DNA of 64,000 nt from positions 3,286,001 through 3,350,000 of the forward strand of contig JAYWIR010000020.1 of assembly GCA_036172245.1 (NCBI GenBank), given 5' to 3'. Shown in pieces: positions 1 to 64,000 of the stretch. The position numbers and the translations under genes were made by a program. The stretch's first letter is position 1. Each line of letters starts with the position of its first letter. The notes beneath the pieces are model-generated. The model searched no databases. It saw only the letters and a list, made by a program, of their open reading frames with translations, and was not told where the DNA came from. This stretch comes from Raillietiella orientalis (lineage: Eukaryota).

Positions 1-3000
1 CACTTCCTACAAACACTGGTATCATCTTACAGCTAGGAAAGCGCTTTTCATAAGCCTTAAAAAAAAAAAAAAAATAAGGAACCTTAGAGGTACAACTACA
101 GAGTGAATAATCATGTACTGAGATAAGTCATTAATCTTCAAGCTGAATATGGCAACTATCTGCACAACACTTCCTAGTACTAACTGTTCAAGTAAACTTA
201 TATACAAAACTAAGGGTTTCTCGTATAAAATAGCAGATAACATAATTTTTCCAAATTCGTAAAGATCACAATCTTAATTAAATTGCTTAGCGTTTTCATA
301 ACCATGCAAATAAGACATCAAAATTTGCAATGTGCAAACTTATTACAAGAGTAGCTCTTTCTAAACTATGGCAAACTTTATATGTAAACATCCTTTAATT
401 TGACAAATTACTATTAAAGAAAAAAATAGTACTGTACTTTAGTTCTGCAACACATAGTTTTGTTTGACTTGATAAGATTGACACTGAAACCAGTAATCAG
501 AGTTGCTCACACTATCAGGAAAATATAACGTAGGCATTTATTCTTCCATAGTTCTCAAATTGAAAAGATCAAATTTTCGGATACTAAATCTGTTCCCATT
601 TTTCTGGTTTATTCTTAGGTGAAGCAGAGGTATTTCATTACCGCTGATCATAGTGTATGGCCATACATACATAAATTCTTGAAATCTGTTTGTTAATGCG
701 AGATACGTTTCAGAAATCAAAAATGGAATCACATGAACCACTAAATGCTACTCTGTTCATTACACATCATTACAGACATTCAGTCTCACTCAAATCTTGG
801 AAGATTTTAAGGATCTAACGAGATACATCCTTTTATTAAACAACTCATATGGCACCATTTGGAACTATTTACGTTTCTGCTTCCGTAAAATTCATAAAAT
901 ATTCATTACTAAAAAAATGAAACTTATTGAAGTGTAATTTTTTCAACAAAACACTTAACGAAAAGCCGTCGTAAATGCACTCACATGACTTGCATTCATT
1001 CAAAGAATCCTACAAATCTTGAAGCAAACAAGGAACTCATAAATAATGATTCAACTAATAAGTCATCATAATCCGATCAGACTTATGTCAACAGCATAGA
1101 AAATCGTTCCTCCTGGGATAACACAAATATGTAAATAAGTGGACTCGTACATCTTAGTTATGATACCCTGAATGATTCAACATTTAAACTTTGTATTTAT
1201 TTACAAGTCTTTGGCCACTTACTGCCATAACCATTTCGAATGGATATTTATAAATCCTGACAGGGCTCTGATACTTTTGAACCATATTGAAAGACGTTTG
1301 GACGAAAGCGATTTACACTCCGCTCTTACGGTGTCCACAAAGCACTTCATATATGCTGTAAGCTTTACAAAATATATTACCACCGTAGCGCAATAATCTG
1401 TATGATACTCTGTTCTCGTTTTTAAATCTTTGAATGACAGAACTCATATGCATATATTTTTTGAAAAAAATTGGTTTATTTTGTTTCCTGAGTAAAGGGC
1501 AGCAGAATTTTCGATGGAGATATTGATTTTAACTCTTTTTCTTTCTTTCTGTTTTTTTTTGGAGGGGAGGGGGGGGGCGGAAACTATAAAGTTACGTCGC
1601 ATAGATCAAATCTGAGTATGTAAATATTAATATAATATATTTCACAAGACTACATCAATACAGTCAGGGGAAATTGTTTTTCGTTTGTTTCGATTTTTTC
1701 TTTGCTCATATTCATTGTAATCCTGATTGGATAATCTTGAATTTCACGATCATGGTTATAGTCCGTTATTTTTCAAATTTCTTACTTAATTACGATATTT
1801 ACTTGATTAATTGAATGCTTTCTTTTGAAATTTGGAAATCTTTATGCTTTATTACATTACAAAAAAGTAATAAATGCACGATTGCAATTTTAGATATGAT
1901 TTCTGCACTCTCATAAGTGGAATGGATTTAAACAAATGAATACCGTTAAAAGTTCAACAAAGTTCTGCACCCATTTATCTTTTATTTTTAACTCTTTAAA
2001 GTGATCAGTTTTGTAAAGTAAGTTACTTAGTAGGTGTCCGTTTTTTTTCAGCCAAACTTGATATTTCGTATGTTGAATTTGTATTGTTCATTTGAATTAT
2101 GATTTAAAGAGAGTAACTTTAATATGCGGGCCAAACCAAAAGGTAGTGATCCATTTAAAAGTCAAGATATTTCTTATGAAAATGTTATAGAAATCACGGT
2201 GTTCCTGAACGTATAGATGTAAGACTTATAGAATAGGCAAATCTCATCTTCAACGATACACATTTCTTTGTATTGATTTTTATATTATGAAGTAAAAAAC
2301 TCTTATTTAATACTCGGTATATAGTAGGTATTTGTGTGGACTCAATGCTACTAAAAAAAACAAAAAATCAATGTATGTTAAGTAACCATGTTTCAAAATG
2401 CGTCTGTGCTTAAAAAATCGTGCTCGTTTGTTATTTCATGTGTAAGTATATTAATTATGGTAATGAAGTTTCATTAGTTTAAACTGATCAGCAGAATACT
2501 CCAAAACATAGTAACAAGTAATGAATATGAATTTCTTTACTTGGCTTTATGAAAGATCGACTCTTGCCTTCATGCTTATTTATTCTGGATCTATCAATGC
2601 ATGCATATTTATCTCTGTGTTTATGAAACCAGGAAAACAATGTAGTAAGTAGATTCTAGAGTTCTTACCTTCATACGAAGTTTAATCTATCCTACCTCTT
2701 TTCCTAGTATGCGAATCTTGAATTCTGAATTCTAAATTTCTAAATCAAAGTTCAAGATCCATATCTAAAGAAATCTCTAGCCCTTTTTGCTCCTTCATGG
2801 CTTTAATCAGTCGTCAATGTGATAAACAAGCTGTGTTTGCTATGAGATTTCAGGGTCTTTTTTTTTTTTTTTTGACGGGGGACTTCAACTTTAATTAGAG
2901 AATATTCACTTTGGATCGTGGTCCGTTGATATGCCTCGTTTGGTTAACTCTGATTACCAAAAAGTATCTAGTTGTAAAAATGCATGGAACTCTAATACCG

Positions 3001-4797
3001 CTACTCAATTCAGTATATCTATTTTTTTTTTTATGCTACTAAAAAGTGAGAATTTTAAACGTAGAATAAGCGTTTCCAATCTTGAAGCTGAAGCTGAAGC
3101 ACCGACTGTTTTTTAAACGTTAAAGGTGTTTGAAAGTTGATGAAGACGTTTTGGTTCGAAAAGGGCAAAAACCTTAAATGCCTTGATCAATCTTTATAGA
3201 TTGACTTGTGACAAGTTTCCTTATTAATACGGATTCCCATTTCTTGATTTGAATATTTTGCTTATCGCATGTGTATGTATTCATGAGTACCACTTGATAT
3301 TCCACTTGATGTTCCCATCTCCGACCTCAGTGTATGCAATATGATATTGCATGTTGCAACTGGGAAAATGCAATACAGGTAAAACGTGGCACAGTTCCGT
3401 CCTGAGGTGTGTACAGAGGTGTGTGTATAAATACATCAGCGCCTGTACATCGAAATGGAATGCAATGACAGAAAAATCACAGTTTGAAAATATAGCTTTT
3501 CGGAACTTTGAAAGACCCCACCTCCTCTCAGGATATCACGACCTGCCATGGCAGAAGTTTTTGAAGATGATCGGAGAAAGTGCATACCTTTGAAATAAAT
3601 TTATTCCTTCTTGCTTTCAGTTTTAAAGCGAATTAATGCACATGATATTTATGGATTCAGTTGTTGAAGTAAAACCCCAAATTTCTATCTTTAGCCTTTT
3701 TCTTTATTCGAAGCTTTACAAATGAACACATATATGTAACAAGGAAAGCTGAATGATTATATGTATATACACGTACATGATCATTCCGATAATGTTCCCA
3801 TTATGAAGACAGAGGCATACAGTAATGTTTGCATGCTAGACTAACAAACTTTTGCAGACGAGATTTAGAGTCTCAGATGAAATCATGAGAAGATAACGAT
3901 TCCGAAGCTGAAGATAAGACCCAGGTATCTGAGTTACCAGGCCATCTCGAACCAAGAGAAGTTTCAGACCATGCACCGTATGAAGTGCTTTGTACCGGAC
4001 AAAGGATCACTTTTTAGAAACAAGATCCAAATAGTTTCATCATGTCGTTTTCAATAGTGTTATGACTGTGGATATGAGAATAATATAATATTTAAAATGT
4101 TATGGAACTGGAGTTCCATTGGGAGTGAAACTTTCTAAGAAAGCTTTTTTTCCTCGATTGGGAAAAAAAAAAAAAAAAAAAAACGGAAGACGTCATTTCA
4201 TGTAAAAAAAAAAAAAAAATGATATAATTTAGAAAATGAACAGTGTCTTGTGCACATAATTGGAAAACAAAAACCGAAACAAATGGAATCGGGCAGAGTG
4301 CATTCCGTGATATGAAGATGTTCGGTGTTGCAGATCCTGATGACATCAGCGAAGGAAGTGCTAATTGATGTTTGACGTTAATTTCATCAAAGAGAAAAAA
4401 AGCACGGGCTCGTAATATGCATATCCAGTTCATCAAAGTGTGTGCGTGAAGCACAAATACACGTGCGTGCACTATGCTGCGTACACAGCGGAACACGGCT
4501 GTGCTATCATATAATGCGTGTTTTACATGTGTTTGGGCGCTTATCGGCAGAAGTAGAGAACGCAAGAAAATCAATTGATTAATCAGTTGTTTCGATAAGA
4601 TTTCGATCTCTCGTTTCGTCATAAGATTAGCATATTTTTGGCACGCATACGTATACGCGTAGACACGTGCATCTGCATACAAAGTTATAGAATGTCTAAT
4701 GCTCAATCTATCTAATGATGGTCCATTATATCTGTCGCTTCTCTTATTTCATCTCGTTTCACGAAATCCTTTATTCCGCTTCCACATGAACTGTGAT

Positions 4798-4798
<1 letters not shown>

Positions 4799-4857
<59 letters not shown>

Positions 4858-4878
4858 CGCGCGTGCGTGCACATATGT
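4799..4878. repeat. (GT)n microsatellite running into GTGC/GC units; ~80 nt of uninterrupted purine-pyrimidine alternation
   Basis: (GT)~26 at 4801-4852 followed by gcgtgcgcgcgtgcgtgcacatatgt, read directly from the sequence. Confidence 0.95.
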
Positions 4879-7780
4879 TTCAGTACATATCAATTCTGTT
4901 CCATACTGAGTCGTTTTTCCTCCTCCTCTTCTTCTTCTTCCTTTCTTTCTTCACCTTGTCAAGTGTTTCTCACACCGAAAGTTGCCATTTCCTGCTAACA
5001 TCTTACTGCGGAGGCTGCCTCAAGTCCTCATGCAGTTCAAGTGCTCATTCCGTGCTTCATTAAATGTGGGAGATCCCGAGTGACAGCGGCAGCAGCATCC
5101 GCATATCCGCTCTCGGCCCATTGCGGAGAACAAACGCCTCAGTTTTAAATCCTTGAATTCACTGCACTGCGTTCTTCAGCGCCTACGCAGCAAAGTATCA
5201 CATTGGTGTCGACTTTTCCATAAGGTGGGGAAATGCACCCAAGGTGGTTGGCACTCATTTCAGCTGATGCCTTATTTAACTGCTCTTCCTTTGGTTGCCC
5301 GTTTTCCACAGGTGTTATACCTGCGCCGTATTCGCCATGAATTCGGATGGAAAAAAGTGGGTGCGCTCTTCAAAATCACTACTCTTCAAAATCCACCCGC
5401 CGCTTAGTCAGATCTTGAAAAATTCAGGATGGCCATTGAAAGAGTGAAGATGATTCGCGACGTGTCTTCAACACCGCCTTGCTCATCGAGATTTTTCGAT
5501 CATCCAACTGGATTTCAAACCAGTTCCTGCATTTTCAACTTCTTGCCTGAAAGATGACGAGGATGCTTGAAACGGATTGGATGTGAGAATGATGCGCGAT
5601 GTGGGGATCTGTGTACATACATTTAAAATACATCCAAGTCGATGAACGCGATTCTTGTTTGTGCAGGTTATGGATGGTTGGCCTCTGTATATCGGAAGCT
5701 GGAAGCTGCTTTCCATTTTCCGGTGTCGTCGTGATCTGCCCTCCACATAGTAATCTGAAGATTCGGAAAATCCAAATAGGTTGAAGCTTTCGGCGCCCCT
5801 AATCAAAATAAGGGTGAGAAACCTGAAGTCAAAGTTCTTCAGCTAACCTTAAGCGCTTAGGCTCGATGCTTTCACAACCTTCAGTGCACAGCTCCTTGGA
5901 TTCCATCAAGTTCATCAGAGGAATAAATGTGAAAATCGCGAAACACTTCCTTCTAACACTTTCCAGGCGAGCTGACATCCTCCTAGATTTAGAATTAAAG
6001 CAGATGTGACCTCCGAACCTCAGTTCGCACAGCATCCTAAGGAGTTCTCCGGAGCTCCAGCTAAACTGTGCAAATCCGAAGGCCTCTCGGATTTCGTTCG
6101 AGAATTCTTTTTTTTTTTTTTTTTCCAGTGTGATCATCTCAGATGTAAACGAGACCGCGGAACTTTGCCAGGAGGACTGCACACAACTCGCGAAATCCGA
6201 AAAGTGAAGTTCTCTCCGATCCACTGACAGCATTTTCGCGGCAGAGTTCGCATTTCTTCAGGTCCCCCCGGAGAGTATGACATGCTATCGTCTTCAGTTA
6301 CGTTTTCAAAGGAGCTCGATTGTGACCTGAATCGACAATGCGTCCGTTCCATTCCTGCAGACCTACAGATTGACCCAGGGGGGGTTTGATGTCGATCACA
6401 CAGGAGCTGTGGGAGAGAAACAAGGCTTCCCTTCCTCAAGTAAAACGGGCATCACGATTGCCTCTAGCTTTGGGAGTGCACAGCAGTTTAGAGAGTCTTA
6501 AAAGGATGAAAATCTCTTCTCCCCTTCCATTCATCCTTCGCTCATCCTTTCTCACCATTGAGCGAATCACTAGCTGGCGCATTTGCTGCTGCTACAGGAA
6601 TGTTGAAAGTCCTTTCACAGGCTACAGTAGAATGAGTGGAGCTCTTGAAGTTCCCTCTAGGGCAGAGGTGGGAAAAGATGCGGAAATCACCTCAATTCCA
6701 TTAAACGCTCCAAATCTGTTGTCGAGTTTCTCTCTAAACTTCTGACATTCCTTCTCCTATCACGCAAAGCGTCCCTCCACCCTACAATAAGCATTGGTGA
6801 ATTACCCTGGGAAATGTGTTGGGTCGCAGGATTTCCCACGATGGGAGTTTTTGTTTCAAAGGCAGTGGCACTGCATTGGAAGGAGTTGACCAAGCGCAAA
6901 GGACGATGAAGCTCGGCATCTAGTACTGTTAAATGTGCAGTGGCACCACGAGAAATAAGAGATCACAAGGTTCTCTTCACCTGTCGTGCGCTCGTGCGTG
7001 CTCGGATCCATCGCTTTGCACGCATACGAGATTTCCAGTCCGAGACTTCTTCGCCAACCGCTGTGCCGGTTCCAGAGTGCGCTCCGAACCACGGTGCCTT
7101 CCTCTTTCGAGCTTCGCCATTAACATTCCGAGGACAATCGGGATTTGGAGTATTCTCAGGGACAGCACTTCTAGGAACGGCGGAATTAATTCGGATCTAA
7201 CCGATCATTCCTCATCGGTCTGTGATCAGCTAGCAGGACCGTGCTCCCATGCTCTTTTCCGATAAGCACCCTGTAAATGCCAACAAGTTGGTTACCTCTG
7301 GTGCTTGTCGATTCCTTTCTCGCAGACAACATAATAATGAGAGAAAGCATAATACGGGGCCCACATGCTTCCATGAGGATGCTGAATCATCACGTGAACA
7401 CCCCCCAAATGCCTCCACGGCAAACTGCGATCCTCCTTCGCGGTTCGCGAAGTCTCTTACGTGGCGGAGGGGTGGGATGCAGGCGCGTGGTGGGGGAAAG
7501 CTAACTGCTCTCACAGATCGCGTGTTTCTCTAATGGAGTGATGCTCTTGTGGGAGTGAGGTGAGCGGAGGTGGGTAATCGTGAGGGGGGCGACCTGTTTG
7601 CTCTCCCCCACCCCTCCCCCGCTCCTGCGTCGAAAGCATGTGCTGGTTCGTGTCCATCGGAAAGAACCCAACGAATACTTTCGGTTCCTAAGATCCGTGC
7701 AGCAACAGCCAGTCTCATTCCTCAGGTCCGTCCTCAGAAAAGCTGCATCCAGATGGGGCGCGGGCTGGGATACTCTATAG

Positions 7781-8043
7781 CAGCGTTTCCCAAACTGTTC
7801 CCCGGAATACTAGCGTTCCGCGGAAAGTCCATAAGTGTTCCGTGAAAAATTAACATGACTGAAAATTTCGCATAATGAAAGTTTGAGAATAAATGTTTGC
7901 TTTATTTTCTTAACTCTTATATCTACTTGCTTGATTAATTTATTATTAATACCTCTCTACTGCCCCGTAAGATAACTAAGGTATTCCGTTAAAATTTCAG
8001 GATTTGTGAAGCGTCCGTCATGGGAAAAGTTTGGGAAACGCTG
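7781..8043. mobile_element. Non-autonomous hAT-type MITE, copy 1
   Basis: Perfect 16-bp terminal inverted repeats CAGCGTTTCCCAAACT / AGTTTGGGAAACGCTG around an AT-rich, non-coding interior (tttgagaataaa, ttattaata, aaggtattccgtta, aatttcagg) shared with the copy at 35580-35870. TIR resembles hAT-Charlie-type ends. No clear target-site duplication at this copy. Confidence 0.8.
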
Positions 8044-8199
8044 GTCCAGGGATGCTTCTCCCGCGTGCAACCACGTTTCTTCCAGATGGCCCTGCCTACC
8101 GGTTTCCACTAGCAGAGTGCCATATTCTGCCTCTGGAGCCCTAAAGCATCAAACGTAGGTTCTGGATGAAGAGAGGAACTGGGTTGTTTCCCTACAAAA

Positions 8200-10400
8200 T
8201 CAGTGTTCCCTCGTTATGAGGGGTGAGGGAGGGGGTTATTTTCCTGATAACAACCCACGTGTGCTGCCTATGCTTCATGCGAGGCGATCGGAAGCCATCG
8301 AGGGCATCCCATTTTTCCCTTGAATTCCGTCAAGGGAAAATGAGACGAAATGGGATGCAGGTTCCCCACAACTTGCTTGTTCCGCCGCTGTTGTGATTTT
8401 GTGAGTGTGTCCAAGCGTCCTCCTATTCCGGATGCATCGCCCTCCTTTGCGCCTTCACTTTGTGTTGAGCTTTGCAAGTGGTCAGAGCCCTCTGCAAGAG
8501 CTCCTCGCTTTTGCATGGTGCTCGAGGAAAGCTCACCTTGAGCAGGATTCTCAGGAATGTATCGAGGGATGCTCATTTTGTTTCCAGGGATGCAGAAATC
8601 CAAGATGGACCATCGTGTGGAAGCTGCCAAGCAAACCCGAACCATGGAGTTTCCAACGGCTGGTAGGAAAGACGAATGCTTTGCTTATCCGTGAACGCTG
8701 TTCACTGCTTCCTCGTCCTTGCGCATTAGAAATGCGCAGGAAAACTCTTAGGAATTCGAGGTCGTGCCCTCAGGAACCGGGAAGCGTCTTCGACTCATCA
8801 AAAGATCTTTCGCCCCGAGTTCTTTCCCCGTCATGCAAGGCAGCAAAAAAAAACGGATAGGGAAAACAGGAGTGGGTGCAGCTTCGAAGAGAGTGCTTCT
8901 TTTCGAAGTTGCGCAGAAACGCAGTAAGGGGGAAGATGCTGCTGATCTCTATGCTGCCGGATACAGACTGACGCGCGCGAAAATTCGAGAATATTGAGAT
9001 CGCATCCTCCCTTTACAAACCAAGGAACAGTAGGCCCCATAACGATGCAAGGATGTGGCCATGCTTCTGGAGGCGTGTATCTTCATTGTGCAGCCGACAT
9101 GCCTGGAGTGTTTCGGACTTCAAAGGGGTTGACAGTACCTTTCCACAGAAGAGACAGCTCCCATGAACTTCCAGAAAGTTTTTTCTTGAAAACAGCCTCT
9201 CTTGCTGTGGTGATCACAGCTCTGCGTTGCATCCGCGAGATTTTATCGTCCCTTTCAGCACTGGGACTTTGTTAGTGTAGGCGGGCAGTCATTAAACTGC
9301 TACTTCCTCAACTACGGAGAACAGTGCAATGGATTCATCTACACCAACAGGCAAGGGCAGAAGTTGCCAAGATGCTGAGAAATCTTCAGGAAAAGGACTG
9401 CCAGGGACCACGAATGCTCTCCAAATCTTGCTTCCTTCCAAAACGAACCCTATTTCCGTTTTGGGGCATCCCTCACTCTCTTACCCATTTCCCTAAGGAC
9501 GTTCCCCTGGGTTGCTCCAAGGCATCACTCCGGCCTGTCTGTGCGTGTTTTGCGAACGTTTTTTTCGTTTCAAATGAATGCCCCGGAGTCTCCAGGTGGG
9601 ATAAATACCAAGAAATAGCACTGCACTGCACTGAGGAGCAGGTATTTCCTGAAACGGGGTTCCCGAAACGCAACATCAGCAGCAAATCCGAAAGAGTCCG
9701 AGAGCAGAGAAATATCTCTCCATAGATCTTGGTCGACGGAGTGCATGCTGCTGGCATCGCGTTCGCTAGAGTCAGCCCGTTCGGAGATAACAAGTGGGAA
9801 GCTCCGGTCGAATAGGAGGAACCGGCAAGGAAGATATCACCTTAGGAAGCGCAGTCTCCGAGACAAGGCTACCGACCACCTCCAACTCAGTCACCGTCTC
9901 AGTGATCTACTTGCCCACGAAGTGGTCGCTGTGTTCTTTTCATGCCTTTCATTTTAGTTTGAGGTTTCTTATCAGGATCAAAACTACACTGCTTCTATTC
10001 GTTGAATTCGCTGGTGATAAACCAGGAAAGCAGTCTGGAGCAGAAGGCAAGATCCTGTGGAAAGTAGCATATCAGTGCAGGTTCTTTGATTTTGTCTCCA
10101 TGGCACAGATATCTCCTTAACTCTGTTAGGAGTCCAGTGGAGCCACCTGCTCTGCTTTCGGTGCTGCCTCCTCGTTCCATCTTGAAATCCAACCACCTTT
10201 CGATTTCTGATAGAGTACATTCACAAGTTTCCAAGATGAATTCCAGTCTCTGCCTGGGAACAGAGATTTTCAAGTGTAATCTATCTATGGAAGTATGCTC
10301 CAAAGAGACTCATCGTTAGGAGCGTTCCGGGACTGGTAAATTCTTCTATCTAATGATCAGAATTCAGTCTCCATACAAGAAAAAAAAGCTCGTATGTTGC
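8200..10400 (-). mobile_element. Highly decayed non-LTR retrotransposon (APE endonuclease + RT) remnant
   Basis: Minus-strand fragments in the expected order, broken by frameshifts and stops: RIYQSRN (~10350, IYRSPN-like), GK(S)DH (~9910), PEAW (~9060), FVKGG...NFR.VSL (~9020-8965) and ERSFDE (~8800, KAFD-like). Motif recognition by eye only; boundaries approximate. Confidence 0.4.
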
Positions 10401-13337
10401 CTCTTTCACAAAACCGCGGAAATGGTGGAGGTGTCTATGGCAAACATAGGCTACTGGATCTGTTAGTTGGCATGCTCTTCTTCAGGATTCTGTTCCTGAG
10501 ATGTAATCCTTCGATATTTACAATCTGAATGTTTTTTTGATGATGTGAACGCGAGATACTCGGAGAACGAAAAAAAGAAACCTTAAGTAGCTTTTAGAAA
10601 GCTTCCTTCAAATGCAGCACCCGTTTAAGCCTGAATGCGCGTTCCAACATGCATGAGATGAACAGGACTGTGAACCAAATAGTAATCTTGACCTTTTGTA
10701 TCAAGGAATTTTTCTGATGAATTGTATACCACCATGTTATTCTGTTCTCACTTCCTCTGTAAAAAGTGTTTTAGCTGCTATATGCTTATCAAATACTGGG
10801 AAAAATTTGATTAAGTTTTCTATGTCTTGTTTTCCAACTAGTTAATTCGCTGATGCTAAACCAGTTGGAATATTTTTTTGCTATTATTTCTCACTAAATT
10901 ACACCATTGAAAATCGCCTAATTGAGCATATTAGTCTTTCACTCGCGTATTGCAGCAGGGATGATAAACGACATTTGTCTACTCTGTAATTCTCTATTCT
11001 AGTGCACAGCTGCTTGATCATAACCTTATGAAAAACTGTTCCACAGATGTGATTTTCTTCTCAAAGGCTATTTCTTTCTATCTTTGCAGAATAATTTCTT
11101 AAGTTCTATCCTATAACCCTGAAAGCATGAAGAACACTGGTGAAAAACACATCTACAGCAAAAATATCGATAGAGACGCTACGTCAGCTAACCTTGCTAT
11201 TACTTTCTATAGTGCAACATCTAAACATAATACATTTGTTACCGTGTAAACTTGCACCATTAACCCTCCTTAGATTGACATTAGTATCGAAAAAAATGAA
11301 ACGAAGTCAAGAAACTCAACTCTATAATCAGTGACTACCATTATTCCGACAAGCAAGTCCCAACTTTCTTAGTAAAACAAATGAGAGGAACGAAAGTGAT
11401 GGAGTAGCAGATTCCTTGTAGAATTCCACTGCAATCCATGGACAAATATTATAATTTGTTCCATTTTAGTACTTCCAGATACAAATTTCTGCACAAATAT
11501 CAGAAAGTTCCATCTTGATCCTCAAATTCTAGAATACTTTAGAATGAACGAACAGACTTGGAAATGGAAATTTTGCCATTCGTTGCGTTACAATGTTTTC
11601 CTCCGTGTTTCCTGCATCTCATGATAAGATCTGTAATCAAACTGGTGAGAGGAAACTGTTTAGTGGAAAACAGATGAAACTTTCGGGAAAAGCTCCCAAA
11701 TGTCAGCTAAACATAAAGTTAAAGGTCTTGATGCTTGCAATCTCAAATGCATACTATAAACAGTCTTTTAAAGTCCTTCAAGATTACTAAAAAATTCAAA
11801 TTTTTTTATAAACAAGGATGACAGTCAAAACAGATGTATTAATGCAGCATCTTTCATCATGGAAAAAAAAAAGAAAAAAAAATCAGGAATCAGTCCAATG
11901 CACTGATCCCTGATTTTTTTTATATTTTTGCTTCAGTTTTAATAGACTGACTCTTGTATCGATACAGGTGACGGATAAAAAACTCCTGCATTTATTTTCG
12001 AAATCAAGAGTTCGAAAATGTGCTTCAACTATCGTGAATTAGAAATAGCAGCTCATCTAAATGGCCTTTCAGTCGATTTTCGAGCTAATGATCAGAAAAA
12101 TGCCAAAACTTACAAGCATGGGGCACCTCATGCATTGCACATTTTTGCTTTTTCGGGTACGCGCACTATATCCCATAATAGGATCTGGACCTACAAAATG
12201 TAGTCTTCTATTCATCAACAATCCAAAATAACCTGGAGTGCATTGTGAATAAACCGTCACAATTTTAATCTTCACTGCTGTGGGGATGCAAATTTCGAAA
12301 AATGATTGCTGCTTGTGCAGCCAGTTTCCTATAGCAGTCTTAGGGCATTCATACATATGCTAGAGGACACCAGACTCCACTTGAGTAATTTTGTCATGCT
12401 AAAGGTTTTCCAAGCTTTCGAATTCGACAAACTTTCAAACTCTCCTTACAAGGCCAAAGCGATCCCGAGCTATGTAAGCTAATCATTCTTTACTCTTGTA
12501 CGTTTCATACATTCAAAATCGTGCCATTCCCATTTATGCCGGTATGTGAAGAGTATGCCTTATAGGCTTCCACGAAATATTTTTCATTTGTATTCACGAT
12601 TTCCTTCATTATTTATTCGAATTCTTGTGTTGCTGCTGTTACCAAAGTTTAAGCACCAAAAACACAAACAAATCTAGAGATCTGCCTTGCAAAGAGGAAG
12701 CCGATGTACCAGCGGAAACCAAGAAATAAACGTTAAAATGCAATTAACTAAACGTAAATTAACAAAGTCCACTATGGTCTGGGATGACATTTTTTGCGCT
12801 TCAAGTCTCCCCCCCCCCCTCTTCCAGATTTTCAATAGAATCGGGGAGAGCTTGAAATGCTTTTTTCTTCTAATAATTAATCACAAACAATTGAAAATCA
12901 AAGTTTGCATTTCTGAAAAAATTCAAGTTCTGCCAGTACTGACGATTGGGAAGAAATTTAGGCGAGGAAAGATAGTTGAACACTTGAATGAAATTATTTG
13001 ACTAAACTTGGGTGTACTACTTTAATATTACCACTTCAGTATTTGTATTGATTGTGAGGTTGGTCTTAACTGTCACATGTAGATAAATGTTACAGTTTCT
13101 TGTTGTCAATGTAGTTACATGTTTCAGTTTTATATAGGCGCACTTTGATGTTTATGAATGAATGATGTGTTTTGTGTGAATGAAGAATTCGTATAAATGA
13201 AGAAATCGGCGATTTCGTTTTTTTTTTTATAACTTTCCTTCATTTATAGATATGAAAATGCTGCAATTTCTGTGCAGTAAAAAGTTTGTTCATAACAATT
13301 GACAGATACCATCCAATTTGGCATAGCACTGAGAAGC

Positions 13338-15509
13338 ATGTCCTCTTCAGCCATTTATATTTTGGACGTCAAAGGAAAGGTGATAAAACGAAATAATTGG
13401 ATGAAAGTAAAATCCATTTGAATTTTTCAATTTTTTTTTCTGAATCTGTGTGTGAAGGTCATGGTTTTCTGAAAATTTTAACATATGATAGTAGATCTTC
13501 TCTTGATTAAATGATTGGAACAGGCTCTGTGTTCTTCAGAGCAATCAGCCATTTTCTGCTGTCAATCGGTATTTTTACTGTGATGTGATTTTTCAATCAC
13601 ATAAATCTATTATGATGTTCATCTATAGTGTTAATCTATATGATATTGATCTATAGGGTTCATTTGCAAAATTGAAATGCAGTTGGGAAATGCTTTCATT
13701 AAAGATCCTTCTTTTTTTTTTAACCTGGGTATAACTACAGTAAATTCATTATAGTATTTCAATTGAATCCTTAATTGTTGCTTTTTTAATTGTTATGATG
13801 AAAAATTCCCATGAAGTTTTTTTTAATGCAACCTGAAGAGTATTTACTTGGCTAGATCATGGGTTGTGTTAAAAGTTAATTAAGATTTTTCTGCATCAAT
13901 TTATAAAGGAAGTTTGAAATTTTATTAAGATTAGTTTTGTGCATATATTGTACTTGGATTATATTTTTATTGATATGTGCATATATTGTAAATTTCTCCA
14001 TAGCCCCTCATCTTCAGAAATTATCGTGGAGATGTTGACACCAATGTGATTGATAAGTTTTACACTTTGTTAATGGAAAAAGAAGATGAAGGTGCTCTCA
14101 ACCCAATCATACAAACATCTGATTGCACATTTGCTTTTATCAAGCACAACAACTTGTACTGTATCCTTGTATGAATTAAAAGATGTGGAGCATTCCCTTA
14201 AGCATTGAATCTCAGTGGTATCAGCTACCAAAAAGAATGCCAACATAGCTATGGTGTTTGCATTTCTCCATAAGATGGTCCAGGTTTTTAGAGAATATTT
14301 CAAAGAATTGGAAGAAGAAAGTTTGAGGGATAATTTTGTCATTGCATATGAACTTTTGGATGAAATCATGGATTTTGGGTATCCACAAACAACTGATAGC
14401 AAGATCCTGCAAGAGTAAGTTGATTAGAGAAATCAGATGATGCATGCGTAGATACATTACACAAGAGGGCCAGAAACTCGAAGTACAGCCCCGGCCACCT
14501 CTGGCTGTAACAAATGCTGTCTCATGGCGGTCTGAAGGAATTAAGTACCGTAAAAATGAAGTCTTCCTAGATGTGATTGAATCAGTGAATCTACTGGCAA
14601 GCTCCAGTGGCAATGTGCTTTGTAGCGAGATTGTGGGAAACATCAAGATGCGAGTATATTTGTCAGGCATGCCTGAACTGCGGCTGGGACTCAATGATAA
14701 GGTGTTGTTTGAGAGCACTGGAAGGGGCAAGAGCAAGTCAGTGGAGCTTGAAGATGTGAAGTTCCATCAATGTGTGCGCTTGTCCAGGTGAATTGCAAAA
14801 TTAAAAAGTGGTTATTGCTGTTTTCATACTAGGTTTGAGAATGATCGAACAATATCCTTTGTTCCACCAGATGGTGAATTTGAGTTGATGTCCTACCGTC
14901 TCAGCACTCATGTGAGTTTTAATTTTGATTCAATGGCTTGCATCAAATTGTTTTGGCAGGTTAAGCCCCTTATTTGGATTGACTCGGTTATTGAACGCCA
15001 TGCTCATAGTAGAGTAGAGTACATGATTAAAGCCAAATCCCAATTTAAGAGGCGATCTACAGCTAATGGAGTGGAGATACTTATTCCTGTCCCTGCTGAT
15101 GCAGATTCTCCCAAATTCAAGACCACAATTGGATCTGCTAAATATAGCCCTGAATGTAATGCTGTTATCTGGACAATCAAATCATTTCCTGTAAGATCAT
15201 CAGAAAGAAAGAAAACACATTTCTTGCATTGCTTCAGGGAGGAAAGGAGTTCTTGTTGAGAGCACACTTTGGTTTGCCCAGTGTGGAAAGTGAAGAACAG
15301 GAAGGCAAAGCACCCATTCAAGTAAAATTTGAAATACCATATTTTACAACTTCTGGAATCCAAGTATGCTTTTCTGAAAGTGGTTCATCCTGACTGCATA
15401 TTCTATTTAGGTACGCTATTTGAAAATCATTGAGAAGAGTGGTTATGTTGCCCTCCCATGGGTGCGGTACATCACGCAAAATGGAGATTACCAGCTGCGT
15501 ACTCAGTGA
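13338..15509 (+). CDS. AP1M1: AP-1 adaptor complex subunit mu-1 (422 aa, 8 exons: 13338-13379, 14004-14160, 14216-14414, 14452-14787, 14833-14911, 14960-15190, 15238-15363, 15411-15509)
   Basis: MSSSAIYILDVKGK start; [108 protein letters not shown]. All introns are GT-AG and the exons sum to 1269 nt in frame. Confidence 0.97.
14161..14215 (+). other. U12-type (minor spliceosome) GT-AG intron, 55 nt, AP1M1 intron 2
   Basis: Donor GTATCCTTGT, branch-like TTCCCTTAAG at 14193-14202 about 14 nt before the AG, and no real polypyrimidine tract. Removal restores NNLY-L-VSATKKNA. Confidence 0.8.
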
Positions 15510-15592
15510 TCTTGTTAGCATTTCTAATTTATGCTTACCATCAAACTGTGGCACTGCATCTGCTCCAAACTGTTATGAAGAGACTATTAGAA

Positions 15593-15598
15593 AATAAA
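15593..15598 (+). terminator. Candidate polyadenylation signal for AP1M1
   Basis: AATAAA 84 nt after the AP1M1 stop, followed by a T/GT-rich stretch (tgtttgctgttattgg). Confidence 0.55.
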
Positions 15599-17899
15599 CA
15601 ATAATCTGATATGTTTGCTGTTATTGGAAACTGGTTCTTTCAGGACTTAGTTTCGAGTTTGTTTAGTTACCCTTCTAAGCTGTTGAGAACATGCCATGCT
15701 GATTAATGTCATATAGATTAAGAAGTTTGAAATATGTATTATAAAGCGATATTTGCGGTATTTTCATTCCCATCATGAATCTTCAGCTTGATTTGTAGTT
15801 ATTCCTTTTACACAAGGGTGATGAAACAGAAGGTGATGTAGAAATACATCTTATCTGAGATCCATCAACACACCAAGGATGACACTTGACTGAAACTTCT
15901 GAGGAGTGTTCTCAAAACAGTGCACAAGTCTCCTTGAAATAATAATGGTAGCGCCGAATTCATCATCAACATCGTGACCTTGGCTAATGTTAACTGATAA
16001 CTTAATGGTAAACATTAATTAATGTGAACTGGATGAAGGGGAAATGGAATGAGGAACTTGTCAGATGCTAGTGATAGAACTCAACTAGTGTCCAAAGTGT
16101 TACCAAGACAACTAAGCTGGATGTAAAAAGAAACAAGGCTGAAAAGAAGTAAACTGCGGTGGGCGTGTCTCCGCCAGCGGTCGACATTTCTTGTAAACAA
16201 ACCAGCTATATGTTTGGAACTAGCTGTTACCATGCAACAAGATAATTTTCTAGGATAAGAGATGACCGATCGGATTATCCTCAAAATCTGTTGTTATTAC
16301 CTATTCGTTGCAACATAAAAGCGTTCAGTCTGCATGGATTCTTTTGCAAAGTTTGGCATCCGACGATGGCAGGATTTTTTGTTTCCTCGTTACTACGTGA
16401 TATTCTTACACGTAACACGAGAAGTCGAGCTTTCATTTCCGAGTAACAACAGCGGAATACAAATAATACTAAAAAAAAAAAAAAAATAGTCAAGACGTTA
16501 CTAATTAAACGTTGTTAAATTTTGTTCGACAATATTCTCCGGGTACTATCTTGTCTCATCTTTGCATTTCTCTTCGCTGTAATTGCAAGGCATCCCTACC
16601 GTCAAAAATTAACTCCGCAGAATACGTTTTGCAAAAAATCTCCACACCTTGGCTACACTGCATTACTTGTCACAAATGATGAGTGACTTATACACGTGTG
16701 AAATGAATGAATACCAAGGCAAGTTTTCCCAAGTGGAACGGTAATCAACTGTGTGGCAGCATCGTCGCAGGCTCCTCTCTGTAACAGTCAGTCTGAAGGT
16801 CACTGGTGCTTCGCGTGAGAGCCACGGATGACCTCCACCCATAACACTAGCATGTACGAGCTGCGTGAAGAAAGTGTTTTGGATCAACTGGTACTGAGAA
16901 CTCTTAAGTTTGGGAATTAACGGCATCATTCGTCTAAAAAGGGAACTTGGTGGATCGCTCGTGGTGAAAGGAAACTGATTATGGTTCATGGAAGCTATTT
17001 TCTGAGAGCAAACGCAAAGTTCTAATCGAGAACCTTAGAAGGTTCAAACAATTCGTGGGATTTGGAAGAACATATAAAAATAGAACTCTAATGAACATTT
17101 TCAGGAAATTGCAGAAGTTAATGTGGTAAGAGCAGGAGAGAAGAAACAAGTGTATTTGGAATGGTCTAATCAGTGATTCAGTGGAAGATCTTTTGAATTA
17201 GAAGATTCAAGGTGAAGCAAGTAGCTTTTTAAGAAAGTAGACTCACAGTGGAGAAAAGAGACCCTACCTACAGTATGATCGTATGGCTTATGCTGTTTTT
17301 TCCTTTATGTTTTCTCCCGTTACTTTTTATGTGTACATTACTGTTTCCTCCACCAGCGATCTTTGGCTTGGGCAGAACTTCTTCAAACAGCGGTCCCTGT
17401 TCAAACAGTGTTGAAGTACCCACAGACATTCGATAGGAAACATACCCTTAGGTGTCACCGAAAACGATGAAAATGTAGCGAGAACTATTAAGGCAGTAAG
17501 ATGCCACGTATAGCAGTGTCTAGAGAACCAGCCCCGATAAGCGGACTGAATCGTTATTTTAGGAACAAAGAGGAGGTGCACATAAATCAGGAGGAAAACA
17601 GAATCCATCTGATAGGCTCAAGATTTTGATACGGGACTGTCATCTGGCGCTGCTATCGAAGAGATGCAACGGAAGCTGAGCAACACAAAAATCTTTCATC
17701 CAGAAGGCGAAGCAAAACGCAGAAATGGTCACAGCGCACTCGTTGTTCGATGCAACGCTGAGTTCTTGTGACCGCAAGGGTGCAACGCCAGGTACTCTCG
17801 GATATGGACAGTCATGACTTACACATCTCAGGTGAGGAAAGTCAAGAGATGCAACGCAGAAACCTGTGACACAATTTTCATTAATTCACTACGCGACTT

Positions 17900-18500
17900 C
17901 GTGCCTGCATTCGCGATCGATAACTTTCGTAGACTTAAGGAGGAGTTCTAGAGCCTTGCAAGGTCACTCTTCGATGAGCAGACCGGAATGCAGAGGTCAC
18001 GCTACAACGGGTAAGAATTCGGGATCAGACTGCAAGTGTGAAGAAACGTGGGAGAACGTAAAGTCAGGTGTGGTAGATCGATGAACACGCGGTGTTCAAT
18101 TCGTGCGTATTTCTCCTGAGTCGAGTTGGCACCCCCTCCACGAAGATTTTCCGCACACATGCAGCAGCCGCATACACGATGCCTACTCTTTCTTGAGTTG
18201 GAAGCATCGGAGAACCAGTGAGGGTGAGCTGCTAGACTCCAAGGGAAAAACATGATCCGCGTCATCAGAAGCAAAAGTGTAGTTCCAGAAAAGGGCAAAG
18301 TAATTTGGGGAATACTTAACGGAATGAGGCTTTATTACATCGATCAACGTGTGCAGTTCCTCTTTTTCAGCGTTTACATGGATCGTAATAGCATTCCGCA
18401 AGGTGTATCTGACTTCGAACACAACCTAAAAGAGTAAGATAAAACGCGGCACCTAAACAGATTCTTTGCTGCCAGGTAAAGGAACAAGAGACTGAAGGGA
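17900..18500 (+). mobile_element. Decayed non-LTR reverse transcriptase remnant
   Basis: Plus-strand peptides CLLFLELEAS (FLDL.KAFD-like, ~18180-18210) then GILNGMRLYYIDQRVQF...RNSIPQG (18308-18404; resembles the W..YL..R...V...NG.PQG RT motif region). Interrupted by stops; extent uncertain. Confidence 0.35.
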
Positions 18501-19749
18501 GTCTTGCCATATCCGTTCACATGATACACAAGGTCATCCATCCGAAGTCAAAAAGTCTTGGAATAAAAAGGTGATGGAACCACGTGAGCAGGAAGGTCTT
18601 CTAACGACCTATATGACACTTCCCTCCATCTCACTCGGACATGTCAAGATGCGGAAGCATTGAGAGCAAGAAACGTATTCGAGAAGAGCACAGAATAAAT
18701 TTCATTTCCTCTTGAAAGAGCAGACGTCTCAGAATTCAAGGAGCCAGCATGATCACCAGCGTGCGTCTCCCCATCTAGGACACATCCCGTGATTTCCAGG
18801 AGTAGGACACAATATGTGTTTGTAAATGAGGCCAAAAATGTTTGGCACCTATGAAGATATCCGCAGTGAGGCACGAAGTCCTCTCCAGCTGTGAGGAGAC
18901 CTAAGATTTCGTCTCATTTGAAGTGCGACCAGGAACCCGTTGAAAGACTTTCTTGGCTGACCTGTGGGTGTGCACCACACCAGGATAAGACAGCGTCAGA
19001 GACAGGAACTTACTGATGAACGAGATGGCAATCAATCGTGTCCTTGGAGGAGATGGCTCGAGGAACTCTGGATACTCACTAGAGCTGGAGTGAAGGAAGA
19101 AAACACCAAACAGAAAATTCCCAGGGAAAGGTGAGAGAGCTGAGGCAGGAAGTTCTTCTGCATGCCCCCGACCTTTCATGATGTGGAAAAAGAACGGGAA
19201 GGGAGAAATAAAAGAAGAGGAATTTTTCTAGGCAATCCTATTGGACCACCTCACTGGTAAGATGCTGTAGGATTTTGTGGAAGATAACTTCCTCGTTGAG
19301 GGAGATAACTATAGTAGCGTGGGAAAGGACTCGGAGACTCGGGAGAAAGAGAAGAGATGCACAGAGGGAAGGGAGGAAGCAAGGACTGAGTTGGAGAGAA
19401 TGAGTTCTTATCGCCCAAGCTCGCCCCAGAAGTATCCCGGAACGAAAAAAGCTTTACGATGAGGATGGAAAGTGGAGACCAAGGAAGGAGAGGAAGTACT
19501 ATGGAGGAGGGGACCGTACACGGAGTCCCTTGCCTTCCATTTTCCTAAGTAAGAAAGAAAAAGAAAGCTTTTCTAAAAAAGCTTGGGGGTCCTTGGAGTT
19601 GTCCCTCGCATGCCACTGGGCAACCGGACCGCAGCAGAAACCCTTTCAGTGACAACAACGCCCACCCCGGACGGATGACCATCTCTTCCTCCTTTGCTTT
19701 TCTTTTAGATTTTCTCTTAGTTGTTCGATACGGGTCGTCTCACCCAGAT

Positions 19750-22700
19750 TTATTCTCTCTTTTTCTTCCGAATGCTCTTCTCCGTGCGAGAGGGGAAACC
19801 GTTCAGTTTCTTCAGGCAGAGGCGTATCAGGAACCTCAGGGTGAAGAACAGACTCAGGAAGATGCAGAGGACGACCAAGCAGATGAAAAGCACCACATCG
19901 ACTAAATAGTACTGGAACCAGTACAGCTTTCTCCCGGCAGACAGCATGTGGTGCGCCCCTTCGTGCCGAATGACGTACTCGATCCAGTAGACTGCCCGTT
20001 CCAGGGGGGTTTCCGACTGATCTTTGAACATGGTGCCCATCTCGACAGCAGCTTGCTTGTACCTGGAGGAGAAAGACGGAAAGAAATCATTTAGGATTCC
20101 GTGGAGAACATTCCTTTACCCCGGGTTCTCTATGACCTCGTTCACGGCCTTCAGAAACAGCTCTTCGCTCAAGGAAGAGACGGGCAACCATCTTCCTGAG
20201 CCTCTCTTCTCGAGCCGCTTCATGTTGAACAGCTGATCTCCGAACAAGGGTAGTCCCAGGACCGGGACGCCGTGGTATATAGCTTCCTGGAGGCTCACCA
20301 GGTCGCCTTGCGTCAGGAAGAGCTTGACCTTCGGATGTCCTGAAACGCAAGACGCAGCATCTGGGTAGAATGACGGAAACTTTTCTCGTGGAAGGGAATG
20401 AAGGTGGAAGTGGTAATGTACATCGATCTATGAGTGCAGACGAAATGGGAAAGGAAACGAAATGCAGCACACAAAAACGTCAGAAGGGGAGGTTCAGATG
20501 GTGCATGAGCACAAACTGCCGTCTGCAATTTGGATGCGAGTGCTTTTGCCACCTCGAGAAGAGCAAGGGGGAAGGTTACATACGTTTTGACTGGAGACAA
20601 GTTTCAGAAACCACACGTTTGATGGGATAGGGTAAGAAGTTCTCGCGCTCATTAGAAAAAGTGTGTCGGGATATGGTGCGCTTCTTCTTCTTCTTCTTTT
20701 TCTTCTTCTTCTGAAGGAAGGGGAAAAAGAAGACCATCCTCTCGCCTTTCAGATGCAGGAAAGGGATTCATCCCAAAAAAGGAAAGAAAAGGAGTAACGG
20801 GAGGCAAGGAGGGAGAGCCATCAAGCATTTCGATGGCGCCACCTGCCTCCGAGACTTTTCGGGGACTGCACCTGAGAAGAACAGCAGTTGGGTCATGCAT
20901 GATCCACGGAAAAACCACCCAATGAAGGTGGGTTCATGAACACACAGCCATGATTCCACGGGCATGGGCTACGGATGGCAAGCTCAGGGGTAGCGATCCC
21001 TGTGTCTCACGAAACCCACAGTAACTGGCTGAGAATTTCTCCCGCGAGTGCAGGTTGTTGGCGAGACCACTGCACATTCCTGAGGACAGAAAGCCGCGTG
21101 GATCTCCCGGACTTTGAAACGTGTGGATTTCCGAAACTCAAACAGAAATTTCTCACGTACACAGAGAAAAACTGCGATGGGAGTGTGTGCTACACCTGAT
21201 CACACTTAGAACAACAACGACAACAGTTTGGTCTCACGCACAGGGGAACAAGATACAGGCTTCTCGTCAAGAATGGGGTTGTTACAAAAGAAACTGATAC
21301 CATACCTAAGAGATCTTGCTGCGGTAACCATTTTTCTACATGAACATTAGAAGGTAGCTTAGGGAAAGTGTCCGTCTCCCATTTTAAGAAGACAAGATAT
21401 GGCAGATTGCCCAAAACACGAAAAATGATACTCGAAACTTCTTCCGAAAGAAGACTGGCTTTCGCCATAGATCCCAGGCTGAAGACAATAAATCCTTCGT
21501 ATTTGCTAACAAGGGCTTCTAGGGTCTTCATTGCAAAATGATAAAAGTCATTAAGAATTAACATAAAGCAAGCAATTCGCACAATAAATTGTAATTGTTG
21601 ACGGACACCATGGCTGATTTCAGTCAACAGTGATACTCATGCTAATAGCATGTTGATGATTAAGCTTTGGTCACAAATAAAATCATAACTGGCAATCGTA
21701 AAATTTCAACATGGCGAGTTCCACACAAACGTAATTTCATTTTCGGTTAGGGAATAAAGAACTATCAATTATTCCCCGTAAAAACGAACCGTTCTCTAAA
21801 AAACGAATGTGCCCTCTTTTGAGCGAGTGAGACAGAGAGAGAGAAAAGGAGTCTGCTTCCAAAGATGATGCACAAGTGGACAAAATATTTGCACAAGATG
21901 TTTGGAACAACATTAAGGCAGGAGCACGGAATATGGAACAACAGATGGGTAGGATGACCGACCTCAGGATGCAGGCGAGAAACAAGGCACTCTCCTATGA
22001 CAGCGCTGGGCATCATATTCGAATTTAAGACCATTTCAAAGGTACAGAAGTTACAGAATCCAGAACCCACTTCCTGTTGCTTGATTTTCTGAGTCCAACT
22101 AGAGAGCTTAGGGTTCAGCCAAAACATTAGCGAAACTCTTCTCGATTGATTATTATTTCCTGCTTTGCTTTTCCTAATACAGAAGAAGGGGGATTTTTTG
22201 TTCTTTTTTTTTTTAGGAAAAAAAAAATTTCGTTTCGGAAACTCGTTTTTCATTCACGTGCCTCTTATGATCAGCTCTCAACAACATGGAGGGTTGTTAT
22301 TTCCAACCTATTGAGAACGACCACGCATCAGAAACGCATCTAGTTAAGTAGGGCAGGGGAGAGGTCTCCTTCCTACAAGGTCGATGCTGAGTCGTGCTCT
22401 TTCTGATGCCACTCGTACGAGGAAATTACATCTACAGTTGTAGAAAAACTATAGAAAAGTTGCAGCAAAGCCAGGATTTATGCAATCAAACAACAACAGC
22501 AAAAAGAAGAAAAAAAAAAAAGAGCTAATCCTGCGACGAGCACTTTTAAAGAACAAAATGGTTCGCAAGTCTTACCTCTCGTGCATCTTTCATGCAGATG
22601 CATTTCTTTCATGAATCTTTTCGCATCTGAGGTGTGAGGGAGCAACAGTGAAACCTTCACCTCACTACAGCGCTTACAAAAGGCATGAGGAGATACGCGA

Positions 22701-25069
22701 AATTTCGAGGAGGCAGGGCTTGGGGAAACGTTTAAAACGCTATTGACAATTTGAAATTATGCATTTGTGGTCTCGTAACTGGTGCTAATGAGCCTACACG
22801 ATAAACCTTACGAACCCATCCACAAATATAAAAAAATTCAGACAGTAAAAAAAAAAAAAAAAAATTTAAAGTCAGATGCCACAATGGGAAGGGGGGGGGG
22901 GGAATCTGGCAGTGAGAGTCATCGAGACAAAATGAAAGAAACCAAATACTCATAGACAGCAGGTATTCTTTATGGGAGTTGGGAGAACCCTCAAAAACAG
23001 CTTGCGGGAAGAGCAGGAAACGTGCTGGAGACGGGAATGGGAACGCGGGAAGGTTGAAGCAATTTCCTTTGTTCGAACCTTGGGAAGGCCACCAGGACTT
23101 TCGATCGGTGGTGGTAAGACAGAAAGAACAGGCGAGCTTAGACGCAGGCAAAGTGGCTTGCCTGGACCTAAGCTTCCACCGACTTCGGGTGTTTGGAAGC
23201 AAACACCAGCTTCCCAGCAATCATTTGCCGGATAAAACAGCTACAGAGCAGTGTGACAAAACTACGTGGTAACGACACGGAGGAGTGAGACCCGAAAACT
23301 GAAACGTGCAAAAAGGAAATTCCTTCAGAAACAAAAGGGGGAAAAATATATATCTTCCTCTCGATTTTCTAGACCGTGAGAGTGCAAGCGTCATGTTTTT
23401 GTGTTGTACATATTTATTACACGTTCGTATTAAAATCGGTACTGTCTTTGCGACCCGATGACGAGGTATGCTGCGGGGGGGGGGGGGGAAGCAACAGATG
23501 GAACATATGAATATGTTGTTGTTATTCAATGCAATTATAGGATTCATGCCGTATGTAAGGACGCGACGTGTTAGTACCAGAAAGTACACTCATCTTGTCG
23601 AAGGTGTATGAATGCAGTCTGTGATGATCCGATGAGTGCCTTCAGTTTGCGGAAAGCATTTTCCTAGAAAACCAGCTGCTGCGAAGAGAGGAAATTGGCT
23701 GCTGTTTAGGTCCGGAAGCATTCGATCGCGTGGATCTCAACGGCTCGACAGCAGCCCAATTTTTCACTTGCTGATCCGATGGCCATCTCGTCAGACGTCC
23801 ATTGAAAAGCAAAGAAAAAAACTGCGCTTCCGCGGAAACAAAAGCAAAACGGGAAGGACAGTCGCTGGTGACCGTCCTTCGGAGCAGCCGCGCAGGACGC
23901 ACACGATGGTCCAAGAGGACAGTTCGCAAGCGGTGGTATCCCCGGGCTTCCCGCCCGGATGCACACCGGAGCCAGGACGGCGAAAGATCGAAAAAGAGCA
24001 TGCAGATGGATCCGCGAGGAAACGGAGCCAGCGGCCCTGACTTCCTGCACCATATCAATTCCATGATCGCATGGCGCAGTTGCATGCTGGGAAGACTCAT
24101 CGAGTAAGAAGCTTTCCGTGCAAGCGGGCGGGCGCGTTCGCAATGTTCCTTTTTCAGCGTGCCATCGCATCGATGGCTACACGGCTCGTCCTACGAAGGG
24201 AATGCAAAACGTCAACTCACCTCGGGTAGCGGCCTGGCAGGGTGGCAGTGCAACCCTCCGACTTCCACCATGTTCGGCAATAGCTGCCGGGGTGAGTCCA
24301 TGATAAAATGGGTGTTTATGAGCACGAGGCTGGCGTTAGACATGACATCGAACAGCGATGGCACACGAAGATTGTATTTGTTTTCGATTGCGTGCTGCAC
24401 TGTAGGGAACGTGTAGACGTGATTGATGATGTAGCCGAAGATCGTGTTCCAGCAACTAATAAAACGCTGAAGCAAGTTCATGTCTTCGTCGAATCCGAGG
24501 TAGCTTGCAGGATGAATAGACGGAAGGTCTGGGTTTCCCAGGGCGGCGTGAACGTGATGAAAAAGGAAAGAAGGGCTCAGGATAATCAGATGGGCACTCT
24601 GTACAAACGACGCTGGCAGCAGGCACAAGTTAATATGACCATCGACGATGACTACGTCAAAGAGTTTCTGAGATCTATAGACTCTGTCTAAATGGGTACA
24701 GTTTAAGCACAGACCGACCCACTGGGCCTCATAATAAGACAGTACTGGAATTGGCCACGTAGTCAGCAAGCGAGACATCAAGTTCTTTGGTTTCAGGAAA
24801 TTCTGAATATAATCGTCAACGACGTGATCTAAATGCATGCCACTTTCTGGACACTTTAGTATTTCCACGCCTTGGGCGCGAGAATCCCTCGAAGTGATCA
24901 TCGTAACCTCGTGTCCTTGGCGAACCAGAGCCTCGAGAAGAGAATCAAACACGTTCTGGTGGCTCTTCGAGGAAAACAGAAGAGCTGCCAATATTCGGGC
25001 CGGCATCACCGGCTTTGGCGACGCGATGATAGCGATGCAGAGGACAGCGGAGAGAGAGACGATTCGCAT
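19750..25069 (-). CDS. UDP-glycosyltransferase (GT1/UGT family), 533 aa, 4 exons: 25069-24221, 21525-21306, 20339-20120, 20062-19750
   Basis: Signal peptide MRIVSLSAVLCIAIIAS; SKSH catalytic His region; RQGHEVT; DVVIVD; EVGGLHCHPARPLP; FIVFSLGS; signature [58 protein letters not shown]; C-terminal TM helix and KKRE* ER-retrieval motif. GT-AG junctions, 1602 nt in frame. Confidence 0.93.
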
Positions 25070-26531
25070 CTCGTTAGGAGAATTTTGGAGCTTCGATCCT
25101 TTCAGTTTTCTATGCCGTCTGCAAGTGGAAAAGGTTTCATTACAAAAGGCAGACAGAAGGGAGGAATTTAGATCACAATAGAAGATGAGCATTTTCGCGG
25201 AGAGCACTAAGGTCTCCAAAACGAGAGACGGAAGTTGCAGACGTCAGTTCCCCATCACCTCAACACCCCTATTTCTAACTTGGATTCTTTCTGCTCCGCC
25301 CTACAGCGGTAACGGTGATGGGTCTCTCTTGAGCGTGAAGAACGAACGGGTATATCACTTTCAAAGCAGTTGGCCCTACAACTGTGCCAGAATGTGCTGA
25401 TCAAGGATATCCCGATTGGTGCAGAATGCTGAATGCACCCGCAAAGTTGACCAGCTGCTAGATCCGGTGAGTACAGCATCCAACAGCTTTCACATCCATC
25501 CGAACTTTTATCGACAACTGAACGGTGAATAGCGAATATTTTTATCCGTCTCGAGATAAGGGCACATCTAAAACTTTTTGCATTTTCCCAGCTAATCTTT
25601 AAATTTACTTTTTTTTCTTCCCCACGCTGCTATCACCCCAGTATTCGCTAAAGCGGTACAGCTGGGAAACCAAGCCGTTTTCACACGTACCAGGAAGTCT
25701 TGGTTGAATCTCCATAACTTTCCCATTACTGTTTTTTCTCTCTTTTTTTTAATCTTCAAAATTTGCAGCCCATGCCAATGGTGCCGAAGTCGCAAACACG
25801 AGCTGAGCCGCCGCTCCGTCGAATGGTTTTCCCGCCAGATGAACTTCAACCCATGATAAATCTATAAACGCTATTCACGTTTTCGACGGGGTTTTTTATC
25901 AAAAACTTGTGTCCACATGTTGGGTATCGCTGCACTTGCGGTTATCCCATGTGAACCTCCAGCACGAGCACCTCCTCCTCCTCCCCCTACGACCTCCGTC
26001 ATGCCCTCTCGTAGAAAAGAAACCATCGAGCACTGCGTCCACGGCGCCGAGCAGGTTCATCTTCCCCAAAAGGCTTTGCAAGATGACAGCAGAAAAGTTG
26101 CTGCTACGAATCTCTAAAATCAGCAGCCGTCAAGCATTTCCCCGCGATGGAGGCGAAGGCTCTCTCTCTCTCACATACCCAAAAGAAACACACCATGGAA
26201 ACTCATACGCGCATATGTGAAACGGGACGGTACAAAAAAAAAAAAAAAATGCTCCACGCACACACAAAGCTGCTTCTGCTCTGCTGGTCTCCACGGTGAG
26301 CTTTTGGAAACAACAACAAAATGAGAAGAAAGAACAGACTCATTCGTTTTCTTCTGCCTTTGTCTTCGTTTCTTGCGTCCCCCTTGCATCCCGAGTTAGG
26401 GAACAGCTCGTGAATTTTTCATCCTCAATCACCAAACTCCGACAAAGTTGCAAATTTCGAAGGAGAGGAAAAGAAAGGAAAGGAAGAAAAGAAAAGGAGA
26501 GAGAGAGAGAGAGAAAAAAAAAAGGGGGTAC

Positions 26532-26830
26532 CTGCGTCCGGAAATCGACTACGGCGTGCCTACGATCCACTCCCGTCTAACCGGCCGACAGAGTTGCGGC
26601 GGCCTCATCGTTCAGCCCCACGCACGAATGCTTACGGAGAACTGTCACGTGATCTGCCCGCGACGTAATTTGCCTGTGGAAACCAAAAAAGCCGGCCGCA
26701 CCCGACGCCGGCGTTGCCGATTGTTGCCGGCCCCGTCGAACGCCTACTTTGCGCTTCTCCCCGCTGCTACGCAACCCAACTTTTTGCCTCCCCCTCCCGC
26801 CGTTTCCCCCCGAGAGCAGTAGCTTACAAG
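26532..26830 (-). promoter_or_regulatory. CpG-rich segment: possible promoter / non-coding first exon of the UGT gene
   Basis: CpG-dense block with a minus-strand CAG|GTACC donor (GT at 26531-26530) and an E-box GTCACGTGAT near 26644. An acceptor (ttttccacttgcag, ending 25119) lies 49 nt before the UGT ATG, implying an upstream untranslated exon. Linking the two is inference. Confidence 0.25.
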
Positions 26831-29800
26831 TGTGACAGGACCGAATTTCCTACCTGGAGGATGAAGCTCCGGGATGAATGCTTCATTGATTTTTCCCAAT
26901 TGCTGAACCCTGACAAGTTCGAGCGAGTAATTAACCAAGGGATCCCTGCCGCACGCTCCCGCAAATGACTACCGCTGGAGGTTTTATTTCCGTTCTGGGA
27001 ACCACGGAACCGAACCTGCCAATTTCGATATGACAACGGGCCGTAAACCGACAGGAGGTACTTTCGTTTCTTATCGGGCACCACGAGCTCTGCGATGTGG
27101 AAGAGAATCCACTGATGATGCTTCCGGGACCTCCTCATCCGATTTCCACTTGCACCCAGCATGGAGGGCGTGGGCGTAGTTTCACTCGGGGTGACACCGA
27201 GCTTTCCAATCGCCCTCGACCGCTTCGAACTTCACCGTGCGGGAAAACACGAACTTCTCCCAAGCGGCCATCGTCACCACATAATCATTCCTCAAAATCG
27301 GATGTACGGTGCAACCAATCAACCAATCGTCAAAACACGCGCAGGCACACACACAAACGAAAAATCATCTTGCTGGATTTACCCAGCGGCCGAGAAGACT
27401 GGGCTCGCTTTCAGGGTGGGCTGCGCTATTACTCGACTCCCGAGTCACTAAACATTCCTTCCGGATAATGTCCCCCCCCCCTTCCTCCCCCCCGCCCCCC
27501 AAAAAAGAAAAAAAACGTCACGTATCGTGCGTTACCTTATCGAGAGACATGCAGGATTTGCTGAAATGCAACGTGTCCCAACTGTAGTACAGCTTTACAA
27601 GCTGGTTTTATAGCACCTGATACATGCGTGTCACGTGCTGCTCCTCAGTTTCACTCTGCTGGAGGAAACTGCTGCACATTTTTCATTGAAATCAACTCGT
27701 GTTCTCAAGCGAAGACCTCCTCCTCCTCTCCGGACCGTTCCCGGCAGTCCGCTGTGCAGAAGTTGGGAGTCTTACTGTATCGCAGTGCCCTGTCCCCTCC
27801 CCCCTCCCCCTTCCACCACCGAAAAAATAAAATAAAATAAAATCAGATCGTTTCGTGAAATACCTTGAAACCCCTCTCGGAACGTTTTCGAGACGTGCTA
27901 GTGAGAAACCTCCACCCATTCCTTCGGACGGAGGAAGGACATGGCGGAACATTTAGGCAAGGGAGCCAACCATAAAGCTCAGGATGATTTCCTTTAGTTG
28001 GTATATTGCAACACATACCTTCAACAGATTCCTCATCCCAACGCTCTTCGACTTTTTACGGTTCGCAATCACGAGAACGATATCCAGTGAAATGGATATT
28101 ACCAAGACGGTGTTTATGGGAGTGGAGGAGGGGGGGGGGGAAGAAATGAGAAATGCACCGTCTAATAGAAAACGCGAGCGCCGAATCGCCAAAAAAAAGA
28201 AAAGGTACAATTAAGCAAAGTTTTAGCGAAGTCACTCACACGACCATCTCTGCTACTTTGTTTTTGCACTGAAGAGGCAAAGGTTTGGAAAGGCTACTCG
28301 GTTGATGCGCGTTCCACGAGATGTTCCTCGACAAATTTCATCTTGCAAATCTGACTTCCGTCAGATTCCTAACACACACTTTAAGAGAGAGAGAGAGAGA
28401 GAGAAATAATAATCGAAGGAGGTTCCAAGGCAGGCGGTCTGATGCTTCTGAAGCGAAGGACCGTAGGATCGACCTCGTGGATTCTAACAGCCTCTGACAC
28501 AATCAAAAGCTTCCACTTGGTGGACGTGCTGTCCAGAGTGGCAGACTTACCACCAGATTTGGAGAGATTTTATAACAAGAAAACGTTTGCTCGTTCACAC
28601 TCTACAACAAGAAATACGAATTTGCTCCGCAGTCATCATCCCAGTATCCATCGTGGTGAAAAAAGCAATGCAGATCGAATTCCGTGAAATACGTGATTCA
28701 TACTTGGATGTCACAGATGTGTACGTGGAGCCAAATAAAAAGCTTAGGTGAAGCTTCCGTGTGCCTGTGCTGAACCTCTTGACCCAAGTGATCTTCAGCG
28801 ATAGAATACCACCACATCGGTTTTGCACACGAACGTTGGGTACGAGGAAAACTGAACGTTCGAGGATGTCGACGATACCGAAGCAAAGTTTCTTGAGATT
28901 ATCTTATCGACTAATTTATTTTGGAGTGGTAACATCAATAAAGATTTGTTTTTGAGTCCGTCGCTTAGCGAAGCAAAACTAAAACGAGCTCTTAGCTGGG
29001 AATTTGTTTTTAATTGCCTTTATGCTTTTCGCTAGGTATGCGATGAACACAACCAAGCATTCCAACACTGCCGAAGAACGTCAGGTGACGTCAGGTGTAT
29101 GTGTATGTAAAAGAAAAATTATTCCAGAGCAGAAAAATTCTTCCACCTCTTTGAAGAGCATTTTCAAAAGCTTTTCATAATTTTGCTTTCTTCTGAGGAG
29201 GCCGTTCATACACATATGCCTAAAGAAATACGAAAACGATGCTCACGAACTGACCTCGAAATCGTCTAGAATAAGCTATACTTTAGGGCATTGCAATCTT
29301 TTCGATCTCGATCCTGGGAAAAACAGCGTCGCGAATCTTTCAGACATTTTTTTTTTTTCCCTAGAAACACAGTGATCTTCGCCACGAGAACTGCGTAGAA
29401 AAGCACTGCGGCGATGGGTGCACACGCCCAAAGAGCCCGAATTCCTCCATTTCAAATCTCACGAATCTTATTTACTCAACCTAGCTTTGATTTTTTTCTT
29501 TTTTTTCAAGTAATGGCATCATGCAAATCATTTCATTCTTCGATAAACTGATCAGTTTCCAGCTCATCGTTTGCCGTTGTGAGATATTAAAGGATTTTCA
29601 TTTCCATCATGAAAAGTAAATCATAAATAATGTCTGATAGTGCTGCTTGTACAAAAGCAAGTTGTAGACAAAGAAAAGGGAAATTCTGCTTAGCTAAACA
29701 GCGATAGCAGCAACCAGAGTCAAAGGACAGAGATCCTCCACGATGAAACGAGAGGGGGAAACCATCTGCATTGATTTCCAAGTCTGAGATCACCCTCTTG

Positions 29801-32800
29801 TGTGGACACTGTATGTTCTGATGTTTCCAGGTATCACTCCATGTAATGCATACGAAAATTCGATGCATGAAGTTTACTCAGACTCGAGAAGGGCGCCAAA
29901 AATTAATATTGGCGTTCTAGAGTCAATGAGAAGGGCCGCTGGAATCTGCTAGGGATGCGGATGCTCAAAGAGCACACTACCATTGAGAATGGAGATTTTG
30001 ATGAGCAGCGTGCCCCGGGAATGGATGGGAATATCTAAATGCATTGCAATGAAACGAAACATCAACTTGCTTGGAAAGTTGAAGCTACATCGCTAGGAAG
30101 GAGTCAGACATGGTTTTAAAAGTCATCTTCAAAGGATAAAAGTGAAGCAAGAAGTAAGGAGGAGAAGCAAGAATTGAGATCGAGTTTCTTGCCAAATTGA
30201 TTGATGAAGGCACTTCGTAATCGGGTGCTGCTGCATTCGTCACCAAAAGTGAAATTTAATGGACTTGGGCGACTAGAACTCCGAAAGAGCAATTCCCAGC
30301 AGCCATTTCCACTCCATCATTCATGCAAGACAGTCTCACTTGCCTTCCTTCATCATTTCAATGCAACAGCAGCAAAGTCTTCTTTAATACGAAAGCTGTC
30401 ATAGTGGAATTAGAAGGGAGCAAAATGGTGCACAATGGTATACATCGTCGCAATCTTTTCTAACCTCTCCAAAAGCAGTCTTGACGACTATTCTTTCCAA
30501 AGAGACAGGTAGCTCGCTTTGAAACCATGGTCAAGTGCATCCCGGTTGCCTGGAAAGCAAAGGACTGGATCCCAGTGCTTTCGAGATGGATGCGCCGAAC
30601 GCTGGAAACAGACCGGGAAAATGCATAGGAAAACGAGCATCGGTGACAGCAAAAGACCTGCGTGTCTCGGGCAAAAAAACATTCCTACAAGGGGATTCAT
30701 TAGAAAATAGGTGAGAGAGGTTATGTGGTTCAAACACGAGAAAGGAAGAGGGGCACATCTGGGGAAAGGAGGAGGAATCTGGTCGTGATCAGCAGGTCAG
30801 GAGGAGCCGATCCTCGCCGCTCGTGAGGCGTCATAGGAAATGCGGGAAGGTACGGGCAGATGCACGGCTGTGCACGAGGATGGATGAACTCACCGGAAGA
30901 AGAACTCCCGTAGGTGCAAGTAGGGGTCCTTGCGACGCGAGCCAGTCTGACGAACGGAGAAACCGACAAAACCGGACTGACCACCGCGCGTGGGGCGGAA
31001 AAACGGTTCCGACCAATCCTCATTGGTCAGATTACTCGGCCCCTCAGGTGCAGAGAAATGGAAACTCTTGCCGCACCCTGCTTTGGGAGTGCACTGCCCT
31101 CCGGCGTGCGTAAAGATGTTTGACCACGTCCCTGGGCTTCCGTAGAAGGCCCACCCGATGGCCTCATTCAGACGCCTCTTCATGCATGGCAGGATGTTAC
31201 CCGCCGCGACGATCGCATCTTCGTGCTGCGTCCGCAGGATCGTGGCGGCTGGAAACTTCGGAGACAGAGGGTCCCGCAGAGAAGCCGAGAAGCAGAGAAG
31301 CCACCGCCACCACCTTTGTCTTCCTGTTGCTCGAGGATCGCCTCGGGCGAGATGGCGTGCACCTGAGGCACAACCAAGAGGATCTCTCCGGCATCCTTGA
31401 GAGGATGCAAAGGCCACCAGGGAGTAATCTGAGATCCCTTCCGGTACCCCCCCCCCTCAAGCATTCTGGTTTTCCTTTTTTTTTTTTTTTGATGTTCAAT
31501 ATTTATCCGTTTTTTGTTCATTTCCCTCACCCCTAACCCTAATCGCGCGGACCTCTTCCAGCGACTGCTTCCGAGAACGATATCCTCCGGAACATCTCGC
31601 ACAAGTAGTTGCCCTGCCCTGCCACCACGGAAAGATAGAAAAATTTCTTGATGAATTTTCATTTTATTTTTTTTCGGCGTGACCGGATGGATAAGCGATC
31701 CTCAGGCGCAGTACAGTGCATACTTCCGTACAGACACTCAAGCAGAAGTAGAAGCAGGTTCGCTGACAGACATGGCAATTGTTCGTACATGTTTTTGTTT
31801 CCGGAAAACCGAAGTTTCGCCATGCCGACCAAATGCCTCCCGCATGTCGCGAATTTTGAAGCTGGTGCATGGGGAAGTCGCCCATTCTGGGGGGGGGGGG
31901 GGATCAGTCTTTCTCGCCTGGATGCATCCATTACTCGCTTCATGCGCCCCGTAAGGCAGGAGCTTCTCTTTCCTCGCCGTGGCCGCTTTACGTGAGGTCT
32001 TTACGTGGCAACGGGAGCCCGGGGATCTTCAGAAACAGCTGCCCCCGAAGGGCGTTCTTCCGCATGCTTGCGAGAGTCACACGCATGGCTCCCGTTGTCG
32101 GAATCTGCCCTCTGGCTGGTTACCACGGGAGACAGAGCTCAGAAATGACGGCAACGAAGCTTTCCGGAGCTCTGCGGCAGCGGCTCATGCCTTCGCACTC
32201 CCTGCCGTCCATCCTCACAGAGAAGTTCCCGCGGACCTTCCGCTTCCGTATACGTCAACGCGCGTGTCTCCAGCTAGCGCAGCGAAAGTTGTGGGTTCCT
32301 TCCTTGCAACGGGTCGATTCGGATGATGCACTGCCCCGAGATGACCTGGACTCACACAAGTTCGGCGGCTAAGAGAAACGATAGGAATGCCATCCGGGGT
32401 GAGGGGGCAGAGGGGAAAACTGTTCTGAACAGAAGGGGGGCATCGCGGCATCCTCACGGAGCGAAGCGGGAAGATCTCTCGCAGGAAAAAGAATGACGTT
32501 GTGGTGAAGCCAGGGAATCCTTGTAGGGAGGGGAAAAGGGAGCAGGGGGTTAAGGAGTGCACGCGGGGGGTCAGCCTCGCGGCGTGCACGTATCCAGCGC
32601 ACGTTGCCGTTCCGATGCTGCGTGCTCTGCTGGCGCGCTTGTGGATAGTTCGGCGGGGGAGCACCTCGATCCTTCTCGACTGTGCAGATGGACCGGCCGC
32701 ACTTTCAGTAGCGTCACGAATTGGGTACCTTTCAAGGCCATTTCTGCTGCTGTCACATGACGAGGAGCATCACGCCAAAGGTGCCTTCCGTGCTTTTCGG

Positions 32801-32871
32801 TTCCTCATCACGAAGTGGTGCTAGGCAAGCATAAGAAGAGACGGAGTAGGCGCCGAGATGGGGGGAGGAGT

Positions 32872-33327
32872 GCGTCGTGGGTTTCATGCGTTCCTTTTCC
32901 ACAGGACGACGCTGTTAGGCTTCGAACGTGGAACCGGTGGAAGCTGGATGCCCGAGTGATTGGAAGTGGATCCTCTGGGATCCTTCCAGGAATCAAGGAA
33001 CCGTTTCCCTTTTATGTGGAAATGGAGCTATCCTTCCCCTTGAGAGGGGACCCTTCATCTCGTACCATGGAGCTGGTTGATTGATTCTCCCTCCAGAGTG
33101 CCAAGAAGCGCGCTGCTCTCTTCGGGGAAGCGTTCTTCAGAGAAAATTGGGGAGCGTCCCTTCGAGAAGTGGATCTTTCGGGGTTCCCTTCAGAGAAGAA
33201 AGGAGGAGCGGCCCTCTTCGTGGGACCCCTCTGGAGAGAACGAGGAAGAGATGGTTCCCTTCAAAGTTCCCTCTCAGGAGTCGGAGAGGAACCTCTGGAG
33301 CCTTCCTGGATTCATGGGGGTGGTCCC
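32872..33327 (+). mobile_element. Dispersed SINE-like repeat, copy A (diverged or truncated head)
   Basis: Colinear blocks shared with 53474-54106: gcgtcgtgggtt, tccttccaggaatcaagg (32981-32998), tctcttcggggaagc (33117-33131), gggttcccttca, ctctggagagaa, ccttcctggattcat (33301-33315). Confidence 0.7.
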
Positions 33328-35579
33328 TGACTTCGAGAGTCGCATGCACCCTGGGGCGGAGTGGTCAGCGTCAAAGAGCTTCGTGAGCTCCCTCTAAGGA
33401 GGCGAACGGTTCTTCAGCACTCCTTGAGAACCAAAGAAAAAGAAGGAAAAGGCTGGAAGGAAACAACAAAAGAGCAGAAGGACCCAGGAGGACTCCCGAG
33501 CATAAGTGGGCTTCCAAGATGACGGATTTTTTTAGTTATTCCACGAAAGCAAGCCAAGTCGACTGCTCTCCGACAGATGCCTCGGATGGTCGCTGCCATG
33601 GGTGTCCCCGAAGCGCGGTCGCCCCAGCGGTACTCCCTGCCTTTCCATCCCAGCAGCTCCTCCCCGCGCCACAAGGAAGATTTCCCGAACATGAGTCCGA
33701 ACGACGGTGCGAAGTTCTACTCTCACCGGGCGATTTTTTCTACAAAACGACCGGGGAGTGCGAAGGAGAATCCTTCTCACTCCCCGGCGGTACCAACACA
33801 GCAAAGCGTTCCCAGAGGGGTCAGAGGGCAACGCAATCTACGAGCAGATGCGCGAGGGATTCGCTCTCCCCGCAGCTGCCAGGGTTGGGGCCCACACACA
33901 CACACACCGCGTCCAGTGGTGCCGGAGGGAGTTGCACGAAAGGTTCCATTGCAGCAGCAGCAGCGTCGACTCCCACCTCTTCAAGGTGAGAGTGTGGGTG
34001 TCCAAGAGCACTAGGAGTCACTGCAGATCTTCCACCGGAATTCCCAGTAGCTCGCCTTAGCGCAAAAGTCCTCGTGGGAGAGGGGAGAGGACATTTGGGG
34101 GCGCAGCCTTTGTGAGCCGACTCGTCCAGTCCTTTTCTCCTTCCGGAGATGTTCACATTAACCTCCCATCTAGCCGCTGGGCTGCTGCCCATGTGTTCCC
34201 TGAGGAAGGGCAACGCTGCGTCGAGGGAGGTTATTCCTGCCTCCCGCACTCTTCATGGGACCTTCCAGGATCTCCCGAAGCGAGCAGCTGTTGCAAAAAC
34301 AGTTCAGCAAGAGCTGCGCCTTTTCCGGGCATGGCTGGTTGTGCTTCGTTCGCGTGCGGTTTCTTGCAAGCAGGCACTACCGTTCGCGAGGCAGTGGTGC
34401 AGAGTGGAGGTGAGGAACCGGTCGCAGGCCTTGAGAAGTGGATCCTGCGCAGCGTGAGGTGAAGCGGAAACAGAAGCGCATCGCTTCATGTGCGCAGCGG
34501 GAATGCAGCAAGAAATGCTGTGTTCCAGAAGAAGGCATAGGAAGAAATTCGAAGACTGTTCGAAGGGGAAGGTGGCCACGTTCCAGAATGCTCGGTCTGG
34601 AACACGACTCGCCTTTTCCATTACAGAAGTGTTGGTAATGAGGAATAAATTCATCAAAGGAACGCAGAGGACGTCAAAAGACCGCTGAGGAGAAAAAAAA
34701 AAAAAAAGACCTCTGAGGGGACGGCAAAAGGGAAGGCGGCGAAAGGCGTTGAGGCTTCCCAACACCTAGATGCACTGATGCCTCTTCATCCAGAGAGGCA
34801 GCTGAAGCAAACGCTGCTAGGCAAGGAAATGCAAACTGCAGATGCGTTCCTTTGAACTAACAGTGCCTCTGATTTATCGTAAGCACTCTAGGAGAAATCA
34901 ATCAAAAATCACGTGCGTGCATCGGGGAAGAAAGGCCAACAGATCAAAGAAACTTTGTCCGATCCACCAAAAAAAGAGCATGCAACTTTTCCCCTCCTAT
35001 TTCTCACCCAGATTCACCGCTGCCGAGAACCGAGCAGAGAACCCTTCCACCTCCCTTCCCGGATGGACCCCTCGCGTGGTGTTTCTTCGTCCAAGGTGGA
35101 CTTTTGCCAGCCGCAGCTGTAGCCGCTACCATGCATCGCATCCGGCGTCATCGAAGCCACTCGTTTCGCCTCCGCCCCAGCAGCGGTGGCAACTCGTCCT
35201 CTGGGCGGCTTCACGGGGGGCTCAGAGAGTTGGCTCCAGTAACGAGGGAGCACATAACCCGCATCATGACAGCATCGAGAGCCAGATGGTCTGAAGGCCG
35301 GTGACCTTCCCTCACAATTATTTATTCATCCATTTGATGTTCATTTACTGTCCTCTTCGTCACTCCAGACGTTACCTTTCCCTGGACCAAGAGCACTCGG
35401 ACGTTGCCCCTCCTCTGCACGATTCTGTTGCGAACCGGGCACCGATAGGTCCGGATAAATAAGCCGCATTCCCGATATGATCGGATGAAAAGCGCAGAGG
35501 ACGTTTCGTCTGTGATTGCCACGGATTTGCGGAGTTCGGATTTCAAAAGATCGTGAATATTCGTGGATATCCTCAATGG

Positions 35580-35870
35580 CAGCGTTCCCCAAACTGTGTT
35601 CCGCAGAAGGTCAATAAGTGTTCCGTTATAAATTATGAAAATCAGTGTATTTTAAATGCTATTAAGTTTATTTTTTCATTTTCCATGTGTTTTGTTTTAC
35701 ATAATTAGAATTTGAGAATAAACGTTTGTTTTGTTTTCTTAACCCTTATATTTACTTGTTTAATTTACTTATTAATAATGTCTACCTACCCTGTCAAATA
35801 ACCAAGGTATTCCGTTAGAATTTCAGGTTTTGTGAAGGGTTCCGCCATAGGCAAAGTTCGAGAAAGACTG
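35580..35870. mobile_element. Non-autonomous hAT-type MITE, copy 2
   Basis: Left end CAGCGTTCCCCAAACT, degenerate right end AGTTCGAGAAAGACTG, interior colinear with 7781-8043. Flanking 8-mers ctcaatgg / ctctacgg match 6/8, consistent with a decayed 8-bp hAT target-site duplication. Confidence 0.78.
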
Positions 35871-36652
35871 CTCTACGGAATCCTCGAAAGAATTTCCGAG
35901 GACACGACTAACCTTTTCTTGCTGTGCTTGCCTTCAGGGATGTTTCGGAATAAATTCCCGCGTATTCTTATGGTAGACGATCGGACGAGGTCATAAACGG
36001 AAGGTCGTTTCTTCTCCCGAGCTGTTTCTTTCTCTTTCTTTTCTCTTTTTCTTTTCTTTCTTTTTTTTTTTTTTTCTTTCACGGTTCAGAGTTTAAATCG
36101 TAATTGCGGAGTAAAATGGCAGCTCGTATTTACCTTACTGCCATGATGGCTGCTTTCCGATGGAAAGAGCTCCCTAATCTCAAATTCTTCCCACGCCCAT
36201 TCCAGTTCCTTCGGATGAAATTGCAGAGTTGCAACTGTCGGCAACTTCCGGAAGCTCTTTCTGTTGAATATTAAATTGTTCAAGGCAATGGCTCTGAGTA
36301 TAGTTCTTTCCGGAACAGAAATGGCAAATTGGAGCGGAATCCTTAGGATAACCGGGAAACTCAGCAGAATAAATTTCTCCACTGCTTTTGGTACATGATA
36401 GGATCTTTGCATCCCACTTTTCCATAACAGCCTACGAGGAGAAGAACTGAATTGTTCTGATTCCTCAACAGAGACGGGATGGAGTTGATTCCAGAGCCCT
36501 CGTTGTCTGGAGAATTTGTAGGTGGAGGCACCAAGAAGAAATATCGATACTGAAGAAAGAGAAAACCATTTAACGGCTATGAAACGAGAAACGGTTCTCC
36601 GTTGTCATGTCGACGAGACTGTTCGGGGAGATTTTTTTGATCCTGATGTAAG

Positions 36653-36825
36653 ATGTACAGAAATAATGTCATGCAATATTTCATTAAACGCAACAGGAAA
36701 GTATTTGAATAAGAACCGAGAGCATATACAAGCTTATTACAGGATACAATTTGTATAGCACATTATCAATAGAAATAGTAGAATAGTAGAATCTCGTAGC
36801 AGTATATAGAATTCTGAGTGCTTCC
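36653..36825 (+). repeat. Left arm of a ~170-bp imperfect inverted repeat (partner 38318-38490)
   Basis: atgtcatgcaatatttcattaa is the reverse complement of ttaatgaaatattgcatgacat; tagaattctgagtg is the reverse complement of cactcagaattcta; similarity continues across the whole arm. Confidence 0.85.
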
Positions 36826-38317
36826 TCCAGTCTTTATCCAAAGCATCGTCAAAGTACACATTAGATTTCAGGGGCAAGAAAACGCATTCCTTTAATAAGA
36901 CTTTAAAATTAGCAGCTCTTACGGGGAAGCTCCAATGCAGTCATTCCCATCCTCAGGAAGAATACTGCACTCAGAATTCTACATACACACAGTTTCTACA
37001 TACACTTTTGCATGCAGTACAGTGGAGAGCGAGTATCACATCTACTGTCTGTGTTGCTCAGTAGCCGCGACTTTTCTGAGGCTCTTAGGAAGAACGAGAA
37101 TCATCTGTAGAGTCGAAAGGTACTTGATGCTTACAAAAGGGAGTCACTTGTGGCCCTAGGCAGCAGCAAGAACATGCTCAAAACTTAGGAACGGTGGAAA
37201 TGAATCTCGTTGGACTCCAGGTTGCCTGCTGTTGCACAATGAAGTGAAAACAGAGTTTTCATGTTTACCATGAGGAACATCCGGAGACATTCTGATGCTG
37301 AGCTAGATTCGTTGGCTCTTATCAATGAGATTACTTTGTTGAAAAACTAAGCGTATCATATGAGAAGTAATAATAAAGCTCCTCCAACTAAATATATCAT
37401 TGCAGTTGTAATGAAATAATCTGTAATTAAGTAATACATCTTCGGAAACAATGTGTTACAAAATTACCTGCTTGCCAGACATCATTTCTCAATGTTAAGA
37501 TATTTTCTAGTAAAGTTTATTCTGTTTTTTTTTTTTGTGTGTGTGGGGGGGGGGGGGCATTTATTTTTAAAGAAAATGAACCATTTTATTACCTTTCAGC
37601 ACTCATTAGTTTCCTCTTTCATGAGGGTGTGCCATTAATAATGGATTGACGGGATACCGTGTACTCGCCTGACGTAAAAGAACCATGCCTTTTGTGCACA
37701 CCATATAGGTCTGTTTACGTGATAGACAAACACTGTGATTTAATTTAACGTGTTCTGATTCATCGCCAGCACATCAATGTACACAGATGCCAAACACACC
37801 TACTTTAATTTCTGCGCCCTTATTGAAAACTTAGTAAATTTATCCAACTACTCCATCATTTAACCTAATCATCATCCGTAGGAATATCATTTGCAATGAC
37901 TTTCTAATGTTAGCACCTATTTTTTAAAACTGAACTTGACGTTAGGAATCAGCAAGCGCATCATAATGGCATCGAGAAGTTTGTTTCAAGAGGAGTCAAA
38001 TTTCAATTAAGACGGAAATGTATTTTCAGAGTTTTTCCCGAACCCATGAAAAGTAGAAATGTGTAAGCAAAACTCGAATCCACTTAAAGAGGACGAGGAA
38101 TAGTATTTCCAGCACATGCAGTATTTGACACTTCATTATTAATAGCTTTGAGCAGAAATGGTTTTAAGTTTCTCCGGTTAGGATTGTAGATGGTGAATGC
38201 TATCAACGCAGAAAGAGCAGAAGACGTCGTATCGAACCTCGCAATATCTCTATGCTGATAACGATGATATCAGCAAACTACTTCTAAGGTGAAGATGTGT
38301 TTTATCTAATAGCAGTT

Positions 38318-38490
38318 GGAACACTCAGAATTCTACATACTGCTACAAGATTCTATTATTTTTGCTGTAGAATAGTATGCTACACAAATTTTATTCTGTA
38401 ATACGCTTTTATATGCTCTCAGTCCTTGCTCAATTATGATATTTTCCTATTGCGCTTAATGAAATATTGCATGACATGATTTCTGCACAT
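38318..38490 (-). repeat. Right arm of the ~170-bp imperfect inverted repeat (partner 36653-36825)
   Basis: Reverse complement aligns colinearly with 36653-36825, with scattered substitutions and small indels. Confidence 0.85.
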
Positions 38491-41400
38491 AATATTTTTT
38501 TTGGCAAGCCCTTACTATGCACAGCTCTCCTATCGCCACGAAAATTGCATATGTCGTCACGAGTGCATCTATTTGGCAAAGCTTCGTTTTGGTAGAAGTA
38601 TATTTAAATAGAAAATTATGCGTTTTAAGATTTGACTAAATGCTAATGATCTCATTCCTTAAATACATTTTAGCATACATACGCAGGAAAACGAAATGAA
38701 ATGCTTTCTAATAACACCAAATGAACTTTATGAAGGGTCCCATAAATTAATGAAGTTCAAAGACCATGCTGCTATATAATGCACATTTCTGACAACTGGT
38801 TTCGACTTTGCTGATCGATTAAGGCCTCTCGTATTTTGTAAAACCAAACGATATACCAAGCTTAACAGAAGTTTCTGAAAAAATAAATAAATAAACTAAA
38901 ATTATTTTAATTTCACAAAAATACATCTATTGTATCTATTTCGCAAAACTAATTTTGTAAATGAACAACAAGGAATAGCAAATACATGATGTGAAGTAAT
39001 GCTAAAATTAAAAGACAAATGAATCGAATGAAGATTACTGCTTTCCTTCTCTCTTAAAAACAAACTACTTCTCTCTTAAAATAGGACTCTCCGTTGACTC
39101 TACTTTTCTTGGGTTCGGGAAAAACTCTGAAAATACCGTATAATATACTCGAGATTCATCGACAGTGTTCTACTACCCAAAAAGCTTGTTCCCATCATTA
39201 TATTTTGATTCCATCATGATATTATGTAGACAGTCAGAAGAGTGGGAGCATTGAACTCTAGGAAAAACTTTATAACAGATGAACCATTCTCGAGAAATCA
39301 TCTCGAGAAATCTTTGCAAAATGAAGTATCCAGAAAGTACTCCTGTGGAAAAAACATTGTTTTGAAGTTGAAAATGGAGAAATGTATGCATAACAGCTTC
39401 AAACAGAAAAGCCTTATTTGTTCTCACTATGCAAGTCTTCTTTATAATAAGACCATATGGATAAACTTTATTTTGAATACAATGCAATCATTAAACATTA
39501 TCTGAATATAACGTAACCATAATGAAGAATGATTAGAACTCTGTTCCTTATGGTGATCAACATTCAGTGAATAGATTCAGTATTTTCAGTAAAAAATTCC
39601 AAGATGAAAAAACAAAACAAAACATGACTTAGGGAGATATGGATTTGAAGTAACAAAATTCTCGGGATTCTGGTTCAAGAGAGAATCTTGGATGTATTTA
39701 GAAATTATTTATTTAACTAGAAGATCTAGTAGAGTTTGGTTTAATTACACGTCACTTCTATCTCATGTCGGTTACACTTCACTCACTTCAAGACACGTAG
39801 TCAATATCAACCAATTATGAGGAAAAAAAAACTGTAAGTCATGCATTGAATAATCGAGAAGCATTTTTTGGAACCCAAACAATACATCTTTTCATTCCTA
39901 AGTTTATCAAAATTTGTAGTCATAATATTTTCTGAAATGTTTTGATGGGCTTTGACCTCAATTTTGGAAAATATTGGGAATCACATTATTTTAGGGGAAT
40001 TCTAAATTACCTAAAAGTTGATTGGCAACTCTACTGATGATATATTCTCAATTAAAAAGAATCCCTGGGGCCTGTTGTTGCTCAATAATTTATCGAACTT
40101 TGTTAATGTTCTTGAAAGTCACGTAAATAAGGGAACTTCTCAGATGTTGAAGATCACGTAACAGTTAAAGATGAAAGAAGGAGATGAATACAATTTTACA
40201 AATCTTGAGCAGCTTAAGCCTTGTCCCATTCCTTAACCCCAAAGAACAGTGTAACATGAGCCATGCACTCGAAAATGCGGTATTGATCTTTTTAGAATAT
40301 TTAAGTTTTCTGTAATCCCGAGTAACAAAAGGAAAAAAAAAATAGTTCTCATTATTTTACAGGATGTATTAAAGAATGAATGTTGGATGCTTGGCAGTGT
40401 GATTGAGTTTGATTACAAATGTTTTGCAGCATGACTCACAAAAAAAATATGTATCCTTCGCTACAAAACCAAATCAGAACACAAAAAAACGAATGATAAA
40501 AATGAAAGGCTGAGGAGTGCCAGATAGAACAGTAGAATTAATAGGTTCTTTTCTGATTCTGAGAAACTTTTGGGTATGAGAATCTTTAGATACATGCAAT
40601 TCATGAGAAATTTAGGGACGAAACGCAAGAAGAATTTAGGAGAAAGAAAATTAAAGCAGATTAGAGAACAAAGTAATATCAAAACAGCTAGGCTAAAAGA
40701 TGTGAAGATGTAAATATTGGATAGTTCTGAAGTAAATAGAAAACCAAATATTAAGCAGTGAGGATACAGTAGCTTCCAGTAATGAAATTTGCATCAAGAG
40801 CAGTTGATTTTTGTTTGGGTGAATGTGAGTTTGAGTAGTAGAGCATATTCTAAAGTATTGGACATGGCTATTTGCAATATAAGTTTTCCCAGTGACAAAG
40901 TAATTAGGAAAATGATGATGATAATTGAAGCAATCCTGATAATAAACCATTAATTTAATCATGGTTGAGGAGTATGCATTCCATTTTTTTGAAAAGCCAA
41001 ATAATGATACAAACTTTCCAAAATGATGGAATGGAAGAAAATGATGTGATGAGCCATATGGCAAGGCTTTTTAAAAATTCATCCTAATGATTAATATTTT
41101 TTAAAAGAGAAGGTCGTTTGATAAAAAAATTTTCAAGAGAAGATGGAAGCAATGTAATGTGTTTTCAAAGATAAAAGGAAAACTGTAATAGCTACTTTCA
41201 AAATTAGAGATGCGATTGTATGTGTAGGTCTAGGCATCTTAGGTGTTAAAATGAATTTGGGATTCTAGGGAGTCATGATATTCATTGCAAGAGTTATGTT
41301 GTTATATATCTCGACATTTTATGGATGAAAATTCAGCAAAGACGAGATAATAGAATCAGTATAAAATAGCTATTTTTTGTGTTTGTGTGAATAAAAATCA

Positions 41401-41737
41401 AATTGTTAGTGTACTTTGTTCTACTGTATTGTAGATGATTATGTTGTAGTAGTTATGATGACACAGTGTCACGAAATGAATTGATGTAACAAATTTTCCA
41501 GGTACTGATTTCTTTATATATTTCAATGCATTCATAAAATCATTTGAGTGATGTTTGCATATACATTCAAGCAGGAGAAATTGTTTTTGTTGTGTTAAAA
41601 CAACATGATCCAGAACTGCACTCCAAAGCATCTGAAGTATTACAGTCAACTTTTACGTTGTATTTTTTCTCACTGTAAAAGAAGTAAGACTCAGTCAGCA
41701 AATATTTTTGATATGAATCCTCTGGCTTCTCTGTAAA

Positions 41738-44700
41738 ATGGGTGTAAGTGGATTGTGGTCCTTATTAGAATCAGTTTCCAAGAAAGAAAGAATTGTAGAT
41801 TTAAGTGGAAAAGTACTTGCTGTTGGTAAGCTATTTAATTTTATTTTGATTTAGCAATAAAGTGTAAAGACCTTTAAGTATTTGTAAGTTTTTATCTAAA
41901 GTAGCATATTCCAACTGCTAAAAGCCTGCATGATAAATGTTACTAGCAACTTCTCAGGGTTCCAGAAAAATTTTCTTTATTCCTTGTGCATTTTTTGTTA
42001 TTAAAGCAGTAATTACATTCAAGTATTTGTGGTGTTAGTTTTCTTGATTTTTATTCTAATTTTTATGTTTGATACTTCACTGGTATACAAACATATTCAT
42101 CCAAACAAGAACTTTGGGAGTATTCTATAGTTCATAATCGACTATGAGGTGCTTTCCTTGTTGCACAGCAAACTGTTTGTTTTTTCAATAGAAACACTGA
42201 CATAGTTTGTTACAAAGAATAAAGCTTCAAAATATTTTTGGAGGCCATCTTGCAAATTAAAAGCAAACCTCTCATGCAATAAGTTCACAACTAAAAGTTT
42301 GCCTATTCTTTTGGTTCTTAAAAATTTGTCGAATTATTGGTTTTGAATTCTCAGGAAGGTCAACTCAGCATTAGTAATAAAAATTTGTAGGAAATGGCAA
42401 TGCATCCACTTCATGCAATATTATGCCTTTATAGATCAATTAATGTCTGCTAATGCTGTATATACTTTCAGAGTTTTCCTTTTGAAAGGTCTGAAGTTTG
42501 TAGGCATTCTGTGCTACAAGATATGTTGACACAAGAATAAACATTCAAAATCCCATCTGTTATCTGAATATTTTAGTATCCACAAATTATTAGCTGCAAG
42601 GTTAGCCGTTATTTTCTGAGAGAACATTGGTTTGAAGTAACAAAATTAAATGTTGTCATGTGTTTTTCACTTTTCGTTTCTTTTTTCTAAAAGCCAAATA
42701 TTAGCTTTTCTGACAAAGAAGTTGCTGTATAGTTTCTTTTTCAGAAATTTTTACTAAACACTCATTTTCTTTGCATATTTCTCTCTCCAATCTTTGATGT
42801 ATATATATTTGAATACGAGTATTGCTTATTATTGCCTTGTACCAATTTAGAACTTTATATTAGATATCTAATTAGTGCATATAAAAAATATGGTTCAATC
42901 CTTTCAACTTTCTGACTTTAATAATTAGAAGAAGTAATAACTCCGGAAAGATTTTTTTTACTTTTAACCAAAGAATCAGATGCTTAAAAAAAGACAATAT
43001 TGGCTTGTTTTTGAGCTTCAGTTTATTGTGCTTTATGTCCTGTGCATGTCATTTCATAGAACAGAAAACAGTTTTACTTTTTTTTTTTTTTCATGAAAGT
43101 ATGATGCATATAGTCAACTGAAAATAGCATGAACCCAGAACATAAAATATGTTTAGCCATGTACAAGCAGCAGAGTATGCCCGCATATTAAATACAAGTT
43201 GTTTCATTTTCCAAAGTTTTCAAAACAAATATGGTTGACTCGGTTTGTGATGCTTTATTTCAGTATTCAATGAAAACGTAAAGCTTTATTTAGCTTTCAT
43301 ATTTTCCTCAGCTACATAACCTCATTTTAATTACTGGTTGCTCCCTTCCCAGCCTTTTTGAGCTTTCTCACTTTTAAAAGTGGTTGATGCATTCCCTACG
43401 TGTATTCGATTATATAAAAAGGACCATCGAGTCCCCTTAGTCTAGATTTTAGAAGATTGCATAGGCCAGTCTCCCAATAATGTTTTCTGATTCCAGATGA
43501 AGAAAATCGTACTGGGTCTTTTTGAGTATTCAGAAACTTTTTTTTCACTCCTTTTCAGAAACATGATTCTCCATGACTTGTTCACTCCTTTTCACTCATG
43601 ACTGGTTACCCTCATCTCTTTTCTCAGAATTTCCATGTGATTCTCTGAGAGGATTGAACTACAGGAATGTTTATTCCCGTTTCCTTGGCTCGGAATCCGA
43701 ATGGGGCTCCTATGTCATCGTTTTTGCTCCGTGGTCCTCAGTTATCTCTAGCTATCCTCGCATCATGAGGAAATGTCTGCCTTAGACTTCACATGTAACA
43801 CTGACGCAATTGCCTGTATTCCATTTGGTGTGCCCGTCTTGCAATCTTTCCATTCATCAAGGCGTCAGCGCATTTCAGAACGCAGATGGCTGATTGATTT
43901 TAGGTTGAATCCAATGCCCATGCAGTTTTGATCTCATCTGAGTTGTCGGCTAGTGGACAGTAGATTTCGTATCACCAATTTTCAATGGAGAAATGAAAGT
44001 AGCAATTTCTTTTCAAAGGGGTAATCATGTTGTGCTCAACGAATTCCAGAAACTGCAGGACTCGGGCCTTCTCATTGTTTTCATGAGATTATCCTTGCCA
44101 TCTGGAGAAAAACAGTATCATAAGGATAATTGTAGACGATGAGATGATAGATGTAGACGATGTTCGGAGCTCAGGCTCATCAAAATGAGTCCTTTTGCGC
44201 AGCATCGAAAGGCAAAGAGTAGCACCCTCGGATGTATTCGTACTGCGACCCTGTAAGCTCTCACAGTGTGTTGCCCTGTGCTGTCTGTTGCATGTTGAGT
44301 ATTACCGACAATTGGCTCCCCTTGATCGGGTCTTGAGATTAAGTCGCACCTGCGTTAATGCAACTGGGCAATAGGAAATGGAATGAATACTCAACTGGTG
44401 GCTCCCACCCTTGAACTTTACCATCCCGTTTTCTGTTCTCCTATTTAGTACAATTTTTCGATGTAGAGCATGGCCTAGAAACAAAAAAGTAGTTCGTGTA
44501 CCACCATGACAGCATGGAAACAAGTGACAAAAAAAGAACGTGTTTTGCAGCAAAATTCAGGTCCGCAGAAAGCAAGAACCACACTCGTCTAAGAGGCAGC
44601 AAGAGTTTTCATGCAGCTTCCTTGATTCGAGATGCTCCCAAAATTCAGGAAACTTGCTCCTTGAACAGAAAACTTTCGCAGCACTCATAGGAAGAACCCA

Positions 44701-47700
44701 TGTCTCGGAAATCGAAGTTCTGAAGCACTTTGCTCACACTTTATCCAGTTCTCTGTCATTCTCGCGTCGTTTCTCAGATTTCAGCTAAGCAATCATGCCT
44801 TTAGCGCATTCTGTGATGTGCGAGACTAAGCAGTCATTATTCATGATGACTTTGCTTCCCTTCTCATTGCAAATCTTAAGGCTCCTTTTCTGTCGGCTTT
44901 GAAGTGAACAGTCTCTTTGGGATCATCCTGTTGTCATTCTCTCATGAAGCGTAGCCATTCGATAAATCTAGATCCGTACATCTCGAAGTGCTACTAGATC
45001 AATCTGGACGCTCCAGGACTGTCGCTGCGTTTCCGCCTTCCTGTCCTCGTGGGATACTCTCCGAAGTTTGTCTGGTTACAGATGTGTCTGTTTGGCTGCA
45101 TCAGTCCATGAAAGGCATCCGTGACAAACAAGGGAACCCCATGAACTGCGCTCACCTTCTGGGGCTGTTCTACCGCGTCCTGCAGTTATTGCTGAGTGGT
45201 ATCCAACCTGTATTTGTCTTTGATGGTGGTGTCCCAGAGCTGAAGCGACGCACAATGGTACTCTGGGAATTTTTGTCAGTTTTCATGAGACTAGCCATTT
45301 TGCAGTTACTGAGGAACCAGAGGAGGAAACTGTCCCTTGATGAGGAAAGTGAAACGACTCGTAAGCTCTTGTGCACTCACCTAGAAGAGAGGCTGCTGGC
45401 GCTAAGTGCTGGGCTGCCCCTCCCACCCATGCCTGCTGTGTTTACAGCAAAGACGAATGACTCCATTTTTGAGCTGCCACCATTCCCTGCTGGATTGGAT
45501 GCATCTCTTGGGTATCCTTCAGTCCCTTCCCTGCCAGTTCTAACTACAGAACCAGGATCCCCTTTGGAGAGGATGAGTCGGCAAGATCCTTGGAGAAAGA
45601 TGTGGACCTGGATGCAGTGGATGTGGATGCTGAAGATTTTCGTCAGCTCCCTTTACGAATCCAGCACGACATCCTCGTGGATTTGTGCAGTGCGAGAAAG
45701 AGAAGCTCTAGGAAAGACATTGAGCTCATGCCAGAGGTGGGAATGAATGGGATGTCAGGCAGTGCTGTGGACTGACCAGGTTGGCTGCCTCAGGGTGCCA
45801 ACCAGTTCAGTTCATTCCAAATGCAGAACCTTCTGCGGCGGCGGCGCCTTCAGGAAACGATGGAAGCTGTGGCTCACCAACTCGGTGAGGAGATTATCCG
45901 AACCCAGAATCCCACACTGGAACAGTTGCAGGCACAGCTTCCTCAGTATAGGGAGACTTCTGTCACCCGTGTGGTATCTCAGGATGCCACCCATTTGCTG
46001 CTGCTTTCGGGTAGGATAGTTTTGCTACTGCTGCTTGTGCCTACTGATGTTTATCCACTGTTACAGGCAAGTGCGATCCCAGGGTACCTGTGCAGAATGT
46101 GCCCACGCTGAAACTACCCTGTAAGGAAGAAATTCCTGGACACCTGCTTATCACTTCCCAGAAATACAGTTCCTTAATCAGCTTAGAAGGAAGAGGGGAG
46201 GATAAGGATCTCCAGGGAAATGGGGACATCTGGGAGGAAGCCCACTCATTTGAGACTCATCAAGACTCAATGTGCCCTGCAGCTTTCTCTGCTGATGAAT
46301 GTAAGGAGGAATCTGGCACCTCCGAGGACAAGAGTGCCTGTGGATCGGAAATCCCTTACCACCCAATGGAGGAAGAGGAGGAACCCATTCTCCGGGAACT
46401 ATATGTTCCAGAAACTGTCTTCACAACTCCTGATGTGTACATCAAGAGTGACAGTGACTATGTTGACAGGGACCATGGATTCAGTGCTTCCTCCAAGGCA
46501 TCCAAACCATTAGGAGTGCCTCCATGTCAACCCATTGAGGAAAAGGAGAAACCTATTCTCCAGGAACTGTGTGTGTCGGAGTCTGTATGCACAATCTCTG
46601 AAGGACACATTGAGAGTGTCAGTGACTATGTTGACAAAGACCAGGGGTTGAGTGCTTCCTCTACAGCATTCAGACCATCAGAAGCGCCTCCATTAGAGCC
46701 TGCTTTGTTTTGGGAGAAAGCGAAGGAAAAGTATCCATTATGTTCCATCATTGATTCTACAGCGGCTGTCCTGGATCTTCAAGATCCTTGTCCCTCTAGT
46801 TCCACTTCTGGAGGATCTTCATCTCTGAATCCCCATTTTTATGCAGACCAAGGTGTAGAACCTAATGTTGGTATGCAGGAAAGTGTGGATGGGGCTATCA
46901 GCTCTACTTCATTGTCTCCTGGTATACCTTGTGATTCCTGTGAGTCTGTTGTGGAAGGTCAACTAGCTGATCAACAGGATGCTTACACGTTTCTGAGGAA
47001 GGGTGGTCTTCTGTCACAGAAGAGAGAGAAACAAGAACAAGAGAGAAGCCGGCAGGAGCGATCAGGTAGCTCCTTGTCCAGTCAAATTATTTGGGATGCC
47101 AAGGTAACACCAATTGAGGAGAATCTGTCTCAGGCACTGTATGCTTACTCCTTATCTGCTCTACTAGGAGCTTCTTCAGCTCTTTGGCGTGCCTTATGTT
47201 GTGGCACCCATGGAAGCAGAGGCGCAGTGTGCCTACCTGGATCGTAAAGGTCTCACACAAGGTACTATCACTGATGACAGTGATGTATGGTTGTTTGGTG
47301 CCCAACGGGTCTACCGCCATTTTTTCCGACGAAGTCGTGATGTGGAGCTGTACTCAGCAGCAGCTGTCCAGCAGCATCTAGGCATGTTTGAAGGGAGAAA
47401 AAAATGCCACTGATCTACTGTTGTTACAATACAGGTCTGGACCAGAGACAGCTGGTGTTATTAGCCATGCTAGTGGGTAGTGACTATACCACTGGTCTGA
47501 AGGGTGTTGGACCTGCCACTGCAGTAGAGATCCTGCGAGAGTTTCATGGAGATGGTCTTAAACCTTTGCTCTCCCTGAAAGAATGGTGCCACTCTGGATA
47601 TCCTGGTTCCTCATGTACACCCCTTCGACGGAAGTTACGTTCACTGGTCCTGGCCCCAGGTAAAAGGGGGTGAGAAAGCAGATGCTACCACTTTACCCAT

Positions 47701-48182
47701 TTTCTCCCCCTAACAGATTTCCCTGATGGAACCATTGCTGATGCATACTTACACCCTGTGGTTGATGTATCCTTGGCTCCTTTTTCATGGGGCATTGCAG
47801 ATGTACCTGGCTTGCTGAAGTTTGCCAAGAAGCATATGGGTTGGCCTTTTGTGAAGACAGAGCGGCTACTAGCGCCCCTTGTTAAGGGTGTCCATGCTGC
47901 TACCTCTGCACATGTGGTAACCAAGGATATGACAAGGGACTTTCTCTGTTAAGGGATCATTCTCAGAGGCCCATCAACTCCTACTTCTTGAAAGAAAATG
48001 TCTCCAGCCGGGAAGGAAAGCAACCTCTAAGTCAGCACATGCAGCTCACATCATCTAAGCAGAAACGAAGATGCCAAGGAAAGAACACCAGTCAACGTCA
48101 CCATCCAAAGAAGCATGCCAGAGGACAGACACGTCCCAATTCATTGGCAAAGCTTTCTGAGAGCTCCAGTGGGGAGGAGTGA
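41738..48182 (+). CDS. ERCC5: XPG/Rad2 structure-specific nucleotide excision repair endonuclease, ~920 aa, 10 exons: 41738-41825, 45082-45257, 45306-45511, 45556-45736, 45794-46010, 46067-47103, 47168-47381, 47435-47659, 47717-~47916, ~47967-48182 (last junction ambiguous)
   Basis: N-domain [10 protein letters not shown]...[14 protein letters not shown]...[22 protein letters not shown] and [10 protein letters not shown] spacer motifs; I-domain [25 protein letters not shown]...[11 protein letters not shown]2[16 protein letters not shown]...[17 protein letters not shown]-like QRPINSYF; basic C-terminus. Acidic catalytic residues are present. Confidence 0.93.
43500..44560 (-). mobile_element. 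Decayed non-LTR retrotransposon RT fragment inside XPG intron 1 (antisense)
   Basis: Minus-strand FKGGSHQLS...SYCPVALT (resembles FKGG.....NYRPVALT) at ~44420-44350, followed by AYR/GRST with a frameshift at ~44260-44240. Boundaries approximate. Confidence 0.5.
45512..45555 (+). other. 44-nt XPG intron 3 with U12-type donor
   Basis: Donor GTATCCTTC; TTCTAAC at 45538-45544, about 12 nt before the AG at 45555. Removal is required to reach the [11 protein letters not shown] frame. An alternative in-frame AG at 45549 would give 38 nt. The branch site matches the U12 consensus only weakly. Confidence 0.55.
46354..46692 (+). repeat. 168-nt (56-aa) in-frame tandem duplication in the XPG spacer
   Basis: [56 protein letters not shown] vs [56 protein letters not shown]; the DNA anchors cagtgactatgttgaca and agtgcttcctc recur 168 nt apart. 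Confidence 0.9.
47382..47434 (+). other. GC-AG intron (53 nt), XPG intron 7
   Basis: CTAG|GCATGT...ATACAG|GTCTGGAC joins QQHL-G-LDQRQL in frame. The nearby GT at 47386 gives the wrong frame with this acceptor. Confidence 0.75.
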
Positions 48183-48183
48183 T

Positions 48184-48215
48184 GGGGGATACGGGGGTAG
48201 GGGTGGGGGTGGGGG
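48184..48215 (+). other. G-quadruplex-capable G-run cluster immediately after the XPG stop codon
   Basis: GGGGG-ATAC-GGGGG-TA-GGGG-T-GGGGG-T-GGGGG: five runs of at least 4 G with 1-4 nt loops. Confidence 0.7.
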
Positions 48216-48299
48216 ATGCAACAGACAAGAACAACCAGCAAGGGATGTGTGTTTTTTCCCCATCTCTTTTCATTTCCTCCTTCTCCACCCCTCAGCAGG

Positions 48300-49675
48300 A
48301 TGCAGAACTTGATTCAGTCAGTCAAAGGAACTGCCCTTGGGGTCGCCGAGTACCTGACCCCTGTTCTGAAAGTGGGTGCAAAGTTTTCTGCCTCCCATAA
48401 CACACTGCACTCTCTTCCCCCGCAGGAGTCCAGGTTCAGGGAGACAGGCGTGCTTACACCTGAAGAGTTTGTCATAGCAGGTGACCACCTTATCCACCAT
48501 TGCCCCACATGGCGCTGGGTCCCTGGGGATGAGACCAAGAAGAAATCGTATCTTCCCAATGACAAGCAGTTCTTGGTCACTAGGAGGGTACCGTGCTATC
48601 GCCGCTGCCGACAAGTAAATATGGAGAGGGAGAAGGGGGAAGGGAAGATACTTTCTTTCCCCTGTCTTTCATTTGCATCCTGCTTTTCTGTCCCTCGACC
48701 TCCGCCTTTCTCTTACCCTCGTTTTTCTCAGATGGAGTACGATGAGCAGCAAGAACGCGTGATTCACGAGGACGATGACGATGGAGGGTGGGTTGACACT
48801 CACCATTTCACCTCCGCGGACAGGTCAGAGGATGACTTGGAATGCGCGGTTTCGGAGATGGCATTGGAAGAGGTGACTTGTCTGCACCGTTCCTTTTTTT
48901 CTTTCCTTCTTTCCAATTCATTGACTTGAATTCATGAAGTCCTTCCTTACAGGACGGCGATCCTGACGGATGTAGACTGGCTGCTGGCGCGGACAACAGT
49001 TACGACGAGAAAGGAGGCGGCGGTAGAGGGAACGAGAACGAAACCGATGACAGCGATGGGCAGGAAGCATGCGACATGGAGGACTTCGAGGAGAGGCTGC
49101 TAGTGGACCATCTGGATAACGTATGCTCCTTGAGGTTGCCTCCTTCCACCTCACCACTCCCTCCAGGCGGTGGCGATACCGGCTTCTCTCGCACCTGCCG
49201 GAAAAGGTGCTCCGCCCGCAGAGATCGTACAGACCCGCACTTATGATCTGCATATCACCTACGACAAGTATTATCAGACCCCGCGGCTATGGCTCTGCGG
49301 TTACCGCGAGGTAAGATAGGACGCTTCTCCCTCCCTTTCCTTTTCCTCTTTTGGTCGCCTTTTTTATTTATTTATTTTTTTCCTTTCCTCTTCTAGGACG
49401 GAAGTCTTTTGAGCACGGACGAGATGTTCGAGGACTTCAGTCAGGACCATGTCCGCAAGACAATCACCGTGGAGTCGCACCCCCACTTGTGTATCTCCTG
49501 CATGGCTTCCATCCACCCTTGTCGCCACGCGGAGGTGATGCGCAAGATCCTGCAAACCGTTTCAGAAGGAGGAGGCGAACTGGGAGTCCACATGTACCTC
49601 ATCATCTTCCTCAAGTTTGTTCAGGCAGTGATCCCCACCATCGAGTACGACTACACGCAGGACTTCACTATGTGA
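48300..49675 (+). CDS. ATG3: Autophagy E2-like conjugating enzyme ATG3, 330 aa, 6 exons: 48300-48371, 48426-48614, 48732-48872, 48953-49120, 49167-49310, 49397-49675
   Basis: [81 protein letters not shown]; catalytic [35 protein letters not shown]. All introns are phase-0 GT-AG; 993 nt in frame. Confidence 0.97.
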
Positions 49676-52600
49676 AGAGCCTCTGGCATATGCCGCTGAC
49701 CACGCATTCCGACTACCACGCTGCCATCCTCGTCCTCCCTTTTTTTTGTTTCTCTGCTACTGCCAAACTGTGTACCTGTGGTCCCAGAATAGGGCGCAAG
49801 CTCCCCAACTCGTCCAGCCTTGTGTATTAGACTGAGACGGGAGTGCGCAAGAGGTTATCCACATCGGCATGTTATGCATCATCCAATCCTCCCACATCCC
49901 CGGGATCGTAAGCAAATCTTGTTTATGTGCAAGAGCTGGGTTTCTGTCGCCCGTGGGACCTTGCCCACTTCTGTCTTTCGTCATCGTCTTTAAACCTTGT
50001 GCCTGGAGGCTTTACAAACCGCTGACATCTTCCTTTTTTTGTTCGATGTGTATTTTTTTCGGATTGGGTTCGGCCAGTTTCTCGCAGTGATGTTCCTCCT
50101 CGGTTCATGTTTGGGTGTATTCTGCTGCAGCTCCTGCACAGTACGGTACGCTTTCGCTGTCTTTGCCTCTTTAGATCCAAACACAAAAAGATTCTTGGTA
50201 GTCGTGGGTTCTGGGTAATACATGCAAAACCAGACCTGGGCACCGCTCTCGCTTCCGGAGGCGGATCCTGGAAGCCAAAAGCCCCCAGCTAAGCTCGACC
50301 GTGCCATTCAGCTGCGAATATTGACGATGCGTGTGCAAAATCAAAAACTCCGTGTGACCTCGCAATTGCAGCAGGCATTTTGACAGATTCTCTAGGCAAT
50401 GAAGATAGATCTCATCTCTGTGTCTTGACACGCACATGATCTGAACACAGAGGCAGCCCATTAAGAGTATCGCCTCTCTGTGCCTTATCTTGTTTTTGGT
50501 ATTTTCAAGGAGAGCAGTTCCGGAAAAAAAAAAAACGCTCCGGAAATGAAGCCTTAAATTGGAAAAGAGCTTCTGGCGATGAACGAGACCTAAACAGAAC
50601 TACTGGACACTTACAACAGCCAGCGAGGATACTGCTTGTCTTATCTTTGAGCTCAGAGACTCGAGAAAAGGCTGGCAAATGAGCAGTCGGTATATAGGGT
50701 TCTCCCGAAGTGCCCTATCCAAGAAAAGTTTGCATACACTCCAGTCTTAGGACTTGACAGCCATCCTATGCGAGCCATAAGATATGCCCAGTTGACACTC
50801 ATAGTAGGGAAAGATGCTAGAAAAAAAAGAGAAATGCCATCCTTTTGAAGATGTGGCAGACATACATTGGTGTTGAGTTTCGAAGAGTGAAGCTTATTCG
50901 TTAAGTTTGGAAAGTGAGCACAAGACAGTTTGCCAGCACCTTGGAGGTGCTAGGGAGCAGATCTGCCGACAGTTTGTTTCCATAAAAGGCGAACGCAGCC
51001 TGGTGGTACGGGTTGCTTTCTCCATAATCTATACTTTCCTCGTCAACAACACTGTTTTAGTGTACTTGATGCTGCATGGGAAGGATGTTTGGCATCCAGT
51101 AGCGGTGCCTCCTCTGTGCCACTTTCTTTTTGAGAATTTTACTCGCTTGAAGCTGCTCCCCAATTTTATGGATCGAGGCTTATTTAAAGAGCACCAGAGG
51201 GATTCAAATAGTCATTTTTTATAATGGCTGTACAGTTCGATCAAACAGCGAGCTCCTCGTGCAGTACAGTGTTACAGCTACCTATCTTCGGGTACCTGAT
51301 CCCAACAAGCATTCAGATAGATGCACGTGTTTGTCTCATTGTTCACAGTGAATTTACTCAAAAAAACAATCAAGCATCTTCCAAAGCAATCTCTGGAGGC
51401 CCTCACATCTTGAGGGCAACAGATTGGGCATTGCGAAGCGAAATGCCAAATCTGCAATAGTAAGAAACAGCCTACTTCCCAGTAAGGAAAAAGGCATATC
51501 TGCGGACTCCAATGGTTGCAGGACTGAAAACTGCAACCGCTCCTCCTCGTTTCCAATTCCACAAAACTGCCTCACCCACACTACTACTCAACTCAAGAAG
51601 CCGAAGCAGCACATTAGCTAGCTCACGTGGGACCAATCTCCTTCGCTCATGCTTAAGAGATTCCGAATAATGAGATCTGATCTGGGGATGCAAAACCGGA
51701 AATTCCCTAACTGAGAGATCCAAGGGAATAGTTCAGCCATTCAGCAAATGCATCCTGACTAACTAGGACCAGGAGGAGAGCAAAAGCCACAAAAGAGGGA
51801 CGGGGCTCTGAAGTAGTTCCAAACTTTATTGCTCTCAACTTACCCTCGGACTCCATCCAAATCCAATCACAAAACAGAGTTCAAGCAGCAACAGAATTTA
51901 GCTTGAGCAGCATCGCAGAGGGACTGCGAGAAAGGAAGACCACTCTCGCCTCGTACATGAACGACTCGCAGAATTCCGCGTTATCGTCGCGCGTTAGTCT
52001 CTCATCGTCCCGCTGCAGGCTTTCCAGGCCTGCAGAGAACCCACCTTCCATCACCTACAAGACCACTCCCACAACTATTGAAACTTTCGGCCGAGCAGTG
52101 TGCCGCATGCAGACCGTCTTCTCATGGCTCTGCGCCTTCGACGGGGCTTGCGAAGCTCGCTAAGTTCCCGCGGACTACCGCCAACACTTCCTCGTGCCAG
52201 GGAGAATGTTGCGATGGGAAATGTCTCTTCCTCACAAAAAGATTCGGTGTATCACACAAGTACTTTTGAGCTTTTCCATCACCACGGACGCATTCTCGTC
52301 CAATTGCGGCAGTACTGAATGCTTCTCTCTTCCAACAGTAACCCTTACCCCACAACAGAACTGCTACTGGGCCACACTATGAGCTAACAATCTGAACTGT
52401 CTGAGCTAATGAATCTGGAGTCCTACCATCGTGACGCTGTACCTCACCAGGTGGAGATCGGAGATGTGAGCACCGGGAATCACCGCCATGGCTTCGTTCA
52501 TGTGATCTCCGGCTGACCAACCAACAACACTCGTCCCAACTTTCGTCATCCTTACTGCATGAGCAAAACACCAATTGGGTTGTAAAAGTCTAAGCCCAAG

Positions 52601-53422
52601 CAAGCCTATCTTGCATCCCCACTCGGATCATCAGCAATACATGATCATCGTACCTGCACTGCAGGTGCCGTCCTTGGAAGGGTCTTGAGCTTTGCGTGGT
52701 CTCATCAAGCTTCTTGAGTTCCGACCAACGAGACTTCGACGGCATTCGATGAATCAATCAGCTGAGAGTTCTTCAAAGGAGCCCTTTAGCAATAGTTGGC
52801 CACGGTGTACAGGGCACGCTTGGCGATGTTGGCAGTTGCAAGAACCCCATGATTCGACAACACTCCAACGGATCCAGTTTGATCGCTTTGCATGCAGAGG
52901 AGAGGATAATGAGCATGACGATATGATTATGAGTTACTGTATCAAGGTACTTTGACGAGGATGGTGATTTGTAGTAATCTTTGTCTTATTTCATGTATTG
53001 GTCTTGAACGGAAGAATCATTCTGTGGGGAACTCGTTGATGACGGTGACTAATGATAGAATGGGTAATATTTATTACCATGCGGAGGCTTTGAAGATACG
53101 AATGCTCAGATTTTGAAAGCGTCAAATTCAGTTCGTTTGCAACCCCCCAAAACCCAATAACTACCGTTATTAAGAATAAAGAATGGTTCTTTTGATGTAA
53201 ATATACTGCAACACATCATCCCTTCATCTAAGTAACCCTGAGAACAATTTATTGCTGAGCTAAACTTGAGCATGCCAATGTTAATGGCACCTGTTCGGAC
53301 TCGAATTGTTCCATATAAATAAGCAATTGCTTTCCATCATTGAATACGGCATCTTTTTTATTCTACATTAAGACAGTTGGATATAATCTTTATAAGATTA
53401 GATTAATCTTTGTAGGATCTGC

Positions 53423-54106
53423 CCTTGTCAGAGGCCGTGTGGTTACGGTGGTCTCCGCGCGTGCCACCAGCAAGCGTCGTGGGTTCGAACACTCCGAAGG
53501 AATCGACGCAGTGCATTGTGGGTCCCGAGTTCACTCCACAAAATGACGCTGGCTGGCCTGCATTCATCCGGGTGCGGCACTGGTAACGGTCAAAACCGGG
53601 TGCCCCAATGAGGGCCGGGACAAATGGGAGTCGACCTCCGTGTCCTTCCAGGAATCAAGGTGTGGAAGCTCCCCTCTGGTTGTGGAGGAGAGGACCCCCC
53701 ATTCCGGGAGGGGACCTTCTACGTCGTTCTGATGGAGTAGGTATGTCGCCACCACCTCTCTAGAGAGTGCAGAGAAGCGAGCCGATCTCTTCGGGGAAGC
53801 TGCGTCCTTCTAAATTTCGGAAGCGTCCCTTCAAGTTTCTCTTCAGAGTAAACAGGAGCGAATCCCTTGCGGGGGATACCTCCGGAGAAGAAATTCCAGG
53901 ATCAGATCCTTTCCGGGTTCCCTTCATAGAAGAAAGAGTGGAGTGGACCCCTCGGGAGTCCTCTGGAGAGAATAAGGGAGGAGAATTCCCTGCTGGATTC
54001 CCCTTAGGAGACAACCAGAGTGGAGGTGATCTCCATTTCCGGGGATTCCTCCCCAGGCGTGAGAGGAACGGACTCCGAGTCCTTCCTGGATTCATAGGGC
54101 GGACCC
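53423..54106 (+). mobile_element. SINE-like repeat, copy B, with tRNA-derived (Pol III) head
   Basis: A-box-like AGGCCGTGTGG (53432-53442), hairpin ggtggt...gccacc and B-box GGTTCGAAC (53482-53490); the head resembles a tRNA-Leu/Ser 5' end (GTCAG..GGCCG.GTGGT) and T-arm (CGTGGGTTCGAA). The body is colinear with 32872-33327. Confidence 0.6.
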
Positions 54107-54649
54107 CTCCAGGGATGGCCCCTATCTTGAAGAATTACCCACCCTCGGATGGCATGGAACCGTGTCGAAGAACTGCGAAGACAGAAAAGAAGGATTCCCA
54201 TCATCCAGGGGATAAGGGGTGCTAATTCATTACCATGTCTGCGGGATTAGTAATTCATGAATGTGAAGGAAGTTAGGATTTGGTTCGTGTTAGAGATTGG
54301 CGTGAAATCTACTCGTTTGAGGTTATCTATAATCTTAGTAGTAGGAATGTAAAGTTCGATGAGGGAGTTGAAAACCGGCGTAGCACGTCAGAACAGAAAT
54401 GGTGTTCTCGAGCATTCCGTATTTCCCAGTTGTATTGGGAAGCATCAGATGAGTCACGGAAAACCCTCGAGAATGACAGGCTCTCTAAGCGGACTAGGCG
54501 GGGAAGGCAAAGAGGTGGGACAAATTCCTTCTTCTTGCCATGTTTGCATTTTGGAGTAACTTGCACATGACGGTGAATCGTCATCGATTTTTTGAACAAG
54601 CTGACGAACGAAATGCAATGAAATTATCACGCTCATTTAATGAACTGAA

Positions 54650-55350
54650 AAGCGCCTAGCTCGAACAGAATCTCCTCCGGACTTGAACAGGAAGCTGATG
54701 CTGAGCAATCTGAGGACCTCCATTGCCGAAACGAACGAGGAAGCGTGGAGGCTCTCGTGACTGAGATTGAAAAAAAATGCAACGCTGAAGCTTACACGTG
54801 CAAATCTATGCAGATGGCTGCGTACGGGAATCATGAAATATGGAAACGACGGGATCGACACAGATGCAGGTCCTACAGGAAGGCAGCATACGCGGAAATC
54901 CAATTTCATAAGCAGCAAATGCTTTTTTTGCCCAGCTTTCAATCAGCTTGATCGAGTGAGCAGTTGATGTGCACAAGTTGTCGCCTTATTTATGTTTGTT
55001 TTGCGAAGACAAACTCCATGAATGAGTGCATCTGGACCAAAGCGCATATCTTTAAGAGAATCGGCAGAGGGGAATCGACTTTCCCGAATCATGGACACTC
55101 GTGAAAGAGTTCTTGGATGCGTGCATTCACTTTCGCGGCACATAAAATGGCAGAAGCTTTTCCTTCAGACCATGCACTCAGATTGGCAAGAACGAGCAAG
55201 CGGAATTCGAAGCCTCTTGAAGATTAGAAACTTGTCAGCAGAAACGAGGCGAACCACTCATCATCATCCCCAAACTCGCGCAGTTTCAAGCTGGAATTCG
55301 GTGAAAACGACCCCCGTGTTTCACCTCTCTGCAGAAGGATCGGATTGCGC
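54650..55350 (+). mobile_element. Possible decayed APE-endonuclease region of a non-LTR element
   Basis: Scattered plus-strand peptides IAET (~54722), KRRDR (~54845) and ECIWTK (~55024) in APE-like order but in different frames; weak. Confidence 0.25.
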
Positions 55351-57690
55351 TCAAACATACCAGAATTGCCAATAGACTTCAAAAAAGTAACACAGAAACC
55401 GAAGATAAAATCAGAACTTCAGCAGAACGAGATTGGGAACCAAAGAAAGGAGTTATGGAGCTTCCATCCGGGTAATGTTAATCAGCAGTTCAAACTGTGG
55501 CAATTTTCAAATGCTCGTCCCCAGAGGTCAACAGGTAAAATTCGGGGGGCAATATATGGTTTTCTCCAAACATTAAGAGAATACTTCAAGCAGCTTAAGC
55601 AAACAGGAAGCACGATCTGCGTGAGAAGCAGCAATACCAAGAAATTGAAGATTCTTCAGCATGCCTGACAATCCATGACGATGCCTGCCGTGAGACTTTG
55701 AGAAAGCGAGAGCAAACAGTCCACGACGGGCTAAGACTGACTACTGAAGAAAGCCAAGGTAATTTTCACGCTGAGAGAGAGAAAGCAGAAACAGCTTGTG
55801 CAAAGACGAAAGTTTCCGGACTGATGAAGCTTTTTCTAGCTCCATAAATGAACGGCAGAGAGGTAAAGATGGCATTTTCGTTGCTCAAGTTGACAGGGCA
55901 GTGCTTGTGACGGGGAAAATAAAACACGAATGACTAGAGCAGGTTTGATTTCGGAAACCCGACAGTATAAGTCCATCATAAGCACTCAGAGAACTATGAG
56001 ATTAGCCGGTAGTCCAGTGCAGCTCAAGATGACTGAAAAAGTTATTTACTCCTACCTGTTGCGAGCAGTAATACACATTTCATGCTATTCAGGCGTGAAA
56101 AAAAGAATGATTGAAGAATGTAAGCAGAGAGCTGCTCGTTTCCAAGCAACATGGTATTTCTTTTGAAAAGCTATAAGAGTATTGCAAACCATCAACTTTT
56201 TTTGTTGTAATGTACTTATGGAAATAGATAGTTATGCTTTTAGCATTTCCTGCATGAAGTTTTCTGCTTCTTCTTAGAAGCTTTATTTATGAAGAAAGTT
56301 GGCTCTCAAAACGCGACATAATTTTACATTATGGAATGATCGACACCACAAATGAATTGATGAATCAAGTAAAACACGGAAACTTTCAGATTATGGGTGA
56401 ATCTGGACATAGTCTTAACATTGTATTCTCAACCGCTCGTCTCCCCTATTATGGTAAAAATTCCTTGACCTTTAGAAGCGCTGAATATTGTTCCACATTT
56501 TTAAAAATTTTGGAAGGGTTTTTTTATAATTTTACACCAAAGGCAATACGGAGGATAGTTTTCTTGATAAATTGGAAAGATTTCAAAGAAACGAATATCT
56601 TTAGGAAGTTGTCCAATGTTCCTACAGAACTTGCAGTGGAATGTTTTGATTTTTATCTGTTTTAGATCTTATAGTTATATGTTCGGAGACGATATATTCA
56701 TGAATATCTTGAATTCTGCCAAGTATACAAAAATGCTATTCTTGGTTTTCGTGTTTTTCCATTTTATTCCACTTTTAACATTTCTGGCATGAAATATATT
56801 ATTAAAACATGTGGAAGTGTGAATGCTTTCAACTGAATGGTTTTTCTCTTGCTTCCTTCCTTTCCTAAATTCGTCATTCCTCCATTATTCCTATTTATAT
56901 ATTTTAGGTTTTTCGAATAGTTTACGTAAATTACCTATACAACATTCCCAGGAAACGCAAATGAATATAGTCAATTCTAACGAATATAATCAACTCTGTC
57001 TGAAACTTTATATACGAAGTAGCTTTTAGAAAATTGATAAGAGCTGAAGGATTCAAACAATTCAAAGTTCTTAGTAAACTTAAATTATTCTACACGATAA
57101 GTACAATCTTTCTAATTAGTATTTATTATGAATATTTAGCTAAACGTGCAATCTACGTTGCTGCTGTTTTTTCAGTGAGCTAATTGTGTGCTTTCTAAGT
57201 ACATTTACTGCATTTGAATTTGAGTTTTACATTTATCCGATTCTCTCTCTCCAAACCAGTAGTAAAAAAAAAAAAGTTTTCACTTCACCTATGTCGATTG
57301 GTACCTCTGACTTGAAAGTGGCGGATATGCATTGTGGTTTTGCACAACAATCTTCTTATTTAAACAAGATTTTATAAAGGATTTGAAGTTTTGCTTGTGA
57401 CAGCGCAATCCGAAAGAATCATCCCTCGATTGCAAAATTTTTGGATTAATATCTGTAAATGTGGTGTCCGAGACTACGAAAACTACTGAATTATAAATTG
57501 TATAATGCTGTTACAATGACCCAACGCAGTACCACCATAGTAAATCAGTTTGCCCAGTATTTTCAGTTTCTGTATCAATAACGTATCAATATTTAATTTT
57601 TAGATTCAAATTTATCAATTAGATACCTGATTTGAATTTCTTAACTCTGCATGTCAACTCTAGTTGAATGTTTTGTGGTTGAGTGAGGCT

Positions 57691-58861
57691 ATGAGTTTCA
57701 TAAATCCACATGCACTCATTGAAGAAGGAGATACAGTTATAGTGTATATTAGTTTCACCAACCTACATGTGGTTGAAGTAAAGTCCAAAATTCTGAACAA
57801 ACATAATGTATACATTGAAAATGTCATGCAAACTGCCTATGGAGCCTTGAAAATAGCAGATTTAGTTGGAAAACCATATGGAAGTCGTGTCACTTTAAGT
57901 AAAGGTTGGGCATATGTTTTATATCCAACCCCAGAGCTGTGGACTCTGACACTATCGCATAGAACCCAGATTTTGTACACACCAGATATCAGCTTGATTT
58001 TAACCTACTTAGAGTTGAAACCTGGATCCAATGTATGTGAAGCAGGTTAAAAGATTTTTTATAGAAAGGAGGAATTAGGTAATATTTCAATTTAGGTACA
58101 GGAAGTGGATCCTTGACACATGCACTAGCCAGAACTGTGGCTCCAACAGGGCATGTGTACACTTTTGATTTTCACTGTGAGAGAATTCAGACAGCCAAAG
58201 AAGAGTTTGTAAAGCATGCAGTTGCGGATTTAATCACTGTTCAACAAAGGGATATATGTGTAGATGGCTTTGGATTAGAAAACATTGCAGATGCTGTGTT
58301 TTTAGATGTACCAAATCCTTGGAATGGCATCTGGACTGCCAAGGCTGCACTGAAAGTGAATGGTCAGTTTAGATGCCTGCTTTTTTATGCTTCCTTTTTT
58401 ATTGCTATAGGGATGTTTTGTTCCTTTTCTCCATGCATAGAACAAGTTCAGAAAACCTGTGCTGCACTTAGATCTTCTTACTTTCTTGATGTGAAAACAA
58501 TTGAATGTGTTCTGCGGGAATTGCAAATCAGACATATCACGCTTCCCATAGTCAATTCTGAGGTGAACATAGTATTTGTGCCATCTATAACTTATGCATT
58601 ATGTAATTCAAATGAATTCAGTGAACATTTTTGCAAGTACACAGTGATATACTTTTTCAGGAGTTGCAGGAAGAAACTTTAACTGATGCTGATGTTTCTC
58701 CTATACATACTGATACTGGGTCTGCTTGTGCAAAAAAAAGGAAAAAAAATTTCAGTGAATCTTCGCCTACAAACAAACAGATTTTTGATGCAGCAATCCC
58801 ACTTTTCAGCATGCCTGGACACACTGGATTCCTGACTTTTGCAAGACTTCATAGAAAATAA
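57691..58861 (+). CDS. TRMT61A: tRNA (adenine-58-N1)-methyltransferase catalytic subunit, 324 aa, 4 exons: 57691-58045, 58096-58362, 58411-58562, 58661-58861
   Basis: PTPELWTLTLSHRTQILYTPDIS; SAM-binding [64 protein letters not shown]. GT-AG introns; 975 nt in frame. Confidence 0.96.
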
Positions 58862-59838
58862 ACATGGGAGTGAAGTCTCAATAAGCTGATTTTTATAACT
58901 GAATGCATAAACACTTACATGATTGTAATCAATAAGGAAATTCTTGACAGAAAAATTGAACTTTTCATGCTGATGAAGTGTAACTGTTTTTGACAGTTAG
59001 AGTTGACAGTTCTGCACTGATAGTTTCTCTAACAGAAAGAAATACACTCCTAATAATTAGAATACACCGATACAATACGAGTGGTAAGATGAAAGCAATC
59101 TTCCTGATACGAATTCACTGATAATATCAAGCATCTGAATAGTTCCCAATCTTAAAAAAATCTAGTTAATGGAATTAACATGAGATATGGTTTCAATTAC
59201 TTCGGAGACTGTGAATCCAAACTGCAAGATAGATTACCAAAAAGATTGGTTTTTAAGTTCTTTATTATGATTACTAGCAATGTTACTAATGATTTTTATT
59301 TGCTTTGGTTGGCAGCAAACGCACATCATTTATCTGAAGGAATGCTAAAACAATCATATTTCTATTCAGTTTTCTTTGCTCACGGATCGAACAAATAAAA
59401 TATCAATATGAACAGTGATACATCAATGAGATTGTAACAGCAAAATTTCAGTTAACACATCAACTACCGATAAGTATAAGAGTTTTTGTATCTGATGTCA
59501 GAATACTTGAAATTGATTGAAAGCTGATTTCAACTAAAAGACTTGATCCAGAAACCCAAAATTGAAAAAACCTGTTTCACCACAGTGATTGAAGCAGAAC
59601 AAACCCTCAAGAGATAACCATAAGCAGACCATCAGTGAACTGTTTAACTGAAAACAGGGTTCAAGGATCTCATTCACTGCCAAACTAAGCACACTGCAAA
59701 AACTGTTTCATCTTCACACACTCAGGTTAAATTTCTTAGGTCTTGAAACCTTTTCCTTGGAGTTGTATTTGGAAGACACTTAGAGGAGTACTGAAGTGGT
59801 AATGAACTAAAATGGATTCTTGGATAAGAATTTTTCAT

Positions 59839-61960
59839 TTAATGTTTAACATCAGATGATGCATTGAAAGATGATTCGGAGGTTTTCACAACTCCAGCTG
59901 AATTATCTTCTACAATATATGTCAAAATATCAGTTAAATTTTCAAATTCGGTTCTTCCTTGATGATGGTCTGGTGTCAGTTTGGGTAACACAGATCCCAT
60001 TTTAATTCGAAACTCTTGCAGCTAAAACCAAATCTTGCTGTTACTGGCATGAAAAATGCCACTCACATTGTGTACTCCAAGCATTTTCCATACACAAAAA
60101 CAAAACACAGAAAATCCAGAAATGGCATAAAAGCTTCCCCATTTCAATGCACGAAAAGCAATTTTGGGTCCTGATTCCAAACAATGATCAGAAGCCATCC
60201 ACCCTTTATCAAAAGACTTTGGATCTTTCCGTTTCATAACAGCCAAAGCTGTTCCCATTCCAAACAAAGCTGACACCCCTGCCACTGATGTCATAAAACA
60301 TAATTCTAAAAACCATGCAAAAACTTCATTAGTTTCATGGAAAAATTTTTATTTTGCAAAATGTCTACAATTAATCATACATGGGGTTATTGATACTAAA
60401 TGTCAAAATAGTTGCACAAATCCTATTATTTTAAGCAAAATGCACGGCACTTTAATATCCAATATCTCAAAATCACACATTATTAATGCAAAAACGTTTT
60501 CATAGGGCACAATAAGGTGGTGGCTTACTATGATCATCTAGAAGTTTAATTTATAAGATATTCAAAATTTTTTGAATTTGATGTTGGAATTTAAAAACAT
60601 GTGAAAGCACAGATATGCATACTACTCTGTTAATGACAGCCATGCTTACATAGTTTTTCTCATCTAATTAACTGTTAAATTATTCTGGAACGTTCATATC
60701 ACATATCCTATTCTTGTTATCTGAAATAACTGAACACACTGCTAATTCATTCCATGAAATTTGATTGCAGGGCTGGAAATCCATGATCTAACTGGTGGCT
60801 ACTTCTGTTTGTGTTTGCAGTATCTTACTTATGATACAAATTTCAACTATATTGCCAACAGCAGGCAATAATATAGAAGAAAAATAATTATGGATGCAAC
60901 ATGACTGAATTACTTTAAACCGCACAATGAAATTTTTTGCTTTATTAGAAAAGTAAACACTAACACTACATGATTAAAAAGGGTGCCTACACGTTTGAAT
61001 AAATATAATATAAATAATATAAATATAATCGTATTCAGTTGTAAACACAATGGTAACGTTTCCTCAATGTATGGTTGCATGAAGAGTTCCTTTCAGCTTG
61101 TTTATCCAACAGAATGAATCTATTCCCTGAATGTTTTAAAACGATTGTTTACACAAGTCACACAATGGTGCATTCCTCAGTAGCCACACTATTCTTTTCG
61201 TTTCAATATTCTTCAGTATTTTAAGTTTTATCTTTATTACACTATAATGGAATTGTAATTAATAATTTTGGAATGGTACTTACAACAAAAAATTCATGAT
61301 ATTACAAATAATTATGCATTTACTATTCTTTTTTTTTACATGTATTTCTGCTGTTTGGTGAATAAGTTAGTATCTCCTGCACTGACCTGTCACAAACACG
61401 GCAAAGTGTACGTAAAATCGGTGAAGAAGAGATCGCATTCAATACATACATACATAGAATGAGATGTGTATAGAACACATCGTACACACGTTTTGTATAC
61501 ATGTATATGTCCTCTGAATATAAGCAATTGTTCTGTGTTTGTTCTTCAAACTTGGGTATACGGATGCGCTAAGGATTTACGATTACAAAAGTGCAAAGCA
61601 TCAGCATAATTATCGGTACAGAAATAAAAACATAAAGGGGCACTCCAAAATTGTCTATGGGGCTACTTTCAAACCGAGGGAACTCGAGGGCTACAATAAT
61701 ATTTCCTAGGACAACAAATTTTCAATGATGGAAATCCTTTCGGGCCGAGTTTTTTGAATACTATGGGCAGTTGTGCGAAACGAAACATCAAGGGAATTCA
61801 CTCACCAACACAACTTTAATGACACCAGTTGAGATCATACCCAGTATACAATGAACGTACTTGAAAATTTTACGGTTTCAGTTGCAGTATCAAGCAATTT
61901 ACCTTTCAGTTTGGCAAAGGGAAGAACCGTATGAACTTCCCGAGGATTCGATGACATCAT
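59839..61960 (-). CDS. TMEM242: Transmembrane protein 242 homolog (mitochondrial), 159 aa, 3 exons: 61960-61903, 60305-60067, 60021-59839
   Basis: VAGVSALFGMGTALAVMKRKDPKSFDKG; LESGPKIAFRALKWGSFYA; WKMLGVHN-LQEFRIKMGSVLPKL; GRTEFENLTD. Exon 1 (MMSSNPREVHTVLPFAKLK, AAAG|GTAAAT) is phase-compatible but less certain than exons 2-3. Confidence 0.85.
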
Positions 61961-64000
61961 GAACACTTAAGTGGTCTCAGATGCTTTTTTACGAATCATG
62001 CAACCGTCATTTCGCACCAAAGTTCGGGAAGAATGGGGCACCAAAGAAACGGGAAAACCGTGCGCCTAGACGTTCGGCTGCACCCTACCGCTACGCCTGC
62101 GGGAGCAGCAATTTTTCCAAAGTGTAGTATTTGTGACTTCCTAGCATCCCCTTCACGTCTAACAAGCTTTTTCCTTTTTTCTTTTTAGATCATAGGGGCA
62201 TCAAACAGCCTAGCACATCGGTCGCCGCTTGGTGAATTACAAGTTCAAGAAAAAAATTTGCTTGAATATTAAATGAATTCTGTGGACACGTGAAAGGCGA
62301 AACAAATAAATGCCTATTTTTCGCCCCATTAAGTACCTTAAAGATGAGAGCATATTAATGTTCAGAGATTCCAACTTTCAACGGGGAATGAGGCACATGG
62401 CACGGGAAGCAAATGGAACGTATTTCTCGGCGAACACTGTGGAAAATAACAAAGAATATTTGATATTCCTCGTTGTTTAGGGGTGTCCCCACTTTCAAGA
62501 AGTAGTTTTTATTGAGGAACATATATCTGACTCATCCGGAAGTTCGGTTCGATTACGGGAGAAATCATATGTTTCTGAATGAGAGTACGCCAGGTTTCTG
62601 AGAATCGAAACACAAGAAATGCTTTCTCATGCTGAAAAATTTGAGCCCATAGCTAAAAATCCGTTTGATGCGACCGACAGCTACTATTCCTCTTTCCGAT
62701 TTCTGTTTGTATTTCGATACCGTTTACGACCCATAATTCCTCATTGGAGTCAGCTCCGATGCATGAAAAATGTTTCCTATAATACCTTGCTTGTAACTCT
62801 AGCTACATTCATTTTCCTTTTTTCTAACTGCTTTAAGAATTCAGCAATTTTTTTTTTTTTGTTCACTGTTTCGGTCAGTACAGGCAAATAAGTTGTATTG
62901 GTTGGAATTAAGTTGTAATGATTAAAATGTTCCTATCCGCAACAATAATTATATCATGAGTCACTGGTTTTATTCTTCAAGGTTTTTCAAGTTTTGTGAT
63001 TTCGTGGTCATCGTTCAATCTCTGGTTTTTCCATCTTGGAAAACGAGTGTAGATAGATTTACAACATGTATATAATTATCACATATTCACAAATCTATGC
63101 AGAACAGAAATGCAAGCCTTGAATTTTGAAGTTAGTATGCGGCAAAATTCTCATGGAAAGTCGTTCGGAATTTGTATCCTTCCGGCATTTTTTTCGACCG
63201 TTTTTTTTTTTTTTAATTCGAGTGGAAGGATTATGGAAATAGAATAGATTGCCGTAAGAGACTTACTGATCAAGATTACTTTTTATCTATTAAGCCATTT
63301 CCAGGTATTCCACAGTTAGTTCCCTATCTATGAAATAACCCTGCATTTTCTTCCCTTTTTCAAATTGGATTTTTTTTTGGGGGGGGTAGGGCATTGTGTT
63401 TTTTCTTTAAAAAAAAAAAAATCAAACAAAATTCAGATTCTGTCTTTAGTGAGTTGCCTGACAATTTCAATCAAACTTGGATAATGAATGCATTTTTGCA
63501 AATGTGAACTGCATTAGACTCTGAAACATGTTTGTTGCAATATAGAAGTGCTACTGCCTGCATCTTATCTTTTCTTTTTTTTCCTCGTTCCAGACAATAC
63601 ACACATCAGCACAGTGAGTAAGGTTCCACCATAGCGTTGTCTGCTGGATATGACCGCTGAAGATTCCACGCGCACATTCCATTCAACATAGTCCCTCTCC
63701 TCAGCATATTCGTCTTGTAGGTTCCTACAGGTGTTCTTTCTCCAGAGAAAGTGATAGCATTTTATTGATTTTCGCGATCGAGATCATCCGGCTACTGCCT
63801 CCTTGATGCCATCTGTTTTTGCACACTCCTTGAAAGATTTGCAATGGTCAAGGCCAAGGTTCCGGCAGCAAATCCCCTGTCGTACCTCGACGCGCTTCTG
63901 TTACTTCCCTCCCTATTCAGACTTCGAGAAGCCATCCGGCCCCATTTTCGCAGTGACCTAAGCATCGAATCCCCATCCTCAGCCCAACAGCCGTTCCGTG

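Follow-up and report, generated by a model that had tools for sequence, protein, structure and literature searches.

A closely spaced XPG–ATG3 gene pair with a splice-acceptor-like sequence before the ATG3 start codon

Gene Content of the Locus

The window, as the whole 64 kb stretch of DNA analyzed here is called, carries an XPG gene and an ATG3 gene head to tail on the + strand (Table 1). XPG is a DNA-repair nuclease and ATG3 an autophagy enzyme; they are unrelated housekeeping genes, and no observation at this locus points to DNA repair and autophagy being functionally connected. The upstream gene is predicted to encode an XPG/ERCC5 nuclease as its domains occur in the usual order, with PF00752 matched on exon 2 (E 6e-15) and PF00867 following (E 2e-22). 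Exon 1 has AT-rich surroundings, lies 3.25 kb before exon 2 and ends at a visible donor, G/GTAAGC; a seeming remnant of the XPG N-terminus at 44973–45081 has no Pfam support and was dropped. One exon alone contributes about 340 coding codons. The frame of the last exon is fixed because the intron before it appears as a joint in RNA; a protein database search with this exon, the C-terminal tail, returned no relatives.

The downstream gene is predicted to encode the E2-like enzyme ATG3 on the basis of the Autophagy_act_C domain (PF03987), matched on three exons, together with a co-linear N-terminus: the ATG at 48300 is aligned by tblastn to residue 1 of Limulus ATG3 (P0005), and the homologues all begin at the corresponding Met. 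The six-exon model remains open up to a stop codon at 49673–49675, and its last exon is 76–80% identical to the best animal ATG3 matches over at least 96% of the exon; the 120 ATG3 matches listed all carry PF03987 only. Around 37 ATG3-bearing loci of other organisms, found by a scan with ATG3 exon 2 (best identity 76%), tblastn placed XPG nearby in none, and no metagenome contig was confirmed when the XPG penultimate exon served as the query.

RNA joints were drawn from one public run of low coverage (X1; 5% of sampled words), whose contigs come from a relative that is approximately 91–97% identical; a further joint and a loose end, both close to repeat-masked sequence, were left out. These contigs confirm introns, and among them neither a leader-bearing contig nor a chimeric XPG–ATG3 RNA was seen. 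None spans 48079–48302, and the contig bearing ATG3 stops at 48303 and carries no loose letters there, which bears neither for nor against any reading of the junction. Scans of the window gave no Rfam family and no tRNAs, and a bacterial promoter and terminator scan was set aside as irrelevant to eukaryotic DNA.

Table 1. Features of the XPG–ATG3 region; positions are those of the window.
Feature	Position	Strand	Basis or remark
XPG exon 1 (MGVSGLW...)	41738..41827	+	Motif scan; Pfam XPG_N profile positions 1–31, E 3.7e-4
XPG exons 2 to penultimate (N domain, spacer region, I domain)	45082..47916	+	Pfam XPG_N, XPG_I; ORF pieces; internal intron borders resolved in part
Last XPG intron, 50 nt, GT..AG	47917..47966	+	Joint in relative's RNA contig, run X1
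Last XPG exon, 71 codons + stop TGA (48180–48182)	47967..48182	+	RNA joint, open frame
Five G-runs	48184..48215	+	Microsatellite (GGGGGT)3.8 at 48193–48215
Second stop TAG in XPG/ATG3 frame	48198..48200	+	Absent from the original prediction
Two GGGGTGGGG GT-box-like motifs	48200, 48206	+	Motif scan
A/C-rich stretch, 13 A + 7 C of 28	48217..48244	+	Candidate upstream part of a non-canonical poly(A) site (putative function)
GU/U-rich ATGTGTGTTTTTT	48245..48257	+	Candidate downstream element of XPG 3'-end site (putative function)
Pyrimidine tract, 39/42 Y	48252..48293	+	Contains Inr-like TCATTT (48270) and TCT-like motif (48264)
Tandem CAG-CAG, candidate 3' splice sites	48293..48298	+	Exon would begin at 48296 or 48299
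ATG3, 6 exons, 330 codons	48300..49675	+	Pfam, tblastn with P0005, RNA joints, open frame
ATG3 exons	48300–371, 48426–614, 48732–872, 48953–49120, 49167–310, 49397–675	+	
Twin GU/U-rich element ATGTGTATTTTTTTC	50046..50060	+	One-mismatch twin of ATGTGTGTTTTTT at 50047, about 370 nt after ATG3 stop

The Intergenic Spacer

The XPG stop codon and the ATG3 start codon are separated by a spacer of 117 nt (48183–48299), and both are in frame 0, an agreement expected by chance one time in three. The other known genes of the window stand 3–16 kb apart, making the XPG–ATG3 spacing exceptional for the window. The original prediction had already placed the XPG stop, the ATG3 start, their common frame and the 117-nt gap, and had described a spacer with G-runs, a pyrimidine tract, CAG-CAG directly before G-ATG and no AATAAA or ATTAAA; every coordinate was confirmed and each feature was found in place. 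The junction is real and tight, and is of an already known kind.

A search of 48183–48299 for AATAAA, ATTAAA and 13 other variants found none; this is not diagnostic of a missing 3' end, because AATAAA and ATTAAA are likewise absent from the + strand throughout 44001–53174, a region that includes 3.5 kb past the ATG3 stop. XPG may have a separate 3' end within the spacer, as suggested by the GU/U-rich element: ATGTGTGTTTTTT has no other exact match within the window, and its near-identical twin follows the ATG3 stop. It had been argued that an ATG3 promoter and the 3' end of XPG could hardly both be accommodated by the spacer; the tight spacing is borne out, but the exclusion is not forced, since the A-rich and GU/U-rich stretches of 48217–48257, the GT boxes and the Inr-like TCATTT all fit within the spacer. 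Three AUGs are found before that of ATG3, at 48182 (overlapping the XPG stop as UGAUGG), 48216 and 48245; the ORFs from the first and third run beyond the ATG3 start, while the second is in the ATG3 frame and would extend the ATG3 N-terminus by 28 residues. The interval 48248–48299 contains no AUG.

ATG3 intron 2 is also 117 nt long, with a G-rich 5' third and a pyrimidine-rich remainder, and the spacer is built alike. Homology between the two was considered and rejected, since 7 of 300 half-preserving shuffles aligned locally as well as the real pair (score 27) and six introns had been tried; judged by alignment, the likeness is one of low complexity. A spacer RNA structure was also rejected: pairing of the G-runs with the pyrimidine tract is calculated at -51 kcal/mol, but shuffled sequences fold equally (z -0.55).

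Splice Acceptor and Donor Sequences

The 3' end of the spacer is supported as an acceptor-like 3' splice site. The tandem sites have 20/22 and 19/22 upstream pyrimidines, lie behind a 53-nt AG-free zone and show C at -3, which is also seen in five of six reference acceptors; the reference set consists of six introns, four of them taken from RNA joints, of which one has imprecise ends, and two positioned from homology. At least 19/22 upstream pyrimidines are found at only 7 of 882 AGs in 44000–56000; two of the seven are the tandem pair and three are the ATG3 acceptors at 48731, 49166 and 49396. None of four other gene starts checked has a comparable acceptor, so start codons in this DNA do not generally carry one. 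The earlier view that the spacer ends like an intron is thus upheld insofar as the 3' splice site looks genuine, and its suggestion that a spliced leader or a distant leader exon would be joined there is plausible. Pyrimidine tracts of at least 40 nt at 90% or more give only 14 rows over both strands of the 64 kb, some of them away from known acceptors; the scarcity of such tracts and the rank of the acceptor are taken as more than chance.

Donor sequences in the spacer are weaker, its GTs matching the consensus at just 3–5 of nine positions. The GGG/GTAGGG at 48197 matches at 5/9, a score shared with the lowest of the reference donors and reached by 37 of 161 unused exonic GTs. At 48179, the GGA/GTGATG required for a fused reading frame matches at 3/9, compared with 5–7/9 in the six reference donors, and is no better than 76 of the 161 decoys. 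A similar GTGATA donor in AP1M1 had been offered as precedent; that donor is unproven, since the frame there stays open for nine more codons to a candidate donor, AAA/GTAAAA, at 13407. Only three GTs in 40000–48300 match the donor consensus at 7/9 or better, two of which end XPG coding exons by frame reading; a search of the same interval for a strong unused donor marking an ATG3 leader exon produced none that was convincing.

Interpretation of the Junction

XPG and ATG3 probably have shared or overlapping transcripts and separate proteins. The specific reading tentatively favored, to which a probability of roughly 0.38 is assigned, is that the two proteins are made from abutting or overlapping transcription units, with an ATG3 leader spliced at 48296 or 48299 by cis-splicing. 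Translation of XPG would end at the TGA at 48180, and its mRNA would probably be cleaved and polyadenylated in the spacer at a non-canonical site composed of the A-rich (48217–48244) and GU/U-rich (48245–48257) stretches; the twin of the latter after the ATG3 stop suggests that XPG has a 3' end of its own. The pyrimidine tract and CAGCAG would act as a real 3' splice site, at which a short, AUG-free, non-coding leader would be joined to the ATG3 mRNA; this leader would most likely be cis-spliced from an upstream non-coding exon within the XPG transcription unit, under a shared or internal promoter. Splicing would remove all three spacer AUGs and leave the conserved ATG3 start as the first AUG; that an mRNA retaining the spacer would carry these AUGs counts in favor of the spliced leader exon. 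In Drosophila annotation, overlaps between a 3' UTR and the 5' UTR of the next gene are described as routine, as are shared 5' non-coding exons (130 genes; PMC4528330). Several points speak against the favored model: an XPG poly(A) site within the first intron of ATG3 would compete with splicing there, long pyrimidine tracts are found at places with no known acceptor too, the acceptor comparison draws on six reference introns, and the search for a leader exon found none.

It is also conceivable, although somewhat unlikely, that the genes are simply packed tightly, with XPG mRNA ending near 48240, ATG3 transcribed from its own TATA-less promoter starting in the pyrimidine tract, and the acceptor look being coincidental. 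Transcription would then start at the A at 48272 of the Inr-like TCATTT, with the GT boxes 55–75 nt upstream and an AUG-free 5' UTR of at most 50 nt. Matches to TCAKTY (48270) and YYCTTTYY (48264), the two GGGGTGGGG motifs, the lack of AUGs in 48248–48299 and the twinned GU/U-rich element agree with such a promoter, as does the XPG start, which is itself preceded by TCAGTC without an acceptor within 15 nt upstream. These promoter motifs are short, however, and easily found in a pyrimidine tract; transcription arriving from XPG would pass straight through the promoter, and far fewer than 1% of random AGs should show 20/22 pyrimidines with CAG right before an ATG. An unlikelier possibility is a single XPG–ATG3 precursor with the XPG 3' end in the spacer, with the ATG3 mRNA receiving its cap from a spliced leader joined at 48296 or 48299, as in C. 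elegans. The arrangement expected of an operon is present: a co-oriented pair 117 nt apart where other genes are kilobases apart, a strong acceptor that no good donor precedes within the spacer, and a U-rich element placed after the putative 3'-end site and before the acceptor. Spliced leaders are known in pancrustaceans only from copepods and amphipods, and operons have been reported in neither group (PMC7986045); the leaders of Parhyale are listed in PMC5111886. The best named database matches are pancrustaceans: among the best 120 matches to TRMT61A, the legibly named ones are decapods, other crustaceans and insects, with no copepod or amphipod named, which counts against the operon reading. 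A true two-gene pancrustacean operon, in which the precursor is cut at the non-canonical spacer site and capped at CAGCAG by a spliced leader, is rated lower again.

Also decidedly improbable is a mature dicistronic mRNA, which would retain the whole spacer or have it cut to 15–18 nt through the 48197 donor, and from which ATG3 would be translated by reinitiation or internal entry. The 117-nt gap is inside the stop-to-start range of -34 to 319 nt seen in polycistronic-only loci of Drosophila, where 159 dicistronic pairs are recorded (PMC4528330), and G-runs come after the 48197 donor, as they do in ATG3 intron 2; the number of decoys scoring like this donor detracts from it. Resumed scanning or reinitiation, but not internal entry, would require a spacer free of AUGs, and three are present. 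The AUG at 48182 is in strong context, and in every such isoform its ORF passes the ATG3 start by 41–75 codons. The spliced form, earlier thought to be suited to reinitiation, is poorly suited to it because it too retains this AUG, with an ORF to 48461. Reinitiation is also generally inefficient after an ORF as long as that of XPG. Least probable by far is an in-frame XPG–ATG3 fusion made by splicing 48179 to 48295 or 48298, which would remove both stops. The part of this claim that stood is the open joined frame, of 401–402 codons from 47967 to the ATG3 stop, and GTG-type donors are in use here (GTGGGT, GTGACT); what failed is the donor, which falls below all six references. The ATG3 homologues all begin at the Met of 48300, and among the best 150 of 945 ATG3 relatives no fused protein is seen, none exceeding 442 aa and none having an ATG3 segment that begins beyond residue 125. 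In general, the free N-terminal helix of ATG3 is functional and the XPG tail carries nuclear targeting, both of which would argue against the usefulness of a fusion. Human read-through fusions of neighboring genes are known, including BIVM-ERCC5, yet known conjoined genes are for the most part spliced from the regular donor of the penultimate exon (PMC6862657).

If the acceptor is used, XPG 3'-end signals and an ATG3 5' splice acceptor would be packed into about 115 nt; the junction would provide a compact natural test case for separating polyadenylation, splicing and downstream translation in an arthropod. Should the leader prove to be a spliced leader, operons would be shown in arthropods. 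None was found by title or abstract in the literature searched on arthropod operons and spliced leaders, and the XPG–ATG3 pair would then be the first described, in a lineage whose spliced leaders are so far without operons. If an ATG3 promoter instead sits in the pyrimidine tract, the case is an ordinary one.

Comparison with Known Systems

The human conjoined genes described in PMC6862657 resemble this locus in that ERCC5 takes part in read-through with a neighbor and an in-frame chimera is formally possible; human ERCC5 is, however, the downstream partner, and normal exon donors are mostly used there, in contrast to the weak cryptic donor at the stop seen here. Operons of the C. elegans type, as outlined in PMC7986045, share a gap of approximately 100 nt, 3'-end elements with a U-rich stretch behind them, and a strong donor-less acceptor just before the downstream AUG; they differ in that the XPG–ATG3 junction lacks a canonical AAUAAA, no spliced leader is known for the host, and arthropods with spliced leaders have no reported operons. 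The dicistronic pairs of Drosophila (PMC4528330) are alike in their short stop-to-start distance, within whose range the spacer falls, and in having no canonical poly(A) signal between ORFs, whereas XPG–ATG3 has three AUGs between its ORFs and a very long upstream ORF, and its joint mRNA is hypothetical. Compared with the overlapping and shared-leader tandem genes of Drosophila, the 'rule-benders' of FlyBase (PMC4528330), XPG–ATG3 has a leader exon that is putative; the Drosophila genes are likewise co-oriented and unrelated in function, the taxon is also pancrustacean, and the 5' leader of the downstream gene overlaps the 3' end of the upstream gene or is spliced over it, as is proposed here for ATG3.

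The XPG–ATG3 junction

XPG (ERCC5) and ATG3 do form a genuine junction, one that is unusually tight compared with the surroundings, and the original prediction located and described it correctly; the spacer between the two genes is 117 nt long. Its 5' part contains five runs of G, a (GGGGGT)3.8 microsatellite among them, and then an A/C-rich stretch, followed in order by ATGTGTGTTTTTT, a pyrimidine tract (39/42 pyrimidines), CAGCAG, G, and the ATG of ATG3. The spacer carries a further in-frame stop (TAG 48198), and AUGs are found around it at 48182, 48216, and 48245. AATAAA is missing from the spacer as predicted, but this is a weak argument since the + strand has neither AATAAA nor ATTAAA throughout 44001-53174, 3.5 kb past ATG3's own stop included. 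Run X1, a public RNA run that is the sole related RNA, has a coverage gap at 48079-48302. An RNA folding idea and an intron-homology idea for the spacer both failed their controls.

XPG coding resumes from about 45082; the first exon, AT-rich in its codons and set in an AT-rich region, precedes the gene's GC-rich remainder (45082-48182) by 3.25 kb. The frame at the XPG 3' end has no direct straight-through reading; the last intron (47917-47966; 50 nt, GT..AG) is seen in an X1 contig of a ~91-97% identical relative, and the last exon after it has 71 codons, ending at TGA 48180-82. A PIP-box-like motif, RPINSYF, is present at 47964-47990; the codon for its usual leading Q, CAG 47964-66, serves as acceptor of this RNA-supported intron, so V stands there once spliced. 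The large exon of XPG's own spacer region (46048-47247) has an internal duplication of two similar ~50-residue segments.

The ATG3 start at 48300 aligns with residue 1 of Limulus ATG3, and the model has six exons and 330 open codons; of its five introns, X1 RNA backs four, showing joints for three and a loose end for the fourth. The last exon finds best database matches of only 76-80% identity, with coverage of at least 96% of the exon. No XPG neighbour was found at ATG3 loci from 37 other organisms, and a search for genomic DNA of a close relative found none.

Neighbouring genes

Genes of the window and the first XPG exon
Feature	Position	Strand	Remarks
AP1M1	start 13338	+	
UDP-glycosyltransferase	19.6-25.1 kb	-	
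XPG/ERCC5		+	
XPG exon 1	41738-41827	+	MGVSGLW..., XPG_N profile positions 1-31
ATG3		+	
TRMT61A	start 57691	+	
DUF1358 gene	about 60 kb	-	

Introns in the window are short and GT..AG. Among the best 120 matches of TRMT61A, all those legibly named are crustacean or insect, with decapods at the top (65-67% identity); arthropod clusters are closest to the glycosyltransferase. Together with the modest identity of the best ATG3 matches, these hits lead to the reading of the organism as a pancrustacean that has no closely related annotated species. Within 24995-25069 (- strand), the glycosyltransferase has a pyrimidine-rich stretch ending in CAG about 50 nt upstream of its start codon, which suggests a possible 5'-UTR intron. 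GC content is a mosaic of 31-37% blocks, holding AP1M1 and TRMT61A, versus 46-58% blocks, holding the glycosyltransferase, XPG, and ATG3. The GC-rich blocks 4000-10000, 26000-36000, and 50000-56000 are dense in 100-200-codon ORFs on both strands; ORFs of at least 100 codons there gave no Pfam match at E <= 1e-4 and may be repeats, non-coding transcripts, or unknown genes.

The candidate 3' splice site

The reference set consisted of six introns, four being RNA joints (one with imprecise ends) and two located from homology plus GT..AG borders. In the 22 nt preceding NAG, the acceptors of these six carry 13-21 pyrimidines. The candidate acceptors at 48295 and 48298 have 20 and 19, respectively, with C at -3 and an AG-free zone of 53 nt upstream. 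At least 19 pyrimidines are reached by just 7/882 AGs (+ strand, 44000-56000): three of them are acceptors of ATG3, two are the candidates themselves, and two lack an assigned exon. The last two (19/22 pyrimidines) lie at 44425-44448 in XPG intron 1 and at 51134, 1.5 kb past ATG3. Pyrimidine tracts of such length are rare (14 rows over both strands of 64 kb) and also present away from acceptors; a comparable acceptor within 15 nt was absent at the four other gene starts examined. The site is acceptor-like well above chance, and CAGCAG would probably function as a 3' splice site.

A possible XPG 3' end

Non-canonical cleavage sites can function when the sequence upstream is no more than A-rich, given a strong element downstream. 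The A-rich stretch of the spacer together with TGTGTGTTTTTT looks like such a candidate site; the sole exact occurrence of this element is at 48246, and with one mismatch it recurs on the + strand at 42174 and 50047, the latter about 370 nt past the ATG3 stop. The chance that either of two other matches lands within 400 nt after that stop is about 1%, by arithmetic on a pattern taken from the first site. This suggests that XPG mRNA may end before ATG3, which would count against read-through being obligatory; overlapping genes, an operon, and a plain promoter are all equally compatible with it.

Readings of the junction

The preferred reading, at a probability of roughly 0.38, is that ATG3 has a spliced mRNA of its own and that the two transcription units overlap. 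To be efficient, an ATG3 mRNA should lack 48182-48247, because the ORF from AUG 48182 overruns the ATG3 start (by 41-75 codons, ending at 48461) and, in the unspliced form, in-frame AUG 48216 would lengthen ATG3 by 28 residues; it would then have either a leader joined at 48296/48299 or a transcription start within the tract. A scan of 40000-48300 gave no convincing leader exon; only three GTs there have at least 7/9 donor matches, two of them at XPG exon ends by frame reading. A promoter of ATG3's own inside the tract, which would omit these AUGs and is compatible with the putative XPG 3' end, is considered somewhat unlikely. The same 3' end is compatible with a spliced-leader operon, but passages of PMC7986045 describe spliced-leader trans-splicing in copepods and amphipods with no operons reported there, and this reading is unlikely.

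Donors were scored as matches to CAG/GTAAGT over 9 positions. The original prediction spliced a donor at 48197 to leave 15-18 nt between ORFs, as it indeed does; this donor (GGG/GTAGGG) scores 5, level with the lowest of the real donors, but 37/161 decoys equal it, and in all isoforms retaining 48182 the overrunning AUG overlaps the XPG stop (UGAUGG), leaving a dicistronic XPG-ATG3 mRNA quite improbable. The predicted fusion frame is likewise open, for 401-402 codons from 47967; however, its donor at 48179 (GGA/GTGATG) has 3/9 matches, under all six reference donors (5-7), 76/161 unused GTs in XPG and ATG3 exons score 3 or less, and no fused protein is evident among the best 150 of 945 ATG3 relatives, so that a fusion protein is highly implausible. 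The GTGATA donor assumed for AP1M1 exon 1 is not established, as nine further codons are open to AAA/GTAAAA at 13407 (within 13380-13412). The acceptor-like spacer end (among the top 7/882 AGs) is supported and the two donors are weak; readings outside these five hold the remaining probability.

Comparison with known systems

A literature search gave no paper on an arthropod operon, judged by title or abstract; Parhyale leaders are listed in PMC5111886, and the copepod paper PMC4664967 lacks the words 'operon' and 'polycistronic'. A comparable ERCC5-ATG3 link was likewise not found in the literature searched; BIVM-ERCC5 is counted among human conjoined (read-through) genes in PMC6862657, which describes such genes as mostly splicing from the regular donor of the penultimate exon. 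Passages of PMC4528330 describe overlapping 3'/5' UTRs as routine in Drosophila, with 5' non-coding exons common to 130 genes, 159 dicistronic gene pairs, and stop-to-start distances of -34 to 319 nt at loci with only polycistronic transcripts. The XPG-ATG3 junction is a further example of an already known gene arrangement.
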